NCBI GenBank assembly: GCA_963662715.1
Contig: OY759724.1
Span: 460,670-524,669, forward strand
DNA length: 64,000 bases
Source: Candidatus Omnitrophota bacterium
Lineage (GTDB): Bacteria; Omnitrophota; Gorgyraeia; Zapsychrales; JANLHA01
Reading direction: 5' to 3'
Shown: in pieces, positions 1-64,000 of the stretch
Layout of the letters: each line of letters opens with the position of its first letter
How positions within the stretch are numbered: position 1 is the first letter of the stretch
Made by a program: the position numbers and the translations under genes
The notes under the pieces: generated by a model
Told to the model about the DNA's origin: nothing
What the model saw: the letters and a program-made list of their open reading frames with translations, nothing else
The model's database searches: none

Positions 1-1034
1 TCAGCAAACTGAATGGAGCCGTCAGGACGCCACTTGAACCATTCCGGGTGCTCTTTGACATACGGATGATCCGGGGAGCATTGATAGGCCAAGTCAAGCG
101 CCACGTCAATGCCGTAAGCCCGAGCCTCTTTGATAAAATGTTTTAAATCGTTCAGGGTTCCTAGCTGGGGATGAATGCTTTTATGTCCTCCCTCCTTATT
201 GCCTATCGCCCACGGGCAGCCGGGGTCTTGAGGCTCGCATATGACGGAGTTGTTCGTCCCTTTTCGGTTCGTAATGCCGATAGGATGTATCGGCGGAAAA
301 TAAACGACATCAAAGCCCATACGGGCGATTTCCGGCAACATTTTTTCACAGTCTTTAAAAGACCCGTGCCGGCCATCCGGCCCCCAGGACCGGGGGAAAA
401 ACTCATACCAGGCACTAAAAAGGGCTTTCTTTCTATCAACTGTCACGCGCAGTTCTTTCGGATACGCACACCCGTTCGCCCATTCAACGTAAGAACGCAT
501 CAATTTCTGCAGCTCATCCGAAAACGCCAAAGCCATGCCTTCCGGCGTCACTTTGGGGGACCTGAGTTGTTGCATCAGATCTCGGAGGTAATCGCCATCC
601 TTTCCTTGAGCTTTCTCCAGAACCTGCTCCATCAACTGTACGCCGACTAAAATATCGATATCCACAGGAGCCTGAGCGTCCCATTTTTTTTTCAAATCAC
701 GCTGCCAGGATGTGAAAACGTCAATGCATCCCTGTATGGTATACACGTAATCCGTCATTTGGGAAATATCAAAACACGCTTCCCAGCGGTCGTTGCCCAG
801 AGAGGTCATCTCGCGATATTGCCAGTCGGCAGAAGCGACAGGCCGGTAAGCCAATCTTACGGCGATTTCGTCATGTCCGTCCGCATAAACGCTCGCCCGC
901 ACAACAACGTGTTCCCCGACCACACGCTTGATAGCGAATTGGCCGCCGTCAATTTCCGGGGCGACCTTTTCAATATTGACACGGGAATATTTCTGGACTT
1001 TTGTGAGGACTTTTTTTGTTTTGACTTGAGCCAC
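1..1034 (-). CDS. glgE: alpha-1,4-glucan:maltose-1-phosphate maltosyltransferase GlgE (GH13 family); the N-terminal ~345 aa lie in the window and the C-terminus lies beyond position 1
   Basis: The minus-strand translation reads ...[44 protein letters not shown]... (GlgE N-domain). It then reads ...[13 protein letters not shown]...[13 protein letters not shown]...[32 protein letters not shown] up to the window edge with no stop. The start is probably GTG near 1034. The plus-strand ORFs 171..650 and 759..1061 are antisense artefacts. Confidence 0.75.
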   Translation of the reverse strand, partial: [344 protein letters not shown]

Positions 1035-1333
1035 GTTTATTCCCCTTTTCCATATAAATAATTTTTAATATTATTTTGGCTTGTTCATACCAGAGGAATC
1101 CCCTCCGGCGCTTAAATTCAGGTAACAGCCTCACATGATGTTCATGGGATGGCCACACGTTAAGGAAAATTTCATGCTGACCTTAAAGATAATTTTACAT
1201 TAATCCCGGGATATCTGCCTTAAAAATTTGACAAAATTAAACGCAAAAAGATAAAGAACACCCCAAAAGTTAAAACACATAGAGATTACATGGATTCGAA
1301 GAGATCTGTAGAAAGACGCAAAGGATGAGGCAG

Positions 1334-1359
1334 GACTGAATAATAATTATTATTCAGTC
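1334..1359. repeat. perfect 26-bp AT-rich palindrome (gactgaataataattattattcagtc) overlapping the speH stop codon and followed on the plus strand by a T6 run
   Basis: Direct reading of the sequence: the two arms are exact reverse complements. Confidence 0.8.
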
Positions 1360-1747
1360 ATTTTTTATAATCTTTCGTTCTTAAGGAAGATACTGGAAAA
1401 CACTTTGATAATTTTCCTCTTTGAAATTCGACAACTTCATATTTTCTTGCACTGATTTCGTTCTTGATAAAATCAATGGCTTTCTGGTTATCGATCGTTT
1501 CACCACAGGTAAAAACATCCACCGCCGCATAACCGTACTCCGGCCAAGTATGAATGCTTAAATGAGATTCCGCGACAACAACAACACCGGTAATTCCATA
1601 TGGCGAAAATTCATGAAATAAAGAATCAATAACTGTCGCTCCCGCCACTTCTGCGGCTGTCACCAAAGCGGACCGCAGCAAAGGGATATCATTTAAACTC
1701 TCATGATTACACCCATAATATTCAATAATAGCGTGCTTCCCGAGCAT
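1358..1747 (-). CDS. speH: S-adenosylmethionine decarboxylase proenzyme (SpeH type, pyruvoyl-dependent)
   Basis: MLGKHAIIEYYGCNHESLND...VVVVAESHLSIHTWPEYGYAAVDVFTCGE matches the SpeH serinolysis and active-site region. The ORF track extends to 1795 from an upstream Met. Confidence 0.8.
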   Translation of the reverse strand: MLGKHAIIEYYGCNHESLNDIPLLRSALVTAAEVAGATVIDSLFHEFSPYGITGVVVVAESHLSIHTWPEYGYAAVDVFTCGETIDNQKAIDFIKNEISARKYEVVEFQRGKLSKCFPVSSLRTKDYKK

Positions 1748-2068
1748 GGATGTAACATTATTCATACATGGGTTAAATTTTTGCATTTTTATCACCTAAA
1801 AATATAAGAGTTAAGTAATATTTAGCCTATTTTTTCAGTATGGAATAGACATATAAAATATCAGAAAACAGCCATTTCTTCAACATTTTATTATTTTTCT
1901 AAAAAATCCCCTGTCAGGATCAAAAACATATTTCCCAGGAGCAGTTTCATAAAAAACATTCCGGCATGCCCTAAGGGATTTTCATATATAATTCAATTAT
2001 AATACATTATTCCCCTAAAAATCTTTTTTTCTGTCGCGACAGGGGAAAACGCCCTTTCCGGGAAAAAG

Positions 2069-2560
2069 TCATTTTATGCTGACAATTTTTACCTCAAATA
2101 ATAAATCCTGACCTGCTAACGGATGATTAAAGTTAACAATGACGGAATTTTCCTGAACCTCTTCAATCATTCCTATCACAGGCTGACCGGTTTCAGTCTG
2201 CAACTGAACCTGCATACCTTTTTCCGGATTCATATCAGGAGGCAATTTTGTCTTAGGAATTTCAATAACGGCCCGGGGGTCGACCGGTCCGTAAGCCTCT
2301 TCGGCTGATACCGTGACGCTCTTTTCTTCGCCCTCTTTCATCCCGGCCAACTGTTTCTCCAGGCCGGGGATAATCATTTGCGAGCCGTGGACATATTCAA
2401 GCGGCTCTTTCCCTTCAGATGTGTCCGCCACTTCCCCCTCAACAGTAAGTGTGTAGTGAAATTTCACAGTCTTCCCGTCTGAAACCATTAGATTTTCTCC
2501 TTTCGCTTGAGTGACATTCAAACACAAAACAAAACAAATAACCCAAATAAACCGTTGCAT
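2069..2560 (-). CDS. FKBP-type peptidyl-prolyl cis-trans isomerase (SlyD/FkpA-like) with an N-terminal signal peptide
   Basis: Hydrophobic N-terminus; FKBP fold motifs KFHYTLTVEGEVADTS...YVHGSQMIIPGLEKQLAGMKEGE and an insert-in-flap-like segment. Confidence 0.7.
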   Translation of the reverse strand: MQRFIWVICFVLCLNVTQAKGENLMVSDGKTVKFHYTLTVEGEVADTSEGKEPLEYVHGSQMIIPGLEKQLAGMKEGEEKSVTVSAEEAYGPVDPRAVIEIPKTKLPPDMNPEKGMQVQLQTETGQPVIGMIEEVQENSVIVNFNHPLAGQDLLFEVKIVSIK

Positions 2561-2635
2561 ACTCCCTCCTTGTTTTTAAAGACAAGTGTTCCTGCTCAGC
2601 CCTGTCAGAATGACAGGCCTTTTGCCCCGAAAGAC

Positions 2636-3829
2636 TCACTGATGCAGCCAACCGTTCTTTTCGAAAAAGCCCACAATAATCTCTTCCGTCAATTGCTGGC
2701 CCCGGGCGGACAGATGTCCCCGGGAAGAATAAAGCTGATCCACATCCTCCCCCTCAATCTTTTGAGCCAGGTGGCTCATTAAGTCGATATAGGCAAACCG
2801 GCTGTTACGCAAAAATTCATGAAGTTTCTGATAAATATGGATTTGGTCCTCCTGAAAAACACGGAAATCATGCCGACTCGGGAAAATAACAATAACGGGG
2901 ACGGCCCCCTGGCTGACGACTTCTTCATGGAAAGCCGTGATAATTTTTTGAGTGATGATAAAAAATTCTGAATGTTCCCCCCAAAAGGAAGCAACAGACG
3001 CGTCCATCGTTTTTAACCTGGCATTAAAGATCAATTTAAAGGTGAGATCCACCAAACGGATGCAAGATAAGGTCGGCCGGGACTCACGGCAGTTCATTTT
3101 CCTGTAATAATGATCAAACGCACCTAACTCCGGCAAAACCTTCTGCGGGGAGGACAACAAAAGACGGTATTGGTTCAAAGACGACAACGGATTCTTGACC
3201 AGAGAGAGTGTCTCGTTTTGACAAATAAAACGGGGCTTAGATAAGGGGATGTCTGTACCAGGAGCGAAAAAAGGACGGAAGGTGTTGACGTGACGCGGCA
3301 TATCATCCAGGGTAAATCCTATGACAACGATATCGGGATGAAACAAAACCCCTTCTTCCTTATAGCGGAGAAAAGCCTGGTCAAGACCATAGGCCGGCAC
3401 TCCAAAATTCAGGACTTCAATATCAGGATAATCCTGATTAACCCTCTCCTGCCAGGTGTCTTCATTTCTGACATCGTCCCCATGCACAAAAGAATCCCCG
3501 AACGCACAAATTCGTCTTTTCTCCTTGGTTTTCTCAAAGTCAAAATCCCGGGAGGAACGTATCCCCTGCCTGTTGGTTCGGTAAATGCCGGACACTCCGT
3601 CTGCCCGGACCGACCACCCCAAACAGGGATGAAAGGCCAAATATTCCAACTCTCCGTTTATGACTCTTTTTATAGCATCTTTGTGTCGCGAGGACAGAAT
3701 ACTCTGACAATCCAACCCCAAATAGGTTTTTTTTATCTCCCGCAAATAATAAAGGGCGCTGAACGACAGAACTTCCACGAGGATAAAGACAAGAAACAAC
3801 CTGATGATAATAAAAAATAACCTTCGCAT
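2636..3829 (-). CDS. membrane-anchored SGNH/GDSL-family hydrolase (AlgJ/AlgX-like architecture)
   Basis: N-terminal TM helix; GDSL block AFGDSFVHGDDV; distal His-containing block typical of the SGNH fold. Confidence 0.5.
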   Translation of the reverse strand: MRRLFFIIIRLFLVFILVEVLSFSALYYLREIKKTYLGLDCQSILSSRHKDAIKRVINGELEYLAFHPCLGWSVRADGVSGIYRTNRQGIRSSRDFDFEKTKEKRRICAFGDSFVHGDDVRNEDTWQERVNQDYPDIEVLNFGVPAYGLDQAFLRYKEEGVLFHPDIVVIGFTLDDMPRHVNTFRPFFAPGTDIPLSKPRFICQNETLSLVKNPLSSLNQYRLLLSSPQKVLPELGAFDHYYRKMNCRESRPTLSCIRLVDLTFKLIFNARLKTMDASVASFWGEHSEFFIITQKIITAFHEEVVSQGAVPVIVIFPSRHDFRVFQEDQIHIYQKLHEFLRNSRFAYIDLMSHLAQKIEGEDVDQLYSSRGHLSARGQQLTEEIIVGFFEKNGWLHQ

Positions 3830-3877
3830 TGATTAGGCTGGGAACGATACCTGTGTTCAACGGCTCCTTGGACAAGT

Positions 3878-5092
3878 TTATTTGCGTCTTGACTGAAACC
3901 GGGATGACGTCTTCCAGCGCCCGCCGATCCGCTGGGCACTGAAAACTTTTTTGGGCTTATCAAATTGTTCGAAAGTGCCGTCGAAATGCTTGGAGATCGG
4001 CAGGGCCATTTTTATAATCCGCTCGATATCCCGCACATCCTTGCCCTGGTCAGGCGTCGCTAAAGAGATGGCATGGCCCGGGCTACCGGCCCGTCCGGTG
4101 CGGCCAATTCTATGAACGTAGTTTTCCGCATCATCCGGCAGGTCAAAATTAATAACCAGTTCAATCCCGGCGACATCAATGCCTCGGGCGGCAATATCCG
4201 TAGCGCATAAAACACGGTATTTCCCTGTCTTAAAACCACTCAATGCCTCCCGCCGCTGGGGCAGGGTCCGGTCCGAGTGAATTTCAGCCACGCGATGTCC
4301 CATGCGCCGAATAATCCTGACAATCTTCTTTGTTCCTAATTTCGTCCGGCAAAACAGCAGCACCGATCCCCGGTACTGCTTTAACAACTTCTCCAGAATT
4401 TCCTGTTTCATCTCCTTCCGGACAATAAACAACTCGTGGGAAACCTTTTCCGCCGTTGTGCCCGAGGGAGCGATTTCCACCTGGACCGGGAATTTCATAT
4501 GAGCCGAAGCAATTTTAACAATAGCCGGGGGTATCGTGGCAGAAAAAAGCAGCGTCTGACGGTTCGAAGGCACAGACTGCAAAACTTTTTCTATCTGGGG
4601 AGCAAAACCCATGTCCAGCATACGGTCGGCTTCATCCAGGATAAGGATATGAACTTTGCTCAAGCGAACCTTGCGCTGCTCCATAAGGTCAATGAGCCGT
4701 CCCGGGGTAGCGATCAAAATCCGCGGATTCTGCGCCAAGGCTTTCAGCTGTCTGTAGACAGGAGTCCCCCCGATAAGAACAGCGGATTTTATGGCTAAAG
4801 GCCGGGCAATTTTCTTAACACTCTCTTCGACCTGTAAGGCAAGCTCACGTGTCGGGACAAGAATTAAAGCCATGGACTTATTTTGCGCCAACTGCTGAAG
4901 CGTGGGGATGACAAAAGCCATGGTTTTCCCGGTCCCCGTTTGCGCAATCCCAATAAGATCCTTCCCCTCCAAAGCCACCGGCACAGCTTTATGTTGTATA
5001 GGCGTCGCGGTCTTGAATTTCAGACGGTCAAGAGTTTCAATGATTTTAGGGGCGATCCCTAATCCAAAAAAATTATACTCAGATTTATACAT
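3878..5092 (-). CDS. DEAD-box ATP-dependent RNA helicase (RhlE/DeaD-like) with a basic C-terminal tail
   Basis: Q-motif/Walker A AQTGTGKT, PTRELA, DEAD box ILILDEADRMLDMGF, SAT, HRIGRTGRAG; the start is probably MYKSEYNFF. Confidence 0.85.
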   Translation of the reverse strand: MYKSEYNFFGLGIAPKIIETLDRLKFKTATPIQHKAVPVALEGKDLIGIAQTGTGKTMAFVIPTLQQLAQNKSMALILVPTRELALQVEESVKKIARPLAIKSAVLIGGTPVYRQLKALAQNPRILIATPGRLIDLMEQRKVRLSKVHILILDEADRMLDMGFAPQIEKVLQSVPSNRQTLLFSATIPPAIVKIASAHMKFPVQVEIAPSGTTAEKVSHELFIVRKEMKQEILEKLLKQYRGSVLLFCRTKLGTKKIVRIIRRMGHRVAEIHSDRTLPQRREALSGFKTGKYRVLCATDIAARGIDVAGIELVINFDLPDDAENYVHRIGRTGRAGSPGHAISLATPDQGKDVRDIERIIKMALPISKHFDGTFEQFDKPKKVFSAQRIGGRWKTSSRFQSRRK

Positions 5093-5395
5093 AATACGCT
5101 CTCTTGTAAGAGCTTTCCCGCCCCTCAACGTAGGCGGGAGAGCTTTTTCATTAGGTTTTTCCTGGGATGATCAAAGTTACGGGCAGCGGCCAAGAAGTCC
5201 CCCTAGTATGACGGCTATCCGCTGAAAGTCAATGACTATTTTCCTCCGGGTTCGCATTATGACTCTTATGTTCAATTTAACACATCACAGGCAGACCGTT
5301 GTAAAAAATGGGGAAAATCTGGTAGGAATGAAAATCTTACGAATTCGGGAATATGGAAAGGCGCCTCCCCCGTCCTCATGCGGCCCTGATGGCCG

Positions 5396-5977
5396 TTATT
5401 TATGATACTCTATCTCATCAAGAAAAATCGTCCCGCCTTCCGGATTCGAGGCATTTTCAAAAATAACCAAAAACCCGCCAATGATATGGGACAAATCCTT
5501 CTCTCTCAAATCCAAGGTATATTTCTTCCAAGTATCGGTTAAAATAAACTTTCCCTGGGCCATATCAGAATCTGAATAATCCTTGCCCCGCAAACCCCCG
5601 ATTCTGACAAGGATTGTTTCTCCGCCTTTTTGCCCCTTGGCAAAAAGAGTTAATTTCCTGACGCCTTTTAATTTTGAACGGCCTTTTTCCGTACCCCAAT
5701 TATTCACCGGGTATTGCCAATAAATACCCGCCCAGCCTAAAGAATTAGGTTTTTTAGGGCTGTAATCGATTTTTACGCAGGTCTTTCCTAAATAAGGGTC
5801 TTCGGGAAAAGCGGAATTTATGGACAAATCATCTGTATTGCCCATCCAGCCGCTGGCATGAAACCATCGGAAATAATTTTCCTGATAAAGGAAGAAAGAC
5901 TCACCTGCGGAAGCTTGTGCCACAAAAGACAAAAGGATAAGCCCATAAATCACTAACGGAAATAATCGCTTATCCAT
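5396..5977 (-). CDS. secreted hypothetical protein (CIA30/CBM-like beta-sandwich candidate)
   Basis: Cleavable signal peptide (…FVAQASA); the aromatic/Gly-rich pattern …GGFLVIFEN…IFLDEIEYH resembles CIA30-like carbohydrate-binding modules. Confidence 0.35.
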   Translation of the reverse strand: MDKRLFPLVIYGLILLSFVAQASAGESFFLYQENYFRWFHASGWMGNTDDLSINSAFPEDPYLGKTCVKIDYSPKKPNSLGWAGIYWQYPVNNWGTEKGRSKLKGVRKLTLFAKGQKGGETILVRIGGLRGKDYSDSDMAQGKFILTDTWKKYTLDLREKDLSHIIGGFLVIFENASNPEGGTIFLDEIEYHK

Positions 5978-6098
5978 TTATCCTGTCCTTTCATGTCAGT
6001 TGTCACAGAGAATTATTTATATTTTACTCCTATTCCAGCCATGGTTCAAGAAAATAAAATCTCCCCGGCCTTCCGGGAATGGCGAAAAGGGTGTTCCT

Positions 6099-7565
6099 TT
6101 ATATATGCTTTTCTCCCTTCAGCGCTCCCGCTTCCCACCTGGAAATGCCGGCCATAACGTCTTTAAAGCATAATTTAGCGAGTTCATCGAAATTGCTTTC
6201 TAATATCCTCTGAATACGCCCCGGCTTTGAATAAAATTCCCTCATGCCCCAGGCTCCGAGACGTCCGAGGTCTTCAATGCTCAAATGATGGGTCGGGACA
6301 ACAGGATGAAGAAAATCCCACTGGAGCATATCCAATCGGTCCGGATCGATCCAGCCCTTTTGAATGCCTTCCTGCCAAACCGGTGATCCCGGAGGAGGCG
6401 TCAGGTAGCCGACCCACATAACATCCGGATCGACCTGGTCGGCAAACTCAAACCTGCTTTTGATAATCTGCTCATTATCATAATCAAATCCGATCATAAT
6501 ATCCCCGACGATAGCAATATCGTTCTTCCGGAGGATATCAATGGTTTTATATATCTCTTCAACCGTAATACCTTTATCCAGTTTCCTCAATTCATCATCA
6601 CTGGCGACTTCAATTCCAAAAACCGCCATAAACATCCCCGCTTTTTTCATCAGGGGGATATCCTGCTCCAGGCGCACCCAGTCACTGGCACACCCCAGGC
6701 TGACCCATTTCATCTTTAAATCCCGCTTGATTTTCTCTTCACAAAATTCCCGCACCCGCTTGGGATTCAGGTTGAAATTATCTTCCTGAATGACAGCCAC
6801 TTTGGTTCCGAACGTCCGTTCAAGCAGCTCCATCTCTTCTACGACCCTCAAGGCCGACTTAGCGCGCCAGCGCTGAAAATGCTTAAGCGCCCTGGGGTCA
6901 TGTTCACTCCACTCATAGCAAAAAGTGCACCCGTGGGTGCATCCGCGGGAAGTGACAATCTCCACAAAAGGAGCCCAGTAGGTGTGGCCCACATATCGCC
7001 CCATAGGGAAAAGATCATAGGCCGGCAACGGCAGAACGTCTAAATTTTTAATAAGTTCCCGGACAGGACCAAACTCAACAGCCCCGTTATGCCGAAAAGC
7101 TAAACCGGCGATATTCTGAAAATCCGTCTGCCCGTTGTTTAAGGCTTCCATAAGCTCATGAAAAGTCACTTCCCCTTCCCCCATGACCACAAAATCAATA
7201 GCCGGATTTTTCTGCAAAGTCTCCCGGCTTAAGTAGGAATACCATAATCCGCCTACGACAATTTTCACCCGGGGAAGGGCCTCTTTAATGGCAGCGGCGG
7301 AATCATTAAAATATTTCTGGACAGCGAAGCCTCCATAGGAATGCAGGATGTCTCCCAAGACGATCACTTCAGGACCCTTCTCCCGGATAATACCCAACAT
7401 TTCATCCATCGGAATACCGAGGACTTTACAGTCCAACACTTCCGGTTCAATGCTCCCCTGTTCTCTGGCATAAGCCGCCCAATGGGCATGCATCTGATTA
7501 GGCGCGACATGCTTGCCATGCGTCGCCCAGGACCCCAGCTGCGGTGTCACAAACAGCACTTTCAT
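6099..7565 (-). CDS. B12-binding-domain radical SAM protein
   Basis: N-terminal cobalamin-binding-like Rossmann segment (…VIVLGDILHSY…KIVVGGLW); radical SAM CxxxCxxC cluster SRGCTHGCTFCYEW. Confidence 0.8.
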   Translation of the reverse strand: MKVLFVTPQLGSWATHGKHVAPNQMHAHWAAYAREQGSIEPEVLDCKVLGIPMDEMLGIIREKGPEVIVLGDILHSYGGFAVQKYFNDSAAAIKEALPRVKIVVGGLWYSYLSRETLQKNPAIDFVVMGEGEVTFHELMEALNNGQTDFQNIAGLAFRHNGAVEFGPVRELIKNLDVLPLPAYDLFPMGRYVGHTYWAPFVEIVTSRGCTHGCTFCYEWSEHDPRALKHFQRWRAKSALRVVEEMELLERTFGTKVAVIQEDNFNLNPKRVREFCEEKIKRDLKMKWVSLGCASDWVRLEQDIPLMKKAGMFMAVFGIEVASDDELRKLDKGITVEEIYKTIDILRKNDIAIVGDIMIGFDYDNEQIIKSRFEFADQVDPDVMWVGYLTPPPGSPVWQEGIQKGWIDPDRLDMLQWDFLHPVVPTHHLSIEDLGRLGAWGMREFYSKPGRIQRILESNFDELAKLCFKDVMAGISRWEAGALKGEKHI

Positions 7566-7580
7566 TCTAATATCTCCTTT

Positions 7581-8159
7581 TTAACCTGTTTCCTTTAAAA
7601 TTCCCTTGGACCAGATATCCAAGACTTCCTTTAATGCTTTTTGAAACGAAATATTCTCGTTCTGCAAAAATTCCGGATTAATACATTCATCAACAGCGCC
7701 TAAAAATGCCCGAACGGCAACAGCAGAATGGATGCGCCGGAAGGCCCCCTGATTAATTCCCTCTTGGATCAATTTCTCAATTTCTAAAATCTTCTCTGTC
7801 CGGAAAGAAATAAAATCTTCCCAAAGATGAGGCAGCTCCTGTTTGATATCTGTTAAGAAATGTTCAAACCAAGGGGCCAAGGCTTTCTGCAGGAAACACA
7901 CATTCTGGTAAATGATCTGCAGAGGATCTTTGGTTTCTTCCTCGACGGTTGCCTGATTCTCATTGATTCTGCCCTTGATGCGGGCAAAAAGGGTCTCGGC
8001 TATTTCAATTTTACTCTGGAAATGCTTATAAATCGTGTTCTTGCTCATGGCCAGATCTTTGGCGATTTCATCCATGAGAACCTTGCGGTAACCGAAGCGG
8101 ATCATGCGTGTTTCTGCGGCATCCAGAATTCTTTCCCGGACAAGATCAACAGAATCCAT
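7581..8159 (-). CDS. TetR/AcrR family transcriptional regulator
   Basis: N-terminal HTH ILDAAETRMIRFGYRKVLMDEIAKDLAMSKNTIYKHF. Confidence 0.8.
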   Translation of the reverse strand: MDSVDLVRERILDAAETRMIRFGYRKVLMDEIAKDLAMSKNTIYKHFQSKIEIAETLFARIKGRINENQATVEEETKDPLQIIYQNVCFLQKALAPWFEHFLTDIKQELPHLWEDFISFRTEKILEIEKLIQEGINQGAFRRIHSAVAVRAFLGAVDECINPEFLQNENISFQKALKEVLDIWSKGILKETG

Positions 8160-8342
8160 ATCGCCCTCCTATGGGTAACAATAATACTGATTTAGTATTT
8201 TCAGTATCATAGCAAAACCCGGACAGGTGTCAATAAAAAAATCCCTGGCGGCCATGGGCCACGAGGGATTTTATATATCTTGTCCGGCAGGAAGATCTCC
8301 GGATATATTTTATAATTATGAAAAAATCATATCAGCCTCTCA

Positions 8343-8891
8343 TCAAGGAGCTTCCTGCGGAGGAGCTTCCATCGGCATGTCATCTTGAAACCTGGGTTTA
8401 AATTTTTCTTTATCCTTATCCTTGAATTGGTCGAGTTTCTCCCGAAAAAGCACAAACTGTTCCGGAGTCAAAATCTTCCTGATATTCAATACCCCTTCCA
8501 GCATAAAATCTTCCTTCTGGGTAACTAAAGATTTCAGCTCCGCGTGCAATTTTCTGACCTCATCCATATCGAGCTGCGTTTTATGAAGTTCGTTCCGGAC
8601 AGCCTCTCTCTTTTCATGAATGGCCTTCATCAACGATTTAAAAGCCTCCATATGCTTTTCTTTATGAGATTCAATTTGCTTCTGCTGTTCGGGAGTGAGA
8701 TTTAATTCCTGAATGATTATCTCCTCGATGGGCGGCTTCCTTTTATGATGCCTGAAATGTTCATGTGGAGGCCCTCCCCCTTCCGGAGGCTGCGCTAAAA
8801 CGATGCTCGCGGGGGACACGGTTATCAACCCGATCAGGCACCATATAACAAATAATCTCTTTCTCATGACCAACCCTCCTTTTTCAAACAT
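8343..8891 (-). CDS. periplasmic Spy/CpxP/ZraP-family protein (LTXXQ motif)
   Basis: Signal peptide; two LTXXQ-type motifs (LNLTPEQQKQI, ILTPEQFVLF); His-rich, charged coiled-coil. Confidence 0.6.
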   Translation of the reverse strand: MFEKGGLVMRKRLFVIWCLIGLITVSPASIVLAQPPEGGGPPHEHFRHHKRKPPIEEIIIQELNLTPEQQKQIESHKEKHMEAFKSLMKAIHEKREAVRNELHKTQLDMDEVRKLHAELKSLVTQKEDFMLEGVLNIRKILTPEQFVLFREKLDQFKDKDKEKFKPRFQDDMPMEAPPQEAP

Positions 8892-9388
8892 TACAAAAAT
8901 ATTTCTTCGATATACGTCCCATAGCCCCCCTGATCCTCGCCGTTCAGGGAGTCAGGATAGCCTATCATAAAGGCCAGATACTCCACATGTTCTTTGCTCT
9001 GCGTCTCCACATATGTTTGATTCAGGCTGTGCTGCCTCACAACAAAGGTCATAATGACAAGGAACAATAAAGAAGCCAAAACCCAAGCAGGTCTGGGGAT
9101 GACAAGCTTTTTGAGAATGTCCGGCCATGGTCTAAAAGAATGAAAAACATCCGGAAGCGCCTCCCGTTCTTCAAGACTCTCTTTGATATTCGCCCAAACA
9201 GTCTCCGGTGTTTGCTCCCGTTCTATTTGTTCAAACGGCTCTATAACCTCCTGACGGGCCTGAGACGCAAACTCCCGGCAACGGGGACATTGCAGGAGGT
9301 GGGCTTCCAGTTCTTCTTTGGCCTCGCCTCTCATGCACCCATCCAGATAATCCGTCAGAATATAATCCTGCACTCTAGCACAATCCAT
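8891..9388 (-). CDS. anti-sigma factor (zf-HC2 zinc-finger type, single TM)
   Basis: N-terminal H-x3-C-x2-C (EAHLLQCPRCREF); central TM helix WVLASLLFLVIMTFVV; start codon overlaps the ECF sigma gene. Confidence 0.65.
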   Translation of the reverse strand: MDCARVQDYILTDYLDGCMRGEAKEELEAHLLQCPRCREFASQARQEVIEPFEQIEREQTPETVWANIKESLEEREALPDVFHSFRPWPDILKKLVIPRPAWVLASLLFLVIMTFVVRQHSLNQTYVETQSKEHVEYLAFMIGYPDSLNGEDQGGYGTYIEEIFL

Positions 9389-9953
9389 GCGTTATCTCCT
9401 CTTTTTTTAGAGACAGCAGTTTTTCCCGGGCCCGCTTGAGCCGGGAGCGGACCGCATTGATATCTATCTTCAAAGATTGCGCTATCTCCTCATAGCTCAA
9501 CCCCTCAACGTTTCTCAGGACAATACAGATTTTTTGCTCCGGCGTCAGATAATTGAGTAGCCGTTCTATCAGGCAATCTTTATATTCCTTTTCCGTTAAG
9601 GCTTTCACATCATTCTTAACCTCTTGCGGTTCAAAGTTCTCATCATATTCCACCGCTTTGTTTTTGTGTTTTGCTTCTTTTTTCAAATAATTAAGCGTCA
9701 TATTTACCGTTATCCGGTAAATCCAGGTTTTCAGGCTGGATTGATATCGGAAACTTTCTAATTTCCTATAAACGGTCATAAAAACCTCTTGGGTGATCTC
9801 CTCGGCATCTTCCCGGGACTGCGCTGTTCTCAAAGCCACATTAAAGACATAATTCGAATAAAATCTGAATATCATTTCAAAGGCGTCCAAATCCCCGTCT
9901 GCGGCTTTCAATATAATATCCTGTGAGACATCCTGCATATAGGACCCGACCAC
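9375..9953 (-). CDS. RNA polymerase sigma-70 factor, ECF subfamily
   Basis: Region 2 (…YSNYVFNVALR…) and region 4 HTH (LSYEEIAQSLKIDINAVRSRLKRAREKL). Confidence 0.85.
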   Translation of the reverse strand: MVGSYMQDVSQDIILKAADGDLDAFEMIFRFYSNYVFNVALRTAQSREDAEEITQEVFMTVYRKLESFRYQSSLKTWIYRITVNMTLNYLKKEAKHKNKAVEYDENFEPQEVKNDVKALTEKEYKDCLIERLLNYLTPEQKICIVLRNVEGLSYEEIAQSLKIDINAVRSRLKRAREKLLSLKKEEITHGLC

Positions 9954-10008
9954 CTTTCATTTATTTAGACAAAAAAATTCCTGAAAAAGTTACTTTCGCT
10001 CGGAGACA

Positions 10009-11961
10009 TTATTCATATCTCAAGGCTTCCACCGGTTTAAGCTGAGCCGCCTTTCTCGCAGGCCAAAGCCCAAAACAGATGCCGACAGCAACCGAAAATG
10101 TTGTGGCCAAAACAACGGAAAACACCGAAACACGGGTCGCCCAGCCGGCTACGTTGGCCAGCAGAAAAGCCGCGCCCGCACCGAGAGTAATGCCTATGAT
10201 TCCGCCGGTTAGTGTCATGACAAGCGATTCGATCAGGAACTGCGCCATAATATCGCTGTTCCTGGCCCCAATCGCCTTCCGCAACCCGATCTCACGGGTC
10301 CTTTCGGTTACGGATACTAACATTATATTCATAATTCCAATGCCGCCAACAAATAATGATATGGCCGCGATACACCCCAAAAGCAAACTCATCGTCTGCG
10401 TTGTGCTGCTTAACATGTTTTGAATCTCGCTCATATCCCAGATACTGAAGGAATCCTCATCCTGGTATAAGCGGTGACGCTTCTGAATAAGCTTTTTTAT
10501 TTCCTCTTTGGTTTCGTCCATCATATCAGCCTGAGAAACTTCCGCATATATGCCGTCCAGATAATTCTTGCCCAACACGCGGTACATTCCTGTCGTAACA
10601 GGGATATAGACGGTGTCATCCTGGTCGTGGGGGCCGGCAAATCCCTTTTCCTGAGCCACCCCGATCACCCGGAAATTTATTCTGTTGATTTTGATAATCT
10701 GCCCCACAGGATTTTTATTCCCGAACAGTTTATCCAGGACCGTCACGCCAAGAACCGCGACTTTTGCCCGCCGCTGGATATCATCATCGCTAAACCATCG
10801 TCCTGTCATCGGAGTTGTGGCCCGCATCTCGGCATAATCGTATTCCACCCCTTCGATCCGGGTGCTCCAGTTTTCATTCTGATAAATCACCTGAGCACTT
10901 CCGCTGACAAAACCCGAGACTTTATTGATGGACTCCAAAGTCCTTATGGCGTCAGCATCTTTAAGGGAAAACCTGGCAATGGACCCTGACCCGCTGGCTG
11001 CGCCACGATGTCTTGAGGACCCGCCTCTGATGGACAGCAAATTGGAGCCTAAAGATTTCAGTTCCTTTTCCAAAGACGTCTTGGCCCCTTCTCCCAAAGC
11101 CATCATGGCAATAACAGCGGCAACGCCGACTAAAATTCCCAGCATCGAAAGAAAGGAACGGACTTTATTCGCCATAATAGCCCTTATGGCCTGATAAAAA
11201 TGCACGACCATCTCACCCTTATTCCAGATACTCCGCCTGACCAGAGTCAAGGAAGTGCGCTCTTGGCTTTGAGCGGCTTTCACGTCTTTCTCTTTCACTT
11301 CATCACTGACAATTTCGCCGTCTCTCATGCGAATGACCCGCTTGGCATATCCGGCGACCTCTTCTTCATGGGTCACCATAATAACGCTTTTGCCCTTTTC
11401 ATTCAAAGCCTTAAGAATCTGCATGATTTCCTGCTGGCTCTTTGTATCTAAATTCCCCGTCGGTTCATCGGCAAAGATGATCAAAGGATCTTTGACAAGC
11501 GCACGCGCGATGGCCACCCTCTGCTGCTGGCCGCCGGAAAGCTCGCTGGGACAGTGCGACAGCCTGTCCTTTAACCCCACAGACTCGAGCCTGTCAACAG
11601 CCTTTTGAGCCATGTTCCCGTTCGAACCGGAATAGATATACGGAAGGCTGACATTATCCAGGGCATTGACTCTTCTTAAAAGATGAAACTGCTGGAAGAC
11701 AAAACCCAGCAGCTGATTTCTCAGCCCCGCCAGTTCATCGTCAGAATACCTGCTGACCTCCTTGTTCAAAATGTAATATTCTCCGGAGTCCGGCCGGTCC
11801 AGGAACCCAAGGACATGCAGCAGAGTCGATTTCCCTGACCCGGAAGGGCCCATAATGGCCACAAACTCTCCTTCTTCTATGCGAAGAGAAACATTCTTGA
11901 GAGCCGGAACCGCAATATCTCCCATGACGTAGGTTTTAGAAATATTTCTCAGTTCAATCAT
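10009..11961 (-). CDS. macB: MacB-type ABC transporter (fused ATPase + FtsX-like permease)
   Basis: Walker A GPSGSGKST, signature LSGGQQQRVAIARAL, Walker B IIFADEPTGNLD, then four-TM FtsX permease domain; 650 aa. Confidence 0.85.
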   Translation of the reverse strand: MIELRNISKTYVMGDIAVPALKNVSLRIEEGEFVAIMGPSGSGKSTLLHVLGFLDRPDSGEYYILNKEVSRYSDDELAGLRNQLLGFVFQQFHLLRRVNALDNVSLPYIYSGSNGNMAQKAVDRLESVGLKDRLSHCPSELSGGQQQRVAIARALVKDPLIIFADEPTGNLDTKSQQEIMQILKALNEKGKSVIMVTHEEEVAGYAKRVIRMRDGEIVSDEVKEKDVKAAQSQERTSLTLVRRSIWNKGEMVVHFYQAIRAIMANKVRSFLSMLGILVGVAAVIAMMALGEGAKTSLEKELKSLGSNLLSIRGGSSRHRGAASGSGSIARFSLKDADAIRTLESINKVSGFVSGSAQVIYQNENWSTRIEGVEYDYAEMRATTPMTGRWFSDDDIQRRAKVAVLGVTVLDKLFGNKNPVGQIIKINRINFRVIGVAQEKGFAGPHDQDDTVYIPVTTGMYRVLGKNYLDGIYAEVSQADMMDETKEEIKKLIQKRHRLYQDEDSFSIWDMSEIQNMLSSTTQTMSLLLGCIAAISLFVGGIGIMNIMLVSVTERTREIGLRKAIGARNSDIMAQFLIESLVMTLTGGIIGITLGAGAAFLLANVAGWATRVSVFSVVLATTFSVAVGICFGLWPARKAAQLKPVEALRYE

Positions 11962-11966
11962 AAGAT

Positions 11967-12932
11967 TTACTTCTTCCTTTGGGGAGGTTTCGGCATAAAA
12001 GGATTGCTTCCCGATGAGGTTTTCTGAAGAATAAAAGTCTGATTCTGTATAACCACAGTATCTGCTTCACTGATACCGGATATGATTTCAATATTCTGGT
12101 CATCCTGGATCCCTGTTGTCACGGGTGTCGGAACGATCTCTCCCGAAAAAGGATGTTTTGATAAAACAAATGTCTTTCCATCTCTGTTGTTTACGGCTTC
12201 AATCGGAAGCAAGACCGCATTTTGTTTTTCCTGGACAACGACCTCGACATTAGCGCTCATACCGGAACGGAAGACCTCGGGGATATTTGCCGGCAAAATA
12301 TCAACGCCATAAATCGTCACATTATTCACCAGCTCGGATTCGTAGGAGATGTGGTCGACTTTTGCGCTGACATGGATGTCCGGATAAGCATCCAAACCGA
12401 TCATCGCCGTCTGGCCGGTTTTAATCTCACCGATATCTGTTTCATCCACATCAGCCTGGACAATCAGACGGTCGGAAAGGACAAGAACCGCGTCGCTCGT
12501 CGTCACAGTCTGACCCGGTTCAACCGAACGCACAATGACCTCTCCGTCAATAGGCGCAATCAAAGGGGTTGATTTGTAAACATTCTGCCAGTATTCCAGC
12601 TCTTCGTGCCCCTTTAATCTGGCGGCATCAAGCAACGCGGCCCGTTCCGTTGAACTCATTAAGGCCAAAATATCCCCGGCTTTAACCGTCTGACCTTCTT
12701 GGACTTCAATTTCTTCAACACGCCCCGCAATAGGCGGATTTATCTCCAGACGGTTCTGGGGCTCCACAGTGCCTGTGGTTGATATGGTCTTCTGAATGCT
12801 GCCGACGGTTGGTTGGATTTCCTTGATATCTATAACCGCGTCTTTCTTGCCATGCATTTTCAAAAAGGCCACTCCTAAAAACAAAACCAAAATAAACAAA
12901 AAAATAATTTTCTTATTCCCTTTTTTAGTCAT
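11967..12932 (-). CDS. macA: HlyD/MacA-family periplasmic adaptor (membrane fusion protein)
   Basis: N-terminal TM, coiled-coil and beta-barrel/lipoyl-like segments; directly upstream of macB; probable start MTKKGNKK. Confidence 0.75.
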   Translation of the reverse strand: MTKKGNKKIIFLFILVLFLGVAFLKMHGKKDAVIDIKEIQPTVGSIQKTISTTGTVEPQNRLEINPPIAGRVEEIEVQEGQTVKAGDILALMSSTERAALLDAARLKGHEELEYWQNVYKSTPLIAPIDGEVIVRSVEPGQTVTTSDAVLVLSDRLIVQADVDETDIGEIKTGQTAMIGLDAYPDIHVSAKVDHISYESELVNNVTIYGVDILPANIPEVFRSGMSANVEVVVQEKQNAVLLPIEAVNNRDGKTFVLSKHPFSGEIVPTPVTTGIQDDQNIEIISGISEADTVVIQNQTFILQKTSSGSNPFMPKPPQRKK

Positions 12933-14196
12933 AATCCAAAGTCCCTCCTTTGGCTTGAATCCATTTTGCTTCCGCGATGAGAAGATTGGCCTGAGCATCT
13001 AAGAACGCCTTTTTTGAACTGACCTGATTGTCTTCAATAATGATCCAGTCATCAAAAGTGATAAGCCCTGCGGAATATTGGGCGTCGGCAATCTTGGCTC
13101 GTTCTTCTGTCGCTTCTAAAAACTTTTTCTGTACAGACACATAGCCTAAAGCATCCATAAAATCTGTCCACGTTTCCTGCAAGGTCAAAATTATGCTGTC
13201 ACGCCCGCTACGCTCGTCTGCCTGAGCCTGTTTCAGTTTTGCTTCGGCTTTCGACACCTTGGCCGTCCGGCTGCCACCTTCAAATAACGACCAAGACACG
13301 CGCACCCCCATGCCCCAGTCCTGACCGTCGGGAGGCCAGTCCGATCCCGAACGCCCGGCCGATGAACTCAAATAAACTTCAGGGAAAAAACCAGCCTTCT
13401 CTGAATTAAGGCTGAATTTCGCCGCGTCTTTCAGAGCAGCCAGTTCTTTCAACAGCGGTGTGGTGTCGGCTATTTTCTGGAAATCCGGTTTATTGCTGTC
13501 GTGATTAAAAACGGAAAAATCCCCCTCAACCGCAATAAGCTCCTGGGCCTCCCGGCCCATGCTTTTCATTAACTGCAGCTGGGCCAAGGAAAGATACCGT
13601 TGGGCCTGTTCGACTTCAAAAGCGGCGTTGGCCAGATCCGCTTCCGCGGTTAACAAAGCCCCTTTATGTTCCCGTCCGGCCTCATAGCGCAGCTGTACCA
13701 ACTTTAAATTCTGCTTTCTGCGCTCCAGGATAGACTCGGTAAGAGCGACAAGTTCCTGCGCTTTTAAAAGCTCGGCAAACGATCTCCTTAAATCCAAACG
13801 GATGTTAGCAGAGGTTACAGCATAATTATATTCTGACACTTTAACGCCTGCATCCGCGCCTTTCAAATCCTGGGATGTTTTGAAACCATCAAATAATAAT
13901 TGCTGGCCGCTGACAGAATAGGAATATAATTCGGCCCTCTCCTGACCTCCGCTCTTGGAGGTCCCCGCACTCAACTCTGTGCTAACGCTCGGCAGCATGG
14001 CACTGCGCGCAACAGTCTTATCCGCCCCGGCCTGCTCTAACTCAGCCACAGCCGAAACCAGTTCCGGATTGTTTTCAAGAGTTTCCCGTATACAATCCTG
14101 CCACGTCAACGTTTGCACCGTTTCTGCCTGAACCGAGACAACCGAACAGCACAAAAATAGGGCCGCAACACTCTGTATAATGAAGTTTTTGTTCAT
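12925..14196 (-). CDS. TolC-family outer-membrane efflux protein
   Basis: Signal peptide MNKNFIIQSVAALFLCCSVVSVQA; two coiled-coil/barrel repeats typical of outer-membrane factors; overlaps the adaptor gene. Confidence 0.75.
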   Translation of the reverse strand: MNKNFIIQSVAALFLCCSVVSVQAETVQTLTWQDCIRETLENNPELVSAVAELEQAGADKTVARSAMLPSVSTELSAGTSKSGGQERAELYSYSVSGQQLLFDGFKTSQDLKGADAGVKVSEYNYAVTSANIRLDLRRSFAELLKAQELVALTESILERRKQNLKLVQLRYEAGREHKGALLTAEADLANAAFEVEQAQRYLSLAQLQLMKSMGREAQELIAVEGDFSVFNHDSNKPDFQKIADTTPLLKELAALKDAAKFSLNSEKAGFFPEVYLSSSAGRSGSDWPPDGQDWGMGVRVSWSLFEGGSRTAKVSKAEAKLKQAQADERSGRDSIILTLQETWTDFMDALGYVSVQKKFLEATEERAKIADAQYSAGLITFDDWIIIEDNQVSSKKAFLDAQANLLIAEAKWIQAKGGTLDYD

Positions 14197-14338
14197 TCTA
14201 TGATTCCCTTTACCGTAAACAATGACCGCAGGAGAAAAAACCGTCCGTGACCAGGAGACATGTCCGCCCAAACAGGCCGGATAGTATTATCCGACGAATT
14301 GGTCATTTTTAATTCATCTTTTTTATTTTTTTCCATTA

Positions 14339-14710
14339 TTAAAACGCTGAATCCCCGTTCAAATATCGGGACAATCTCTTTTTTATTTCATTCAGAGAGT
14401 TCTCCAGCTCCAGCCGCTTCGCCCGCAACAATTTCATCTTCTGTCCCTGATCCTCTATGCTCTCCGGGGCTCTCTTCCTGATTTCTTCCTTCCATTGCAA
14501 CATTTGTTCATCATTAAGATATTGAGATAATTTTTGTTCCAGTTCATCCAAATAATTCTCAAGCTCTGTCCGCTTCGCTTCCAGAATTTTCACTTTCTCT
14601 TTATCGAGCTGTGTCATGACCTTTTCCCTCTTCCGGATCTCTTCTTTAATGAATATCACTATTTGACGCAATTGATCATCGTCAAAATTAAACGGCTCTT
14701 TCCTATTCAT
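14339..14710 (-). CDS. coiled-coil periplasmic-stress-like protein with a duplicated LSxYLNxEQ (LTXXQ-variant) module
   Basis: Internal repeat ELENYLDELEQKLSQYLNDEQ / LELENSLNEIKKRLSRYLNGD. Confidence 0.4.
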   Translation of the reverse strand: MNRKEPFNFDDDQLRQIVIFIKEEIRKREKVMTQLDKEKVKILEAKRTELENYLDELEQKLSQYLNDEQMLQWKEEIRKRAPESIEDQGQKMKLLRAKRLELENSLNEIKKRLSRYLNGDSAF

Positions 14711-14785
14711 AATGCCCTGCCCCCGGCCCTTGGACCAGCTTCATAACGGTCTGACGCTTCTGCAGAGGTGTGTGAACCTCACCCT

Positions 14786-15223
14786 TTAGAAATCATTGTT
14801 CCCTGGTGGCGAACTTTCTCCCGCCTCACCATTCATGCGCTCCCGCATGAAATTTTTTCTCTTTGATTTCCTCTCTTGCTGCAGGGTTTTCCATTTCGCT
14901 ATCTGCTCATCGCTGAGATATTGGGCCAGCTGCGTTTCCGTCTCCTGAGTTATCTTTTCCATTCCCGTCTTAATGGATGAGGTGGCCTCCCGCCCTTGCC
15001 CCTTCATTTGCTTCATTAATTCCCCGCGTTTTTGGACATCCTCTTTAATAACAGGGATAATCTGCTGAATTTGTTCGTTTGTCAAATTCAGCTCTTGTGC
15101 CATTTTATTGACAATGTCTTCCGCGCCGGGGCCGCGGCCCGGGCCCCGCATCTGAGCGCAAACACCGCCTGAAAAGAACATAATCATACATACAGCTAAA
15201 ATCCATTTCTGCAGACGAACCAT
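14786..15223 (-). CDS. periplasmic Spy/CpxP-like LTXXQ protein
   Basis: Signal peptide; LNLTNEQIQQI and LAQYLSDEQIAKW motifs. Confidence 0.45.
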   Translation of the reverse strand: MVRLQKWILAVCMIMFFSGGVCAQMRGPGRGPGAEDIVNKMAQELNLTNEQIQQIIPVIKEDVQKRGELMKQMKGQGREATSSIKTGMEKITQETETQLAQYLSDEQIAKWKTLQQERKSKRKNFMRERMNGEAGESSPPGNNDF

Positions 15224-15250
15224 TGACGGCCCCTTTCATATTACAGCGAA

Positions 15251-15889
15251 TTAATCGGATTTTTTCCCGTACATCAATTTCAATTGTTTAACAGACGGGA
15301 AATCCGGATAATACTCCCCTTGCGGGCCGATAAAACCTTTCCCCGACTCTTTTATAGTGACAGGGATATACTCCCCGGAAGGGCCGGGGATATAAACGGT
15401 ATAAGCATCCCCGGAACCCGACACCCCGGACACCTCGGCAGGGGGAGCCGCCTCTTTAACTTTTATGGCCTGGGGAAGTTCCGCGATCTGATATACCGGG
15501 TCATCAACAACCACATATCCTGTACGTCCCCTCAAATAATAAGTATCATTATAATAATAGTAAACAGCTCCGTTAATGATAATGGTCTTATAACCGGGGG
15601 TCAAATCAGGTACGACCGCTCCGACAGGGGCATCAACAATCACATGGCCTATCGGGCCCTTCTTGTAAAAATATCCGTCATGATAAGCATACCTTACGCC
15701 CGCGTGGAGAATAATCTCTGTCAGCAATTCCGGGAGTGTCACCACGCTTCCTCTATAAGGATGCCGATGAGGCGGCTTTTCCATCCTGCGCGGTCCCATG
15801 CCTGCGGCCGCGGGTGAAGCGTTTCCCAAGACAGCGAACATAAACAAAAATACCGCTAAAATAAACGAAAAAGATTGCCTGTGTTTCAT
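15251..15889 (-). CDS. secreted hypothetical protein (Tyr-rich)
   Basis: Probable start MKHRQSFSFILAVFLFMFAVLGNASPAAA (signal peptide); the upstream part of the ORF-track ORF is in an AT-rich leader. Confidence 0.4.
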   Translation of the reverse strand: MKHRQSFSFILAVFLFMFAVLGNASPAAAGMGPRRMEKPPHRHPYRGSVVTLPELLTEIILHAGVRYAYHDGYFYKKGPIGHVIVDAPVGAVVPDLTPGYKTIIINGAVYYYYNDTYYLRGRTGYVVVDDPVYQIAELPQAIKVKEAAPPAEVSGVSGSGDAYTVYIPGPSGEYIPVTIKESGKGFIGPQGEYYPDFPSVKQLKLMYGKKSD

Positions 15890-16004
15890 AATCCCATCTC
15901 CTTTTGAAAGGTTATGAATCTCTTGTGCTTTTGTCTGATTAGACAAGGCTGGCTTCAAAAAAGTTACTGAAAAAAACAAATAAATACGCTTATAAAAACA
16001 GACA

Positions 16005-16041
16005 TAAAAAAACCCTTTGCGGTGAATCTGCCCGCAAAGGG
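16005..16041 (-). terminator. rho-independent terminator downstream of the nitroreductase gene
   Basis: Minus-strand 10-bp GC-rich stem (ccctttgcgg / ccgcaaaggg) with a 9-nt loop, followed by a U7 run (A run 16005-16012 on the plus strand). Confidence 0.55.
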
Positions 16042-16102
16042 TGCGTGTTGACACAAACATATTCTCTCAAATTCCGGCTCAGCGCATATAACGCCCTGTT
16101 CT

Positions 16103-16633
16103 TTAGTCGCCCTGCCCCCACTTGTTCCAGAAAACATGTGAAGCATCGAATTTGTCTCTGGGTTTCTCTTCTCCTGAGGGGATGCCAACGGCAATCACGC
16201 ATAAAGGCGCGATAGTCTCCGGAAGACCTAAAGCCTCTTTGACAAAGGAAACCCGTTCAACGCGGGGATGAGCCGCCGTCCAGCAGGCTCCCAGCCCTAA
16301 CGCTTGTGCCGCTATTAAAATATTCTGGGCAGCCGCGGAACAGTCCTGTATCCAGTAATCGGTCTCTGCGCCGCCGTGGGCCACGGATAAATCGCTCGTG
16401 ACAACAATGGCATGCTTGGCCGTTAAAAGCATTTTTGAGTAAGGCAATCCCTCGGTCAGTTTCTTAACGACCTCTTCGTCATTAACAATCACAAAATTAA
16501 AATGACGGGTATCCCGGGAACTCGGCGCGGACATCCCGGCCCGGGCCAGAGTCAGAAGGTATTCCTGTTTGACCGGTTCTCCGGTATACTTCCTGATGCT
16601 CCGACGGTCAAAAATAACGCTCAGCATATCCAT
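16103..16633 (-). CDS. nitroreductase-family (FMN-dependent) oxidoreductase
   Basis: MDMLSVIFDRRSIRKYTGEPV… is the typical nitroreductase N-terminus; 176 aa. Confidence 0.8.
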   Translation of the reverse strand: MDMLSVIFDRRSIRKYTGEPVKQEYLLTLARAGMSAPSSRDTRHFNFVIVNDEEVVKKLTEGLPYSKMLLTAKHAIVVTSDLSVAHGGAETDYWIQDCSAAAQNILIAAQALGLGACWTAAHPRVERVSFVKEALGLPETIAPLCVIAVGIPSGEEKPRDKFDASHVFWNKWGQGD

Positions 16634-16809
16634 AATATCATCCTTTAGTTTCGAAGGGTTGATGGTCTTTATTTAAAAAAGTTCAACGGCCCCCTCTCTG
16701 TTCAATCCGCTATTCTTAAATCATTATATCCATTTCACCTCTTATGCCAAGCGATTATTTACCGATCCTGATCATTGATTTATCATAAAGATCCTCCCGG
16801 AATCCTAAA

Positions 16810-18150
16810 TTAGAAATCGATCTGGGTCCTCAATCCTCCGACAACAACTGTCTTGTCTCCGTTGGCGGCATCCCGTCCATAGGGATTCCAGATGACTTGC
16901 AGGTCCGGGCTGACCGACACATGGTCATTGACCTTATAATTGTAATAACTCTCCAAATGGTACTCGACAGCAGCTTTCAAGGAGGCGTCTGACTTTTTAT
17001 AATCATCGGAAGGAATAATACCGCCAAAGGCAAAACCGGCAACATCATTCTCCCGGCCCCACATGTCCGCACGGCACTGCATACCGACACTGAAAGACTG
17101 CTCCAGAGAAATATCTTCCCCGTTCAGGAACACCTCGGGATTCTGCCAGGAATACCGGGCGAAAAGGCCTATCTGCTCGGTGACTTCCTGGTCAAAACTG
17201 ACCCCAAACCCGTACCCTTTTTCTTTGGTTTTGGCCAAATCGTCCCATTTCGTATGTTCCCGGTCGCTGACCCATCCTAACACCCGGTAGTGGCCATCCA
17301 GCCCCAAAAGTTCCGGCTTGAAATCGACCTGTCCGGCAAAGAAGCCATTATCAAAAAAATTGTCCCAGTCACTGTCCCCGTCCATAACCAGGGCATCGAT
17401 ATCAACGGCTTCATTCAGGGCAACGCCGACATGCAGCCCCCCGGCATTATCAGGGAATTCAATGGTCGGAGAATTCTTAAATATCCCCCCTAAAAATTGA
17501 GTGCATTCGTCATTGGCATACTCATTATGATCCAGATACTCGGTCGGGCTAAGCTTTCCCAGAGTCACGGTCAAAGGCTCAGAGGAATATTCATACAAAA
17601 ATTCCGTAACCTGAACTTGATTATCGCTGTCATCCGCATCACTATTGACGCTGCTGAAAAGCTTCAGGTCATTATCCACACCGGCCCCGTCACCGGTTTC
17701 CAGGTGAAGAAAAGCCCTGCCGCTGTCTGCAATACTTTTTTCCACTTCCAGATCAACAGAATAAGAGGCATCCCCGACATCCTCACCATTTTGAGCGATA
17801 TCATCGCCGTTGGCATGGTCAGTAAACTGATAAATAAGCGTGCCGCCGGCTCCGATGGCAATCCCCTCGGCCCAGGCCGCCCCGGGATCGGAAGAAGGTT
17901 CGGGATCCAGGCTCTCTTCGAGCCCTGATACCCGCGCCTCAACCAGAGCTGTTTTCCTCTGCTGTGCCTTTTCTTTGGTCTCATATTCCGAAAGCCGGCT
18001 TTCCAGCTCCTTGATGCGGGACTCCATTTGTTCCATTCGTTCGATAACGGCTTCATCCTTTAACTCGGCCCAACCCGTTCCCGGCCAGGCGAAAACACCG
18101 CCCCCGAGACAAATACACAGTATCCCTATTCTCCAGAAATTCCGCCGCAT
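16810..18150 (-). CDS. outer-membrane beta-barrel porin with an N-terminal coiled-coil
   Basis: Signal peptide; coiled-coil (EAVIERMEQMESRIKELESRLSEYE…); C-terminal …GGLRTQIDF with terminal Phe typical of outer-membrane proteins. Confidence 0.6.
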   Translation of the reverse strand: MRRNFWRIGILCICLGGGVFAWPGTGWAELKDEAVIERMEQMESRIKELESRLSEYETKEKAQQRKTALVEARVSGLEESLDPEPSSDPGAAWAEGIAIGAGGTLIYQFTDHANGDDIAQNGEDVGDASYSVDLEVEKSIADSGRAFLHLETGDGAGVDNDLKLFSSVNSDADDSDNQVQVTEFLYEYSSEPLTVTLGKLSPTEYLDHNEYANDECTQFLGGIFKNSPTIEFPDNAGGLHVGVALNEAVDIDALVMDGDSDWDNFFDNGFFAGQVDFKPELLGLDGHYRVLGWVSDREHTKWDDLAKTKEKGYGFGVSFDQEVTEQIGLFARYSWQNPEVFLNGEDISLEQSFSVGMQCRADMWGRENDVAGFAFGGIIPSDDYKKSDASLKAAVEYHLESYYNYKVNDHVSVSPDLQVIWNPYGRDAANGDKTVVVGGLRTQIDF

Positions 18151-18184
18151 GAAACTCCTCCCTTCATTAAGAAATGCTATGGGG

Positions 18185-18841
18185 TTATTGAGACTTTAAA
18201 ATAAACCGGCTGTTTTTTAAGATATAAATACGCGGGCACAACGCCTCCAGAAAATCTCTGTCATGAGAAGCGATCAGTAAAGAATGACAGGTATTTTTCA
18301 GATAATCCGTGATCCTCTCAATAACGTTGTCATCGATACTCGCTGTCGGTTCATCAAGGATGAGAACGTCCGGGCTCATCGCCAGAATCCCGGCCAAGGA
18401 AACAAGCCGTTTCTGCCCCCAGGACAACTTGGTCGTAATCCGCTGTCTTAAAGCTGTAATCCCCAAGTCTTCGGAAATATTCTTTACGCGTTTCCGGGTT
18501 TCCGTCAAATCCAGGCCCAGGTTCAGGGGGCCGAAAGAAATATCCTCTTCCACCGTCGGACAAAAAACCTGGTCATCCGGGTCCTGAAATAAATATCCTA
18601 TTCTTTTTCTCGCATCCGCAAAGTCTTTCTCCGCTTCCCTGTTTTCTCCGAACAAAACGACCTTTCCCTGCTGAGGAAGGCGCAAACCCATAATAAGAGA
18701 AAACAGCGTGGTCTTCCCGCTGCCGTTGGCGCCCATAATCCCGACGCGTTCTCCACTCTTAAGCGCGAAATCAAGCCCCTCAAAGACCTTAATCTCCGGA
18801 GTATATTCGTAAGTGATATTTTCTAATCGAATTATGTCCAT
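18185..18841 (-). CDS. cbiO: ECF/ABC transporter ATP-binding protein (CbiO/EcfA-like)
   Basis: Walker A GANGSGKTT, signature LSWGQKRLVSLA, Walker B LILDEPTASID; probable start MDIIRLENI. Confidence 0.8.
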   Translation of the reverse strand: MDIIRLENITYEYTPEIKVFEGLDFALKSGERVGIMGANGSGKTTLFSLIMGLRLPQQGKVVLFGENREAEKDFADARKRIGYLFQDPDDQVFCPTVEEDISFGPLNLGLDLTETRKRVKNISEDLGITALRQRITTKLSWGQKRLVSLAGILAMSPDVLILDEPTASIDDNVIERITDYLKNTCHSLLIASHDRDFLEALCPRIYILKNSRFILKSQ

Positions 18842-19593
18842 AATGCGGCCTGAACCACAAGAAGCGTGCCGATAAGGCCGGCAAAAATCACGTCGCTTCT
18901 TTTCCATTGAAAATGTATCAACATCGGGAAATCCCCCCGGAACCCCCTTAATTGCAGCGCCTGATATATCCGCTGCGATCTGTCATAGCTATTGACAAAA
19001 AGCATCCCGATCATGTAGGCCAGCGTCCGGAATGTGTGAATATCCGTTTTAGCCCGGAAAGCCCTTATTCTCACAGCACTAAGCATGCGCTCATACTCTT
19101 CATGCAAGACAGCCACATAACGGTAAAGAAATATCGCAATATACACCAGTTTTTTAGGGCACTTCAAATGAAAAAGGGCGTGCGCAAAAGTAAAAGGCTC
19201 TGTTGTTCCGATCAGGGATATTGTGAAAAGATAAAGGGCATTCGCCTTCAGGGCAATAAGACTTGCATAAACAGCGCCTTGCCGGCTGAATGTTAGGCCC
19301 ATACAGGTAAAAAGAGGCGTGCCGTCTATGCTGAACGGAAGGGTCAGCCATAAAAACAGAATAAAACCATTAAAGATAAAGCATCGATTCAAAAGGGCTT
19401 GCCAGTCGACATGTGCGAAGAAAACAAATGTCCCGGCTAAAAGGAAATACAGCAAAGCGGCTTCCCAGCGCTGCAAAGCGGCCACCGCAAAGACTAAAGG
19501 GATAAAAACTATAATTTTTATCCGCGGATCAAGACGGTGAAAGAAAGAATTCCCTTTTGAAAAAATATCAAGATGCATGTTGTTTCTTGACAA
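18832..19593 (-). CDS. cbiQ: ECF transporter transmembrane T component (CbiQ/EcfT)
   Basis: Five-TM protein with the conserved EcfT RxRG-type loop (…LQLRGFRGDF…); adjacent to cbiO. Confidence 0.7.
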   Translation of the reverse strand: MSRNNMHLDIFSKGNSFFHRLDPRIKIIVFIPLVFAVAALQRWEAALLYFLLAGTFVFFAHVDWQALLNRCFIFNGFILFLWLTLPFSIDGTPLFTCMGLTFSRQGAVYASLIALKANALYLFTISLIGTTEPFTFAHALFHLKCPKKLVYIAIFLYRYVAVLHEEYERMLSAVRIRAFRAKTDIHTFRTLAYMIGMLFVNSYDRSQRIYQALQLRGFRGDFPMLIHFQWKRSDVIFAGLIGTLLVVQAALWT

Positions 19594-20086
19594 TATAAAT
19601 TAATGAAAATACGGCGATGATCCATCCCACCCCGCTTATGATAAAAACCGGCTGAGGTTCAGAATTTTGTTTTTCCAGCTGACGGACACGCTGTTCTAAG
19701 ATTTGGAATTCTTCAAGCAGGGACGCACATTCACTCGCGGAAAAATCCCTCTCAATAACCGCTTCCTGTTCCCGGGGCTGGACGGCTTTCTTCCGCTCCA
19801 GGACAAACTCCCCGCGATGTCCTTGCCCGGCGTTCAGAACGGTCCTCAGAGGGACATCCGTATTTATCTTCATGGCAAACACGCCTTTTTCATCCGTTGT
19901 CGTTGTCCCGATCACCGTATCATTTTCCAGATTATAAATGATAATTTCCGCCTTTTGGGCCGGACGGCCTCCGCTGAAATAACCTTCCCCGCGCAGAGTA
20001 TCATTGTCCATGTAGCAGAAAAGGTTCACTTTATGGGCCCAGGCGGCCGTTTCAGGAAGAAGCCATAAACTGAGAATCAAGGTCAT
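19568..20086 (-). CDS. NikL-like accessory component of the Ni/Co ECF transporter (signal peptide, transthyretin/carboxypeptidase-regulatory-like domain, C-terminal TM)
   Basis: Probable start MTLILSLWLLPETAAWA; beta-sandwich motif DTVIGTTTTDEKGVFA; coiled-coil then TM helix VFIISGVGWIIAVFSLIYIV. Confidence 0.45.
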   Translation of the reverse strand: MTLILSLWLLPETAAWAHKVNLFCYMDNDTLRGEGYFSGGRPAQKAEIIIYNLENDTVIGTTTTDEKGVFAMKINTDVPLRTVLNAGQGHRGEFVLERKKAVQPREQEAVIERDFSASECASLLEEFQILEQRVRQLEKQNSEPQPVFIISGVGWIIAVFSLIYIVKKQHAS

Positions 20087-20166
20087 TTTGGCAAAACATA
20101 AAAAAACATCTCTTAGCAAGGAATTCCGCCTTGGGAGATAATGAAAAATTAACCGAACGTGTTGAA

Positions 20167-20763
20167 TCAGTTCCATATCATCTCCGGTTTAACTTTTTTA
20201 AAGAATTGTAAGACCATCGCTGCGATGAGGCCATCCATCACCATAACGGGTATATGAGCCAGAAAAATCAATTTTGCTGAATTCCAAAAATGGTCTCCGC
20301 TTAAGACAAGAAAAACACTTAAAAGCAGCCCGCTTAAAAATACGGATAAAAAGCCCACGCAAAACCCGATAAGAGGTTCCGGGAGGATATGCTTGCGGAG
20401 GGCCGGGGAAAAAATCAAATAACAAACATAAGCTGGGAGGGCCATATTGAGAGTGTTGACCCCCAGACTCGTTAAGCCTCCGAACTGAAAAAGAACGGCC
20501 TGAAAAGCCAGGGCGATAAATATGGCACAAAAGCATGCCGGACCTAAGAGCAAACCTATCAGCCCGTTAAGAATCAGATGGACATTGCCCGGGCCCAGGG
20601 GGATATGGATCAATGCGGCGACAAAAAAAGTTGCCGAGAAAACAGCTGTCCGGACAATGTCCTTATCTTTCAGCTGCCACAGGCTCATTCCGACAGTCAC
20701 GGTCGTGAGAGCATAGCCGGCCGTTATAACAGGGAAGGACAAAACCCCTTCGGAAATATGCAT
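20167..20763 (-). CDS. cbiM: Ni/Co ECF transporter substrate-specific component CbiM/NikM
   Basis: Starts MHISEGVL (the metal-binding N-terminal Met-His of the CbiM family); polytopic membrane protein. Confidence 0.8.
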   Translation of the reverse strand: MHISEGVLSFPVITAGYALTTVTVGMSLWQLKDKDIVRTAVFSATFFVAALIHIPLGPGNVHLILNGLIGLLLGPACFCAIFIALAFQAVLFQFGGLTSLGVNTLNMALPAYVCYLIFSPALRKHILPEPLIGFCVGFLSVFLSGLLLSVFLVLSGDHFWNSAKLIFLAHIPVMVMDGLIAAMVLQFFKKVKPEMIWN

Positions 20764-20768
20764 GACCT

Positions 20769-21572
20769 TTATTCCATGTTATAAGCTTTTAACCACAAAA
20801 CAGCCCCGATCTCAACGGGCTTTTCTTCGTCTTCAAATTTGATAGTCTGCTTATCCTCATTCAGGGCCGCAAACCCCCACCATCCTGCTTTGGGAATAGC
20901 GTAGCTAAAAACCCCGTTGGCATCGCATTTGATCACCTGAGTAACAAAAGGCGCTTTCGGCGCGTGATAGCGGCCTGCTTCATTATAAAATTCCACCTCG
21001 ACTTCACTGAACGGGGCCGGACGGCCGTCGACCTTGACAACACCCTGAAAAACATTCCCGGCATAAATCCCGAACGGGCGGGTCAGGGGAACGATCTCGG
21101 TTTTTAACCCTACTTCAGAATCCCATCCTTCTTCTTTCCCGTAGGCATCAACAACAACCTTTGTGTAATGCACAATGTAACAATCTTCCGCCGGCTCCCA
21201 GTAAGGCTGGGGCACCATATAAAAAATATAGTCTCCAGGCCTTTTGATTTTATAATCGGTCTGCCATCCCTTGAATGCTTCTTTATCGGCATAAAGTTCA
21301 AAATTTAAGGACTTGAGACTTCCGCTCAGGTCTTCCTTTTGACCGTCGAACAACACTCCTGCCTCTGCCGGTTTTTCCATATTCATTGACACACCTTCAA
21401 AAGGATGGGCGAACATAATACGCAGCTTCAAGTCCGCGTCCTGTTGATTGTCAACGATGTCCTGGGAAGGGATAATCATCCCAAAATGTGCCCGGGCAGA
21501 CCCGGGGCCCCAGAATATTGCCAAAAACATGGTGACGGTAAGAACACGAAGGTTTCTCCTTTGTTTTTTCAT
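20769..21572 (-). CDS. DUF4198-type periplasmic component (NikK-like) of the Ni/Co uptake system
   Basis: Signal peptide; conserved His near the mature N-terminus ([11 protein letters not shown]); sits between nikR and cbiM. Confidence 0.5.
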
Positions 21573-21651
21573 CAGACATCCTCCTTGTGGAATTATCACA
21601 TAAATGTATTACTTTTATTAATTTCGTGTTACCAAATATGCAAAAAATTTT

Positions 21652-22047
21652 TCAGGTAATCGCGCTCATGACCAATTCCCCGTGCTTCATCCCTTTTATA
21701 GCGATGAGTTCATCAGCGATATTGCGCAGCTGAAAAGCTTTTCCCTTCAATGCGATTATTTCCAGGCAATTGTTATGATCCAGATGGACGTGCTGGCTGG
21801 ACAAGATAAGATGATGGTATTTATGTTGAATGTCGGTTGATTGATTCAGTAAGTCACGTTTATGGTGGTCGTAAACGAGAACCAGACACCCGCTGACAAT
21901 CTGATTGCTTTCCCACTTTTCTTCTACAATATTTTTTCGAATGAGGTAGCGGATCGCCTGAGAACGGTTGGGCAGTTTATGCTTTTTCACCAAAGCGTCA
22001 AGCTTCTCTAATAAATCATCTTCTAAGGAAACGCCGAATCTTTTCAT
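21652..22047 (-). CDS. nikR: nickel-responsive repressor NikR (ribbon-helix-helix + ACT-like metal-binding domain)
   Basis: [20 protein letters not shown] (RHH domain); C-terminal H…H-x-H…C nickel-site pattern (…[17 protein letters not shown]…). Confidence 0.8.
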
Positions 22048-22101
22048 TTATGTGTTACCTTTTCGAATAAGATAACATTGGGGGACGAAATGTCAAGCAA
22101 A

Positions 22102-23106
22102 TTATAAAGAAGCGGCAACGCCCTGCGATGAAGCGAGCAGCACGACTTTCAAAGAATCCTTGGCTTCAGAGACAAGACGGAAACCTTCCTGAATTTGTTC
22201 CAGAGGCAGAGTGTGCGTGATCATCTCCAGCACCCGGCAGCGCTTTTCCCGGATCAGTTGCAAAGAATCTTCCAGATCAACAGGTGCTGCGCCATAGGAA
22301 GACGTGACGGTTATCTCGTTCCTCCACAGCCGCACCGTAGGGATTTTGATATCCTCCGCAGGGATCGCAAACAAAAGGATAATGCCCTTCCGGTCAACAC
22401 AGGCAAAAGCCTGTTCAACCGCCTGATAGGCGCCGGTGCATAAAATAATGCGTTCGGCCAGCACCCGGAGATCCTTTTTCGCATGGATAACCTCATCCGC
22501 CCCGAATTCACGAGCCTTGTTTAAACGGTAGTCAGAGATATCCGTGGCTATGACCCGGGCGCCTTTCAGTTTGGCTAAAACAATATTCATAAGACCGGAA
22601 ACACCGCAGCCCAAAACCAGGACCGTCTGGCCTTCCTTGACCCCGATGACACGCTGTCCGCGGACAGCGCAGGCTAACGGTTCAATCATGGCGCCTTCTT
22701 CATAAGAAACCTGTTCCGGCAAAACATAAACACCGTGTTCCACGTTAATCTCCGGAATACGGATAAAATCAGCATATCCCCCCGGATCATAATTGCCCGT
22801 ATGAAGAGTCTCACAGGCCGTATGATGGCCCTCTAGGCAGTATTTGCAGGTATGGCACGGCACATGATGGCTGACAAAAACCCGTTCACCGACTTTATAT
22901 TTTCCGGTTTTAGATTCAACGATATCCCCGGCGATCTCATGCCCCAAGATCCGGGGGCCTTTCTGAACCCGGTACCATTCCATCACGTCAGTCCCGCAGA
23001 TGCCGCTGGCCCGCATACGCACGAGGAGTTCACCTTCACCAATGACCGGTTTGGGTATTTCTTCTATGCGGATATCCCGGTTGTTATAATATCGTGCCGC
23101 TTTCAT
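22102..23106 (-). CDS. zinc-dependent medium-chain alcohol dehydrogenase (threonine/sorbitol dehydrogenase-like)
   Basis: Catalytic Zn site GICGTD…GHEIAG; structural Zn CxxCxxC…C (CHTCKYCLEGHHTAC); Rossmann fold GCGVSG. Confidence 0.8.
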   Translation of the reverse strand: MKAARYYNNRDIRIEEIPKPVIGEGELLVRMRASGICGTDVMEWYRVQKGPRILGHEIAGDIVESKTGKYKVGERVFVSHHVPCHTCKYCLEGHHTACETLHTGNYDPGGYADFIRIPEINVEHGVYVLPEQVSYEEGAMIEPLACAVRGQRVIGVKEGQTVLVLGCGVSGLMNIVLAKLKGARVIATDISDYRLNKAREFGADEVIHAKKDLRVLAERIILCTGAYQAVEQAFACVDRKGIILLFAIPAEDIKIPTVRLWRNEITVTSSYGAAPVDLEDSLQLIREKRCRVLEMITHTLPLEQIQEGFRLVSEAKDSLKVVLLASSQGVAASL

Positions 23107-23133
23107 AACATAAACAGTTTTACCCTTTTGATC

Positions 23134-23937
23134 TTACTGCTTGGCTTCCGTAAAAATTTCGTTTGCCTCTTTGACCGAAGCATTATCATGAACAATAGCC
23201 CGCAAAGCTTTGGCCATGGCAACGGCATTGGGATTTTGCCAGACATTTCTTCCTAAATTGATTCCGACCGCGCCCTTCTGCATCCCGTCATGAACAAATT
23301 CCAGCACTGCCGAATCTGTCTGGCATTTCGGCCCGCCCGCCATGATAACAGGGACAGGACACCCCTGAACCACTTTGTCAAAATCCTTTTCACACCAGTA
23401 TGTCTTTACAACGCGCGCGCCCAATTCCGCGGCAATACGGCAGCACAAAGCCAGGTAACGGGCCTCCCGCTTCTCCATTTCTTTCCCGACAGCCGTAACC
23501 GCCATAACCGGGATGCCGTAAGCTTCGCACCGGTTAACAAGCTCGGACAGATTTTTTAAAGTCTGTCTTTCATAATCACTGCCGATAAAAACCGAGACCC
23601 CAACGGCCGAAGCGTTCAGGCGCAAAACTTCCTCAATAGACGTTGTCAGTTCCTCGTTTGCCAAATCCCGGCCCACCATACTCGTACATCCCGAAACCCG
23701 AAGCACAATCGGCTTGCTTCCCGAGGGATCAATCGCCGAGCGAAGAACACCTCTCGTACAGAAGAGAGCATCCACATAAGGCAGAAGCGGTGCGATGGTT
23801 TGCCCCGGCTGCTCCAACCCCGTGGTCGGCCCCTGAAAATAACCGTGATCGATCGGCATAAAAAAACACCGGCCGTTCGGCATCAGTTGACTCAATCGAT
23901 TTGCCATACCCCAATCCATTAAAACCTCCTTCTGCAT
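23134..23937 (-). CDS. DhnA/LsrF-family class I aldolase (DeoC/FbaB-like TIM barrel)
   Basis: …FFMPIDHGYFQGP…VVKTYW…VIMAGGPK… is characteristic of DhnA-type Schiff-base aldolases. Confidence 0.6.
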   Translation of the reverse strand: MQKEVLMDWGMANRLSQLMPNGRCFFMPIDHGYFQGPTTGLEQPGQTIAPLLPYVDALFCTRGVLRSAIDPSGSKPIVLRVSGCTSMVGRDLANEELTTSIEEVLRLNASAVGVSVFIGSDYERQTLKNLSELVNRCEAYGIPVMAVTAVGKEMEKREARYLALCCRIAAELGARVVKTYWCEKDFDKVVQGCPVPVIMAGGPKCQTDSAVLEFVHDGMQKGAVGINLGRNVWQNPNAVAMAKALRAIVHDNASVKEANEIFTEAKQ

Positions 23938-24016
23938 TAGCCTTTTTTGCTTTCCGTCAAGGCAGCTGCCTTGACTTATAATTTAAAAAACTGTTAGCGG
24001 CGGGATTATCACACAC

Positions 24017-24226
24017 TCATTCCGGCCTGACGATCTGGTATCCCCGGTCAATCAGCCAGTGATGAAACTCATACGTTGTTTTACAGCATTCCGTCTTGCA
24101 GGAGGACCGGATCTGTTCATATTCTGCCGAGCCTTCCCGGCTTTCCTCCAATTTCATTTGCACAGGACATTGTATATCCTTACAATATTCCCGACGGGTA
24201 TAATCGATATATCCCGGGACCGCCAT
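24017..24226 (-). CDS. small cysteine-rich hypothetical protein (~69 aa)
   Basis: MAVPGYIDYTRREYCKDIQCPV…CKTECC…; the longer ORF-track version extends into AT-rich, low-complexity sequence. Confidence 0.3.
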   Translation of the reverse strand: MAVPGYIDYTRREYCKDIQCPVQMKLEESREGSAEYEQIRSSCKTECCKTTYEFHHWLIDRGYQIVRPE

Positions 24227-24476
24227 AAAAACCTCCTTTAAAAGGGACCCACATTCATAAAACAATGTATTAGTATAATTCAATGAAATCTGCTCTGCAA
24301 CTACTTTATGGGCTCTGAGCCCGCTGTTCTTGAGAAAACCACCCCTAACACTGTTTTCGCCGGCCCGCATAATAAAATTAGCATTATGATATATATTTGA
24401 GTTATAATTATTATATTGAGCCATATAATGATAAAAAAACAAAACCCCCGGAACATGTCTTTAAGGCGGTTGACAT

Positions 24477-26714
24477 ATGGTAACTCAATCCCACTTTCAC
24501 AATACAGGCCCTTGTAAACCCCGACGCAGGGCGTTTCTGTCTTTGGAGACCTGGCTTTTTTCAATTCTAACCGTTCTCAGCGCAGTCATTGTTTTCAAAT
24601 TTGTCGACCTCACCCCTCATGTCGATCAGGATTTCTTCTTTTCATCCAGTGATCCGCTCTATCAATCAGACCATGAAATATCCAAACTGTTCATCAGGAA
24701 AGACAGCCAGGTCATTATTAACGTCTCAGGGGACATTGCCTCTTCCGGATACAAAGAAAAAGTCAAGAAATTCAGCGAACATTTTCTGGCTTTGGAAAAT
24801 GTCAAAAGTGTCAACAGCATCACTCACGGCCCCCGGAATTTGAAGGATGCCCTGCAAAGCCCCTTCTGGAGCCGGCTCCTGATCCCCGAAGACCAGAGGT
24901 CAACCAATCTCATTGTTTTTTTCAAAGAGCCGATCCCTCCGGACCTCATCAAGAAATCCGAAGAACTGATAGATATCTTTCAGGCCCAAGACTTTCAGAT
25001 AACCATGTCCGGCTTCCCCTATATCATTGAACTGATCCGCAGGTCACTGCTCCGCGATCTGAAAACTTTCAGCCTGTTAGCCTTCGTGATATTCGGCATT
25101 GTTATTGTCTTTGTCTTTCATTCCCTAAGAATATTGCTGGGGATGATTGTGACCTGTTTGAATGCCGGGATGTTGACGCTGATGATAACGCATTTACTGA
25201 ATATCAGAGTGGGGATATTGACCGCCAATCTCATAACCGTTGTTTTCGTCCTGACACTTTCTCATATCGTGTTTCTGACGTTCAACTGGAAAAATATTCA
25301 TCAGACGGAAACAACCCCGAAATCATTTACCCGGGAAGCGATCCGGACAACCTGCCCGGCGTCCTTCTGGTGCATGCTGACAACATTCTTTGGTTTCGCA
25401 AGTCTTTTACTGGTCCCGGCCAAACCGATCAACGAATTGGGGATTTCCGGGTCCATCGGAACGCTCATCTCTTTCATCGTCGCTTTCAGCATCTTCCCGG
25501 CCTTTCTGCGGCTTAAGGAATCGTCGCCCCTAAGGGAGGATCATACCCTGAAGGACCTCTTACGGTTATTGTTCTTTCAATTGGAAACACACTCGCATCT
25601 TGTTATTACGCCTATTATTCTCTTTATCATCATCGCATCCCCGAAATTAAACAACATTGACATCGACCCCAGTCTGCTCTCGTATTTTTCGCCTAAAGGC
25701 AACATCACGCAGGGATTAACCTTAATCGATGAAAGAGGCGGCAGCTGTCCGCTTGTCATTATTGTCAAAACCCGTTCCGGAGAATCTTTCGGCTCCAACA
25801 AGGTTTACCGGAAGCTGGAAGAACTGCAGGAAGAACTGGAGGAGCATCCGGATACCGGAGCCGTGCTTTCCATTCATTCCCTTATGGCGGAAGGAAAACG
25901 TTCTCCGTTTTTCTTTCTCTATGGCTGGAAGAGATTTTTTAACCGGATCGAGCAACCCCGCTATGCCGAAATCGGCAAGAGTTTCATCACAAAAGACAGA
26001 AAACACGGAATGTTTCTTTTCCGCATGAAGGAACTCACACGCGACAAACCGAGAAGTAAAGTGATTGAGGAAATCAAAGCCATCATCGAAGCCCATAATT
26101 TCACGCCCCACCTGGTTGGCGGGATTTATGCCCTGCAGGGACATCTTTCCAAACTCGTGGCCTCGAGCCTCATCTTCGGTCTTGGACGGCTGATTCTTTT
26201 ATTTGCTTTATTCAGTTTAATATTCTCCCGTTCCTTCAGGATCAGCATGGCTGTCACCTTCAGCGTTATGACCATCCCCTTGTGTATTTTAGGGGCATTC
26301 AGCATCTGGAGAATCCCCCTGGATATCATTGCCGCGCCCGCATCCAATGTGGCCATCGGCATAGGCATTGATGCCATGATCCATATGATCGCCCAGTTCC
26401 GCCGGCTGAAAAAACAATACGCGCATAAGACAACGACCTGGCTTGTTGTGAGGAAAAAAATGTGGGAACCCATCATCACGTCCATGCTCATTGTTTCCTC
26501 GGGGTTCGGGATATTCTTTTTCTCGTCTTTTCCCCCCACACAAAGATTCGGCGGCTCCATCGCCATCGGAACCATTGTTGCGGCCATGACCGCCCTCTTT
26601 ATCTTTCCTCCGCTGGCCGGAGGCCTGAAAAAACGATATAAATTTTCGCATTCCGAAATAACTCTGCCCGAACGAGTAAAACTGAGAAAAGAGAAAAAGG
26701 CGCGGAGGATTTAA
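24477..26714 (+). CDS. MMPL/RND-superfamily transporter (HpnN/MmpL-like candidate lipid exporter)
   Basis: 745 aa; two 6-TM bundles (…FVIFGIVIVFVFHSLRILLGMIV… and …FSVMTIPLCILGAFSIWRIPLDIIAAPASNVAIGIGIDAMIHM…), each preceded by a soluble domain. Confidence 0.7.
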   Translation: MVTQSHFHNTGPCKPRRRAFLSLETWLFSILTVLSAVIVFKFVDLTPHVDQDFFFSSSDPLYQSDHEISKLFIRKDSQVIINVSGDIASSGYKEKVKKFSEHFLALENVKSVNSITHGPRNLKDALQSPFWSRLLIPEDQRSTNLIVFFKEPIPPDLIKKSEELIDIFQAQDFQITMSGFPYIIELIRRSLLRDLKTFSLLAFVIFGIVIVFVFHSLRILLGMIVTCLNAGMLTLMITHLLNIRVGILTANLITVVFVLTLSHIVFLTFNWKNIHQTETTPKSFTREAIRTTCPASFWCMLTTFFGFASLLLVPAKPINELGISGSIGTLISFIVAFSIFPAFLRLKESSPLREDHTLKDLLRLLFFQLETHSHLVITPIILFIIIASPKLNNIDIDPSLLSYFSPKGNITQGLTLIDERGGSCPLVIIVKTRSGESFGSNKVYRKLEELQEELEEHPDTGAVLSIHSLMAEGKRSPFFFLYGWKRFFNRIEQPRYAEIGKSFITKDRKHGMFLFRMKELTRDKPRSKVIEEIKAIIEAHNFTPHLVGGIYALQGHLSKLVASSLIFGLGRLILLFALFSLIFSRSFRISMAVTFSVMTIPLCILGAFSIWRIPLDIIAAPASNVAIGIGIDAMIHMIAQFRRLKKQYAHKTTTWLVVRKKMWEPIITSMLIVSSGFGIFFFSSFPPTQRFGGSIAIGTIVAAMTALFIFPPLAGGLKKRYKFSHSEITLPERVKLRKEKKARRI

Positions 26715-26768
26715 ACGTTGTGCCGGAAAAAGCCTGCCGGCTGTGTGGCGGGGGCGGGGGATCGGAAA

Positions 26769-27851
26769 TTATTTGCTGACATTAAACCGCACAAGCATAA
26801 TATCGCCATCTTCAATCACATAATCTTTCCCTTTCAACATCCATTTGCCGGATTCTTTCACCGCCTGTTCACTGCCCAGTTCAAACAAATCACGGCACTT
26901 GAATATCTCGGCGCGGATAAAGCCCCTCTCCAGGTCAGAATGAATGACCCCGGCCGCTTCCGGAGCCAGAGAGCCTCTTCTCGCGGTCCATTGATGGACT
27001 TCCGTTGGGCCGACGGTAAAAAAGGAAATCAAACCCAAAGACTCAAAGCATAAAGCACTTAACTGGTTTAAAGCGGACTCCCTGATATTCAAATCGCGCA
27101 GGAATTCCGCCCTCTCCTCTTCTTCCAGGGAAGCGAGTTCGGCTTCAATTTTGGCGGATATCTGCATAATCCTAGCGTCATAATCTGAATATTTTTCCCT
27201 GACGTCCCGCAGCAGGCTTTCATCCGCAAGGGCCCCTTCGTCGATATTCAGGACAAGGATCATCGATTTTCTCGTCATAAAATTGTACATAGACATCAAC
27301 TTCTGGTGCTCTTCCGGCATGCTGAAACGGATAAGCGGTTTATTCTGATCCAGGATTTCTTTCATCTGCATCAGGATCTCTTTCTCCGTTTTCTGGGCAG
27401 CAGAGGCGATGCCTTTCTTCTGTTCAAGCTCCATCCTTTCGAGCCGTTTTTCCACCAGCATCAAATCCCTCAAAATCAGTTCAGTAAATACGTTCTCAAT
27501 ATCTCTTAAAGCATCAACGGTCCCCTCTTCATGGAAGACGGATTCATCGCTAAAGACGCGGACAATATGACACAAAGCGTCGCAAGGCTCCAGGCTTTTG
27601 GCAAACTCGCCGCTGGCGACCGTTTCTTTGTCAAACTTCGGGAGTAAAACCACATCGATGGTGGCCGGGGAGAGTTTCTGGGGATGATACATCTCCACAA
27701 GCCTGTCAAAGCGCGCGTCGCGGACAAGGGCCGATCCGGCCTTGACCTCCTGCTTCCCTGAGAAAGAGTGCTCCGCCAATTTCTGTCCGGTAAGAATTTC
27801 AAACAAAGTCTTTTTCCCGCCTTGCGGTAATCCAATGATTCCTATTTTCAT
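26769..27851 (-). CDS. ychF: redox-regulated ATPase YchF (Obg-family GTPase fold)
   Basis: MKIGIIGLPQGGKKTLFEILTG (G1), coiled-coil insertion, TGS C-terminal domain; 360 aa. Confidence 0.85.
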   Translation of the reverse strand: MKIGIIGLPQGGKKTLFEILTGQKLAEHSFSGKQEVKAGSALVRDARFDRLVEMYHPQKLSPATIDVVLLPKFDKETVASGEFAKSLEPCDALCHIVRVFSDESVFHEEGTVDALRDIENVFTELILRDLMLVEKRLERMELEQKKGIASAAQKTEKEILMQMKEILDQNKPLIRFSMPEEHQKLMSMYNFMTRKSMILVLNIDEGALADESLLRDVREKYSDYDARIMQISAKIEAELASLEEEERAEFLRDLNIRESALNQLSALCFESLGLISFFTVGPTEVHQWTARRGSLAPEAAGVIHSDLERGFIRAEIFKCRDLFELGSEQAVKESGKWMLKGKDYVIEDGDIMLVRFNVSK

Positions 27852-28131
27852 GTCTTAATAAAACCTCGTTTCTTAAAAAGCCTCATTGATATTTTAAAGG
27901 GCGCCGCCCCGTTTCCCTGTTCTCTTATCCCGCCATTCTACCTTAAAGAGAAAACCTCTGCAACCCATTATAACAAAGCATCAGGGGCCTCCCCGGCTCC
28001 TTTTTTCGCTTTAATATTCCTAAGAATCCGGTAAAAATGATATACAATATTATTGGTTTCCCCGGCAATTCATATTATACTTACGATAAAGGCATCTTCA
28101 CATTAACCATTATTTCTATGAAATAAAACTT

Positions 28132-29088
28132 ATGAAATGTGTCTACTCCGTTATTCTGCCGGTTTTTAATGAAGAAAGCTGCCTGGAAGACATCCTCAGA
28201 CGAGTTCTTCACAGCCTGGATTCCCTGCAGGAACCTTATGAAATCATCTGTATTGATGATGGAAGCACCGATTCCTCATGGGATATTATCCAGTCACTCC
28301 ACAAGGAATTCCCTCACATAAAAGGCATTAAGTTTCTCCGCAATTTCGGCCATCAGAATGCCTTTTACGCCGGCATAAAATATTGCACCGGGGAATATAT
28401 TGCCCTGCTGGATGCCGACGGCCAGGACCCTCCGGAAATCCTGCCGCAGTTCTTTGCCAAATGCCGGGAGGGTTACGACGTCGTCTACGCCATAAGGGAG
28501 AAACGGAAGGAAATCATCTTTAAACGTGTCTGCTATGCCCTGTTTTACCGTTTTTATAAATTCATTGTTCCGTTTAACGTTCCCATCAATTCGGGAGACT
28601 TTTCCGTCTTTAACCGGAATGTGGCTGATTTCCTCTGTAGCCTTTATGAGAAAGAACCTTTTTTACGCGGATTACGGAGCTGGTACGGCGGCAAACAAAT
28701 CGGCATTCAATACGAACGGCACAAGCGTTTGGCCGGCAAGCCCAAATATACGCTGACCAAACTGATATTATTGGCCATCAATGCCTCCATCACATTTTCC
28801 AAAATCCCTTTGCGATTTATTTCCGTGACAGGCATATTGCTTTCTTTATTAAGCATCGTCTGCGGCATTTATCTCGTACTCAGGGAAATGCTGACCGGGG
28901 CGGACATCTTGGGGTGGTCGTCAACATCAACATTAATCGTTTTCTTCGGGGGATTGCAGCTTTTTGTCTTGGGCATTATCGGTGAATATATCGGGAATAT
29001 CTTTGATGAAGTCAAAAACCGGCCGCATTTCCTCATCGACCAGTCCCTGGGATTGAGCACCCGTCCCCCTGCGGACTCAAATCGCTAG
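28132..29088 (+). CDS. GT2-family polyprenyl-phosphate glycosyltransferase (ArnC/DPM1-like) with C-terminal TM helices
   Basis: SVILPVFNEE, DDGSTD and LDADGQD motifs of the GT-A fold; two C-terminal TM segments. Confidence 0.8.
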   Translation: MKCVYSVILPVFNEESCLEDILRRVLHSLDSLQEPYEIICIDDGSTDSSWDIIQSLHKEFPHIKGIKFLRNFGHQNAFYAGIKYCTGEYIALLDADGQDPPEILPQFFAKCREGYDVVYAIREKRKEIIFKRVCYALFYRFYKFIVPFNVPINSGDFSVFNRNVADFLCSLYEKEPFLRGLRSWYGGKQIGIQYERHKRLAGKPKYTLTKLILLAINASITFSKIPLRFISVTGILLSLLSIVCGIYLVLREMLTGADILGWSSTSTLIVFFGGLQLFVLGIIGEYIGNIFDEVKNRPHFLIDQSLGLSTRPPADSNR

Positions 29089-29099
29089 ACGACCGAGCC

Positions 29100-29873
29100 A
29101 TGGACATCCATCATCTTTCCAAAGTTGAAAATTTTTCTTTCCCGAAGGAATGGTACAATCTCGCGGACGAAAATCACTTCTGGCTGCAATGGAGGATGAA
29201 AGTCCTGCTGAACCAAATGCAGGCCGTGGGGGGCCTCAACATCACCCCAAACAGTCTGGGCGTTGAAATAGGCTGCGGGCAGGGGGTCCTGCGCAAACAA
29301 ATCATGACCCGGACCGGCTGGAAGATAGACGGGATAGACATGGATTTAGCCGCCCTGCAGGCGAATGCTGACCTTGCGGGCGATTTGTACCTGTATGACA
29401 TCCATGACAGGCATTCCGCCCTTAAAGAAAAGTACGACTTCCTCTTTCTGTTTGACGTACTCGAACATATTGCCGAAACAACATCCCTCCTGGAATCCTG
29501 CCTGTTCCATTTGAAAAGCGGAGGGTATCTGTTCATAAATGTTCCGGCCCTGCAGACATTCCACAGCGCTTATGATGTCGTCATGGGGCACCTCAGGAGA
29601 TACAACAAAACATCCCTGCGTGCGGAGCTGACCCGCGTCCAGCTGCACGTCATCGACATGCGATACTGGGGATTCAGCATGGTCCCTCTTTTGTTTATGA
29701 GAAAACTTATAACGGATAAAAAACAGCCACGCAAAGAGATCTTTGACCGGGGGTTCAAGCCCCCTTCTGCTTTTGCTCTGGCTATCCTCAACGGGTTAAA
29801 AAACACCGAAACAAAATTCCTGAAAGCCCCCGTCATCGGGTCTTCCCTGATGGCTATCGCGCAAAAAACCTGA
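29100..29873 (+). CDS. class I SAM-dependent methyltransferase
   Basis: Motif I VEIGCGQGVL; acidic motif II FLFLFDVLEH; 12-nt gap to the upstream GT2 gene. Confidence 0.7.
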   Translation: MDIHHLSKVENFSFPKEWYNLADENHFWLQWRMKVLLNQMQAVGGLNITPNSLGVEIGCGQGVLRKQIMTRTGWKIDGIDMDLAALQANADLAGDLYLYDIHDRHSALKEKYDFLFLFDVLEHIAETTSLLESCLFHLKSGGYLFINVPALQTFHSAYDVVMGHLRRYNKTSLRAELTRVQLHVIDMRYWGFSMVPLLFMRKLITDKKQPRKEIFDRGFKPPSAFALAILNGLKNTETKFLKAPVIGSSLMAIAQKT

Positions 29874-29898
29874 CGTAACGGGTGGCCTGGAGAGCCTT

Positions 29899-31269
29899 TT
29901 ACGGTTCCGCATTCAGAAAAACAATTAACAGCGTGGCGAGCGGGAAAATCTGCAGAATAAGCCGGCTGGCCGTATTATGCGAGTTGACGTGAACGGATAA
30001 AACAGAAGAAAATATCGCGAACATCAGGAATATCGATATAAACATGACGAGCCCGCCCAAAAGAACCTGAAGATTAACATCTTTCAATACTTTTCGCCGA
30101 TGAACAACCAGGCTCACGCACAACAGCAGCCAGGTGAGATTCCAGTTCGCCGACAGGAACAGACTCTCCCCGAATATTTTCATGACCGGAAGAATCGTCT
30201 CCTGCGGATTGCGGAAGTTCAGCGAAGCATAAGCCATCGTTGAAATGCCCCGGGACATTTTATAAACGTAATGGAGCAGCAGGATCGCCGTGCAGGGGAA
30301 CGCGTACTGCAGAAACAGTTTGGTTTTCGCCAGGCCCGGCAGGCTTTTTTCATGAAACAGAATATACATAAACAAAAGCAGTTGAACGACTAGATACGGA
30401 TTCCCTTCCACTTTTGTGAAGGTCCCGAACCCGACGAACAGGGAGGAAAGAATGAGCCAGCCTCCCTCCCGGCTTTTCCTCCACATGATCATGAAAAGGA
30501 CGGCCGAACACGTGTAATAAAGCAAGATGATATCCCGGTATTCCATCACCGCATGAAATAAAAGCAAGTTAGACGACAGAAGAAGAAAAATCCCATACAG
30601 CGCCCATTTCCTATTTATCAACTTATACAGGCAGTGACTGTAAATCAGCACAAAAGTCACAAAGTACAGCGGAAAAAAAATCTTGGTCAACTGGTCTTCC
30701 CAGAAACCGAAGTTACAGGAACTCCAGATAAAAAGGAAGGGCATCAGTAAAGGATAAACCGGGTACGGCACATGGGGCAAATTCTTCAGAGAGCCGTCGT
30801 AATAAAACAATTTTGCGTTATGCAGACTCGTTGAAAAAGAATCCCAGCCATATATGGGTAATTCAACGGCCCGGTTAAAAATAAAGAGCACATAATAGAT
30901 GCTTATGCTGAGAATCAAAGCGTGAACCAGTTTTTCCTTGCCCGTATACTCTTCCGAGAAAAAGCTGCCGCCCCACAGAGAATCCCCGTCCGCAAGAAGA
31001 CGGGACTTCCCCCCTTTATACTTCCTCATGCCGGCTATAAAGCATAAAACAATAAGAACGAGCTGGAAGAGGATAATCGCCTGCGGCCGGAATCCGATGC
31101 CGAGGATATCTAACAGGAGCATACCTTGCGAGAGGACGCCCAGCCCTAAGCCGTAAGACACGCTCATAACGACAAGCCAGGGCAACCGTATCGGCAGCAA
31201 ATTCAGGACGCCGAAACCGAGGATTAAGGGAAGAAGTATCGTGAGGACTAATGGAAAAACATGGGACAT
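29899..31269 (-). CDS. polytopic integral membrane protein (≥10 TM; possibly a GT-C-like or polymerase/ligase-like glycosyl-processing protein)
   Basis: Continuous hydrophobic helices, no soluble domain; lies within the GT2/GT-C cluster. Confidence 0.45.
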   Translation of the reverse strand: MSHVFPLVLTILLPLILGFGVLNLLPIRLPWLVVMSVSYGLGLGVLSQGMLLLDILGIGFRPQAIILFQLVLIVLCFIAGMRKYKGGKSRLLADGDSLWGGSFFSEEYTGKEKLVHALILSISIYYVLFIFNRAVELPIYGWDSFSTSLHNAKLFYYDGSLKNLPHVPYPVYPLLMPFLFIWSSCNFGFWEDQLTKIFFPLYFVTFVLIYSHCLYKLINRKWALYGIFLLLSSNLLLFHAVMEYRDIILLYYTCSAVLFMIMWRKSREGGWLILSSLFVGFGTFTKVEGNPYLVVQLLLFMYILFHEKSLPGLAKTKLFLQYAFPCTAILLLHYVYKMSRGISTMAYASLNFRNPQETILPVMKIFGESLFLSANWNLTWLLLCVSLVVHRRKVLKDVNLQVLLGGLVMFISIFLMFAIFSSVLSVHVNSHNTASRLILQIFPLATLLIVFLNAEP

Positions 31270-31270
31270 A

Positions 31271-31873
31271 TCAAGGGTTCTTTCTGACCGCTAACAGATT
31301 GTTCTCATTGACTTCATAAGCCACCACATAATTCTCCGGGACCGCATCACGGGCGTTTTCCTTGTTGAAATAGACGATGCATTCCGGAGGCGTCTGCTCA
31401 TGCGCCCGCAAGTTCACCTTGGGCAATAAGGCGTAGGCGATGATACGCAATGCGGTGGAGCCGGGATCCACGGAAGTATCCAGATCCGAGACTAAAACGC
31501 CCCGGCACGTCCCGGGGAAATTCCGCAACAATTCCCGGGAAAAATTATACGGCCCGCCGAAAAACAAAGATCTCTTTTCATGAGCGCTCAGGGAACGGAT
31601 CTTGGCATGCTGCATCTGAAAATACAGCATATGCCCCAGCGTCTGCAATACAGTTATGATGACGAAAAATGCCGTAACGAGACCGAGGGCTGATTTCTTC
31701 GGGTCAAACGGACCGGCGGCCAGCCCCCGGCCCCGTCTCAGCCCGCAAAAACAACACCCCAGCAAAAACAGCACGCCGATCATGATATAAATTTGAGAAT
31801 ACATCACCGCACTCTCACCGCGGAATCCGTTGAGAAACGGCTGGGGGTACAAACCTTTTAAAATATCCGACAT
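31271..31873 (-). CDS. membrane protein, function unknown
   Basis: Two N-terminal TM helices then a soluble domain; 1-nt gap to the upstream membrane protein gene. Confidence 0.4.
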   Translation of the reverse strand: MSDILKGLYPQPFLNGFRGESAVMYSQIYIMIGVLFLLGCCFCGLRRGRGLAAGPFDPKKSALGLVTAFFVIITVLQTLGHMLYFQMQHAKIRSLSAHEKRSLFFGGPYNFSRELLRNFPGTCRGVLVSDLDTSVDPGSTALRIIAYALLPKVNLRAHEQTPPECIVYFNKENARDAVPENYVVAYEVNENNLLAVRKNP

Positions 31874-31989
31874 ATTATGCCCTCACAAACACTATCCCCT
31901 CGTCAACTTACGGCCGTATCCCTTCCGGGCAGCAACAAGCACAGCCGCTCTTCGGGGACTCCCCCCGAAGATAGAGACAATATCGCCGG

Positions 31990-33435
31990 TTAAAAATAAC
32001 ACATATTGTTTATAAAACTCACATTGATATTAATGAGAACCGTTTTGAGCAGGCTTACGATTAACAACCCCGTCCATAAAATATACGATAATTTCTTCAG
32101 GACATCCTGTGGCATGAACATGATTTTTTGAAAAACAAAAGCCCACGTATGCGCGCCCAATATCATTAAGAAAGGAATCGCCATCAGAATATACCGGGAC
32201 TGGTAATTCCCGTAAAGTGAATAAAAAATAAAATAGACGATGACATTCATTTTCATCCAGCCAAGAAAGCGTGCGTCTTCCGGGGTTTTCATAAAAAAAG
32301 CCGCGTAAGCCACAACGGATAACAGCGAAAACTCCACAAGTTTCCGCAAATAAAACAAACAGCCGTATTCCTGGATAAAATCCGCATGGAACCATGTTGT
32401 CTGGGGGAAGTGAGAGAAAGAGCCCCCCCTCATCAAGGGTTCCAACAAAAAATACGCGAGAAACAGGATGACGGACGGACGGATGATACGGATATGGTCG
32501 GCCTTAAACTGAAAGCCCGGTTCCGCCCCGGCCTTTTTCCGTTTAGCCGCAAGGATAACAGCACCAAAGAAACAGGCTAAAAGAACCAGAATAAATATCC
32601 GGCTTTTCACAGAAACAGAAAAGCCGTGTTCTCCGAGGAATTGATAAATATAATTCCCCCCGTAGACATGGAAATTCCAGAAAATCCACGGGACGGCCAT
32701 CAGTATCGGCAAAAAAAGGCTTATGAGGAACAAAGGTTGTTTGAGCGTTCTTCTGTCATAGAAATATACCGACAGCAGGACAGAAATACTTGTTAAGAAA
32801 CCGGGATATTTTGTGAGTCCGGCCAACCCCACAGAGCAGCCCCCCCACAAAAACAGCGCAGGATTATGGGTCTGAACTCCTTTGATATAGAAATAAACGG
32901 CCAAAAGGACAAAAAACGTCAACGTCGTGGACAACCATATCTTTTGGGAACAAATAATGCTGACGGGATCGCTGGCAGCAAGCAACGCAGCCAACAAACT
33001 GACTTTACGGCTGCAGCAGGACCGGCTCAAGAGATAGACACAGGGAATGGTCAGGCAGCCGAAAACAAGTGAAACGAATATAACGGCAAACGGTTTAGTC
33101 CCGAAGATCTTCAAGGATAAAGCGACAAGATAAGAATATACCGGAGGATGCTTAAAAAGCGGTCTGAACATATACGGCGGGAGTCCTTCGGGAGAAGAAT
33201 GGTGTTCAACAAATCCCTGTGTGTTATAGGCCAACGGATCTTTTTTCAGCTGGCGGGCGATACAAAAATACACATTTTCGTCAGTCGTCACCCGCTTTTC
33301 TCTTGTGCTGATGCTGAAGGCCGCAAATCTTGTCCCGAAAGAGAAAACCGTAATAACGGATAATAACACAAAAACCAGAACAGACCGGCTCTTTTCCGAT
33401 GCGGGTACCCGTTTAATGAGATTCAGTGTATGCAA
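31990..33435 (-). CDS. GT-C-fold glycosyltransferase of the ArnT/PMT (GT39/GT83) type
   Basis: N-terminal TM + first-loop motif (…FGTRFAAFSISTREKRVTTDENVYFCIARQL…FKHPPVYSYLV…), then >10 TM helices; 481 aa. Confidence 0.6.
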   Translation of the reverse strand: MHTLNLIKRVPASEKSRSVLVFVLLSVITVFSFGTRFAAFSISTREKRVTTDENVYFCIARQLKKDPLAYNTQGFVEHHSSPEGLPPYMFRPLFKHPPVYSYLVALSLKIFGTKPFAVIFVSLVFGCLTIPCVYLLSRSCCSRKVSLLAALLAASDPVSIICSQKIWLSTTLTFFVLLAVYFYIKGVQTHNPALFLWGGCSVGLAGLTKYPGFLTSISVLLSVYFYDRRTLKQPLFLISLFLPILMAVPWIFWNFHVYGGNYIYQFLGEHGFSVSVKSRIFILVLLACFFGAVILAAKRKKAGAEPGFQFKADHIRIIRPSVILFLAYFLLEPLMRGGSFSHFPQTTWFHADFIQEYGCLFYLRKLVEFSLLSVVAYAAFFMKTPEDARFLGWMKMNVIVYFIFYSLYGNYQSRYILMAIPFLMILGAHTWAFVFQKIMFMPQDVLKKLSYILWTGLLIVSLLKTVLININVSFINNMCYF

Positions 33436-33679
33436 GGCAATAGAATTGATTTAGACGTCTAGGGTTAAAGGATTTGTCTTATTAGTCTAATTCTTTTAGT
33501 TTTTAAAAATTATAGTATAGCCCCCTGCGTCTTACAACTATAAAATATGTCACCTGCCCCGCCTTCTCTTAACATGATCTATAATAGGTGCCTTCCGGGA
33601 AACCACCCGTTATCGCTTTTTTCCAAAAGTTATTATGCTATAATGCTACAAATCGATTTTTCAAACATCCGGATAACAC

Positions 33680-34456
33680 ATGAATCTTACTAAAGAACTA
33701 GAAATATCCCAAACAGCCGCACAGCGGGCCGCGGAAGCCATTTTAGACATATATCACGGCCGGGCATTTCAAGTCGAGATGAAAGACAATAAAAGCCCGC
33801 TGACTTCAGCCGACAAGAAAGCCAATGACATTATTGTTAAAACCCTCTCCGAAACCTTCCCGGACTATGCGCTGCTGTCTGAGGAATCCCAAGACGACCG
33901 CCGCCGGTTAGCCAATAAATGGTGTTGGATTGTCGACCCTCTGGACGGCACGAAGGAATTCATAAAAAGAAACGGGGAGTTCACGGTCAATATCGCGCTT
34001 TCCTATGAAAACAGGGCCGTGCTCGGGGTGATCTATGTCCCGGTGACGCACGAAATGTATTATGCGGTGAAAGGTCAAGGGGCCTATCATGTGAAAAACC
34101 ATCATGCTTGTAGGATTTATGTTTCCGAGCGGAAGAAAGACATACGGCTTGTCATGAGCCGGTCACATGCCTCGGAACAGCTGCAGCGTGTTATCGATAA
34201 AAACGCGATCACCGATATCAAAAAATCCGGCAGCTCTTTAAAGGGGTGCCTGGTGGCCCAGGGCGCAGCAGAGATTTATTACCGCTTCAACCCCACGATG
34301 GAATGGGATACGGCGGCGATGCAGTGCATTGCAGAAGAAGCCGGAGGGATTTTCCGGCAATTGGATGACTCCGAAATGTTGTATAACAGGGAAAACAGCT
34401 TAAACAGCCGGGGATTCTATGTCCTTAACTGTGCGGACAACAAACTGGAACTCTGA
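33680..34456 (+). CDS. cysQ: 3'(2'),5'-bisphosphate nucleotidase CysQ (inositol monophosphatase family)
   Basis: WIVDPLDGTKEF metal-binding motif; …SEES… upstream acidic motif; 258 aa. Confidence 0.8.
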   Translation: MNLTKELEISQTAAQRAAEAILDIYHGRAFQVEMKDNKSPLTSADKKANDIIVKTLSETFPDYALLSEESQDDRRRLANKWCWIVDPLDGTKEFIKRNGEFTVNIALSYENRAVLGVIYVPVTHEMYYAVKGQGAYHVKNHHACRIYVSERKKDIRLVMSRSHASEQLQRVIDKNAITDIKKSGSSLKGCLVAQGAAEIYYRFNPTMEWDTAAMQCIAEEAGGIFRQLDDSEMLYNRENSLNSRGFYVLNCADNKLEL

Positions 34457-34596
34457 ATCTAAGAAATAACATTCCAACCTTTTACTGGGCCCACCTATAG
34501 TACCACTACTATAAACGACAATACATTAGTTAAGATTATTTGCCTTAAGATATCGCGGAAGGTCTCATGAAATGGGTCAAAGAGGATTCTTTTCCG

Positions 34597-36399
34597 TTAA
34601 GAAGATAAATTGGTATGAATCAATTCTAATATTTTCTCAACCACTTGCTCTCGCGGACTGTGTTCTGCAACATGCAAATCAGCCATCCCGGATGAGGAAT
34701 CCTCATCCCCCACCCAGACCGTTTTGATCTGGTCGTCATCAATCGAGGTATGAATGATCTCCAGGTCAGACTTTTGCAGCTCTATCGCCGTTATAATCAG
34801 TATTGTCCCCATATTCAACATGATGTTGGCGACCTCCGCAAGCCGGCGGAAATGTTCCGGGTGAGTGTCGGGATCATTCGTTAAATCAGCATCCAGACCG
34901 TGAATGACGTTACCGATCCCCAAGAAGTAAACCAGCTTTCCCTGCATAAAGAGCCTTTCCTCCAAGGCCCGGGCTATTTCTTTGCGAGGGGCATCCCGCC
35001 GTCCGGTTATTAAAATCAAAGCGGCTTTCTGCCCATATCTTTCAAAACGCTGCTCCCGGGAAATATTGCTCATAATCCACCGGTAATTGCGTTCGATGAC
35101 CATTTGCCTGACCTGGGATTGGGCGTCCTCGAGCGCCTCATAAATAATCCCGCCGCCGGATATGTTGTTTTGGTCAACAATAACGAATCTGCTGGTCGGG
35201 CTTATTCTGTCAGCCAGATCAAAGGCGATGGCCCGCGGCATTTTCAAAATGCACTTTGCCACCTCGTGGCGGGCAATCTTCTGGGCCGTATCAGTGCTGT
35301 CCAGGTTGGACGCGTTGAGGACTTGTTCTATTTTTTCAATCTCTACCGGGACTTTCATAGTCCCGAGTTTGAGATGATATGTTTTACCCAGCTCCATGGG
35401 AGCCCGTCCCATCCAGAATAAATTAACCTTAATTCTGGAGGTGACCTCCGGGGGATGGCCATGAAAAGCGGTTAACATTTCTCCTCTTTTAACATAAATC
35501 TGCTCGGTTAACGTCAGTCCAACAGCATAACCGGCCCCGATCCCCGGCACAGCAGGCTGGTTAAACATTTCAATGGATTTGACATAGCTCTTCTTGCCGG
35601 AGGGATAAAAAACAACTTCATCCCCCACGTTGACGGTTCCGGTACTGATCGTTCCGCTGATGATACGGCGGTCATCCTGGAACTTCGTGAATTTATAAAT
35701 ATCCTGGACCGGCATCCGCAACGGCAAATTTTCATCAATATCCTTTTTATGAAATTCATCTAATATTTCAAAGACGGTTTTCCCGAAGTACCAGCTTAAA
35801 TTCTCCTGCCGTTCGGAAATCATATCTCCCTCCCGTCCGCTGACGGGGATAAAACATGTCGCCTGAATTCCAATCTTTTCCAAAAATTCCTGATACTGTT
35901 GACTGATTTGTCTGAAAACATCCTCCTCATAGGAAACGAGGTCCATCTTGTTCACGAGGACAGCGACCTGTTTTATTCCCAGCATAGACAGCATGTAGCC
36001 GTGTCGGCAGGAATTCTCCTGAACCCCCTCCTTGGCGTCGATCACTAAAAGGGCCGCTTCGGCCCGCGCAGCCCCGGTGACCATATTCTTCAAGAACTCG
36101 ATATGTCCCGGAGCATCAATAATGATGTAGTGGCGTTTGGACGTCTTAAAAAAAACCCTGGCAGAATCTATGGTAATGCCCTGGGCTTGTTCATCCTTTA
36201 AAGCGTCTAACAGAAAAGCATACTCGAAGGGTTTGGAATTATTTTCACATTGCTGACGGACCTGCTCAAGCTTCCCCTGGGGCAGAGAGCCGGTATCTGC
36301 CAGCAGGCGGCCCACGATAGTGCTTTTGCCGTGGTCAACGTGTCCCACAATAACGATATTCATGAATTGAGATGTCATAATATTAAAGAGTTGCCGCAA
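34597..36399 (-). CDS. cysN: sulfate adenylyltransferase GTPase subunit CysN fused to a degenerate APS-kinase-like C-terminal domain
   Basis: G1 [16 protein letters not shown]3 DAPGH, G4 NKMD. The C-terminal ~170 aa align to the APS kinase fold (…[11 protein letters not shown]…) but the P-loop is replaced by [11 protein letters not shown]. Confidence 0.85.
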
Positions 36400-36460
36400 C
36401 TATATATTGATTAACCGAAACAATGTCCTGAACAAAACTCGAAAGCCGGCCGGTTCCGCC

Positions 36461-37342
36461 TTACATATAACCTTCTCTTCTCAAGGTTTCCAGCCCCCCG
36501 CCGTCATCTTTATCCTGCGCCCGGCCGGAACGCTCAGCGATATTGGAAAATTTACCGGTCCTTAATTCTTCGATGATATCATCGACGTTCTTAGCGGTAG
36601 ATTCCACCGGGAGAGTACAGGGATAACAGCCGAGAGACCGGTAGCGCGTTCCCTTTCCCTGATCATAATACAGAGAAACGGTCGGAATCCCTTCTTTTTT
36701 GATATATTCCCAGATATTCAACTCCGTCCAATCCAGCAAAGGATGAATCCTTAAATGTGTGCCTTCAGAAAAATCTGTATTAAACTGATCCCAAAATTCC
36801 GGCGGCTGATCGCCAATATCCCAAAGGCTCTCTTTGTCCCTGGGGGAAAAATACCGCTCTTTGGATCTTGAGCCCTCTTCATCGGAGCGAATGCCGACGA
36901 TGACCCCGGTGAAGGACTCGGTGCCTGTATATTCCTCATAAAGATCCTTGTCATGATTGAAACGGAAACGCGGCCCTGTTCCCTCCAGCGTACTCTTAAG
37001 GGCGTCGGTTTTAAGAAGCCGGCAGCAGCGCAGACGGTCCACTTGTCCGTCCGGAAAAGTTTGTTTTTCTGCCAGAGCCGCCTGATTCTGGCCGTAAAAC
37101 ATATTCAAATGCCATTCCCGGGTGAGCCGGTCACGATATTCGATCATTTCCGGGATCTTATACGCTGTGTCGATATGCACCAGGGGGATCGGGACGTGCC
37201 CGAAAAACGCCTTGCGGGCAAGCCACAACAGCACAGTACTGTCCTTGCCAATGGACCAGAGCATGCAAAGATTTTTAAAATTCGCATAGGCTTCTCTCAA
37301 GATATAAATACTTTTATTTTCGAGTTCTGTTAAATGGTCCAC
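36461..37342 (-). CDS. cysD: sulfate adenylyltransferase subunit 2 CysD (PAPS-reductase-like ATP-PPase fold)
   Basis: PP-loop [12 protein letters not shown]; 293 aa; immediately upstream of cysN. Confidence 0.85.
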
Positions 37343-37370
37343 ATCCGGTGCCCTCGTTAAAAATACACGC

Positions 37371-38096
37371 CTATATATTCAAATAGCGGTCTATTTGTTT
37401 TTTAAGGCAAGAAAATGTTTCTTCTACCGTCTGCCCCTCGGTCTTGATAACAATTTCAGGGTTCTGCGGTCTTTCATAAGGATCATCGATACCCGTAAAA
37501 TATTTGATTTCTCCGGCCCGAGCCTTTTTATATAATCCTTTAACATCACGCTGTTCACATATCTCAATCGGCGTGTCGACATGAATCTCCACAAAATTTT
37601 GACACAAATCGCGGACAAAATTGCGGGCATCCTGATAAGGCGAAACAAAGGAAGACACAACAATAACTCCGTTACGTTCAAGCATAGAAGCAAGAAATCC
37701 GACCCTCTTGATGTGATTATCCCGTTCTTCTTTTGTAAAACCGGTCTTAGGGAAGACCGAACGGACGACATCCCCGTCTAAACGCTCCACCCGCAATCCC
37801 TTTTCGGCGATATAATCGTAGGCCCGGCTGGCCAGCGCGCTTTTCCCGGACCCGGATAATCCCGTAAACCAGAGAACAAAAGGTTTGACGCTTTTTTTGC
37901 CGAAAGAGATTTTATTCCAGACACGTTCATGAAAGAAATATAAAATCATCTTTGCAATAATTTCAATGCCTCCCACAGACACGGCCAGGAAAAATCTTTT
38001 CGTAAAAAAATAAACAATGGTGCACGTCGTAATCGTTGCCCAAATACGCCAGGAAATGGTCTTTAATATCGACCGGCTTCTTTTTTCAATATACAT
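37371..38096 (-). CDS. cysC: adenylyl-sulfate (APS) kinase CysC with an N-terminal ~70-aa two-TM (DUF2061-like) extension
   Basis: Intact P-loop [13 protein letters not shown] and LDGDVVR motifs. The N-terminus ([31 protein letters not shown]…[17 protein letters not shown]) is hydrophobic. Confidence 0.8.
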
Positions 38097-38512
38097 CTCT
38101 AGAATTCAACGTTTTAAGATTAATCCAAATATCTTCCATGGGAAACCGATTCTGCGAAATCATCCGGTATCAGTTCGTTAATAGTAATATTATTATTTAT
38201 ATATTATATGATAAATGCTCGGATTCTTAAGCCTTTTATTTATTATTACAGGAACTCCTAAAATGTCCCGGCTTGTCCAAGAAGCCATATTCTTGGCCGT
38301 ACGAAAAGTACGCCGGGTTAGCCTGTATTGAATTTTGATATTATAATAAAGAGGGGACGGGTGTCAAGCCCAAATAGGGGTCTCCGGGCTGCGCTCTCCT
38401 CTCCCTGGAATATCTTTCCGGGCCGCCCCAACGACAGGGTTTCCCCCGGCAGAATCTGCCTTTCGGGCCCTTTGACGATCTTCTTAAAGAGAGGATATTA
38501 TCCAAACATTCT

Positions 38513-39145
38513 TCAATGAAAATCGTTACGATTCCGATACTCCTGTTGTCTGACAAATAATATCGGAAACACAATATCGCTTAAGCAGCAGGGAATCCAC
38601 ACGGCCAGGAAAAGAAATATAAATATCCCGAAATAAGACGCGGGATGCGTATGATCAGCGGCCATGAGCATGTGAAAAAGCGAAGCCCAAGTGCTGATAA
38701 GCACGTGCCCGGCGTGAGGATATTTCGTTACAGGCCGGAAATACGCTAAAAGGATCCCCGCAAAAGCGGCGGAACTGATCAGCCAGCTCTTTTCCAATAC
38801 CCCGATATGGGCATGCCGGTGCGGCATATCCAATAATATTTCCCCCCAGAAAGGGATAATGGAGTCGCTCAGCGTGCCGATGCCGACAGAGCCAATATAT
38901 CCCACGGCTAAAACCTTCCAGATACGAAAGCCGCGTCTTTTCTCACGCGGTTTGTAGCGGCAAAAAAGCGCTGTCGTCACAACCGCACTTAAAAAAACGT
39001 GCAGGGGATGAAAGATATAAAATAAGCGATGAGAAATTTCATGCGGCATCCCTCGAAACATCATCATCAGAATAATCCCGGTCAATGCCCCGAACAAGGT
39101 AAAGGGATAGTGCTCCTTTAATTCATTGAGAATTCTTCTTAACAT
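38513..39145 (-). CDS. His-rich polytopic membrane protein (possibly a YdjM/DUF457-like metal-dependent membrane hydrolase)
   Basis: Several conserved-looking His in TM regions (HRLFYIFHPLH, HRHAHIG, AADHTHP); adjacent to the Fur-family regulator. Confidence 0.35.
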   Translation of the reverse strand: MLRRILNELKEHYPFTLFGALTGIILMMMFRGMPHEISHRLFYIFHPLHVFLSAVVTTALFCRYKPREKRRGFRIWKVLAVGYIGSVGIGTLSDSIIPFWGEILLDMPHRHAHIGVLEKSWLISSAAFAGILLAYFRPVTKYPHAGHVLISTWASLFHMLMAADHTHPASYFGIFIFLFLAVWIPCCLSDIVFPILFVRQQEYRNRNDFH

Positions 39146-39305
39146 AATAGCCTTTCCTCCTTTTTATGATCCTCTGCCACAAAGCATATATAAATCGACA
39201 GACCTTCATCCCGATGACACCCCAGAATAGTCCGCATAATCCTGTATTCCCGCAGTATTGGCACATAACAAATGGAAATTATTTCTGTTTGATGTTTAAA
39301 AATTT

Positions 39306-39722
39306 TTAAACTTTCTGACAGCTGTCGCAAATCCCGTCTAACTGCAGAAAATGGTCAACAATCCTGAAGCCATTGACACTTCTCTTGCGAAAAAGATCGC
39401 ATCCCGCAATCTCTCCGACTTTGCCGCACCGGATACAGACAATATGATGATGGTGGACCCCGCCTTCAGCATGGCACAGGCCGTAATAACGGTTATTGTC
39501 AAACTTATGTATGCGGGTCAAAATCCCATACTCTGTTAAAGACTCAAGATTCCGGTAAACGCCCGGCAGGCCGCACTGCCGAAATTTCCGGCGGAGTTTT
39601 TCATATACTTTCTCCGGAGTCAAAAACTTATTGTTTTTATAAAAGATTTCGATAATAGCGATTCTTTTGGGAGTGCTTTTTAAAGGACAACTTTGAAGTT
39701 TTTCAAGATATCTGTCCAGCAT
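39306..39722 (-). CDS. Fur-family metalloregulator (Fur/Zur/PerR type)
   Basis: Winged-helix N-domain; HHHH + CxxC (HHHHIVCIRCGK) and C-terminal CDSC metal sites. Confidence 0.75.
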   Translation of the reverse strand: MLDRYLEKLQSCPLKSTPKRIAIIEIFYKNNKFLTPEKVYEKLRRKFRQCGLPGVYRNLESLTEYGILTRIHKFDNNRYYGLCHAEGGVHHHHIVCIRCGKVGEIAGCDLFRKRSVNGFRIVDHFLQLDGICDSCQKV

Positions 39723-39826
39723 AGGACGGCCATCCGAATAGAATTTTTTTTTATTTATTATAAACCGAATCGGAGACCTGTCAAGCCTTCCTCCGCAAAG
39801 GCTATCGAAGCGATCTTTCCCCTTTT

Positions 39827-40684
39827 TTAAGGAGTAATTAATTTTAAAGATTTAGGCAGAATCTTAATGTGAACAGACTTATACCTCAAAATCTCCCCGT
39901 CGCTTTGAAAATGCTGCTTCGGATCGGATGTGATTTCGATTTCCCGGACCTGCCAGTGCCTCAGGAAGCCACGAAAAATATTCTTTCTTCCTTCAAAAAT
40001 ATTTTTTAAATCCGTATGATTGATAATAATAACGTCCAGCAACCCGTCATCGACCTGAATTTTAGATGATATGGAGATTCCCGGCAAACCCAAATTTCCG
40101 CTATTGGCGACAATGCACGCCAGGCCTCTTTCCTCGTACTCCTTCCCATCTAATGTTAACTGATACAGAGACGGAGTGGTTTTTAACGCCGCTTTTAAAC
40201 TGTTCAGCGCATAGGCCAGCCACCCGATCCTGGTCTTGATATCCGGTTTTGTCTCTCTGACAACTTCGGCCTCAAAACCGCTGCTCACTCTTATCAAAAA
40301 ATACTTGTGCCCCATCTGTCCCACATCAATCTCCCGGATACGATGCTGGCCCAGGCACAAATTAACCGCTTTCTCAACATCCTGGGCTATTCTTAATTCA
40401 TTGGAGATCACGTTAGCCGTGCCGCCCGGGAGAATAAGCAACGGGGTTTTTCCGCCAATCAAGGCTCCAGCGGCTTCCTGGACCGTTCCGTCCCCGCCGT
40501 AAATAACGATCACATCCGCGTTTTCAGCAACCGAAAGCTTCACAAACCGGGAAACATCCTCTTTGTTTTTAGTGACGTGCACGTCCCAGGACACCTTCTG
40601 GCGGGACAACACTTTATTTAAAGTGTAAAGGACCGGGTATTTCATGCCCGATGAGGGATTTATGATAATGCTTAACCGTTTCAT
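39827..40684 (-). CDS. DAGK-catalytic-domain lipid kinase (YegS/sphingosine-/ceramide-kinase-like)
   Basis: LSIIINPSSG…VIVIYGGDGTVQEA…LPGGTAN are the canonical DAGK_cat motifs. Confidence 0.75.
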   Translation of the reverse strand: MKRLSIIINPSSGMKYPVLYTLNKVLSRQKVSWDVHVTKNKEDVSRFVKLSVAENADVIVIYGGDGTVQEAAGALIGGKTPLLILPGGTANVISNELRIAQDVEKAVNLCLGQHRIREIDVGQMGHKYFLIRVSSGFEAEVVRETKPDIKTRIGWLAYALNSLKAALKTTPSLYQLTLDGKEYEERGLACIVANSGNLGLPGISISSKIQVDDGLLDVIIINHTDLKNIFEGRKNIFRGFLRHWQVREIEITSDPKQHFQSDGEILRYKSVHIKILPKSLKLITP

Positions 40685-40806
40685 AAAATATAATAATGTT
40701 TTATTTCTAAATCTTTTTCTGACAGCCCACCTTCAGAATACACCACATCTTTTTTCGGGATCGAAAAAAAGACATCGGGATGCGTTTCGGCTTTATGCCG
40801 GCTCTT

Positions 40807-41199
40807 TCAGGCCCGCAGACTCTTATAGGAAATAAAAAAGATAATCATAAAAATCAGATCAAAGAATGCAAACGGGACCCAAATCCAGGGCATTTGACCT
40901 GCCAGCCAGTGCGGGAATACGACTAAGCAGTAGGAGAGCTTAATCAGGACAGCATAAATGATAAGACTCCTGTTGGCAAGGGGGTCCCTGGCGATATTAA
41001 AAAGCATATAGGCGAAAATGACCAAAATGCAGGCCGGGAACTGGACATACCCGATATGATTGGGCGGGGGGATCTGTACGGCATGAAAAATGGCCAGCGG
41101 CGCAATAAGAAAAGCGGCTCCGAGAATACCGTCATAAAACGCTGCCACGATATAAAAGGGTTTGATCCATTTAGGGATATTCATATTTTCCTCTTTCAT
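40807..41199 (-). CDS. small four-TM membrane protein, unknown function
   Basis: Hydrophobic throughout; lies between the UbiA gene and lipid kinase 1. Confidence 0.4.
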   Translation of the reverse strand: MKEENMNIPKWIKPFYIVAAFYDGILGAAFLIAPLAIFHAVQIPPPNHIGYVQFPACILVIFAYMLFNIARDPLANRSLIIYAVLIKLSYCLVVFPHWLAGQMPWIWVPFAFFDLIFMIIFFISYKSLRA

Positions 41200-41234
41200 T
41201 TTTTATTTATAAAATATTGTATCAATTTTTTCCG

Positions 41235-42206
41235 CTAAGCCAAAGCATCTTTATGAAAATCAAATAACCAGCCAATAAGGACAAAATTGATCAGGTAAAG
41301 CATCCCGGAAAGAAACGGATGCAGCAAAGCTATAAAACCGGTCTCATAGAGTACCGCGCCCCTGAATGTCCATTTCAGCGAGTAATATGTCTTTTCACCG
41401 TGTGCGTTCCGAAAAAACAACACGGCCGTGTACTGCATGATCAGAAAAGTCAATACCATCAATCCCGTAAAAAAGGGATTAATACAGCCTTTCCAGGGAT
41501 CGAAAAAGAACATGAAAACAACAATCCCGAAGGGAAGGCTGCTCATCATAACGTTCAGATATTTTGCTTTTCCGGGAGACAACTTGACAACAATCGTTTT
41601 GATCCCGGCCGCCTTATCCCCCTGATAATCTTTAAAATACGTATAAAAAGCGACTGCCACATTCATGAGAATCACGCCTAAAGCCAGGACAGCTAACTGA
41701 GCATCCGCCATAATTTCCAGCCCTTTTCCGTTCAAACACATGGCACCGTAATAAAGACACGGCGCAACAAGACAGCCAAAAACAATATTCCCCAGGATAA
41801 GAATTCTTTTGGAATATTCATAAACGATATTGAGGAGAAAAACGAGCACATACAGGGTTAAAGCATATGGATTTAATAGAAGCGTTATTCCGGCCCCCAA
41901 TACAAATAATCCCGCGCTTATACCCACAGCCGAACCGACCGGAAGTCGTCCCGTGACAAGCGGCCGGCGGGGCGCATTGATTCTGTCTTCTTTAAGTCCC
42001 AACAGATCATTGATGACCTGGTTGACGCCCCACCCCACAAAAACGACGGTCAAAACAAGCGCCGTTCTAAAAGGAGTGATCTCTGCCCCGCAGAATGCTA
42101 TCCCCAGGCACCCTGTCATGCCGGAGATAAAAAACAAATACGGACGCATGGATTTTATATAATTTAAAATAACACTCCTGGAAAATATCATACTAGACCT
42201 TTTCAA
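41235..42206 (-). CDS. UbiA-family prenyltransferase
   Basis: First Asp-rich motif NDLLGLKEDRIN (NDxxDxxxD-type); second motif YFKDYQGDKAAG; ~8 TM helices. The start overlaps the upstream gene by 14 nt. Confidence 0.75.
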   Translation of the reverse strand: MKRSSMIFSRSVILNYIKSMRPYLFFISGMTGCLGIAFCGAEITPFRTALVLTVVFVGWGVNQVINDLLGLKEDRINAPRRPLVTGRLPVGSAVGISAGLFVLGAGITLLLNPYALTLYVLVFLLNIVYEYSKRILILGNIVFGCLVAPCLYYGAMCLNGKGLEIMADAQLAVLALGVILMNVAVAFYTYFKDYQGDKAAGIKTIVVKLSPGKAKYLNVMMSSLPFGIVVFMFFFDPWKGCINPFFTGLMVLTFLIMQYTAVLFFRNAHGEKTYYSLKWTFRGAVLYETGFIALLHPFLSGMLYLINFVLIGWLFDFHKDALA

Positions 42207-44556
42207 TCAGACGCATTTTTTTATACAGGGGGACCTCTTCCTTGTTTTGAAACTGCTCCATAAGCTGCAGCGCATCCTCACCCGTTACTGGGAATGCCGT
42301 AATCTTCTTCTCTTCTATATACCGGCGTATCCTGCCATGCTCGGAATTACACAGCCAACTTAGACACGGCTTCTTAAAATGTGCCCTCATACGGTCAAAA
42401 ATCACAGAAAAAGGCTCCTCTTGAACATTGCCGCAGGAAACATTTAAAAATTCACAGGGCTGAATTTCTCCGTGAGCGTTCACATAAAAACGCTCGATTC
42501 CCCCGGCCGTGCATCCGAAGGCCTCGGGGGAAGATTCAAAAACCTGCATGGAAAGCGACGGGAAATCCCGAAGCTCCCTGGCCTTGTTCAAACGCCAGTG
42601 ATCGGCGCAAAGACGGGCGATCAGCTCCCGATCCATTAAAGTGTTCCCCCTCCGGAGCCATCCCCCGGCAGGTTTTTCATGAATAACCTGCACAAAACTG
42701 CAGCCTAGTTCCCTGCCAAGCTGCAATATCTTTTTTATGCCGTCATCCATTATCATCTCCCGGGAAGGACAGCAATTGATGACAGCCGTAACACCTGTAT
42801 CTGCAAATATGCGGATCGCCTTGCAGGCGATCCGAAAAGCTCCTTCAAAGCCCACAAACTCATCGTGCTTTTCAGCCTCCCAATGATGCAGGGAGACCAT
42901 CACTCCGAAAAGTCCGGCCTGCCGGAGACGCCAGGCCTTTTCATAAGTTAATGTGTGCCCCGTGGTGTTCACCCAGACTTCCCTCTCAGAGTCCAGAGAC
43001 CCGATGAGTTTTAGCAAACGTTCATATTTTAATAAAGGTTCGCCGCCTTCGATATCAAACATACTTATACCGGCATGCTGAATATCACGGGCGAGCCGCA
43101 AGAGATCGGCTTCCGGCAGGTCTTCACCGGCGTCACGTTTTTGATAGCAGTGCCGGCAGTGATACCCGCAGGCTTTTGTCATGGAAAAAACAACTGTTGT
43201 CGGATAGGTTGCATCATCGGTGATCAAAAATTTATCGATGGCTTTATAAAAAGCCCTGCTTGGAAAAGCCGGAAGATACAAATGTATTTTATAGACATTA
43301 TTTATTTTTACGGCCTTGTTATACCCGAGGACTTTCGAGAGGAGAAGCATTCTTTTAACGAAAAAAGCATACTGTTTCAAGGTTATCGCCCCCTTCAACA
43401 AACGGACGAAATACCGCAAAAAAATTGTCAGGCCCATTGTCACATCTAATAATATGCGGCCGAAACCGACAACAAACTGCTGTTGCAAGGGCCTCTGTCT
43501 GTCATAGGGGATTGGCAGGAAACCATTCTGCCGCCACCAGCGGACTGTTTCTGCGACACCCTGCTCCAGGGACACCGTCTGTTTAAAACCCAAAACATCC
43601 CCGGCTCTGGCCGTAGCATAAACATTATGACAATAAAACATCTTGACCCGGGCCCGGGTCAAAAGAAAAGGTTCTTTGGCTCCCAGGAGCTTCGCCATAA
43701 GTTCCAAAAACACGGCTGAAGGATAAAAGACCCACAAAGGGAGATATACCGGCGGTCTTATCCCTAAATTCCGGCAATATAAATTAAAATATTCCCGGAT
43801 GTTCGGGGCCCGGTCATTACCCATGTTAAAAACATGAACCCCGGATAAATCCTTTTCCAAGGCGAGCAGCATGCCCCGGACCAGATCTTTCACATGAATA
43901 ACGTGAAATCTATTGGTGCGTCCCATCGGCATGACCCGCATCCCCTGCAAGACAGCGCGGCAGAATTCATACGGCCCCGAATGAAACTCCCTGGGGCCAT
44001 AAACCCAGACCGGACGTATCACGACCAAATTCAAATCACCTTCCCCGGCTATGCCAACGGCTTCCTGCTCCGCCAGCATTTTCGTTTCGCGGTAATAATT
44101 CATATCTGACGGAAAAATAGCCGACAGAAAATATGGCATGTCCGGCCGGTAAGGGGCTTCTTCCGGCTTGGGCTTTTCTTCATCCTCTTCACCCAAAACA
44201 GCAATGCTGCTTACCAAAACAACCTTTTTCACTCTTTGCTCCTTGGCCGCACGAACAACATTGCGGGTCCCCTGAACATTGATTTCATGAAAGTCTTTCT
44301 TCCGGCCCCAGTCAGAAGCCAAAGCGGCCACATGAAAAACGGCGTCACAGCCGCTCATCGCTTCCGTCACTCCGGCAGAGTCCCTAATATCCCCATAGCA
44401 AATTTTGATCTTGTCTACCGGGAGAAACCGCAGATCACTGCCCGGACGCAGCAGAACCGTCACCTCATATTGACCGGCCACTAAACGGTCCACCAGATGA
44501 CTGCCGATAAACCCCGAAGCCCCGGTCACAAAGACTTTCCGTATTCCGCTGTTCAT
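42193..44556 (-). CDS. fusion protein: N-terminal extended-SDR NAD-dependent epimerase/dehydratase-like domain + C-terminal radical SAM domain with a SPASM/twitch-like Cys-rich extension
   Basis: VFVTGASGFIGSHLVDRL (Rossmann fold), YRETK (YxxxK); hydrophobic linker; CGYHCRHCY (CxxxCxxC); C-terminal FGCTAGG…GEIQPCEF…C…C auxiliary-cluster pattern; 787 aa. Confidence 0.8.
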   Translation of the reverse strand: MNSGIRKVFVTGASGFIGSHLVDRLVAGQYEVTVLLRPGSDLRFLPVDKIKICYGDIRDSAGVTEAMSGCDAVFHVAALASDWGRKKDFHEINVQGTRNVVRAAKEQRVKKVVLVSSIAVLGEEDEEKPKPEEAPYRPDMPYFLSAIFPSDMNYYRETKMLAEQEAVGIAGEGDLNLVVIRPVWVYGPREFHSGPYEFCRAVLQGMRVMPMGRTNRFHVIHVKDLVRGMLLALEKDLSGVHVFNMGNDRAPNIREYFNLYCRNLGIRPPVYLPLWVFYPSAVFLELMAKLLGAKEPFLLTRARVKMFYCHNVYATARAGDVLGFKQTVSLEQGVAETVRWWRQNGFLPIPYDRQRPLQQQFVVGFGRILLDVTMGLTIFLRYFVRLLKGAITLKQYAFFVKRMLLLSKVLGYNKAVKINNVYKIHLYLPAFPSRAFYKAIDKFLITDDATYPTTVVFSMTKACGYHCRHCYQKRDAGEDLPEADLLRLARDIQHAGISMFDIEGGEPLLKYERLLKLIGSLDSEREVWVNTTGHTLTYEKAWRLRQAGLFGVMVSLHHWEAEKHDEFVGFEGAFRIACKAIRIFADTGVTAVINCCPSREMIMDDGIKKILQLGRELGCSFVQVIHEKPAGGWLRRGNTLMDRELIARLCADHWRLNKARELRDFPSLSMQVFESSPEAFGCTAGGIERFYVNAHGEIQPCEFLNVSCGNVQEEPFSVIFDRMRAHFKKPCLSWLCNSEHGRIRRYIEEKKITAFPVTGEDALQLMEQFQNKEEVPLYKKMRLIEKV

Positions 44557-45482
44557 GAGACAATCACCTCTAAACTCTTTGGCAGCACCTCAATGGTTGC
44601 CGGGAGTTTCCCCCTCATGTCACCGTCGAATTCAATAAAGACGTCCTCCCGCTCCGAACAAACTTCAACCTTTCGGCCATAACGCATGCCCGCATGTTTG
44701 TACTCCATGAAATCACCGACATACAGTTTAGGGACGTTCGCAAGCAATGAAAACAAGCTGCCTTTTCTTAATGAGAACAAAAAAAGCTTCCCGTCATCAG
44801 GAAGCACATCACTAAAGACTCTCATCCCGGAAGCCAGATACGGATCTTTACCGACGGTTAAATTGATTAAAGATGTGAAGTCCGTCTTTTCTCCGTCTAT
44901 TTTCACTTTCAAATCAACACCCTGAAAATTCCAGACAGCTGTTAAGGAAGACACCAGCGTCCCCAGAAAATCCCCCAGGTATTTTCTATAACGTGAATTG
45001 GCCTTACCGGCGATATGCGGCCCAAGCCCCACGTTGACGCTGCTGCCGAAATAAAACACTCTTTCGTCTCCGGCCAGGTCCCGGAAAGAGACTTTGCCCA
45101 CATCAACGCTCCGGGTTCTGCCGGCCAACAAGGCTTCAAGGGCCTCATCAAGGCGGACAGGGATATGACAATACCGGTTAAAGTCAGGACTTGTTCCGAC
45201 GTGCAGTACGCCCAATGTCCTGGACGCGGCCGGGCTGTTCTGCCGCAGGCCCGTTATCACTTCACAGATCGTGCCGTCACCTCCGACAGCCACCACCACA
45301 TCATAATCCCTTTCCCCGGCCTGCCGTGATATATCGACGGCTTCATCCTTTCTCGAAGTCATCTGATAATCAAAATCAACCTTCCGGAGCTTCATTTCGG
45401 AAATAATCCGCCGGCACTGTTTATACGCACCGCCTGATCTGGCCGTCGGGTTCATAACCAAAAAATACTTCAACGGAGCCAT
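44553..45482 (-). CDS. second DAGK-catalytic-domain lipid kinase
   Basis: FLVMNPTARSG…VVVAVGGDGTICEV…LGVLHVGTSPDF; stop/start ATGA overlap with the downstream fusion gene. Confidence 0.75.
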   Translation of the reverse strand: MAPLKYFLVMNPTARSGGAYKQCRRIISEMKLRKVDFDYQMTSRKDEAVDISRQAGERDYDVVVAVGGDGTICEVITGLRQNSPAASRTLGVLHVGTSPDFNRYCHIPVRLDEALEALLAGRTRSVDVGKVSFRDLAGDERVFYFGSSVNVGLGPHIAGKANSRYRKYLGDFLGTLVSSLTAVWNFQGVDLKVKIDGEKTDFTSLINLTVGKDPYLASGMRVFSDVLPDDGKLFLFSLRKGSLFSLLANVPKLYVGDFMEYKHAGMRYGRKVEVCSEREDVFIEFDGDMRGKLPATIEVLPKSLEVIVS

Positions 45483-46660
45483 TCCGGCTTCTCCTGCTTT
45501 ATCTCCTCAAACGCTGAAATCGTTTTATCGATGTCCTCATCTTCCAGCAGGGCGTTCACCGTTAAACGGATCCGCGCCGTGTTCTTGGCGACGCTCGGAG
45601 GGATGAACGGGACGCCATAAATGCCCCGCTCGGAAAGCATTTTGGCAGCCAGGAACGTGTTTTCGCTGGTCTTAAACACAACCGACACCAGCGGGGTCGT
45701 TGAGCCGGTCAGGTTGAATCTCATCTGATCCAGGGCCTCATACAGCTTCCTGGCGAGCCGCATGATTTTTTCTCTTAGCCGGGGGTGATCTTCCACGTAG
45801 CGCAAAGAAGCGATGGTCGCTCCGGCCATAACAGGCGGCAATGCGGTTGAATAAAAATACATCGGGGCCTTATAACGGAAGCCGTCAATAATATCGGCCT
45901 TGCCGGCGATAAACCCGCCAAACGTCCCGACAGCCTTGCCGAAAGACCCGGTCATCAAATCCACATCCTGATAAGTGTCCGTCAGTTCAAGAATTCCCCG
46001 GCCTTCCCGCCCCAAGACCCCCAACCCGTGGGCATCATCAACGATCACAAAAGCGTCGTGCCTGCGGGCAACATCCGTGAGTTCTTTAAGCGGAGGGGTG
46101 TCTCCGTTGGTGCTGTAAAGCCCTTCCAGGACAATAAACTTGACGCGATAATGACAACACCGCAAGAGGGTCTTCTCAAGTTTGTTCATATCATTATGCG
46201 GGAAAATCTTAAACGCCGCTTTCGATAAGGCCACACCGTTTAACAGGGATGAATGAATCTCTTTGTCGGCAATAATAACATCGTTCTCCCCGGCCATGAG
46301 CTGAAACAGGCTCATATTGGCCTGATAACAGGAAGGAAAGACCAAAGCATCTTCCTGTTTAAGAAAACGGGCCGTAGCCAGTTCCAGTTCCCGGTTGACA
46401 GCGGACTGTCCGACGACAATAGGGGTCCCGCACAAACTCAAACCGAAAGTCTCTAAAATCTTCGTCGCCTCCTTCTTGATGACGGCATTATTAGCGATGC
46501 CCAGATAATCATTTGTTCCTAAAGAAACCATTTTTCTGCCGTTAACGGTAATTTCCCGGGCCAGCCCGCTCTGAACGATCTGATAATAGGCGTTGAAGTT
46601 TATATCGTCTGCCAGCTTTTTATCAATGTACAAGCTATCAATTAATTCTTTTTTGGACAT
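45470..46660 (-). CDS. PLP-dependent alpha-oxoamine synthase (serine palmitoyltransferase / BioF / CqsA family); Spt-like by context
   Basis: LGTNDYLGIANN substrate loop; PLP-lysine block TGSFGKAVGTFGGF; probable start MSKKELIDS; overlaps the downstream kinase gene by 13 nt. Confidence 0.8.
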   Translation of the reverse strand: MSKKELIDSLYIDKKLADDINFNAYYQIVQSGLAREITVNGRKMVSLGTNDYLGIANNAVIKKEATKILETFGLSLCGTPIVVGQSAVNRELELATARFLKQEDALVFPSCYQANMSLFQLMAGENDVIIADKEIHSSLLNGVALSKAAFKIFPHNDMNKLEKTLLRCCHYRVKFIVLEGLYSTNGDTPPLKELTDVARRHDAFVIVDDAHGLGVLGREGRGILELTDTYQDVDLMTGSFGKAVGTFGGFIAGKADIIDGFRYKAPMYFYSTALPPVMAGATIASLRYVEDHPRLREKIMRLARKLYEALDQMRFNLTGSTTPLVSVVFKTSENTFLAAKMLSERGIYGVPFIPPSVAKNTARIRLTVNALLEDEDIDKTISAFEEIKQEKPEWLR

Positions 46661-46849
46661 ACGCGTCTCCTCATGTTGTTTAACCCTGCCCTTAACTTGT
46701 TCACGTGCTGCTTTTCCGCCCCCTCTTATTCCAAAATGTGTTTCCCCCGGACAAAAGGCATGCCCTGATGACAAGAATCCCATTTCCTGGCGTCTGGCTT
46801 ACCGTGGGTGGCCGGCGTGAGGTGTGAAAATAATTTTGTCTACACAAAA

Positions 46850-46878
46850 AGTTTACCACTCAATTATTTATCTGTCAA
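46850..46878 (-). promoter_or_regulatory. candidate sigma-70 promoter for the Spt-like operon
   Basis: Minus-strand TTGACA (46878-46873) - 17 nt - TAAACT (46855-46850), ~190 nt upstream of the proposed start. Confidence 0.35.
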
Positions 46879-47049
46879 TTTTTATCTCTGCAGACCGCCG
46901 CACAGGACAAAACGCTCCCGGGGCAAAAAAAATAACCCATTGTAAATTCTGCGTTACAATGAGCTATCTTCTTTCATCACATATCCCCCATGACGCCTCA
47001 CAGGCAAAAAAGCAGGATTTTCACCTTACAGGGCCCGGGGAACAATTTT

Positions 47050-47373
47050 TTATTTAACGACATCATCCGCGGGCACAGTGAACATAACCCCCATGCCATC
47101 TTCTTCAAAATTAATTTTTTCTTCTTTAAGAATGGCATAGAAATCTTTCAGGACATTTTCGTCTTCTATTAAAGCAAAAATCGTTTTGTTATGTTGCTTC
47201 TCCTGTCCGACAATTTTACGCAATCCCGCAAAAATAGGGACATCGTAAGCCAAGGCATGCGCCATGCCTTCAGAATCAATAATCGTCGCTCCGGTGATTC
47301 CGAGTTCAGCCATAATAGAAATAATGTCGTTCAGGAACTCCTCTTTATTAAGGACGATAAACAATAATTTCAT
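47050..47373 (-). CDS. PII-like (GlnB-fold) small regulatory protein
   Basis: 107 aa, ferredoxin-like beta-alpha-beta pattern; immediately downstream of the antiporter gene. Confidence 0.5.
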   Translation of the reverse strand: MKLLFIVLNKEEFLNDIISIMAELGITGATIIDSEGMAHALAYDVPIFAGLRKIVGQEKQHNKTIFALIEDENVLKDFYAILKEEKINFEEDGMGVMFTVPADDVVK

Positions 47374-47412
47374 ATATTCCTCCTAACCAATTTAATACAC
47401 AAATGTGTGTTT

Positions 47413-48630
47413 TCAGGTACGGCGGCGATAATTCATCAATTTCCCGACTTCGCCGGCTTTTTCTATTGCAATTTTAGTTGTCATCGGGCCAATGATTTCA
47501 AAAATAATAGTCGTGGCGGCAATCGTATTGATAACCAAGGTCGCCACAGCTTCCCCCTCCGGCCCCAAAGCGGAGAATTCTTTTACCGTGATCAGGGCCA
47601 GACCGATAGCGACGCCTGCCTGAGATAAAATACCCAGGCCCAAATAATTCCTCACATTTTTATCAGCACGGCTGACTGTCGCCCCGAAGTAAGCCCCTCC
47701 GATAAGCCCCACGGTCCTGCCTATAATATACAAAATTCCCAGAAGCCCCATGGACGGGAGCAGGTTAAGGTGTAAATGGGCGCCGGCCAGCACAAAAAAG
47801 AGCACAAAGATCGGTGCCGTAAGCCCTTCAATGACATTGGCGGCCCTTCGGGATGCATGCAAGGATATGTTCGTAAGGACCAGCCCCACCATAAGATTAG
47901 TTAAAATGAGAGACAAGTGATATGCATTGCTTAACCCTGCACACAAAAAAATGGCCCCTAGCGTTATAACCAGAGTTTCGTTCTTTGAACGGACATGCCT
48001 CAAGACAAAAGCCAGCACCGCTCCTACCCCTGCACCTAATATCAACGATTCCACTATTTCGGCCACCGGTCCGACAAGAAACGATTCTGCCGTCATCATC
48101 TGAGCGCCCGTTATCATATTTTTGGCTAAAGCGGCGGCAAGACCGTAAATAATGATGGCCAATCCATCGTCCAGACCAACCACAGAAAGCAGGGTACTGG
48201 TTAAAGGGCCCTTGGCCTTATACTCCTGCAAAACGGCGACAGTACCCGCAGGAGCGCTGGCCGGCGCCATGGCTCCGAATATTAAGGCCAGATAACCTTT
48301 ATGGGTCAAGAAATACACTAAAGCAGCTACACAAAAAAAAGCAAAAAAAGACTCGGCAAAAATAATAGTGGCCAAACCCGCGCCCTGCCTTCTCAACACT
48401 CCCGCGCGCATCTCACTGCCGATAGTGAACGCGACTATGGCTAAGGCGATATCACTGATAATGCCCATACTGTCAACCAGATGGTCAGTGAATATCCCCA
48501 GGAAGGAAGGCCCTAATATCAGTCCGATAAGAATGTACCCCACGACCCCGGGGAATTTGAACCGGCCGACAATTTTACTGCCGGCGTAGCCCAGGATGAG
48601 GGCCAAGCCCATCAAAAATAAGATTTCCAT
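47413..48630 (-). CDS. cation:proton antiporter (CPA1/CPA2 Na+/H+ exchanger family, no RCK domain)
   Basis: N-terminus GLALILGYAGSKIVGRFKFPGVVGYILIGLILGPSFLG is the typical Na_H_Exchanger start; ~12 TM; 405 aa. Confidence 0.75.
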   Translation of the reverse strand: MEILFLMGLALILGYAGSKIVGRFKFPGVVGYILIGLILGPSFLGIFTDHLVDSMGIISDIALAIVAFTIGSEMRAGVLRRQGAGLATIIFAESFFAFFCVAALVYFLTHKGYLALIFGAMAPASAPAGTVAVLQEYKAKGPLTSTLLSVVGLDDGLAIIIYGLAAALAKNMITGAQMMTAESFLVGPVAEIVESLILGAGVGAVLAFVLRHVRSKNETLVITLGAIFLCAGLSNAYHLSLILTNLMVGLVLTNISLHASRRAANVIEGLTAPIFVLFFVLAGAHLHLNLLPSMGLLGILYIIGRTVGLIGGAYFGATVSRADKNVRNYLGLGILSQAGVAIGLALITVKEFSALGPEGEAVATLVINTIAATTIIFEIIGPMTTKIAIEKAGEVGKLMNYRRRT

Positions 48631-48648
48631 AATAGTATCCTTACTATT

Positions 48649-49110
48649 CTAAACAGGTTCTTCAATCCTGTTAAAAGCTTTAATAATATCTTCCGCGCTG
48701 CTTGCACCAATGAGTGTGCCACGGAACTCTTCCTTTTTTAATATCCGCGTCAAATAGGCCAAGGCTTTCAAATATGTCCCCATATCTTTCTTCGGCGTCC
48801 CCAGCAGAAAGATCAGTTTAACGGGCTGATGATCAATCGCGTCAAAATCAATACCCCGGCCAGACTTTCCAAAAGCAATGACAAGATTGTTTACGGCTTC
48901 TGTCCTGGCATGAGGCACGGCAATCTGATGTCCGATACCCGTTGTCATGGCGGCTTCCCGCTCAAAAACCTCTTGTAAAAACTGGTCAAAATCCTGGACT
49001 TCAGGAGAACCCTTCAGCAAGTCCGCCAATTCCCTGATCGCCTCTTCTTTGGTCGTTGCCTGTAAATCTGAGCAGATAAAATCTGCTTTTAAGTATTTAG
49101 ATATTTCCAT
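48649..49110 (-). CDS. PTS EIIA (fructose/nitrogen type, PtsN-like) regulatory protein
   Basis: PTS_EIIA_2 fold; phosphorylatable His in GIGHQIAVPHAR; 153 aa. Confidence 0.8.
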   Translation of the reverse strand: MEISKYLKADFICSDLQATTKEEAIRELADLLKGSPEVQDFDQFLQEVFEREAAMTTGIGHQIAVPHARTEAVNNLVIAFGKSGRGIDFDAIDHQPVKLIFLLGTPKKDMGTYLKALAYLTRILKKEEFRGTLIGASSAEDIIKAFNRIEEPV

Positions 49111-50078
49111 AATAGCTTTCGCTCCTTTTTAGAAATCGTTTTGACATTTATCTAAAAAAACACTTCGTTCTATAAAATATACCAGGGATCAGAAAATAAA
49201 AATTCAAATGAGAAGAGGAGGAGCATGGTTGAATAATTTTGATGATTTTGAGAAAGAAAAACATGTCGTTATAAAAACATCCGAAAATACCGGCTGGTTT
49301 GAAGAGGCCGCAGCACATGTCAGAAGAGATAACGGCTCGTATTTAAAGGAATGGACATATTTCGATTTGATTCTTAAGTCTGTTTTTCCAATTTCATAAA
49401 CTTCGCTTTCTTTCTCGATATCAACATCAACAAAGAAAGGATTCCCCTCCCACAGGCTGAGCTGGAGGATCAGGCTCAAGGACAGGAACAGGCGGGCGAT
49501 AATAAATAATTTATGTTTTAACATTCAGACACCCCAAAACGACACCGGGCAACTCATATAACTCTTCCAGATATTTTCTATAATTTATAAATGAGTATCT
49601 TACAACTTAAGCCACAAATAGACAAGATTTAAATTTGCAATCAGAAAAACACCGCACCCCACACAGCAAAGGCCGTTAACCGCCGGTCAGGGGGCTGGCT
49701 GAACAGATGAAATTCTCAGGCAAGGAATTTCACGGGCGGGGGTTTAAAACGCTGCAAATAAATATCTTATGGGATTAAAAAAGACAAAGAAAAACCGTAT
49801 TCCTTATTCCTTACTGATACAAACTCGTCAAAGGATATTGCCCTTCGGATTCTCCTAATAGCATACTCCCAAGACAAGCGGAAAAAGGCCCTTTGGCCAA
49901 GGCCCAGGCTCTCGAGGTGACTGGTTTCATATATCGGCCCTCCGCCGGAATCCCTGCCGCAAAAAAAATGAACAACCCAAATCTTGATTGTTCATTTTTC
50001 CAGAGTTGAAACAGAATATTTACCAAAGAAAACTTCCAAAGACAGAATGTCCTCTTTACGGCCCCGCAATCAATTAAG

Positions 50079-50861
50079 CTATGCTCCGGCCACAAAAAAA
50101 TAAAAAGCGGCAGCCGCCAGGACACGGTAAACCCCGAAAGCCACAAAATTATTCCGCTGGATAAAATGCAATAAAAATTTGACCCCGGCCATAGCCACAA
50201 CGAACGAGGTCACAAACCCTACAGCCAAAAACATCATTTGTTCCGTGTTTAAAGAGACGAAACCAAAACTCTTAAACAAATCCAAAGCCGTTGCCGCAGT
50301 CATCGTAGGGACGGCCAGGAGGAAAGAGAATTCCACAATCGTTTTGCGCCGCAGGCCCAAAACCAATCCTCCGACGATTGTGGCCGCTGACCGTGAGACA
50401 CCGGGGACCATCGCCAAAGCCTGAAAAAAGCCGATCAAAACCGCGTCACGGTAAGGCAGACGGCTCAGATCGTCCTTGGCATCGGGTTTCTCCTGATAAC
50501 GTTTCTCAAAAACGATCAGGAAAATCCCCCCCAGGAACAGCGCGCCCACCACGACCCCCGTGCTCCCCAAAAGAACCGTCTTGATGACCTTATAAAAAGC
50601 CAGCCCCATTATGGCCGTAGGGATAAAGGCCGCACAGATCCTCTTCAGGACCTCAATATTCACTAAGAACGACCGCGCATAAAGAACGACCACCGCTAAA
50701 ATGGCTCCCATTTGAATCGCAATCTCAAAACTCGTCAAAAAATCCGTCTGAGGAAGACCAAGAAGCTTGGCGGCAAGGATCAGATGCCCGGTTGAAGAAA
50801 CCGGCAGGAATTCTGTTAACCCCTCAACAACTCCTAAGATAAACGCGGAAAATATATTCAT
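50079..50861 (-). CDS. uppP: undecaprenyl-diphosphate phosphatase UppP/BacA
   Basis: MNIFSAFILGVVEGLTEFLPVSSTGHLIL and the second PGxSRSxxT motif (PGVSRSAATI). Confidence 0.85.
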   Translation of the reverse strand: MNIFSAFILGVVEGLTEFLPVSSTGHLILAAKLLGLPQTDFLTSFEIAIQMGAILAVVVLYARSFLVNIEVLKRICAAFIPTAIMGLAFYKVIKTVLLGSTGVVVGALFLGGIFLIVFEKRYQEKPDAKDDLSRLPYRDAVLIGFFQALAMVPGVSRSAATIVGGLVLGLRRKTIVEFSFLLAVPTMTAATALDLFKSFGFVSLNTEQMMFLAVGFVTSFVVAMAGVKFLLHFIQRNNFVAFGVYRVLAAAAFYFFVAGA

Positions 50862-50976
50862 AACACCCTTTTTCTAGTTTAAACGGTTTTAATCCGGTCC
50901 GCTGACCAGGAACACTTTATCGGGATGAAAGAATTCACAAAAACACCTGGAGAAGAATCCAGACCAGATATGGTCT

Positions 50977-51705
50977 TTACAATTTCTTAGCCACAACAAT
51001 TCCAAAACACTTATAACGTCCGACCCTCTTTATTGTCGCGGCCCTGAACCCCGCTTTGCGGCAGACCTCCGCCCACTGCCTGAGGCTTACGCAATATTCC
51101 CCTTGGTTTAAGATGTGTTTTTTCCCGTTGTCAAACATCTTGGAGAAGGCCCCCACCCCCGGATCTTTTAAAGCGGCAATCCACTCCTGTTCCAGAACCC
51201 GAAGAATTCGTTTAAACCTTCTGATATCGGTATGCGCACCGGTCGTATCCATATCGACTTCACCGATGATCAACACACCGCCGGGCTTAAGAATTTTCAA
51301 TATGGTCTTTAAAGCCGGCAATTTGTGCTTGAGATGGTGCAGCGTCACAGAGGATATCACCTTATCAAAGACATTACTCTTAAATTTTAATGACCCCGCA
51401 TCCATCAGGCGAAGAGCCACCCTGTCCTGCAACCTTAACTTCTGAATCTTATCCTTCAAAATTCTCAGCATTTCACCGGAATAATCCACTCCGGTAACAG
51501 AACAGTCCGCCTTCTGCAAAAACTTCAGGGTCAAAAGTCCCGTACCGCAGCCGATGTCCAGGACTTTATCCCCGTCTTTCACCCCTGAATTTGCGACCAT
51601 GAGATCCAACAATTCCCGATGGAAGCTGATGCTCCCTAATGTCCGGTCGTATTCATTTGACCAGTTGTTAAACCAATGGCGGGTTGTGATTTTCTCTTTC
51701 TTCAT
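50977..51705 (-). CDS. class I SAM-dependent methyltransferase
   Basis: Motif I VLDIGCGTGLLT; Rossmann-fold MTase of 242 aa. Confidence 0.7.
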   Translation of the reverse strand: MKKEKITTRHWFNNWSNEYDRTLGSISFHRELLDLMVANSGVKDGDKVLDIGCGTGLLTLKFLQKADCSVTGVDYSGEMLRILKDKIQKLRLQDRVALRLMDAGSLKFKSNVFDKVISSVTLHHLKHKLPALKTILKILKPGGVLIIGEVDMDTTGAHTDIRRFKRILRVLEQEWIAALKDPGVGAFSKMFDNGKKHILNQGEYCVSLRQWAEVCRKAGFRAATIKRVGRYKCFGIVVAKKL

Positions 51706-51892
51706 GTTTCGGGCATCCCTTGCTGCTGCATTCTACCCCCACACAGACGGAGAGGCAAAGGAATTTTCAAGAAAGTCCGCAATCCCATAAAGACGGCCTG
51801 ATACGCCTTTCCAAAAAATCCATCTTAATATCGGGGAAGTTCAGGCGTGGGGAAAACGGCCGGGAAGATGAAGATTCCCGGATAATGCCACC

Positions 51893-52816
51893 TTACTCTT
51901 GCCTTTTGCTATTCCATATGACCACCAAAACACTGGCGGTGATCACACACCATGTTGCAAATAAAGCTGACGGCAGGGCGGCTTCTGCGGAAAAATGTTT
52001 GAGGGCCAGAACCGCGCCCAGACCGGCATTCTGCATCCCGACTTCGATAGCAAGCGTTCGGCGGCGTTTTTGACTAAAGCCATAAACACGGCCCAGCCCA
52101 TATCCACCCGCAAGCCCGGCTATATTAAGGGCCGCCACCGCCACAAAAATCAAGGCCGTAATCCCGGCCAATTTTTCTTTATTCAAAGCCACGATCAAAC
52201 CGCAAATAAATGCGATGAACAACGTCGATATCGCAGGAAAAACATTCACAATCCTGTCGATCTTTGCCCGGTACCGGTGCTTCAGCAAGAGTCCAACGCC
52301 GAGCGGCAAGACCACCATCATGAGAATGCTTTTAAACATCGCGAAAAAATCAACATGCATGTAGGTCCGGGCAAAAAGAAATGTAAATGACGGGGTCAGC
52401 AACGGGGCCAAAAAAGTTGAACATGTGGTGATCGAGATCGATAACGCGACATCCGCCCGCGCCAGATAAGAGATCACGTTCGAGGCCATGGCGCCGGGGA
52501 CAGATCCGGCCACGATCAGCCCCAGGGCCAGGGCCGGAGGGAGATGAAGCGCCTTGGCGATTAAAAAGGCCGCCAGGGGCATGATCATAAACTGCGTGAC
52601 CGTCCCCAGCAACGGCAGATAAGGTCTTTTAAGGATCGGGATAAAATCTTCCGGATTTAATACAAATCCTATGCCGAGCATTGTAAACATAAACATATAA
52701 TCCAGATAAGGCTTAAAAATTGTCAATGCCGGAGGATACAGATAACCTATGACGACCGCCAATATCGTCCAGACCACCAGTAATTCCGTAAACTTGACCA
52801 GTATTTTATTGATCAT
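51893..52816 (-). CDS. bile acid:sodium symporter (BASS/SBF) family transporter
   Basis: ~10 TM helices with the SBF-like arrangement; 307 aa. Confidence 0.6.
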   Translation of the reverse strand: MINKILVKFTELLVVWTILAVVIGYLYPPALTIFKPYLDYMFMFTMLGIGFVLNPEDFIPILKRPYLPLLGTVTQFMIMPLAAFLIAKALHLPPALALGLIVAGSVPGAMASNVISYLARADVALSISITTCSTFLAPLLTPSFTFLFARTYMHVDFFAMFKSILMMVVLPLGVGLLLKHRYRAKIDRIVNVFPAISTLFIAFICGLIVALNKEKLAGITALIFVAVAALNIAGLAGGYGLGRVYGFSQKRRRTLAIEVGMQNAGLGAVLALKHFSAEAALPSALFATWCVITASVLVVIWNSKRQE

Positions 52817-52913
52817 AATCTTTTGCTTTCCGATGTCCTGACGGGGGGCCCTGGGGGCAGCGGAAGTTCTTCAATGTAAAAATATGTGATCAAAAGCCGC
52901 CCTGATTTCTTTA

Positions 52914-53600
52914 TTACAGCTGATCTATCCCGATAATATCATATGGAACGCCTCCGACCGGTAAATCCCCCTTCCACCTCTTCATTTTTGAATCATAAAA
53001 AGCCGACTCAAATAATCCTGTCCGGCATATTAAACCAAAAGCATCCTTACCGGCATCGTAGGAATAGTCGGCTGACGATGGATAATTAAGTTCCAGAATA
53101 TCCGAAGGATATCGTCCGTTTTGTTTTTTATACTCTTCAAGCTCATGTATTGTTCTTACACCGTCTCTAAAAGGTTGCCTGACAATATAAGTGACGGCAA
53201 AACTGAAAAAACCGGCAAAAAGCAACGGGACAGCTGTTCCCAGGAGATATTTTGAAAAAGCCGGTCTATGTTTTCTCCATAGGGAGACTAAAAACCAACC
53301 ATAAGCTATAGTCCATAAAGAACCGGCTAAGACCTCCGGAGGAACCGGGCTGAACAATACGCCCAACAGAGGCAAATTAGCAAAACAAAAAATTAAAAGA
53401 AATGGCCAAAGAATGACAAACGGAGCTATGTTAAAAACACCGCGTGACCGCGGCTTCAAGAACAATAAGACAAAAGTTGATAAAAAGTAGGTGTACCAGC
53501 CTAAAAGAATCCAAACCAACACGCTGCGGTTCTTCTTCCTGGCCAAATAAATATTACCCGTCACTCCCACAGCATAAAACATCAAAACCATTATGTTCAT
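52914..53600 (-). CDS. integral membrane protein, unknown function
   Basis: Six predicted TM helices then a soluble C-terminus; overlaps the upstream gene by 4 nt. Confidence 0.4.
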   Translation of the reverse strand: MNIMVLMFYAVGVTGNIYLARKKNRSVLVWILLGWYTYFLSTFVLLFLKPRSRGVFNIAPFVILWPFLLIFCFANLPLLGVLFSPVPPEVLAGSLWTIAYGWFLVSLWRKHRPAFSKYLLGTAVPLLFAGFFSFAVTYIVRQPFRDGVRTIHELEEYKKQNGRYPSDILELNYPSSADYSYDAGKDAFGLICRTGLFESAFYDSKMKRWKGDLPVGGVPYDIIGIDQL

Positions 53601-54271
53601 TCGTTATGACCTTTCGCCGGCTCCCGGTTCTTTCGATGCCCTTCCTTGTACCTCTCCTCGGCTACAAGCATCTCTCTTTCATCATAGACCTTGATCAATC
53701 CATCAAGAAGACCGTTTTTCATATTCCCGGCTTCTTTTAACTTTCCGTTTTCGTAATATGTTTTATACGGACCCTCATGCTTGCCGTCTTTGAAAATCAT
53801 TTCACCTTTTATCATTCCGTTTTCATAATACTCTTTATGCGGCCCTTCCTGCTTATCATCCTTGTAAGCCCCGTCCAATCGCAATTGTCCGTTTTTATAG
53901 TACTCTTTATACGGCCCCTCCAGTTTACCGGACTTAAACGTCCCTTCGGCGAATAACAATCCGTCTTCATAATACAGTTTATAAGCCCCGTTGGCCTCCC
54001 CGCCCTTGAAAAGGCCGTCGACTTTCACCTGCCCGTTTTCATAATATGTTCTGCTGCGCCCCTCTAATTTTCCGTCCTTTAAGGTGCCGTCTCTTTTTAA
54101 CTTCCCGTTCTCATAATATTCCTTAAATACGCCGTCTTGCATTACGGCTGTTTCATCTCCCCGGGCATCGGCATAATGCTCTTTCTTGTCTGTCCCAGAA
54201 TCCGCCGCCTCAGCAAAACTCACATTGAATAAAATCAACCCCAGGATAACCGGCAAAAACAACCATTTCAT
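53597..54271 (-). CDS. secreted MORN-variant repeat protein (YwqK-like repeats)
   Basis: Signal peptide; ≥7 tandem ~23-aa repeats Y(Y/K)E(N/D)G.L+.(E/D)G..K(D/N)GK.EG. Confidence 0.6.
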   Translation of the reverse strand: MKWLFLPVILGLILFNVSFAEAADSGTDKKEHYADARGDETAVMQDGVFKEYYENGKLKRDGTLKDGKLEGRSRTYYENGQVKVDGLFKGGEANGAYKLYYEDGLLFAEGTFKSGKLEGPYKEYYKNGQLRLDGAYKDDKQEGPHKEYYENGMIKGEMIFKDGKHEGPYKTYYENGKLKEAGNMKNGLLDGLIKVYDEREMLVAEERYKEGHRKNREPAKGHNE

Positions 54272-54517
54272 TGATCTGCCTCCATTATTGCTTTAAGTTT
54301 TTTATCCCCCAAACGACAAAGGGCAGCGGGAGATAAAGGAGATACCCATATTTCATAATGGCTTTACCTGATTGAATCATCCTTTTCCATTCTATCCCAA
54401 AGAAAAACTCTCTGCCACTAATTTAGTCACAGAGAGTCATGTCGACTTGGGTGATTGGCTAAAACAGGTTAAAACCTGTCAATGCCCCTCAGGAAATTAG
54501 GCATTCACAACTTTTCT

Positions 54518-55330
54518 TCATGCGGAAGATTCAGGAGCCCGCGCGCTATCCGCAGCAAGATTGGTTAGCAGACTTGTTTTGTCCTTGCGGTTGCGGTACT
54601 TGAACTTGCTGAGCTTTTTGCGTGTTCCTTTGAGGTTGGAATCCCGAAATTTTTTTCGGAAAGTTCTTGTTAGCCATGTCTGTTCACTTCCTTTCTTCCT
54701 GTATTTTCTGAAAAGATCCTCATGATATCCGATAATTTCAACAGCTCTTTTTACCGCAATATTTATGTTCCTAAAATCGTTGGCCAAGTCCATTGAAACT
54801 CCGTAAGCTTTAATAGCAAACTCACTTGAAACGGGCGAATAAGATTTTATTTTTGATTGGCTTTGCACTCTTTGCACCTCTTGGGGGAAATAATTTTTTA
54901 TTTCCTTACACAACATTATCTCCCGGTCCTTTTTTTCAGTAACACGGCTTGCAAACCCGAACAAACGGCAGAGTAAGGGCCGATAAGGATATACACTGCA
55001 ATGCCCGCCATTTGAAAGCTGCTCTCGGGAATAAAAAACACATCTGGCCCTCTCGTCCTCCGGATTTATTCGCTCCAGCCAATGATCAGCCTTTTTGCTT
55101 TGCAGCAAATAGACCGCTAGAGGCTGCACCTCGAGCACAGAAACACCTACGCAGGCATCACGGCAACAATTCCCGCATCCCGGAACGCAGCTTAGGGATG
55201 CCTTGGCCCGGAAGAGATCGATTTTCTTATCGATCTCGCGGAAAATATCCAACAAGGCAGTAACTTCTTTTTTTTTATAATCAGGCAAATAACTCAAATC
55301 CAGTTGTCCTTTTAATCCCAACATTTCCAT
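54518..55330 (-). CDS. YkgJ-family cysteine-cluster protein (UPF0153, CxxCxxCC) with a basic C-terminal tail
   Basis: CVPGCGNCCRDAC…C…C…CRLFG pattern; Lys/Arg-rich C-terminal ~100 aa. Confidence 0.55.
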   Translation of the reverse strand: MEMLGLKGQLDLSYLPDYKKKEVTALLDIFREIDKKIDLFRAKASLSCVPGCGNCCRDACVGVSVLEVQPLAVYLLQSKKADHWLERINPEDERARCVFYSREQLSNGGHCSVYPYRPLLCRLFGFASRVTEKKDREIMLCKEIKNYFPQEVQRVQSQSKIKSYSPVSSEFAIKAYGVSMDLANDFRNINIAVKRAVEIIGYHEDLFRKYRKKGSEQTWLTRTFRKKFRDSNLKGTRKKLSKFKYRNRKDKTSLLTNLAADSARAPESSA

Positions 55331-55676
55331 TCATCCTTTCTTAACATAAACAAAAAAACGCTTCTAAGAAATCCATCGCCGCGCTTAACAAACCGGCAAC
55401 AAATAACCTAAAAGCGTTTAACTTTCTTTCCTTTTAAGGCCGTTAAGAAATTAGTTCTCAAGCCTCTACCGGAAACTTCCCGGTATTTCAGGAATTTCAT
55501 CCTCTTTCTATCAATTGTTTGCGCTCATTATATCATGTTTTTTGTCATGCAACAGAAAACAAAAAATAAAGACTACGGAAGGAATAACGAGAGAATCTCT
55601 ATATTATTAGCTCTTCAATCATATAATCGGCCGACGGGGATATTTTTGAGGTCAGGTCGGAAAAACTGACTTTCAC

Positions 55677-56966
55677 CTATTCACGCATGGATTTAAACTC
55701 ATATGCGCCGGAAGGATCCAGCGCATCAAGCAGCATCTGTACCTGCGGGTCTTCCGGATGCCTTGCCTGAAATTGCTGAAAGGCTTTCCTGGCTTCTTCT
55801 TCATGCCCCATCTGTATATACGCCAGGCCCATCATAGTAAACGCCATATCAAATCCGGCGTCTGCGGCAATTTGAAGATGCTCAATGGCAGATTTGAATT
55901 CTCCTCTGCCCGAAAGATGTTGTCCATAAAACAGATGTCCCTCGGCATGATCCGGGACTAATTGGAACAACTCTGCAAAAAACTTGTCTGCCTTCTCTCT
56001 GCTGCCGGGGATATCAAGATTATAAGCGAATGTATTCGCCTTCCCCAACCTCAACAAAATTGGCTGACGTTCGGCCGTGCCGGCAAGCATATGCTCCAAC
56101 CGGGCGATAACATCAAGCAATTCTTTCTCCAAATTTTCTCTTTGAATTTTCGAATCAAAATCAGGGGGATAATTCCGCGCATGCCGGAAGGCGGCCTGAA
56201 GGCACCGGTCGATTGGCTGAAAATCTTCGGGGGAAGAGTCATCCGCCACGCCAAAACCACTCAATATCCCTTCAAATTCAGGCGCATATTTATTGAAGTC
56301 CTCTTCAGCCGCAGAAAAGGTTATAGAATACGCTTTTCCATTCTTATAGAAGAAATAATTCTTGTGTTTCCAGGGGATTTCATCTGCCGAGTGCTGAAGA
56401 AATGTCAGGACATAACATGGCTCCCCCAGAAAATTTATTTTCTCATCCGCCAAAACTTGCATCGTTTGTTGCTCGCGCAGACTTTCCCGGGTGTCCTCGA
56501 AATCTTGAACAGAACAGGGCATGGGAGACAACAGGCTTATAACAGCTTTTCGATGAAGAATAAAACTGTAAGTGTTAACAGCTCCCTCCGCATAAAAATC
56601 CTGACCTTTCTCTTTCTCCAGACCGGCAAAAACGGGGAACAATATCCCCTCTTTTAACAAATCCTCGTCATAGTCGTTATCTGTCTCCGACAGCTTCTGT
56701 GAACTTTCCTGTTCGCCTTTCTCAACCTCAGCTTGAAAAACAGGGATGAGGGAAACTGCCTCACGGGAAGAGTTGTCCATCATATTAAAAGGAATCCTGA
56801 CAAGATCATCCGCCGTCTGTATACGGACATATTCATCCGTCCTGTCAATAATATTGCCCTCATATTTTTTCCCATTCTTTAAACCAATTGTCTCAGATGA
56901 GCAGATATTAGCATAACCTAACAACATCACAGACAAATACACAAGACTTGCCGTTTGCCGTACCAT
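55677..56966 (-). CDS. secreted TPR-repeat protein
   Basis: Signal peptide; C-terminal TPR-like repeats (…AYIQMGHEEEARKAFQQFQARHPEDP…). Confidence 0.5.
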   Translation of the reverse strand: MVRQTASLVYLSVMLLGYANICSSETIGLKNGKKYEGNIIDRTDEYVRIQTADDLVRIPFNMMDNSSREAVSLIPVFQAEVEKGEQESSQKLSETDNDYDEDLLKEGILFPVFAGLEKEKGQDFYAEGAVNTYSFILHRKAVISLLSPMPCSVQDFEDTRESLREQQTMQVLADEKINFLGEPCYVLTFLQHSADEIPWKHKNYFFYKNGKAYSITFSAAEEDFNKYAPEFEGILSGFGVADDSSPEDFQPIDRCLQAAFRHARNYPPDFDSKIQRENLEKELLDVIARLEHMLAGTAERQPILLRLGKANTFAYNLDIPGSREKADKFFAELFQLVPDHAEGHLFYGQHLSGRGEFKSAIEHLQIAADAGFDMAFTMMGLAYIQMGHEEEARKAFQQFQARHPEDPQVQMLLDALDPSGAYEFKSMRE

Positions 56967-57252
56967 TTTATGTCTCCTTTTTCTGTCGCCCTCCGCCGGT
57001 CCCGACGGCTTCTCCGGCGACTTGCCGCCCGATAAAGCAGGCCTTCCAAAAACCCAAAAGCATTATATTCCCCGAGGACAATCTTTCCCATAAAATTCAA
57101 AAAAGTTCTTATCCCTATCCTGAGGGGAAAAACACGCCGCAGGCCATTGTGTCCCCGCGCCCGTCGCTCTGCGAGTTTTTTGTCCAACATGCCGACAAGC
57201 AAAAAACTCCTCTAAAAGAGGAGTTTTTTCATTTAGCAGAAATACGGGACTT

Positions 57253-57915
57253 TTAACGCCCTTCATTCAAAGTCACCGGGATATCAACTCTTAATCCCTG
57301 ATAATGGGCCGTGATTGTTGTTGTCCCGGGGCTCTGAGGATACATCATCGGAGGATCTATAAAAAGCACGTCCGGATTCTCGGATGAGAACTGAAGCTCC
57401 GGGGATTTACTTAAATCCTTTTCCTGCCCGCTTTGGGTAACTCCAATGATTCTCGGGACAAGAGCAGGCGACATGTCGTTTAAGATCAAGGCCCCTTCAG
57501 GATATTCCAGCCGTTGATAAACTTCGTCATTCGCCAGATGAAATTTGATGTAGGAAATACCGGAGCTTCCCTCCGCCCCTCTTAACTTAACATGAAGACT
57601 CAGGACCACTTTGTTTGTGTCCGGGACGACGACATCGACAATACCTGCCCCCTGGACAGGATATTTTTCCAAACCGCCGAGCTCTTTGGTATCCCATTTC
57701 AAATAACCTTCGGTAATCGTTTCCCCGGGCCATGCGAGTTCAATCTGAATGGTTTGTCCAGGATGGACAATGTCATTCTCCCCCACGTTCAAAGCCTTAA
57801 CTTCAATAGGGGCGGCCAGCCCCTGCCGAGGCATAAGAAACGCAAAGAAACAAAGGGCCAACAAGATGAAAAAAGGTGGCGTTCTAGCCTGATTTAAGGT
57901 GTATTGACAGGTCAT
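57253..57915 (-). CDS. secreted protein with a C-terminal bacterial Ig-like (Big_2-like) domain
   Basis: Signal peptide LLALCFFAFLMPRQGLAA; C-terminal …TTITAHYQGLRVDIPVTL; 4-nt ATGA overlap with the upstream HprK-like gene. Confidence 0.45.
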   Translation of the reverse strand: MTCQYTLNQARTPPFFILLALCFFAFLMPRQGLAAPIEVKALNVGENDIVHPGQTIQIELAWPGETITEGYLKWDTKELGGLEKYPVQGAGIVDVVVPDTNKVVLSLHVKLRGAEGSSGISYIKFHLANDEVYQRLEYPEGALILNDMSPALVPRIIGVTQSGQEKDLSKSPELQFSSENPDVLFIDPPMMYPQSPGTTTITAHYQGLRVDIPVTLNEGR

Positions 57916-59882
57916 TTCGCCAACTTCCTTTCCTTTAAGGATTCCCGTTTTTTACCTGAATTGATGGTCCCTAATAAAACCTTGGCTGCCTCCTCCGGAC
58001 CTTTCTGTTCATATCCTGCTATCCCCAGCCGTGTTCTCATCTGTCCCACAAATATGTTTTGGGCAAAGAAGAGTTTAAAAAACTTCTTTGCGACTTTATC
58101 GTGTACTTCCCTGTATTGAGGCGGGCCAAAGATATTCGCAAAATAAGAATGGACCAGCCCTGTAGAAGTGGTTGTCCCCTTACTCATGACAGCCCCTTCC
58201 TGAAATACATTCAGGGCTTTCTGGGCATCCTCAATCCGATCAATTAAAGGATGGTCAGCATTAATTTCTTCATAATTATTCGCATATAAAATAAAATCTA
58301 TCTTATGTTCCCTGATAACACGGTCATAAGGCGTGATGGGCATAATAATCCGGGCATTCACCTTATTGGCACCCATAATAATGGCTCTGTCAATCTGGCC
58401 AAAAGCATAACCGGGCTTTAAATCATCCAATCTTAAAAAAGCTCCGATTTCCGTGCCTATCCCTACAATCTCGCCTTTGTTATTTATTCTAATTGACCCC
58501 ATGTCATCGGCAATAATATGCATGTCCTTGATTTCGCCATAACCAATCTCACGGAACGCCTCTAATGTTTCCGACTTCCCTGCCCCCGTATCTCCGATAA
58601 GCAATATTGTCGCCTTCTTTTTTGTTTTCAAAGTTATATGCACTAAGGCTCCATGAAAAGGCAGGTGCCCTCTTTTCATCATTATGACATTATGCAACGT
58701 TAACACCATCTTTTTCAAGTAACCGAAATAGCCGAATTCCTCTTTTCCGGGAACCGCCGCAAAGAGTATTTTATTTCTTTCATCGTCATAAAAAACGGTC
58801 TGGTATTCCCCTAATCCTTTAACAGTCTTCTCGGGCACCCCGAAACAGTAAACAGCATCCGGCTTCCTTTTTAGGTCTTCCTCTTCTGCGAGCTGAAAAA
58901 GATTGGCCAGCGAATACCCCAATTCCACAAAAGTGTTGTGAAAATAAATTAAAATGAGCAGTTCTCCGACTTTTGCCGGATAACAGGCCCATTCTTTCTT
59001 CTTGATAGTCAATCTCTCCACAGGGTTTTCATACACCCGCTCAAAAGCACCCGTTCTCTTATTCATGGGAGGGTTTAGAATCAGGGGAGGATACAGGAGG
59101 ACCTGACGAATGACAGGAACTGTTTTAAGCTTATCATACTCACTCGCAGGAAAATCAATATCCATAGGGGCTGCGATAGCCGCCACTTCCGCGCCCGCCC
59201 GCACCTGGCGATAAATATTGGGATGAGCGCCGGTGATGTTTTCCGCAACATCACGATAAGCGGCCCTGACTAAATGGGTCAATTTTTCAATCGTTTCGTT
59301 AAAAACTCTATACGGGCGTCTCTCAATATCCGCATCTTCAGAAGAGCAGACAAGAAAACGGTCAAAGCTCCTCCAGTAATTGTAAAGATGCTCGACAAAT
59401 TCATTGAACAACATCCTGTCTTCCAGGAAGGCCTCGGAGCCTTTCACAACTTTGGGGACTAAGTCCCCTCTCATTTTCGTCAAATAAAGGAATGTCTGAA
59501 CAAGTGTATTTATTTTTGATTCATCAATTTTCTTTGAACGGAATATTCCCAGCAGTTCAGAGTCGTGCTCCTGCAAATCCTGTATGCAATTCTTCAATAC
59601 ACAAAGGAATAATTTGCTGGAAATCAACTCTTCCGATGTTTCGCAGATTCTGTTCCGGATCCTGATGATGATTTTGTTCTGATAAAATGCAAACTCGCCA
59701 AAATTCACGAAACCCCCTTTCACTTTTTTGTTCACGTTGAAGAAATTATAACAGATAATACCAATAATTAGAAACAAAAACCCAAACCCGGGAGGGACGA
59801 AAACCTGACGACAAATTTCACCCAAAAAAGCTAATTGGCTGGCAGAGGCATAAAAAATACGTTGCAAGCTATTGTCCCGCAA
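57912..59882 (-). CDS. membrane-anchored protein with a C-terminal HprK/P-like P-loop kinase domain and a large N-terminal domain of unknown function
   Basis: N-terminal TM helix; C-terminal HGALVHITLKTKKKATILLIGDTGAGKSETLEAFREIGYGEIKDMHIIADDMGSI…IMPITPYD aligns to the HPr kinase/phosphorylase catalytic domain; the N-terminal HprK domain is absent. Confidence 0.6.
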   Translation of the reverse strand: MRDNSLQRIFYASASQLAFLGEICRQVFVPPGFGFLFLIIGIICYNFFNVNKKVKGGFVNFGEFAFYQNKIIIRIRNRICETSEELISSKLFLCVLKNCIQDLQEHDSELLGIFRSKKIDESKINTLVQTFLYLTKMRGDLVPKVVKGSEAFLEDRMLFNEFVEHLYNYWRSFDRFLVCSSEDADIERRPYRVFNETIEKLTHLVRAAYRDVAENITGAHPNIYRQVRAGAEVAAIAAPMDIDFPASEYDKLKTVPVIRQVLLYPPLILNPPMNKRTGAFERVYENPVERLTIKKKEWACYPAKVGELLILIYFHNTFVELGYSLANLFQLAEEEDLKRKPDAVYCFGVPEKTVKGLGEYQTVFYDDERNKILFAAVPGKEEFGYFGYLKKMVLTLHNVIMMKRGHLPFHGALVHITLKTKKKATILLIGDTGAGKSETLEAFREIGYGEIKDMHIIADDMGSIRINNKGEIVGIGTEIGAFLRLDDLKPGYAFGQIDRAIIMGANKVNARIIMPITPYDRVIREHKIDFILYANNYEEINADHPLIDRIEDAQKALNVFQEGAVMSKGTTTSTGLVHSYFANIFGPPQYREVHDKVAKKFFKLFFAQNIFVGQMRTRLGIAGYEQKGPEEAAKVLLGTINSGKKRESLKERKLAK

Positions 59883-59965
59883 CGGATTTAAAATTCCTCT
59901 TCACCAGGGCCGCCACAAAAACTTATTGAAAACAACTGATTCCAGATTATTTTTTATTTAACATA

Positions 59966-62900
59966 TTATTCTTTTTTCAGAAAATCGTTGTGGTAATCAA
60001 AAACTGATTGATTCGTAGATTGCTGAGTTCTATCTTCGACTAACTTAAAAGCAGAAAACATGTCAATGGAATTACTGCCTGACCCCGGCCCCATCTTAAA
60101 AGCCTTTGTGTCAGAATTAGATGCACCGGATAAAGACCGCGCTCCGGCAGTGTTCTCCTGCGTCCCGTTAACAAACTGCTGCACACTTACTACTGACTCA
60201 ATAATATTATTCACATCTTCATTGGTGGTGTTGGTTCCGGTATCATCTACGACATCCGGCGCTGCTGTGATGGTCAATGTCCCGTTCGTATAACTCGCCG
60301 CATATCCCAAGAGAGACGTATACCCACCCGGGGTAATCACATAACCGCCGACATCGGTCGCGCCCTGGGAGGAGCCGGAATAGGAAACCGTCCCGCTGAA
60401 AGCTAATACAGCGGTATCCCCGTTAACAAAGTCGCTGGAAGTAACGCTGACTCCGTTGCCGCCGGAATACGCAGATCCGCTGTAAACCTGGCTATCGTCG
60501 TTAGCCGTGATGGTTACTGCTGGTTGTTCACGATAAATGGCATAATTGCCGCTCCCCAAAGACGTGACATAATTGGCATCATCCTCATCACTGTTATAGC
60601 GGAAATTCCCGCTGGCGGAACCGATCAGCGCGGTCAACCCGGCGCTATCGCTGACATCTCCGGAATATAATGTTGCGCGCCCGCCGGAATCAACAGAAAG
60701 GCTTGCTCCGCTCACAACAATATCACCACCGGTGGCTGTTCCGGCCGCCGTACTTTTTCCCGCGTTTAACGTGATCGCGCTTGATCCTGTATTTGTTGTC
60801 GCAACCGCGCCGGTTAATGTCAAGTCGCCGGTTAAAGTCGCGATATCCACAGTACCTGTTGAATTCACTGCCCCAAGCGACATGGCATTACTATCAACTA
60901 ATTGTAAATTCTGTGCGGACACCACCGAAACCGCGCCGGTAAAGTCATTGTTTGTATTTGCCAATGTTACCGCGTTTGTCCCGGCGGTGATCGATGTGGT
61001 TCCCGTAACGTCCAACGCGCCGCTTTGCGTCAGCGCCCCTCCGGTCTGTAACATCAAATTCCCGGAAACCGTTGACGCACCCAGGTCCATCGCATCCGTA
61101 TCCCGCAAACTCACATCGTTTCCGGAAACAACGGACACCGCCCCGGCAAAATCATTCGATGCGTTAGTCAATGTAACATCATTAGCGGAACCAGCCGTAA
61201 TCGTTGTCGTGCCTGTTACATCCAAGGCCGCGGTCTGGGTAATAGCGCCCGCGCTTGTCATCGCCAAGTTTGCCGCCGCGGTTACGGCCCCGCCGATGGT
61301 AATGGTTGAATTTGTCTGCAATGTCGTGCTGTCCTGAAAAGTCGGGGTTCCTCCTACCGTGATCGCGCCCGCTGTAGAGCTTCCGATAGTGACGCTGGAA
61401 AAACCGTCTTGAATATAACCCCATTCTGCCGCACTGATGTTGAGATCGCCGCTGCCGCCGGCCAGGCCGATCGTTCTTGCGGCAGAAGACGGCTTGATGG
61501 TCAATGTGCCGCTGCCGCCGGTTGCTGCAATTGGCGCTGCCACGTCCATGAAGAGTGAATCAGCGACTATGGTAATCGCACTATTGGAACTTGTGACGCT
61601 TGAACCGGATTTCTCCCCAATATATGTCGCACTCAAACGCATGTTTGAACCGCTAAGCGTAATGGCCCCGGTTGCTGACAACACGGCGTTCGTACTATCC
61701 GCGAGGGATAAATCATATCCTGAACCGGTAGTGCTGCCCGTAATCGTAATTCCACCGCTTCCTGTCGCTGAAATTGTCTGGCCCCAACCGATGTCAACAC
61801 CATGGCTATTTGATGTCGCATTCGTTCCGGTGATCATTAATGTGTCGGCTGATGATGTCGTTATCGTGCCGGTATTGCCGCCCTCTTTCATTTCTACCCC
61901 TTTTACATCACTGACCACAACTGTAGCAGCAGCTTGACCATCAATAATAATTTGTCCCGATCCGGAATTGATATTTTGGTCAGCAATATACACACCCATG
62001 TGACCATTAGCGCTAGAGGTATCTACCGTTTTCCCGCTGATCTTTATATTTCCCCCGCTAGTAGTGAGGGTTGCATATTTCAAATAGACACCGGCATAGC
62101 GTTCACCTGTTTTTAAATAATCAGCCGCATAATCATCGCCTACAGTAAGCGTGTCGGCTCCGCTGTAGGGCGTCCAGCTTGCTGTGCCATCGCCGCCGCC
62201 CATCCAGATGCCTCCACCATTAGTATTGATAGTTATCAAACTTCCGGAGGTGCCTGGCAATCCGATTCCTCCGATAGAATTCCCATCACTGTCCGCCCAA
62301 AATATCAAACTGGAACTTATCCCATCGCCACCCGCCGCGGCACCGGTCAGGGTTGCACCGGCGTTCACCTCAATATTCCCGGCAGTCTTAAGCGTCAAGG
62401 GATCACTGTAAGAAACCGAAGCAGCCACCGTAATATCACCGGCCGAGGTGTTCCCGATAACAATACCGGAAAAACCACTCACAAAATTTGTTGAGAAATA
62501 ACTGGCCGGAAGGTCAAGGTCATAACTGGTTGTCGCAAGCCCGATCGTTGTATCAGCCGTCCTTGGCTGAATCGTCAATGTTCCGGTACTTGCAAACCGG
62601 TCATTAGCATGAAGAGTCAGGGTATCTGCGTTCAATGTAATATTACTCGAAGAAGACGTCACATCCGTACCGCTTTTTTGTCCTAAATATCCGGGCTGAT
62701 AAATATCCGTACTGCTGTTCACAGTGCTGCCTACTGTTCCGGTTATTGTGATCGCACCGCTGCTAGAAAGGACATTCCCCAAATTCCACATAACAACCCC
62801 GTTAGCTTGAGTGCTTCCTGTCCCGTCGGTTGTCCCGCCCGTTCCGGTAATGGTAATGCCCCCTCCGGCAGTTGTCTGAATTGTTCCCCGCAAATCCACT

Positions 62901-64000
62901 CCCATAGCCCATCCGGTATTATTTGTTGTGCTCGCGTCCCCGACAATCGTAATTGCGTCAGACTCCGTATTGGCAGATGTAATTTTTCCGCTAATCCATG
63001 AAATCCCTTGGGCATTAATTCCAGACGTCTCCTGAGAAACTCCATAAAGACTTATTTTCCCCGTACCACTATTGATATTTAACCCATCTCCGGAAGCCAC
63101 ATCGGCATAAATCCCCATATTAGTTTGCACCCCGAGCGCATCAAGAACATTACCAGTAGCCGCACCCTGACCGCGAATCGTGACATCTCCTCCCCCTGAA
63201 GTAATCGTCGTGCCCTGAAACCAAATGCCGCTTGTTTGACTGGCCACACCATCAAGTCCCTGGGCAAACCCGTCGGGTATACCATCACTGGCCGTCCCGC
63301 CATTGCTCCCGTCATCGGCGCCTCCCGCCAAAGTCACATCGCCACCGTTAGAAGTGATCGAAGAACTTGGCTTCATCCAGACCATCCCGCCGCCTGTCGC
63401 ATCACTATCCGCCCAAAAAACAACATTAAGCTTGTTGCTGTCGCTTCTAGAGATGCTCATACCGGAATTCAGAAAAATGTTCCGATCAGCCTTAAACGTC
63501 AATGTCGTATCCGCCGACCCTCCGCTGACACTGATATTATCATTAATCGTAATGTCGCCATCCGTCCCGCTGAATGAACCGTCACAGGAAGCGCCGGTGC
63601 AGCTACCTGTTCCGGCAGTGTCCAGCGTCACATTCGTTGTCCGTAAAGCAGTAGCGATTGTTGCCCCGGATATATCGTCTCCAGAGGAATCGACTGTAAT
63701 ATCAACCGGATCAATCAACCATTCACCGATTTCACCATCAATGGCATGCGTGGTGATTTTCACCGTATCCTTAATGTTTACCGTCGCCGCGCTTGTTTCA
63801 ATAAACCCTCCGTCGCCGCCATTGGGTGCCGAGGCGTCCAGCGTGCCGTCAACGATCGTTTTACCGTATTCCATATCGGAAAGCAACAAGATGCGACCAT
63901 TTCTTTCCGCGATTGTCTGCGCCTCGATCACACCTTCATTATTCACTACCGCGTTGGTAAGCTCATCCGCCGCCTCAGCCGTCATAAACACTACCCCGCC
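59966..64000 (-). CDS. giant beta-helical exoprotein of the filamentous-haemagglutinin / two-partner-secretion type; the N-terminus lies beyond the window end
   Basis: ≥1341 aa rich in T/G/S/N/A with degenerate ~20-aa beta-helix repeats (…TITG…G…TL…); …APNGGDGGFIETSAATVNI… is typical of the end of the TPS/haemagglutination domain; the ORF is open at position 64000. Confidence 0.7.
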   Translation of the reverse strand, partial: GGVVFMTAEAADELTNAVVNNEGVIEAQTIAERNGRILLLSDMEYGKTIVDGTLDASAPNGGDGGFIETSAATVNIKDTVKITTHAIDGEIGEWLIDPVDITVDSSGDDISGATIATALRTTNVTLDTAGTGSCTGASCDGSFSGTDGDITINDNISVSGGSADTTLTFKADRNIFLNSGMSISRSDSNKLNVVFWADSDATGGGMVWMKPSSSITSNGGDVTLAGGADDGSNGGTASDGIPDGFAQGLDGVASQTSGIWFQGTTITSGGGDVTIRGQGAATGNVLDALGVQTNMGIYADVASGDGLNINSGTGKISLYGVSQETSGINAQGISWISGKITSANTESDAITIVGDASTTNNTGWAMGVDLRGTIQTTAGGGITITGTGGTTDGTGSTQANGVVMWNLGNVLSSSGAITITGTVGSTVNSSTDIYQPGYLGQKSGTDVTSSSSNITLNADTLTLHANDRFASTGTLTIQPRTADTTIGLATTSYDLDLPASYFSTNFVSGFSGIVIGNTSAGDITVAASVSYSDPLTLKTAGNIEVNAGATLTGAAAGGDGISSSLIFWADSDGNSIGGIGLPGTSGSLITINTNGGGIWMGGGDGTASWTPYSGADTLTVGDDYAADYLKTGERYAGVYLKYATLTTSGGNIKISGKTVDTSSANGHMGVYIADQNINSGSGQIIIDGQAAATVVVSDVKGVEMKEGGNTGTITTSSADTLMITGTNATSNSHGVDIGWGQTISATGSGGITITGSTTGSGYDLSLADSTNAVLSATGAITLSGSNMRLSATYIGEKSGSSVTSSNSAITIVADSLFMDVAAPIAATGGSGTLTIKPSSAARTIGLAGGSGDLNISAAEWGYIQDGFSSVTIGSSTAGAITVGGTPTFQDSTTLQTNSTITIGGAVTAAANLAMTSAGAITQTAALDVTGTTTITAGSANDVTLTNASNDFAGAVSVVSGNDVSLRDTDAMDLGASTVSGNLMLQTGGALTQSGALDVTGTTSITAGTNAVTLANTNNDFTGAVSVVSAQNLQLVDSNAMSLGAVNSTGTVDIATLTGDLTLTGAVATTNTGSSAITLNAGKSTAAGTATGGDIVVSGASLSVDSGGRATLYSGDVSDSAGLTALIGSASGNFRYNSDEDDANYVTSLGSGNYAIYREQPAVTITANDDSQVYSGSAYSGGNGVSVTSSDFVNGDTAVLAFSGTVSYSGSSQGATDVGGYVITPGGYTSLLGYAASYTNGTLTITAAPDVVDDTGTNTTNEDVNNIIESVVSVQQFVNGTQENTAGARSLSGASNSDTKAFKMGPGSGSNSIDMFSAFKLVEDRTQQSTNQSVFDYHNDFLKKE

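Follow-up and report, generated by a model that had tools for sequence, protein, structure and literature searches.

An Omnitrophota sulfate-activation locus with a degenerate APS-kinase-like domain on CysN and a DUF2061 hairpin on CysC

The closest described systems are NodP/NodQ of Sinorhizobium and CysD/CysNC of Mycobacterium tuberculosis, in which the GTPase of CysN is followed by a domain with the APS-kinase fold and CysD serves as the partner protein. In rhizobia and mycobacteria, PAPS also feeds sulfotransferases (PMC1780047; PMC4373884). CysN of the Candidatus Omnitrophota bacterium analyzed here has the same domain order and the same partner, and the bifunctional model of the NodQ type (NF004035; KEGG K00955) aligns across its residues 9-563. 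Whereas the kinase domain of NodQ and CysNC is active, the corresponding tail of this CysN lacks the Walker A motif, LDGD and the lid, and kinase activity would come from a separate CysC.

In this study, we propose that the locus encodes a self-contained module for making and recycling PAPS, in which the CysN tail would be a structural element, an N-terminal hairpin of CysC would hold the kinase at the membrane and PAPS would be used for sulfation of the envelope. We assign this reading as a whole a probability of about 0.55. In our view, the locus is nothing exceptional within a variant of sulfate-activating enzymes that has been little described.

Organization of the locus and its gene products

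All four ORFs of a preceding sequence-only reading were recovered at the same positions of the window, by which we mean the whole 64-kb stretch analyzed, part of a 3.36-Mb genome. All of the closest named YchF relatives belong to Omnitrophota. The features are as follows:

29899..33435, minus strand: three-gene operon of a PMT_2 glycosyltransferase (GT-C fold), a 200-residue membrane protein and a PMT_2-like protein (Pfam PMT_2)
33680-34456, plus strand: cysQ, 3'(2'),5'-bisphosphate nucleotidase (TIGR01331 and Pfam Inositol_P)
34597-36399, minus strand: cysN, whole ORF, with GTPase part and C-terminal pseudo-APS-kinase domain
35125..36399, minus strand: GTPase part of cysN, residues 1-425 (TIGR02034; Pfam GTP_EFTU, GTP_EFTU_D2, GTP-eEF1A_C)
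34597..35124, minus strand: pseudo-APS-kinase domain of CysN, residues 426-600 plus stop (partial Pfam APS_kinase match, alignments, AlphaFold, Foldseek)
36461-37342, minus strand: cysD, catalytic small subunit of GTP-dependent ATP sulfurylase (NF003587, Pfam PAPS_reduct)
37371-38096, minus strand: cysC, whole ORF of 241 residues, with DUF2061 hairpin and kinase domain
37371..37913, minus strand: kinase domain of cysC, residues 62-241 (TIGR00455; PDB 2YVU; motifs)
37914..38096, minus strand: DUF2061 helical hairpin, CysC residues 1-61, putative membrane anchor or adaptor (Pfam PF09834; AlphaFold helices)
38340..38367, minus strand: promoter-like site (sigma-70 consensus TTGACA, 16 nt, TATAAT)

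Transcription runs in the order cysC, cysD, cysN, with cysD lying 61 bp upstream of cysN on the same strand. The intergenic gap upstream of cysC measures 416 bp. In this gap, 244 nt ahead of the cysC ATG, lies the promoter-like site, which agrees with all 12 sigma-70 consensus positions (a consensus match only); a separate cysC-cysD-cysN transcript likely starts here. The orientation of cysQ had been misread as divergent from this gene set. It is in fact convergent with cysN, the facing 3' ends being 140 bp apart, and divergent from the PMT_2 glycosyltransferase operon.

Judged by sequence, all four genes are real, with family assignments far above chance. CysQ scores 246.4 bits against TIGR01331 (cut-off 228.8) and matches Pfam Inositol_P with an E-value of 1.5e-53, its metal-binding motifs DPxDGT and WDxAA reading DPLDGT and WDTAA. 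CysD carries the PP-loop SIGKDS and reaches 349 bits against NF003587 (cut-off 195; Pfam PAPS_reduct, E 4e-39). The GTPase part of CysN has intact EF-Tu-type motifs (G1 GHVDHGKS, G3 DAPGH, G4 NKMD) and 340.7 bits against TIGR02034 (cut-off 336.1); the public record for the protein (P0001) has 588 aa, which is consistent with a start at Met13. Its CysD partner is encoded beside it, and 29 of the 31 homologous loci with full flanks also include a CysD. CysC aligns with Pfam APS_kinase (PF01583) over positions 2-152 of 152, scores 205.7 bits against TIGR00455 (cut-off 138.7), matches PDB 2YVU across the full domain (E 4e-48) and retains intact catalytic motifs, namely a 20-residue segment and FTGIDDPYE. 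Based on these motifs and family memberships, CysD and the GTPase CysN would convert sulfate to APS, the separate CysC would phosphorylate APS to PAPS, and CysQ would hydrolyze the PAP left by sulfuryl transfer.

The C-terminal domain of CysN

The tail of CysN matches Pfam APS_kinase at profile positions 2-107 of 152 only (E 1.4e-11). Its AlphaFold model has a pLDDT of 77.5, and its best PDB matches in Foldseek are APS kinases (TM-score 0.72-0.75). Alignment and Foldseek thus agree with the initial claim that the tail keeps the APS-kinase fold and has lost the P-loop glycines, and the loss of catalytic residues goes further than these glycines. In the Walker A region the tail reads TGRRDAPRK instead of the GLSGSGKS of kinases, LGIGN stands in place of LDGDN, a lid of 28 residues is deleted in the alignment to kinases, and an Arg and a Phe that contact APS are gone. 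The contacts are affected across the family: Leu or Ile takes the place of the Arg of NVR, the Phe that stacks varies, the Asn has become His, and the deleted lid took its Lys and Phe along; the window protein also has His for the second Arg that contacts APS. Neither a GxxxxGK[ST] Walker A motif nor LDGD occurs in the C-terminal part of any of 184 distinct family sequences, and all 184 are without the lid. Since the tail lacks every element for catalysis, we predict that it is unable to make PAPS.

Annotation in the style of KEGG and JGI implies the opposite, i.e., that the tail is a working, non-canonical APS kinase and the protein truly bifunctional. JGI indeed calls many homologues 'bifunctional enzyme CysN/CysC', and most family members carry a Walker A-like GxxxxGKK. 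Yet the Mg-binding Ser/Thr of Walker A, both Asp residues of LDGD and the lid with its catalytic Lys, whose role has been described for the M. tuberculosis enzyme (PMC4373884), are missing throughout the 184 sequences, and the GRRDAPRK of the window protein is also devoid of the second Gly and the Lys of Walker A. The protein stays below both NCBIfam cut-offs, with 447.1 bits against the bifunctional model NF004035 (cut-off 715) and, for the tail, 47 bits against the APS-kinase model TIGR00455 (cut-off 138.7). In addition, most genomes encode an intact kinase next to cysN: among 31 loci flanked by at least 5 kb on each side, one is present at 24, lies within 2.5 kb at 20 and abuts or overlaps cysN at eight. 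A bifunctional protein is hardly credible in the light of these observations. The label 'bifunctional CysN/CysC' consequently credits at least 523 species with an APS-kinase activity that is almost certainly absent from that protein, and it may distort metabolic reconstructions that distinguish between APS-based and PAPS-based sulfur routes.

The tail most likely descends, as a remnant, from a CysN-CysC fusion of the NodQ type. In a pattern scan, the domain turned up in 523 species-representative genomes from many phyla, and its conservation indicates that strong selection maintains it across a large CysN clade: 28 columns are invariant among 13 sequences picked to be less than 62% identical. 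The interior of the former P-loop is poorly conserved in the family, while a basic pair, G-x5-[KR]-K, is conserved at that place. The best-conserved stretches include the helices that match alpha2 and alpha3, which form the dimer interface of M. tuberculosis CysC (PMC4373884). The invariant polar residues (K48, D78, D80, E90, H91, R93 and R94 in domain numbering) cluster round the former active site and could equally represent a retained ligand pocket.

A pseudo-enzyme domain that is about 60% identical across phyla must have some role. Substrate channeling and product inhibition have a textbook example in sulfate activation, and a docking or regulatory function of the tail would therefore be worth knowing. 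We suggest that the tail acts as a structural element that either dimerizes CysDN or docks the free-standing CysC; docking would occur via the APS-kinase-like dimer interface, and APS would then be handed straight to the kinase.

The DUF2061 hairpin and the destination of PAPS

Ahead of its catalytic motifs, CysC has a stretch of about 70 residues with a match to Pfam DUF2061 (PF09834, 'predicted membrane protein') at an E-value of 6e-19; residues 10-61 cover positions 1-52 of 52 with 68.6 bits (gathering score 23.1). An intact P-loop and an extension of this length had been noted before and both stand, but the description of the extension as carrying two transmembrane segments holds only in part. 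AlphaFold predicts two helices, at residues 10-32 (23 residues) and 35-62 (28 residues). On the Kyte-Doolittle scale with a threshold of 1.6, helix 2 passes with 1.83, although it holds the invariant E45 and K49, and helix 1 fails with about 1.1-1.25. Across 37 homologues, the invariant residues of the hairpin are R8, K12, R17, E45, K49, H56, E57, R58 and W60. The hairpin is likely to tether the kinase, and possibly the complete complex, to the cytoplasmic membrane on its inner side. Synthesis of PAPS at the membrane is plausible, its sole basis being the presence of DUF2061.

The combination of DUF2061 and APS_kinase is widespread: proteins with both fall into at least 120 clusters at 90% identity. 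The dead tail and the hairpin thus both appear to be conserved traits of large, uncharacterized families in hundreds of bacterial species and not peculiarities of one genome. None of the six full-text papers that matched discusses the fusion of DUF2061 to an APS kinase; stand-alone members figure in gene tables only, either as iron- or Fur-responsive genes in Caulobacter and Shewanella or in a Mesorhizobium nod locus, where the gene lies together with nodH, nodP and nodQ (bioRxiv 10.1101/2022.04.26.489235). The fusion to CysC, a neighboring sulfotransferase gene in a related locus (L003, see below) and the rhizobial nod locus link DUF2061 to PAPS synthesis, which gives this family its first testable functional context.

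The genomic context favors a supply of PAPS for sulfation. Pfam scans of the approximately 68 ORFs in the 64-kb window revealed no PAPS or APS reductase beyond CysD itself and no NIR_SIR sulfite reductase, as had been reported from the sequence alone, so that the gene cluster is without the reductive branch (cysH, APS reductase, sulfite reductase) within these 64 kb. A sulfate transporter is likewise absent from the window. Markers of sulfate assimilation are found at none of 13 loci that encode a DUF2061-CysC, most of which lie among glycosyltransferase, sugar-nucleotide or capsule-export genes. The best match in gene arrangement, L003, has a Sulfotransfer_1/3 and then a PMT_2 gene immediately downstream of its cysC-cysD-cysN, and a sulfotransferase is part of the cluster in the relatives L003, L048, L050 and L084. 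The same Pfam scans detected no Sulfotransfer_* family in the window, and an HMM built from the L003-type sulfotransferase had no match there. In the neighborhood of the locus lie genes for GT-C and GT2 glycosyltransferases and for lipid pathways. The PMT_2 operon (PMT_2, E 2e-23 and 1e-4) may belong to the pathway whose product becomes sulfated, its membership being uncertain; a homologue of its 481-residue PMT_2 protein (E 1e-34) shares a gene block with an APS kinase in locus L002, and further PMT_2 genes occur near the same type of CysN in L003, L037, L048 and L051.

An ordinary assimilatory activation has to be weighed against this context. In that case PAPS would be passed to a cysH-type PAPS reductase and a sulfite reductase whose genes lie in another part of the genome, and the PAP of the reductase would simply be cleared by CysQ. 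Close homologues of CysN are encoded in assimilatory clusters of Halanaerobium and Clostridium, together with a sulfate symporter, an AprA-like flavoprotein with ferredoxin, NIR_SIR and NIR_SIR-TusA, ThiS-ThiF and JAB genes; the dead domain is therefore no sulfation-specific device. CysQ fits either route, and the lack of a sulfotransferase in the window would suit assimilation as well. Against this stand the 64 kb without reductase or sulfate transporter, the glycosyltransferase and lipid-pathway neighbors, and the 13 DUF2061-CysC loci with their glycan and capsule surroundings, one of them with a sulfotransferase. We consider assimilation somewhat unlikely. The earlier proposal that PAPS serves sulfation is supported by the same context, and the most likely user of PAPS would be a sulfotransferase for which a glycan or lipid of the envelope is the acceptor, and not cysteine synthesis. 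For Omnitrophota, a poorly known and mostly uncultured group, the locus is a hint that some component of the envelope may be sulfated.

A bolder and rather unlikely extension of the sulfation reading is that the tail is a docking site for CysC and DUF2061 a dedicated membrane adaptor of sulfation pathways. Both would then build a membrane-bound complex that passes APS on to the kinase and releases PAPS beside membrane-associated sulfotransferases decorating envelope glycans or lipids, an arrangement so far undescribed that would extend over hundreds of species from more than 10 phyla.

Comparison with other dead domains of sulfate activation

The ATP sulfurylase of Penicillium chrysogenum (PDB 1I2D, 1M8P) likewise carries a catalytically dead domain with the APS-kinase fold on the sulfurylase component. 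This fungal domain is without kinase activity and confers inhibition by PAPS (PMC3734648), a precedent for the idea that the CysN tail senses PAPS or APS allosterically and, on binding, throttles the ATP sulfurylase. The strong purifying selection on the tail would agree with such a function, as would the invariant polar residues and the basic pair that surround the old active site. However, the P. chrysogenum domain sits on an unrelated sulfurylase of the Sat type (PF01747) and keeps the full kinase length, whereas the window domain is attached to the CysN GTPase and is lid-less. The loss of the canonical PAPS/APS contacts (Arg, Phe and Asn family-wide along with the lid, and the second Arg in the window protein) argues against sensing of the fungal type, as does the poorly conserved interior of the P-loop. 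The fungal domain is also far more kinase-like: CysC aligns over the full length of this domain, to residues 392-554 of 1I2D (E 2e-33), and the CysN tail over half the length, to residues 386-477 (E 0.2). Feedback sensing through the pseudo-kinase, as first suggested for this locus, is thus quite improbable, all the more since the trait is clade-wide and includes the assimilatory clusters. The tail would more likely serve as a scaffold or as a docking site for the real kinase.

The two-domain APS kinase of Thiobacillus denitrificans (PDB 3CR8, cited in PMC3734648) also retains the dead fold of a partner enzyme. Here the arrangement is reversed compared to the window CysN, with an active kinase, to which the window CysC aligns with an E-value of 1e-39, joined to a dead sulfurylase domain of the Sat type.

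Gene set, arrangement and neighbourhood of the cys locus

The PAPS-supply locus comprises cysQ on the forward strand and cysC, cysD and cysN on the reverse strand. The products of all four genes exceed the curated NCBIfam cut-offs of their families, and the Pfam assignments are concordant. In both NCBI and ENA the sequence stands on a single 3.36-Mb contig. The closest named YchF relatives all belong to Omnitrophota, with 'Candidatus Zapsychrus exili' nearest (73% identity).

33680-34456, forward strand: cysQ, 258 aa; TIGR01331, 246 bits (cut-off 229)
34597-36399, reverse strand: cysN, 600 aa from the first TTG; TIGR02034, 341 bits (cut-off 336)
36461-37342, reverse strand: cysD, 293 aa; NF003587, 349 bits (cut-off 195)
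37371-38096, reverse strand: cysC, 241 aa; TIGR00455, 206 bits (cut-off 139)

The public protein record of this cysN (P0001) has 588 residues, compatible with a start at Met13. Catalytic motifs are intact in the GTPase part of CysN ([17 protein letters not shown]), in CysD (SIGKDS), in CysQ (DPLDGT and WDTAA) and, as the sequence-only reading had stated for the P-loop of the stand-alone kinase, in CysC ([29 protein letters not shown]). That reading had also placed cysQ divergently from the other cys genes, which is wrong: cysQ converges on cysN, with 140 bp between the 3' ends, and diverges from an operon for PMT_2 glycosyltransferases, the two starts being separated by 244 bp. Transcription runs from cysC through cysD to cysN. 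A promoter-like site with a perfect sigma-70 consensus (38340-38367, reverse strand; 12/12; TTGACA, 16 nt, TATAAT) lies 244 nt 5' of the cysC ATG within a 416-bp intergenic gap, which suggests that cysC, cysD and cysN probably form a transcription unit of their own. An Rfam scan of the entire window, including the cysC leader (38097-38335), gave no match, and the predicted fold of this 239-nt leader is no better than that of shuffled sequence (z = -1.8).

Pfam searches of the approximately 68 ORFs in the window detected no PAPS/APS reductase besides CysD, no NIR_SIR domain and no sulfate transporter, in agreement with the earlier statement that reductases of this pathway are absent from it. 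No sulfotransferase was found among these ORFs either, nor did a sulfotransferase HMM from comparison loci L003, L048, L050 and L084 detect one in six-frame ORFs of at least 50 residues (best E 0.25). The neighbours include two GT-C (PMT_2) glycosyltransferases, a GT2 glycosyltransferase, methyltransferases, an MMPL transporter, a Fur-family regulator and a lipid-type operon. A homologue of the 481-residue PMT_2 protein (E 1e-34) shares a gene block with the APS kinase in L002 (Deltaproteobacteria bacterium RBG_16_48_10). In that locus (1-7009) the stand-alone kinase gene lies among three PF01663 genes (phosphodiesterase/alkaline-phosphatase superfamily), an acetyltransferase and a PMT_2 gene, and a TauE-family transporter adjoins cysD. 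Jackhmmer searches with the 200-, 210- and 130-residue small proteins of the window retrieved no relatives from all fetched loci.

Directly upstream of the Fur-family gene and the cys operon is an operon of overlapping genes (39827-46783, reverse strand) encoding a serine-palmitoyltransferase-like alpha-oxoamine synthase (best PDB match 8GUH, E 7e-63), two DAGK_cat/YegS-type lipid kinases, a UbiA prenyltransferase, a small membrane protein and a 787-aa NAD-epimerase/radical-SAM fusion. Its gene content suggests an uncharacterised pathway for a sphingolipid-like or other lipid; linking it to sulfation would be a guess. Elsewhere in the window, a 1341-residue protein (59966-63991, reverse strand) matches only DUF5649 repeats in Pfam and is followed by two ORFs (656 and 220 aa) with no family match. 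The cluster at 18185-22047 (reverse strand; NikR regulator, DUF4198 protein, CbiM/CbiQ/ABC-ATPase nickel/cobalt uptake) is ordinary and unrelated to the cys locus.

The APS-kinase-like domain of CysN and its family

The C-terminal domain of CysN (the tail) aligns through residues 459-563 with no more than positions 2-107 of the Pfam APS_kinase profile, which has 152 positions. It scores below the curated APS-kinase cut-off (47 vs 139 bits), as does CysN against the bifunctional CysN/CysC model (447 vs 715 bits). Aligned with solved APS kinases, the tail carries GRRDAPRK in place of GLSGSGKS and LGIGN in place of LDGDN. Further losses were read from an alignment (MAFFT) of 120 family tails with 113 true CysC domains, with APS-contact positions in the numbering of Arabidopsis APS kinase. 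In the NVR motif the APS-contact Arg is replaced by Ile in the window and by Leu/Ile family-wide, the stacking Phe is gone, an APS-contact Asn has become an invariant His, and a second APS-contact Arg, kept by about half of the family, is His in the window. A lid-equivalent block of 28 residues is absent as well; in M. tuberculosis APS kinase the catalytic Lys resides in the lid (PMC4373884). An AlphaFold model of residues 426-600 (pLDDT 77.5, pTM 0.76) has its best PDB matches exclusively among APS kinases (TM-scores 0.72-0.75). Alignment and model together indicate a domain that retains the APS-kinase fold and has lost the kinase chemistry, which upholds the earlier description of a kinase-like domain without its P-loop glycines and extends the loss to the LDGDN motif, the APS contacts and the lid.

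The degenerate motifs are shared by all of the best 120 CysN homologues (approximately 60% identity), which belong to Halanaerobiales, Clostridia, Gemmatimonadota, Thermodesulfobacteriota, Calditrichota and other groups. A canonical Walker A or LDGD motif occurs in the tail of none of 184 distinct family sequences, so the degenerate P-loop is not a one-off decay confined to the window genome. Three classes of P-loop remnant are found among the 184, namely G-x4-GKK (115), x-RK (49, including the window) and GRK (14). A pattern scan with two tail-specific motifs, covering one genome per GTDB species, returned 523 genomes, among them Planctomycetota, Spirochaetota, Thermotogota, Bacteroidota, Omnitrophota and Atribacterota. 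Searching 1.84 billion cluster representatives (50% identity) with a profile gave 86 matches at E <= 1e-30, which fits a compact, strongly conserved family. When CysN proteins linked to a DUF2061-CysC were compared with the rest for closeness to the window CysN, all relatives came out about equally distant (59-63% identity). Many family members are named 'bifunctional enzyme CysN/CysC' by JGI, and 'GTP-binding protein' or 'sulfate adenylyltransferase' by NCBI; literature searches, including full text, returned no paper on a degenerate CysN-APS-kinase domain.

The DUF2061-CysC fusion and the use of PAPS

Residues 10-61 of CysC are a full-length match to DUF2061, a predicted membrane protein family. 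The AlphaFold model (pLDDT 84) has long helices at 10-32 and 35-62, a low-confidence linker and then a normal kinase domain. Kyte-Doolittle hydropathy (19-residue window) reaches 1.83 in helix 2 and about 1.1-1.25 in helix 1, and membrane association of CysC through this predicted hairpin is plausible. Ten residues are invariant in 37 homologues (R8, K12, R17, E45, K49, Y53, H56, E57, R58 and W60), a higher degree of conservation than a passive anchor would call for. All of the best 120 matching protein clusters have the DUF2061 + APS_kinase architecture, and literature searches returned no paper on this fusion. A stand-alone DUF2061 gene accompanies nodH, nodP and nodQ in a Mesorhizobium nod locus (bioRxiv 10.1101/2022.04.26.489235), and datasets from Caulobacter and Shewanella list others as iron- or Fur-responsive. 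The Fur-family gene of the window (39306-39722, reverse strand) lies two genes upstream of cysC. Fur control of cysC was dropped, since no site matching the Fur-box consensus at 13/19 or more positions was found near the promoter.

Thirteen of the loci examined carry a DUF2061-CysC (the window, L003, L004, L005, L030, L036, L040, L057, L068, L085, L086, L087 and L088), and none of them has sulfate-assimilation markers. L003 has the identical cysC-cysD-cysN order, and a sulfotransferase gene and a PMT_2 gene come immediately after it. Four spirochaete loci have the cys operon flanked by three GT4 glycosyltransferases and an IspD-like + SDR gene pair, L004 and L005 adjoin heptose and sugar-nucleotide genes, L086 is a capsule-export locus and L087 contains GT2 genes. 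This context, together with the Mesorhizobium nod locus and the PMT_2 homologue in L002, gives consistent support, short of proof, to the earlier proposal that the PAPS of the window module would serve sulfation rather than assimilation.

In L057 (Caldithrix sp.) the DUF2061-APS-kinase (7086-7811) has the Walker A motif GIPRSGKT, LDSHD for LDGD and an altered lid, and the operon encodes a second, normal CysC after cysN; the former may be a second, independent decaying kinase copy. In L005 (Omnitrophota, CP070797.1; 10001-11378) DUF2061-cysC precedes a shortened cysD-like gene of 199 aa, with no cysN within 10 kb, and the pair adjoins heptose-synthesis genes.

Distribution across comparison loci and role of the tail

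In 85 comparison loci, ORFs were called and classed by locally built HMMs, and their neighbours were clustered and named by Pfam. Features were counted in the 31 loci whose flanks extend at least 5 kb on either side of the pseudo-kinase cysN.

Features of full-flank loci with a pseudo-kinase cysN (loci out of 31)
CysD in locus: 29
Intact APS kinase at any position: 24
Intact APS kinase no more than 2.5 kb away: 20
Intact APS kinase directly adjoining cysN or overlapping it: 8
Sulfate-assimilation markers (Na/sulfate symporter, AprA-like flavoprotein plus ferredoxin, NIR_SIR-TusA): 10
Glycan-synthesis markers: 19
Sulfotransfer_1/3 gene: 4

The loci with assimilation markers are mainly from Halanaerobium and Clostridium, and 4 of the 10 also have at least two glycan markers. 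Since pseudo-kinase cysN occurs with markers of either kind, this CysN type is used in both assimilation and sulfation, a pattern from which the DUF2061-CysC subset departs. Single Halanaerobium genomes can contain two pseudo-kinase cysN loci. In H. saccharolyticum WC1, L041 is assimilatory (AprA-like flavoprotein, ferredoxin, NIR_SIR-TusA, ThiS-ThiF, JAB) and L017 combines a sulfate symporter with glycan genes; both Halanaerobium kushneri loci (L008 and L018) are of the sulfate-symporter/glycan type. Where CysQ is absent, a PHP-domain gene stands beside cysN or cysC (L001 12612-13427, L037 10616-11452, L033, L057 and L080), and its product may be an alternative PAP phosphatase.

The motif losses show that the tail, as read from its sequence, cannot be a canonical kinase. 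Its conservation is strong, and the genes nearby almost always include one for a real kinase. We infer that the tail would derive from a NodQ-type fusion and persist as a structural element. In M. tuberculosis CysC, alpha2 and alpha3 form the dimer interface (PMC4373884), and the equivalent helices are among the best-conserved stretches of the tail, which fits homodimerisation or docking of free CysC.

The cys locus is an ordinary representative of two protein variants that are widely distributed and uncharacterised. Its main value lies in an annotation correction for pseudo-kinase CysN, together with two testable hypotheses: a docking role of the pseudo-kinase, and DUF2061 as a membrane adaptor of the sulfation pathway.

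Feedback sensing of PAPS by the tail, as first proposed, is less probable, although the invariant K48, D78, D80, E90, H91, R93 and R94 of the domain ring the old active site. Against this proposal stand the missing canonical contacts, the missing lid and the occurrence of the pseudo-kinase in assimilatory clusters too. A dead kinase-like domain on a sulfurylase is established for the fungal enzyme (PMC3734648), yet that allosteric domain is much closer to a real kinase than the tail of the window CysN, a difference which also counts against a PAPS sensor.

Follow-up and report, generated by a model that had tools for sequence, protein, structure and literature searches.

The 64-kb window analyzed here, that is, the whole stretch of 64,000 nucleotides, contains a conserved gene cassette, spread by horizontal transfer, in its minimal form; its probable product is a membrane lipid in which an amino acid and a fatty chain are combined with phosphate and an isoprenoid chain. 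The conserved unit consists of an alpha-oxoamine synthase (AOS), a DAGK-type kinase, an SDR::radical-SAM (rSAM) protein, a UbiA-superfamily prenyltransferase and a 125-aa four-helix membrane protein. We favor, with a probability of about 0.4, a product in which a sphingoid-like amino-alcohol phosphate acquires a prenyl group on O or N and afterwards undergoes O2-independent oxidative tailoring. The preliminary description of this DNA had regarded the combination of enzymes as undescribed, and no account of such a cluster was found in the literature searched.

Six minus-strand open reading frames (ORFs), in the order AOS, kinase 1, SDR::rSAM, UbiA, a 130-aa ORF and kinase 2, are present at the positions first proposed for them, and Pfam profile searches return the labels originally given (Aminotran_1_2, DAGK_cat, Epimerase, Radical_SAM and UbiA). 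The PLP-dependent AOS is located at 45470..46660 (-) in its likely 396-aa form, while its longest ORF (45470-46783, minus strand) encodes a 437-aa form. The ATG at 46660 is most likely the true start, because it has a GGAG sequence 6 nt upstream, homologues are 395-396 aa long and the 437-aa form is not in the protein collection. Kinase 1, a DAGK_cat/YegS-type lipid kinase with DAGK_cat and YegS_C domains that belongs to the core of the cassette, is encoded at 44553..45482 (-). The SDR::rSAM fusion (42193-44556, minus strand) joins an extended-SDR domain (aa 1-350; 43507..44556) to a radical-SAM domain (aa 356-787; 42193..43491). These genes are followed by the UbiA gene (41235..42206, minus strand), which has a doubtful TTG start and an ATG 15 nt further downstream, by the gene for the small four-helix membrane protein (40807..41199, minus strand; annotated at 125 aa versus 130 aa for the ORF) and by kinase 2 (39827..40684, minus strand), a second DAGK_cat/YegS-type kinase with DAGK_cat and YegS_C domains.

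The first four genes overlap as the preliminary description had reported: AOS and kinase 1 share 13 nt (45470-45482), kinase 1 and SDR::rSAM share 4 nt (44553-44556), and SDR::rSAM and UbiA share 14 nt (42193-42206). In three homologous loci (L002, L004 and L009) the corresponding gene pairs overlap by 13 or 19, by 4, and by 14 or 11 nt, and the gene packing is therefore conserved rather than accidental. The overlaps suggest that these genes are co-translated. The previously noted TTGACA-17-TAAACT site is present at 46878-46850 on the minus strand and precedes the likely start of the AOS by about 190 nt; this candidate promoter is a sigma-70-like consensus match only (10/12 positions, with a TG extension), and such matches are common here (18 observed in the region versus 11.2 expected). 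The AOS leader has no Rfam match and no unusual fold.

Homologous cassettes were sought by a pattern scan of species-representative genomes, which confirmed 253 related loci in >12 phyla. The carriers comprise >250 bacterial species, most of them anaerobic. All five enzyme families are found together in 31 of the 39 well-flanked loci, and four gene orders occur among the loci, with SDR and rSAM both fused and unfused. The conserved linkage of the same five families across dozens of distant genomes supports the original view of a single functional unit. Of the six-gene operon first proposed, the five-gene core stands and kinase 2 does not: no other cassette locus shows a second kinase match, and kinase 2 is best described as a local addition. 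The Fur-family regulator (39306..39722, minus strand), identified by Pfam, forms a separate transcription unit outside the cassette with its own promoter-like site, a perfect TTGACA-16-TATAAT at 39784-39757, and Fur is not beside the cassette in the homologous loci compared. Fur and the PAPS module, noted at the outset as lying immediately downstream, are local neighbors that are not conserved with the cassette.

Other versions of the cassette add an acyl carrier protein (ACP), a FabF-like ketosynthase (KAS), an OYE reductase, a ThiL-like kinase, an AMP-ligase, or MMPL or LolA-like lipid exporters. In relatives the ACP gene lies directly upstream of the AOS gene, and the Cys-His-His triad of the FabF-like KAS is intact; types B and D combine KAS and ACP with AOS, and KAS and ACP are lacking in types A and C, the window included. 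ACP is fused to AOS in one locus (L046), the AMP-ligase is found near the cassette in another (L035) and has a homologue in a third (L054), and Riflebacteria cassettes contain an MMPL transporter, with a LolA-like protein alongside. This gene content in relatives strengthens the lipid context proposed at the outset. Most versions also encode the ThiL-like kinase beside the DAGK kinase, plus the OYE reductase. Neither a polyprenyl synthase nor a head-group transferase recurs in the cassette flanks.

The AOS matches Aminotran_1_2 (E = 1.7e-49) and has both the DDAHGLG and SFGK motifs, and it scores under every curated NCBIfam equivalog cutoff for BioF, KBL, SPT, ALAS and CqsA. The best single NCBIfam score is 331 against the BioF model TIGR00858 (cutoff 426.45), followed by the KBL models NF005394 (304, cutoff 460) and TIGR01822 (264, cutoff 493), three SPT models (288, 266 and 219, with cutoffs of 500, 640 and 670) and the CqsA/LqsA model NF005526 (214, cutoff 428). 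The AOSs of types C and D score 377-398 against NF005394 (cutoff 460). Among solved structures the best matches are SPT from S. multivorum (216 bits), Thermus BioF/KBL (212) and E. coli KBL (203). The AOS is 31% identical to S. multivorum SPT, versus 33-34% for the KBL references. The cassette AOSs form two deep clades, one of which is no closer to the other than to KBL or SPT. The earlier label 'Spt-like' is not established, given the sub-cutoff SPT scores and the 31-34% identity to SPT and KBL references alike; of the affiliations that were to count against the first proposal, BioF and CqsA, neither cutoff is reached.

The SDR domain matches Epimerase PF01370 (E = 7.9e-40), has intact GxxGxxG and YxxxK motifs with a basic residue after beta-2, and resembles the lipid ketoreductases HpnA (174 bits), OleD and 3-beta-HSD; it is a probable NADPH ketoreductase. 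The SDR of type C is only 22-27% identical. The radical-SAM domain (Radical_SAM E = 2.1e-14) gives a weak, sub-cutoff SPASM match (E = 1.2e-3). It has a CX3CX2C motif (C463, C467, C470), a GGE motif in the form EGGEP and three invariant auxiliary cysteines (C682, C701, C736), for exactly six invariant cysteines in 69 sequences. The motifs and the AF2 model (pLDDT 90.5) place it in the SPASM/twitch class, and it is called twitch-like because the full seven-Cys SPASM motif is missing. The nearest folds to the model are SkfB, SuiB, MoaA and BlsE. Like the peptide maturases SkfB and SuiB and the twitch/partial-SPASM enzymes MoaA, BtrN and BlsE, the domain combines a CX3CX2C core with a cysteine-bearing beta-hairpin near its C terminus, and like MoaA it has three cysteines for an auxiliary cluster. 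It differs from them in having a unique conserved N-terminal helical extension (two long helices and a hairpin), the SDR fusion and no encoded peptide substrate, and the structural agreement is limited to a TM of about 0.5 and 13-18% identity. The small four-helix membrane protein, which matches no Pfam family, is the likely rSAM partner in Omnitrophota-type cassettes.

Both kinases belong to the YegS/Rv2252/BmrU (DAGK_cat) lipid kinase family by model score, kinase 1 with 125.7 and kinase 2 with 132.1 against TIGR00147 (cutoff 118.65), and each has a GGDGT motif. Kinase 1 is conserved in 54 loci and, among PDB entries, is matched best by bacterial diacylglycerol-kinase (DgkB-type) proteins; it shares only 22% identity with kinase 2. 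Among the members of the DAGK-type family are bacterial enzymes proven to be sphingoid or ceramide kinases (PMC9045371; 10.1101/2023.05.01.538943).

The prenyltransferase is placed in the UbiA superfamily by its PF01040 match (99.8, gathering score 34.2; E = 2e-28) and represents a distinct subfamily. Its first motif, NDLLGLKED, replaces NDxxDxxxD; the NDxxG form (NDxxGxxED) is present in 48/48 cassette UbiAs, and the second Asp-rich motif, KDYxGD, is conserved. This Asp-to-Gly change suggests unusual handling of the diphosphate. The nearest solved structure is the M. jannaschii DGGGP synthase (PDB 6m31, 56 bits), and NCBIfam DGGGPS-like models give E = 1e-26 to 1e-20 versus 2e-9 for the 4-hydroxybenzoate enzyme. 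The closest relatives of the protein are DGGGP synthase and chlorophyll synthase, two enzymes that prenylate oxygen. Identity as a true DGGGP synthase was considered and rejected: the scores against the DGGGPS-like UbiA models are sub-cutoff (93.5, 78.9 and 73.6, with cutoffs of 269, 353 and 296), the first motif is NDxxG, and no GGGP synthase is linked to UbiA in the cassettes.

Gene content, conservation, intact catalytic motifs and family affinities are the basis of the scheme that we infer for the substrates, the order of steps, the product and the prenylation of the sphingoid backbone itself. AOS would condense an amino acid with a fatty acyl thioester to give a long-chain alpha-amino ketone; in relatives the acyl donor would be an acyl-ACP made or loaded by the cluster-encoded ACP, KAS or AMP-ligase. 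The NADPH-type SDR domain would reduce the ketone to a sphingoid-like amino alcohol, and the DAGK-type kinase would phosphorylate a hydroxyl group. The phosphorylated single-tailed base may then mimic geranylgeranylglyceryl phosphate for the DGGGP-synthase-like UbiA, which would attach a polyprenyl chain to a free O or N and yield a two-tailed phospholipid. Finally, the twitch-type rSAM fused to the SDR could perform an oxygen-independent oxidation such as desaturation, cyclisation or cross-linking, with the open iron of its auxiliary cluster possibly binding the head group and the four-helix membrane protein perhaps aiding it in the Omnitrophota-type clade. The proposed acceptor resembles that of archaeal DGGGP synthase in being a phosphorylated, single-tailed C3 backbone; it differs in being an amino alcohol made by C-C condensation rather than glycerol, and the cassette has NDxxG in place of NDxxD and no linked GGGP synthase or G1P dehydrogenase. 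Several observations weigh against the scheme. In its simple form it needs neither the ThiL-like kinase nor the OYE reductase present in most versions, two enzymes that hint instead at an enone and at an intermediate carrying a diphosphate. The split of the AOSs into two deep clades, the divergent type C SDR, the Asp-to-Gly change shared by all cassette UbiAs and the lack of a recurring polyprenyl synthase or head-group transferase in the flanks also count against it.

A reversal of the prenyltransferase logic, which we regard as unlikely, would have the DAGK kinase act with the ThiL-like kinase, or with the second DAGK kinase of the window, to make an amino-alcohol diphosphate that UbiA takes as electrophilic donor, transferring the base to polyprenyl phosphate or another acceptor or cyclising it. 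Parallels may be seen in HMP-PP in thiamine synthesis, in PRPP with the UbiA-type decaprenyl-phosphate phosphoribosyltransferase, and in the plant chain of phytol kinase, phytyl-phosphate kinase and prenyltransferase. ThiL is the enzyme that turns a monophosphate into a diphosphate, and the AIRS protein of the cassettes is clearly ThiL-like (139 bits versus 55 for SelD and 37 for HypE), with its gene adjacent to that of the DAGK kinase in types B, C and D. As in the ThiD/ThiL/ThiE and VTE5/VTE6/VTE2 systems, most cassettes pair a lipid kinase with a ThiL-like phosphate kinase and have UbiA downstream; the altered diphosphate-binding motif of all cassette UbiAs and the second kinase that the window has in place of the missing ThiL-like gene also fit. 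However, the cassette kinases are of other families than VTE5 and VTE6, four other type A cassettes (L001, L004, L009 and L044) have no ThiL-like gene and no second kinase in their vicinity, primary alkyl diphosphates make poor SN1 donors, and UbiA fits phosphoribosyltransferase models weakly (E = 4e-5). Less probable again is a prenylated N-heterocycle, serving as a quinone-like membrane redox carrier or signal, in which a hydroxypyrrole or pyrrolinone ring is assembled by KAS, ACP and AOS, in the manner of PigJ and PigH in the prodigiosin pathway, before UbiA prenylates it. The clustering of KAS, ACP and AOS in types B and D, with the KAS triad intact, recalls the bipyrrole module; OYE could reduce a ring enone, and MarR or XRE regulators accompany cassettes. 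Against it, types A and C dispense with KAS and ACP, the PigJ model is matched weakly (77 bits versus a cutoff of 900), prolyl-carrier and oxidase genes are lacking, UbiA is nearer to O-prenylating enzymes than to aromatic C-prenyltransferases, and the lipid kinases are left unexplained.

Ordinary bacterial ceramide synthesis (Spt, bCerS and CerR) with a sphingoid or ceramide kinase, and with UbiA and rSAM as unrelated neighbors, is very improbable. An AOS-family first enzyme, an epimerase-family SDR and a GGDG lipid kinase do resemble Spt, CerR and CpgB or dhSphK1 (10.1101/2023.05.01.538943; PMC9045371), and the cassettes of relatives likewise have a dedicated ACP or acyl-activating enzyme. 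The match to a CerR-type reductase is at the family level only, through the PF01370 hit and intact YxxxK described above. The cassette is not a canonical ceramide route, because about 80 loci show no recurring acyltransferase family; this agrees with the initial remark that no bCerS-type acyltransferase is visible in the window, and searches with general family models show none among the six window genes or the scanned near flanks. Moreover, the AOS lies outside the curated SPT families, UbiA and rSAM are obligatory and linked no less tightly than the remaining genes, a physical fusion joins rSAM to the SDR, and the carriers, for the most part anaerobes, are not among the known sphingolipid producers. 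The slimmest chance is given to a housekeeping AOS (BioF, KBL with a threonine-dehydrogenase-like SDR, or CqsA-type) beside unrelated genes, or to an rSAM that is a RiPP maturase. BioF is the top-scoring model and the nearest rSAM folds include the peptide maturases SkfB and SuiB, but every AOS score is sub-cutoff and the linkage to kinase, UbiA and ACP is kept across phyla. No bioA, bioB or bioD gene occurs in any cassette examined, no CqsS sensor kinase is linked to the AOS in the window or in other cassettes, and a BioY biotin transporter is encoded near the cassette in an Omnitrophota carrier. A RiPP maturase system was rejected, as neither a short precursor peptide ORF nor a PqqD-like recognition domain was found among the cassette genes.

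The sphingoid-isoprenoid reading may, more tentatively and with the odds leaning against it, extend to a new lipid class: a hybrid phospholipid with an amino-alcohol backbone from C-C condensation and an archaeal-style prenyl chain, finished by O2-independent radical chemistry and made by anaerobes in >12 bacterial phyla and possibly by DPANN archaea. Cultured carriers exist, among them Desulfosporosinus hippei DSM 8344, D. lacus DSM 15449 and Mangrovibacterium lignilyticum, which makes the lipid prediction directly testable. If true, such a hybrid would make the line between sphingolipids and archaeal ether lipids less sharp, and it would be a possible source of unassigned N-bearing isoprenoid lipids in anoxic sediments.

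The ORF listing of the window places six consecutive genes on the minus strand between positions 39827 and 46783, in the order that the preliminary description had given. An alpha-oxoamine synthase gene (AOS; 45470-46783, Pfam Aminotran_1_2, E = 1.7e-49) is followed by a DAGK-type kinase gene (kinase 1; 44553-45482, DAGK_cat and YegS_C), a fusion of an SDR to a radical-SAM (rSAM) domain (42193-44556; Epimerase, E = 7.9e-40, Radical_SAM, E = 2.1e-14, and a sub-threshold SPASM match, E = 1.2e-3), a UbiA gene (41235-42206; Pfam UbiA, E = 2e-28), a 130-aa ORF with no Pfam family (40807-41199) and a second kinase gene (kinase 2; 39827-40684, DAGK_cat and YegS_C). The overlaps of 13, 4 and 14 nt previously claimed for the first four genes are given by these coordinates and are seen again in homologous loci, and the proposed TTGACA-17-TAAACT site is found at 46878-46850. 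The AOS start is very probably 46660 rather than 46783, because a GGAG lies 6 nt upstream of it, homologues are 395-396 aa long and the 437-aa form is absent from the protein collection. A riboswitch or structured leader upstream of AOS was rejected, as the leader has neither an Rfam match nor any unusual structure and folds no more stably than shuffled sequence (z = 0.93). Directly upstream of the Fur-family gene, at 39784-39757 (-), is a perfect match to the sigma-70 consensus, TTGACA-16-TATAAT.

A word-indexed search with the SDR::rSAM fusion returns few close relatives, one of them carried by an Omnitrophota MAG. On their contigs the AOS, kinase, SDR::rSAM and UbiA genes and a gene for a protein of about 126-132 aa occur together between unrelated flanks. 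Scanning one genome per species with a pattern confirms 253 related loci. The carriers include Omnitrophota and Planctomycetia-labelled MAGs, Riflebacteria, Bacteroidales, Ignavibacteriales, Cloacimonas, Clostridia, Acidobacteriota, Armatimonadota, Verrucomicrobiota, Lentisphaerae and Kiritimatiellia, together with two DPANN-binned contigs; cultured carriers are Desulfosporosinus hippei DSM 8344, D. lacus DSM 15449, Desulfosporosinus sp. HMP52 and Mangrovibacterium lignilyticum. Using tblastn and ORF clustering, the loci are divided into four architectures: type A, found in this window and in Omnitrophota ([MarR]-AOS-kinase-SDR::rSAM-UbiA-TM protein); type B, in Firmicutes and the FCB group ([HTH]-UbiA-OYE-ACP-AOS-kinase-ThiL-like-KAS-SDR-rSAM); type C, in the PVC group and others (UbiA-rSAM-kinase-ThiL-like-OYE-AOS-SDR); and type D, in Riflebacteria (UbiA-OYE-MMPL-KAS-ACP-DH-AOS-SDR-rSAM-kinase-ThiL-like). 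No ThiL-like, OYE, KAS or ACP gene is found in the window by tblastn.

Linkage was counted in the 39 non-redundant loci where the rSAM gene is flanked by at least 6.5-7 kb on both sides. All four other core families lie beside rSAM in 31 of these loci and three of the four in another 5, where the missing gene is at or beyond the locus edge in at least two cases; in the last 3, all from Omnitrophota, the rSAM is accompanied by the TM protein alone. We consider it highly probable (roughly 0.9) that these genes form a dedicated, conserved biosynthetic cassette. Apparent UbiA::rSAM fusions in high-GC loci proved to be wrong-frame ORF extensions. The observed gene order, overlaps and promoter site are confirmed, and the earlier interpretation of the operon is supported in part. 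Kinase 2, which had been counted as a member, is 22% identical to kinase 1 and is not conserved beside the cassette in other loci, and neither the Fur-family gene nor the neighbouring PAPS module, both previously noted as lying immediately downstream, is conserved next to the cassette elsewhere. A connection via the PAPS module to sulfonolipids or capnine was rejected on the same lack of conservation and on a cysteate acyltransferase match (159 bits) that is weaker than the SPT match.

Several further features were recorded in and around these loci. In the window, the PAPS-synthesis module at 28132-38096 comprises a CysN/C-like protein of 600 aa, a CysD of 293 aa and an APS kinase fused to a DUF2061 membrane domain, and adjoins genes for a CysQ-like phosphatase, a PMT_2/ArnT-like GT-C transferase, a GT2 and a methyltransferase; the region may serve envelope sulfation or glycosylation. 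A few kb upstream of the cassette, an ORF at 50079-50861 (-) carries, as read from its sequence only, an N-terminal motif typical of undecaprenyl-diphosphatase (UppP/BacA). A filamentous-haemagglutinin/TpsA-type protein (59966-64000 (-); PF05860, PF18886) is cut by the window end and has a complete form of 1574 aa (protein P0127), and the adjoining 656-aa ORF at 57912-59882 (-) may be its TpsB transporter. Elsewhere, three Omnitrophota loci (L005, L025 and L045) hold the rSAM and small TM protein but lack AOS, kinase and UbiA genes within 8 kb, and in L005 and L045 a PIG-L deacetylase and a GNAT gene come next; a lipid synthesised elsewhere may be the substrate of this lone pair. A Woesearchaeota-binned contig has a type A cassette with a 486-aa ACP::AOS fusion (L046:198-1658), and a Nanoarchaeota-binned contig (L047) has archaeal-looking flanks (Rad50-like, SIS-type isomerase); unless these contigs are mis-binned, the cassette may occur in DPANN archaea. 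An unfused cassette at L007/L008:16743-21269 (-) has a divergent UbiA gene followed by FixX, FixC and ETF (FixAB) genes, which hints at flavin-dependent reduction of a prenyl chain. The place of the KAS gene is taken in the Mangrovibacterium cassette by a gene for a 734-aa NodU/CmcH-type carbamoyltransferase (L035:5778-7982).

The catalytic Lys, His and Asp motifs of the AOS are intact. Its NCBIfam scores were compared with the curated equivalog cutoffs for bioF (331 against 426), KBL (304 against 460), SPT (288 against 500), ALAS (223 against 339) and CqsA (214 against 428); every cutoff is missed, and assignment to any of these enzymes was rejected. The type B, C and D AOSs likewise fall below all of them, and a housekeeping role for the AOS is unlikely. 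In the PDB the best matches, S. multivorum SPT, Thermus BioF/KBL and E. coli KBL, have near-equal scores. In a rough neighbour-joining tree that includes three references, the cassette AOSs separate into two deep clades, A+B and C+D, the second being nearer the references, and there may have been two recruitments of the AOS. Because the equivalogs are missed, the PDB scores are near-equal and the clades are deep, sequence does not fix the amino-acid substrate. There is more to constrain the acyl substrate. An ACP gene lies directly upstream of AOS in many loci and is fused to it in one cassette (L046), the cassette KAS keeps its Cys-His-His triad, and L035 has an AMP-ligase gene close to the cassette and L054 a homologue of it.

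The cassette SDR is of the extended type, with GxxGxxG and YxxxK motifs, and is most like the HpnA, OleD and 3-beta-HSD-type lipid reductases. Every cassette SDR examined has Arg or His after beta-2, which under the established rules for SDRs points to reductive use of NADPH. Kinase 1 scores above the cutoff of the YegS/BmrU lipid-kinase model and is nearest in structure to bacterial diacylglycerol-kinase (DgkB-type) proteins. Dihydrosphingosine (PMC9045371) and ceramide (10.1101/2023.05.01.538943) are substrates of bacterial kinases with this fold.

Exactly six Cys residues are invariant across 69 rSAM sequences: C463, C467 and C470, and C682, C701 and C736. The AF2 model is confident (pLDDT 90.5), and its nearest folds are SkfB, SuiB, MoaA and BlsE, with TM scores of about 0.5. 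From sequence and model, the rSAM is a twitch-type protein with a predicted three-Cys auxiliary site. This site is reminiscent of that of MoaA, in which the open iron of the auxiliary cluster binds substrate. A helical N-terminal extension is conserved, also in unfused versions, and only 188 relatives at E <= 1e-30 are found in 1.84 billion representative proteins. Among solved structures, M. jannaschii DGGGP synthase is nearest to the cassette UbiA, and NCBIfam models place this UbiA far closer to DGGGPS-like and chlorophyll-synthase proteins than to aromatic prenyltransferases. DGGGP synthase and chlorophyll synthase are O-prenylating enzymes. All 48 of 48 cassette UbiAs share NDxxGxxED(R/K)xNAPxRP, in which Gly replaces the central Asp of the first Asp-rich motif, and retain the second motif, KDYxGD; by this shared signature they represent a distinct subfamily.

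In the proposed pathway, the AOS would form an alpha-amino ketone from an amino acid and a fatty acyl thioester, the SDR would reduce this to an amino alcohol and the kinase would phosphorylate it; the membrane UbiA enzyme would then act on the phosphorylated amino alcohol, and radical-SAM oxidation would come last. For the UbiA step, the favoured reading is that the DGGGPS-like enzyme prenylates the phosphorylated base, with the base-phosphate mimicking GGGP, and a prenylated phosphorylated base is a tentative product, at slightly less than even odds. In the main rival, the paired DAGK and ThiL-like kinases would produce a diphosphate that UbiA takes as donor. This would account for the ThiL-like gene, whose product scores 139 bits for ThiL against 55 for SelD, and perhaps for the NDxxG motif, but leaves the single-kinase type A cassettes unexplained. 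A prenylated heterocycle made by PigJ/PigH-like logic is possible in types B and D only, and a RiPP system is unlikely. Riflebacteria cassettes include a PKS-type dehydratase gene between ACP and AOS. Loci of the same phylum also have an MMPL/RND transporter gene within the cassette (L016, L050, L051 and L059) and encode a LolA-like protein beside it (L014, L015 and L053), and these two genes argue for a lipid product that is exported to the envelope.

In how it works, the cassette resembles bacterial sphingolipid synthesis in some respects and, in others, the second step of archaeal ether-lipid synthesis, but because it has neither an SPT-family AOS nor a recurrent acyltransferase gene, and neither the canonical DGGGPS motif nor GGGPS, it falls outside the definition of both, and canonical ceramide synthesis is unlikely. 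The 'archaeal lipid' DGGGPS of Cloacimonadota, which is co-localised with GGGPS (PMC7852524), is a different locus and was rejected as an equivalent. Full-text literature searches aimed at this kind of cluster turned up no account of it. The cassette is classed as a lipid biosynthetic gene cluster in which known enzyme families form an undescribed combination.

This is a real, widely conserved and undescribed pathway with cultured carriers. Its gene set has sequence signatures in the NDxxG UbiA, the rSAM with six invariant Cys and the recurrent SDR::rSAM fusion, and its four architectures are mapped across phyla. Bacterial sphingolipid-like lipids and bacterial use of archaeal-type prenyltransferases are both under active study, and little is understood of how modified lipids are made without oxygen. 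Since cultured carriers are named and the gene set is compact, the product can be sought by lipidomics or five-gene expression. Should it be a new membrane lipid, it would add a new biomarker and, for three enzyme families, new enzymology; should it be a small signal or a cofactor, the cassette would still encode an uncharacterised pathway of wide phylogenetic reach.

Follow-up and report, generated by a model that had tools for sequence, protein, structure and literature searches.

An SDR–radical SAM fusion within a conserved, uncharacterised lipid-type operon of an Omnitrophota bacterium

The 787-residue open reading frame (ORF) described here is real, and is not an assembly artefact. It joins an extended SDR to a radical SAM (rSAM) enzyme, and it belongs to a conserved, widespread operon that has yet to be characterised; the fusion matters less than the operon around it. 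Comparison of sequences indicates that the fusion is a lineage-specific joining of neighbouring genes. The reading that we favour on balance, and with some reserve, is that of a genuine lineage-specific fusion within an uncharacterised lipid operon, in which the SDR half would carry out a ketoreduction and the rSAM half an O2-independent step on the same lipid. The product of the cluster is probably a sphingolipid-like lipid with an archaeal-style prenyl group, made without oxygen.

The window, meaning the whole stretch of DNA that was analysed, is 64,000 nucleotides long. A first-pass annotation had called a single 787-residue ORF without internal stops, and this is exactly what is found at 42193..44556. 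The frame lies on the minus strand; translated from the plus strand, the same interval is riddled with stops. The motifs listed in that annotation are equally present, namely a Rossmann motif (TGASGFIG, residues 11-18), YxxxK (YRETK, 155-159) and CGYHCRHCY (463-471). The domain layout is an extended SDR (residues 7-347), a linker (348-356), and a radical SAM unit with a twitch end (357-787), as follows.

42193..44556, minus strand: SDR::radical SAM fusion ORF, 787 aa, ATG start, stop codon at 42193-42195
43516..44538, minus strand: extended SDR domain, residues 7-347, from Pfam Epimerase and motifs
43489..43515, minus strand: fusion linker, residues 348-356, about nine residues, in-frame DNA without repeats
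43201..43488, minus strand: rSAM N-terminal extension, residues 357-452, comprising long helices at 364-387 and 393-410, a small sheet and a LYLPAFP motif
42532..43200, minus strand: radical SAM core, residues 453-675, with C463-x3-C467-x2-C470 (DNA 43147-43170), GGEP at 504-507 and a near-invariant C619
42337..42531, minus strand: twitch-like (partial SPASM) region, residues 676-740, with C682-x13-G696-x4-C701 and C736

The AlphaFold2 model of the whole fusion has a pLDDT of 91.8 and a pTM of 0.81, the only segment with pLDDT below 50 being residues 351-353, within the linker. The linker residues match a 28-nt intergenic gap in Desulfosporosinus orientis. A hydrophobic linker had earlier been proposed between the two halves. 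It is not a linker: the helix at 364-387 is the first helix of the rSAM N-terminal extension, and is present in all stand-alone rSAM homologues.

The same single frame is found in 18 other protein clusters, 47-61% identical to this one, whose sequences come from independent JGI, ENA, NCBI and Logan samples; it is also continuous in eight fetched loci. Linker length is similar throughout the fused clade, and in a neighbour-joining tree (unbootstrapped) the fused proteins form one clade. The fusion aligns without gaps to two adjacent genes of D. orientis DSM 765, with 40% identity over the SDR and 34% over the rSAM, and residue 347 is aligned with the last residue of the separate SDR there. The junction DNA at 43489-43515 contains no homopolymer run and no other sign of a frameshift. 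Most relatives do have split genes, with SDR and rSAM as adjacent separate genes in 24 related loci and at the two ends of a single operon in 32. Separate genes in relatives had been put forward as the mark of an assembly error here, which does not hold: assemblies made independently share the fused frame, the fused proteins form one clade, and this points to an evolutionary fusion of neighbouring genes. That a one-base error joined two genes, as the many two-gene relatives and the pairs among them that overlap in different frames might suggest, is scarcely credible against this evidence. The physical coupling of the two activities proposed at the outset is thus genuine in this lineage. It is not obligatory, since the genes are separate in most relatives and in some other bacteria the rSAM is joined to UbiA instead (P0210 and P0213), which makes the coupling optional for the chemistry. 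There is also a fusion of a PlsC-type acyltransferase to the rSAM (P0235).

The SDR half matches Pfam Epimerase (PF01370) over residues 8-246 (E 8e-40, 137.2 bits against a cut-off of 20.9). TGxxGxxG at 11-18 is kept in all fused homologues, and the catalytic residues are Ser116/117 followed by Tyr155-x3-Lys159, with YRx[TS]K conserved across the fused set. Arg37, which follows strand beta-2, suggests a preference for NADPH. The best NCBIfam models are HpnA and OleD, both below cut-off: HpnA (TIGR03466) scores 174.2 against 367.65, and the OleD-type models 137.2 (NF042423) and 108.2 (NF042422) against 580. Among PDB structures it matches 3wj7 and NSDHL (6jkg) best, and its nearest relatives are SDRs that act on lipids, namely OleD, HpnA and NSDHL. 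The half resembles CerR in being an Epimerase-family protein that co-occurs with an alpha-oxoamine synthase (AOS), a likeness of domain type and context only.

The rSAM half matches Pfam Radical_SAM (PF04055) over residues 458-592 (E 2e-14, 54.4 bits against a cut-off of 29.5), with a further match to Fer4_12 (E 5e-7). C463, C467 and C470 are invariant among the aligned homologues, and at least 90% of these keep C619. The N-terminal extension, of about 95 residues, is conserved, and it too is found in all the stand-alone homologues. The Cys-rich C-terminus, first described as SPASM/twitch-like, is indeed twitch-like, with one auxiliary cluster, but is not a full SPASM domain: PF13186 scores 19.5, short of its cut-off of 21.5, and CX2CX5CX3C is absent, the conserved elements being only the first SPASM motif (C682-x13-G696-x4-C701) and C736. 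The truncated SPASM has enough Cys for one auxiliary cluster, with a fold like that of BtrN, SkfB or MoaA. The model of this half is confident. The half falls in the SPASM/twitch structural clade, its nearest structures being the generic SkfB, BlsE, SuiB and viperin. It differs from the SPASM/twitch enzymes (SkfB, BlsE, SuiB, PqqE, anSME, MoaA and BtrN) in that identity is only 15-18% and no family cut-off is reached, in its unique N-terminal extension, in having the first half of the SPASM motif only, and in its context, which is lipid and not peptide or cofactor. The models of the haem-pathway rSAM enzymes AhbD and NirJ2 score 88.7 and 87.8 respectively, each against 500. The earlier view that this domain architecture is not that of a characterised family is supported, and the rSAM half too lies outside such families; no NCBIfam cut-off is reached, and the names in the source record are only automatic. 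Nothing comparable is listed in a review from 2026 that covers the rSAM enzymes known to modify lipids. At 50% identity, the rSAM family falls into 188 clusters (E values of 1e-30 or better).

The fusion had been placed inside a lipid-type operon, and this is confirmed: the operon is translationally coupled, its genes in the window overlapping or abutting. The new tailoring chemistry suggested along with this placement is still hypothetical. The other features, in order of transcription, are given below.

46850..46878, minus strand: candidate sigma-70-like promoter preceding the operon, TTGACA-17-TAAACT plus TG extension, a match to the consensus only
45470..46783, minus strand: AOS (PLP-dependent, BioF/KBL/SPT family), Pfam Aminotran_1_2, E 2e-49
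44553..45482, minus strand: DAGK_cat/YegS-family lipid kinase, whose stop codon overlaps the start codon of the fusion (ATGA)
41235..42206, minus strand: UbiA-family prenyltransferase closest to DGGGP synthase, Pfam UbiA, E 2e-28
40807..41199, minus strand: 130-aa hydrophobic protein with no Pfam or NCBIfam match, specific to the fused-type clade
39827..40684, minus strand: second DAGK_cat/YegS lipid kinase, of uncertain operon membership, 122 nt after the preceding gene

The AOS orthologues are 396 aa long, and the true start is likely to be Met42, at 46660. Its best solved relative is the Sphingobacterium serine palmitoyltransferase 8guh (E 7e-63). The bioF, KBL and SPT models score it about equally, and all fall below their NCBIfam cut-offs (331 against 426, 304 against 460, and 288 against 500 for the best SPT model). 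The first kinase is closest to DgkB. The UbiA protein likely starts at the ATG at 42191, one base past the stop of the fused ORF, and its best solved relative is the DGGGP synthase 6m31 (E 4e-14). It does not reach the DGGGPS-type NCBIfam cut-off (93.5 bits against 269). The canonical first Asp-rich motif of DGGGP synthase is NDxxDxxxD, and the operon protein has the variant N-D-x-x-G-x-x-E-D, with Gly replacing the middle Asp. The 130-aa hydrophobic protein occurs in 19 loci, and stays with the rSAM where other operon genes are missing (L004, L015 and L019). The second kinase has no orthologue at the same position in related loci. A PMT_2 glycosyltransferase and BacA are found elsewhere in the window, 8-10 kb off, and are not conserved with the operon.

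A scan of GTDB species genomes gave a relative in at least 146 species, from many phyla, most of them anaerobic. From these relatives 88 loci were fetched, and the locus counts below are for these together with the window. The core of the operon consists of the AOS, the DAG-kinase-type lipid kinase, an extended SDR, the twitch-type rSAM and the DGGGP-synthase-like UbiA. The rSAM is present in 85 loci, the kinase in 76, UbiA in 62 and the AOS in 57, and many loci add a ThiL-like kinase (41), an OYE reductase (35), and a ketosynthase (13) or ACP; some add an MMPL exporter. The D. orientis locus adds a dedicated ACP and ketosynthase. The ThiL-like kinase and OYE reductase, common in relatives, are absent from the window, so that the pathway may differ between clades. 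In PVC-type operons the SDR lies beside the AOS and far from the rSAM. That SDR shares only about 25% identity with the SDR of the fusion, and so may not be orthologous to it. No paper describing this gene cluster was found.

From these genes the following pathway can be proposed. The AOS would join an amino acid, serine or alanine being the likeliest, to an acyl-ACP or acyl-CoA, giving a 2-amino-3-keto long-chain base. The SDR half, probably with NADPH, would then turn the 3-keto group into an amino alcohol, as ketosphinganine reductase or CerR does, and the kinase would place a phosphate on the long-chain base. UbiA would next add a polyprenyl chain to the phosphorylated backbone, by analogy with the action of DGGGP synthase on GGGP, the acceptor atom being a guess. 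It should be noted that sphinganine-1-phosphate has an amine, and not a hydroxyl, at the position equivalent to the GGGP acceptor, which speaks against the UbiA step. Finally, the rSAM half would sit at the cytoplasmic face of the membrane beside UbiA and, using SAM and its [4Fe-4S] cluster, would take a hydrogen atom from the same lipid. The single auxiliary cluster (C682, C701, C736 and probably C619) could serve in electron handling or substrate binding. The outcome would be an O2-independent change near the head group, for example a desaturation, an elimination or the formation of a C-C bond. The fusion would then be a mere tether between two consecutive enzymes, which the chemistry does not need.

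The first part of this pathway resembles the bacterial sphingolipid core of Caulobacter, Sphingomonas and Bacteroidota (Spt, bCerS, CerR and a dedicated ACP), in that an AOS whose closest relative is SPT is encoded beside an SDR of CerR's domain type; a DAGK-type lipid kinase is present here, and a dedicated ACP in D. orientis. It differs in the additional DGGGPS-like UbiA and rSAM, in the low SPT scores already given, and in that the operon has no ceramide synthase homologue, which counts against our main reading. Spt-like genes are reported in many anaerobic phyla, often with no bCerS or CerR nearby. The likeness of the UbiA protein to the archaeal DGGGP synthase, which provides both its best solved relative and its best NCBIfam models, would imply as substrate a lipid already carrying one chain and a phosphate. 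On the other side stand the low score, the Gly-variant motif, the bacterial hosts, and the lack of a GGGP synthase in the operon. Whether the lipid might form a glycerol-free class of its own, a "sphingoid-archaeol hybrid" consisting of a sphingoid-type amino-alcohol phosphate and an isoprenoid added by the DGGGPS-like UbiA, and tailored without oxygen by a new twitch rSAM family, is a tentative idea that we think unlikely.

An alternative to the favoured sequence of ketoreduction followed by a separate radical step, possible but again unlikely, is that the two halves are coupled in a radical elimination plus ketoreduction. The rSAM would take the carbinol hydrogen of a vicinal amino alcohol or diol, ammonia or water would be lost by 1,2-elimination, and the SDR would reduce the resulting ketone, the net result being deamination or deoxygenation of the long-chain base. 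DesII and AprD4/AprD3 (an rSAM and its NADPH reductase) are precedents for radical elimination followed by ketoreduction; they resemble the present case in pairing an rSAM with a nicotinamide-dependent reductase, and their substrates are vicinal diols or amino alcohols. In 32 loci the SDR and rSAM are adjacent or fused, an arrangement in keeping with successive steps at one carbon, and the operon has no N-acyltransferase to make use of the amine. However, the structural matches are limited to a generic rSAM core and the rSAM belongs to no sequence family; the PVC-type SDR, by its position, suits a plain ketoreductase better, and the one SDR of the minimal operon is already needed for the AOS product.

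We are more doubtful that the rSAM acts on the hydrocarbon tails, whether by tail-to-tail C-C coupling (as Tes/GDGT-MAS and Mss), by cyclisation, or by addition of 5'-deoxyadenosyl to a prenyl double bond (as HpnH), with the SDR as an upstream ketoreductase. Like the lipid rSAM enzymes (Tes/GDGT-MAS, Mss, Gms, GrsA/B, Cds and HpnH/J), this rSAM is encoded and fused with membrane-lipid enzymes, occurs in anaerobes, and adjoins an archaeal-type prenyltransferase, to which it is fused in places; moreover, all characterised lipid rSAM enzymes work on tails or rings. It also has a weak match to HpnH (TIGR03470), and the best model for the SDR is the hopanoid-associated HpnA. These scores lie far under their cut-offs, at 37 bits against 225 and 174 against 368, and GDGT-MAS comes only 11th in rank. 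Tes (NF045702) is not among the best 25 of the 38 NCBIfam matches, and therefore scores below 31 bits against a cut-off of 450, though it reaches 55 bits with a distant paralogue. Just one auxiliary cluster site is conserved.

It is improbable that the genes form an envelope glycan or carrier-lipid pathway, with the SDR as a nucleotide-sugar epimerase/dehydratase, UbiA as a polyprenyl-phosphate glycosyl or phosphoribosyl transferase (DPPR synthase-like) and the rSAM tailoring a sugar. The Pfam Epimerase match, the automatic name "nucleoside-diphosphate-sugar epimerase", the PMT_2 and BacA genes, and the sugar- or nucleotide-acting enzymes that are the nearest small-molecule rSAM structures would all suit this. 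Nevertheless, the steady partners are the AOS, lipid kinase, ACP and ketosynthase, not glycosyltransferases; PMT_2 and BacA are distant and not conserved; the best SDR matches act on lipids; and UbiA is far closer to DGGGPS (E 1e-26) than to decaprenyl-phosphate phosphoribosyltransferase (4e-5). Very improbable indeed is a role for the rSAM half in RiPP maturation, with a peptide as substrate, as the closest solved relative, the sactipeptide/thioether maturase SkfB, might suggest: the rSAM half does not pass as a maturase of the SkfB, AlbA or PqqE type, which is defined by an adjacent precursor peptide, an N-terminal recognition element and a family model score; no conserved precursor-peptide gene or peptidase/transporter set was seen in the fetched loci, no maturase NCBIfam cut-off is approached, and the conserved partners and fusion partners are all lipid enzymes.

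Genes of sphingolipid type are known from dozens of anaerobic bacterial phyla, and how such lipids are completed or modified without O2, often with no known ceramide synthase or reductase, is a puzzle. The SDR::rSAM and UbiA::rSAM fusions bind five enzymes into one pathway, in which chemistry of sphingolipid-like and of archaeal-like kind meets a radical step. Should a membrane lipid be the product, it is a possible source of unassigned environmental lipids, and the rSAM family would gain a new function. If the hybrid lipid exists, it would bridge the lipid divide between bacteria and archaea, and would be made in many anaerobic phyla, including Omnitrophota, Planctomycetota, Verrucomicrobiota, Lentisphaerota, Riflebacteria, Bdellovibrionota and, with Desulfosporosinus, Bacillota. 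The operon is present in D. orientis DSM 765, which is cultured and fully sequenced, and the question is therefore directly testable.

The fused gene (42193-44556) lies on the minus strand and consists of 787 codons starting from an ATG, the plus-strand translation being riddled with stops. The unbroken 787-residue frame described in the first-pass annotation is present, as are all the motifs named there (TGASGFIG at residues 11-18, YRETK at 155-159 and CGYHCRHCY at 463-471). Pfam identifies two domains, an extended short-chain reductase (SDR) of the Epimerase family (residues 8-246, E 8e-40) and a Radical_SAM core (residues 458-592, E 2e-14). The match to SPASM is weak (19.5 bits against a cut-off of 21.5). 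The invariant cysteines of the radical SAM (rSAM) unit are C463, C467 and C470, followed by C682-x13-G-x4-C701 and C736, with C619 kept in at least 90% of sequences; SPASM's other half, CX2CX5CX3C, is not present. Given this pattern, the C-terminal domain is described as twitch-like with one auxiliary cluster, so that of the SPASM/twitch-like end proposed earlier the twitch is retained and the full SPASM is not.

The full-length AlphaFold2 model has a pLDDT of 91.8 and a pTM of 0.81, and residues 351-353 are the only segment with pLDDT below 50. These lie within the linker between SDR and rSAM, which is only about 9 residues long (348-356). The hydrophobic stretch previously taken for the linker is in fact a helix (364-387) with which a conserved extension of the rSAM unit begins, about 95 residues long and present whether or not the protein is fused. 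This helix is not a transmembrane linker: it contains Arg and Asp residues, is kept in unfused proteins, and packs confidently when the rSAM unit is modelled alone (pLDDT 93.2, pTM 0.93). In the SDR half, Arg37 follows strand β2 and no acidic residue is found there. Since the general rules for SDR enzymes associate an Arg rather than an acidic residue at this position with NADPH, the sequence suggests a preference for NADPH.

A search of 5.8 billion proteins with the fused protein found 18 other full-length proteins of the same SDR::rSAM architecture, 47-61% identical and coming from independent JGI, ENA, NCBI and Logan assemblies, together with stand-alone rSAM proteins of about 435 residues that match the C-terminal 55%. 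When GTDB was scanned with a single genome for each species, 146 species proved to have a relative, the nearest being MAGs labelled Planctomycetia and Omnitrophota. The arrangement of the two genes was classified in the best 80 of these 146 and in the loci fetched earlier.

Arrangement of SDR and rSAM in the classified loci
One continuous frame: 8 loci
Separate but adjoining genes, in many cases with overlap between different reading frames: 24 loci
At opposite ends of the operon: 32 loci
Flank too short, or SDR not found: 24 loci

The fused protein aligns without gaps to a pair of adjoining genes in Desulfosporosinus orientis DSM 765, with the last residue of the SDR falling at residue 347 (40% identity) and the first residue of the rSAM at residue 357 (34% identity). 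When the rSAM parts are compared in a neighbour-joining tree (unbootstrapped), every fused protein falls in one clade. The possibility that the single frame is an assembly error is ruled out by the 18 fused relatives, the collinearity with D. orientis, the single clade and the junction DNA, which has no homopolymer. The clear conclusion is that the single-polypeptide fusion is genuine, as first proposed, and arose by evolutionary fusion of neighbouring genes. The separate genes in relatives show that fusion is not needed for function.

The fused gene is part of an operon, whose genes, in order, are:

45470-46783, alpha-oxoamine synthase (AOS); closest solved relative serine palmitoyltransferase (7e-63)
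Lipid kinase; closest solved relative DgkB
42193-44556, minus strand, SDR::rSAM
41235-42206, UbiA prenyltransferase; closest solved relative DGGGP synthase
40807-41199, 130-residue hydrophobic membrane protein

These genes are tightly coupled: the stop codon of the kinase overlaps the start codon of the fused gene (ATGA), and the ATG of UbiA is one base past the fused-gene stop. The AOS frame as listed begins 41 codons upstream of the start of its orthologues (396 residues), and Met42 (46660) is likely to be the true start. The same cassette is found in one Omnitrophota MAG and one ENA metagenome contig. More widely, all ORFs of 88 fetched loci and the window were clustered into families.

Loci containing each family (88 fetched loci plus the window)
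rSAM: 85
DAGK-type kinase: 76
UbiA: 62
AOS: 57
ThiL-like AIRS protein: 41
OYE flavoreductase: 35
130-residue membrane protein: 19
Ketosynthase: 13
MMPL exporter: 6

No homologue of the ThiL-like protein, OYE or ketosynthase was found in the whole window, and Rfam gave no matches within it. In PVC-type loci (those labelled Verrucomicrobiota, Lentisphaerota or Planctomycetota) the usual order is UbiA, rSAM, kinase, ThiL-like, OYE, AOS, SDR. The full operon is also present in the cultured and fully sequenced D. orientis DSM 765 (CP003108.1, approximately 2,174,600-2,184,050; locus L091), in the order UbiA, OYE, ACP, AOS, kinase, ThiL-like, ketosynthase, SDR, rSAM, with an HTH regulator in front; the ACP, of 80 residues, is a dedicated one. 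The pathway is thus experimentally accessible in a cultured organism. It is worth adding that a UbiA orthologue also occurs in D. lacus, D. nitroreducens and D. shakirovi, and that this operon, of bacterial type, was found on short contigs in bins labelled Woesearchaeota, Nanoarchaeota and Thermoplasmatota (L020, L024, L062), reflecting either mis-binning or transfer into archaea.

Neither half of the fused protein reaches any NCBIfam cut-off.

NCBIfam matches of the fused protein (bits, cut-off)
HpnA: 174, 368
OleD-type, best of two models: 137, 580
AhbD: 89, 500
HpnH: 37, 225

The Tes model is absent among the 25 NCBIfam matches listed for rSAM. By sequence, the best solved relative of rSAM is SkfB, with an E value of only 2.5e-7. 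In the comparison with known structures, the figures listed are SkfB 24.6, BlsE 22.8, SuiB 22.7, viperin 22.4, PqqE 22.1, anSME 21.0, MoaA 20.4, GDGT-MAS 18.9, DesII 16.5 and BtrN 14.3. HMMER, run exhaustively against 1.84 billion representatives, gave 188 clusters at E ≤1e-30. Ten remote paralogues, about 30% identical, were compared with NCBIfam, and none reached any cut-off or named family. The fused protein is a novel combination of known domain types.

The rSAM unit has other fusion partners. Two UbiA::rSAM proteins were found (P0210 and P0213, of 739 and 721 residues; L089 283-2502 and L090 6219-8384), the first of which heads a compact and complete operon of kinase, ThiL-like, OYE, AOS and SDR; a more distant rSAM paralogue (P0235) has a PlsC-type acyltransferase as its partner. 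These fusions link SDR, rSAM and UbiA to one membrane-associated pathway. P0235 and other distant paralogues at about 30% identity (P0272, P0302, P0216) carry PlsC-type acyltransferase, SAM-dependent methyltransferase or DUF362 domains, the DUF362-bearing protein having 1467 residues. The canonical first motif of UbiA enzymes is NDxxDxxxD. In the operon UbiA and that of 58 related loci, the conserved first motif is N-D-x-x-G-x-x-E-D, with Gly replacing the middle Asp, and the second is K-D-x-x-G-D.

The fused gene marks a widespread, uncharacterised lipid pathway. Beyond the observed gene content, gene order, fusions, motifs and fold, we infer the following steps. AOS would form a 2-amino-3-keto long-chain base, which the SDR half would reduce and the kinase phosphorylate; the DGGGPS-like UbiA would then attach a prenyl chain, and the rSAM half would abstract a hydrogen from the same lipid, independently of oxygen. 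The radical reaction could be a desaturation, an elimination of the DesII or AprD4 kind working together with the SDR, a tail coupling or an adenosylation. That the product is a sphingoid-isoprenoid hybrid membrane lipid is conceivable though rather unlikely. The earlier interpretation, of redox and radical steps coupled on a lipid intermediate, is partly supported overall. Many sphingoid bases with one unsaturation are present in anoxic waters, and Spt-like genes are frequently found without known partner enzymes, so that an anaerobic route is needed; neither observation, however, connects these lipids with the operon. The lipid-modifying rSAM enzymes covered by a 2026 review are only Tes, Mss, Gms, GrsA/B, Gmm, Cds, HpnH/J/P/R, Jaw5 and the ladderane enzymes, and no description of the cluster was found in the literature on combinations of SPT, rSAM, UbiA, DGGGPS, AONS and DAGK or on Desulfosporosinus sphingolipids.

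The 130-residue protein has no family match, and still adjoins rSAM in Omnitrophota loci (L004, at 9382-9759, L015 and L019) where AOS, SDR, kinase and UbiA are absent within 8 kb of rSAM. This retention without the operon partners suggests that it partners rSAM directly. A 124-residue ORF upstream of the stand-alone rSAM of Omnitrophota was checked for descent from the SDR, and is not a remnant of it. The 130-residue gene is followed by a second DAGK_cat/YegS kinase (39827-40684), which shares about 20-25% identity with the operon kinase and has no orthologue at this position in related loci; it might substitute for the ThiL-like kinase found in other clades, or be unrelated. Downstream of the lipid operon, at a distance of 1.7-6 kb, is a complete PAPS module (33680-38096):

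33680-34456, plus strand, CysQ-like Inositol_P phosphatase
34597-36399, CysN
36461-37342, CysD
37371-38096, APS kinase with N-terminal DUF2061 membrane domain

No sulfotransferase was recognised. The module could supply sulfate for sulfated lipids, like those reported in euxinic waters. The window also holds a PMT_2 (ArnT-like) glycosyltransferase (31990-33435) and a BacA undecaprenyl-diphosphate phosphatase (50079-50861), neither of which is conserved alongside the operon. Two further genes sit in the stretch that separates the lipid operon from the sulfate-activation genes; one encodes a regulator of the Fur family (39306-39722), the other a His-rich membrane protein of 210 residues (38513-39145) with a weak match to DUF1275.
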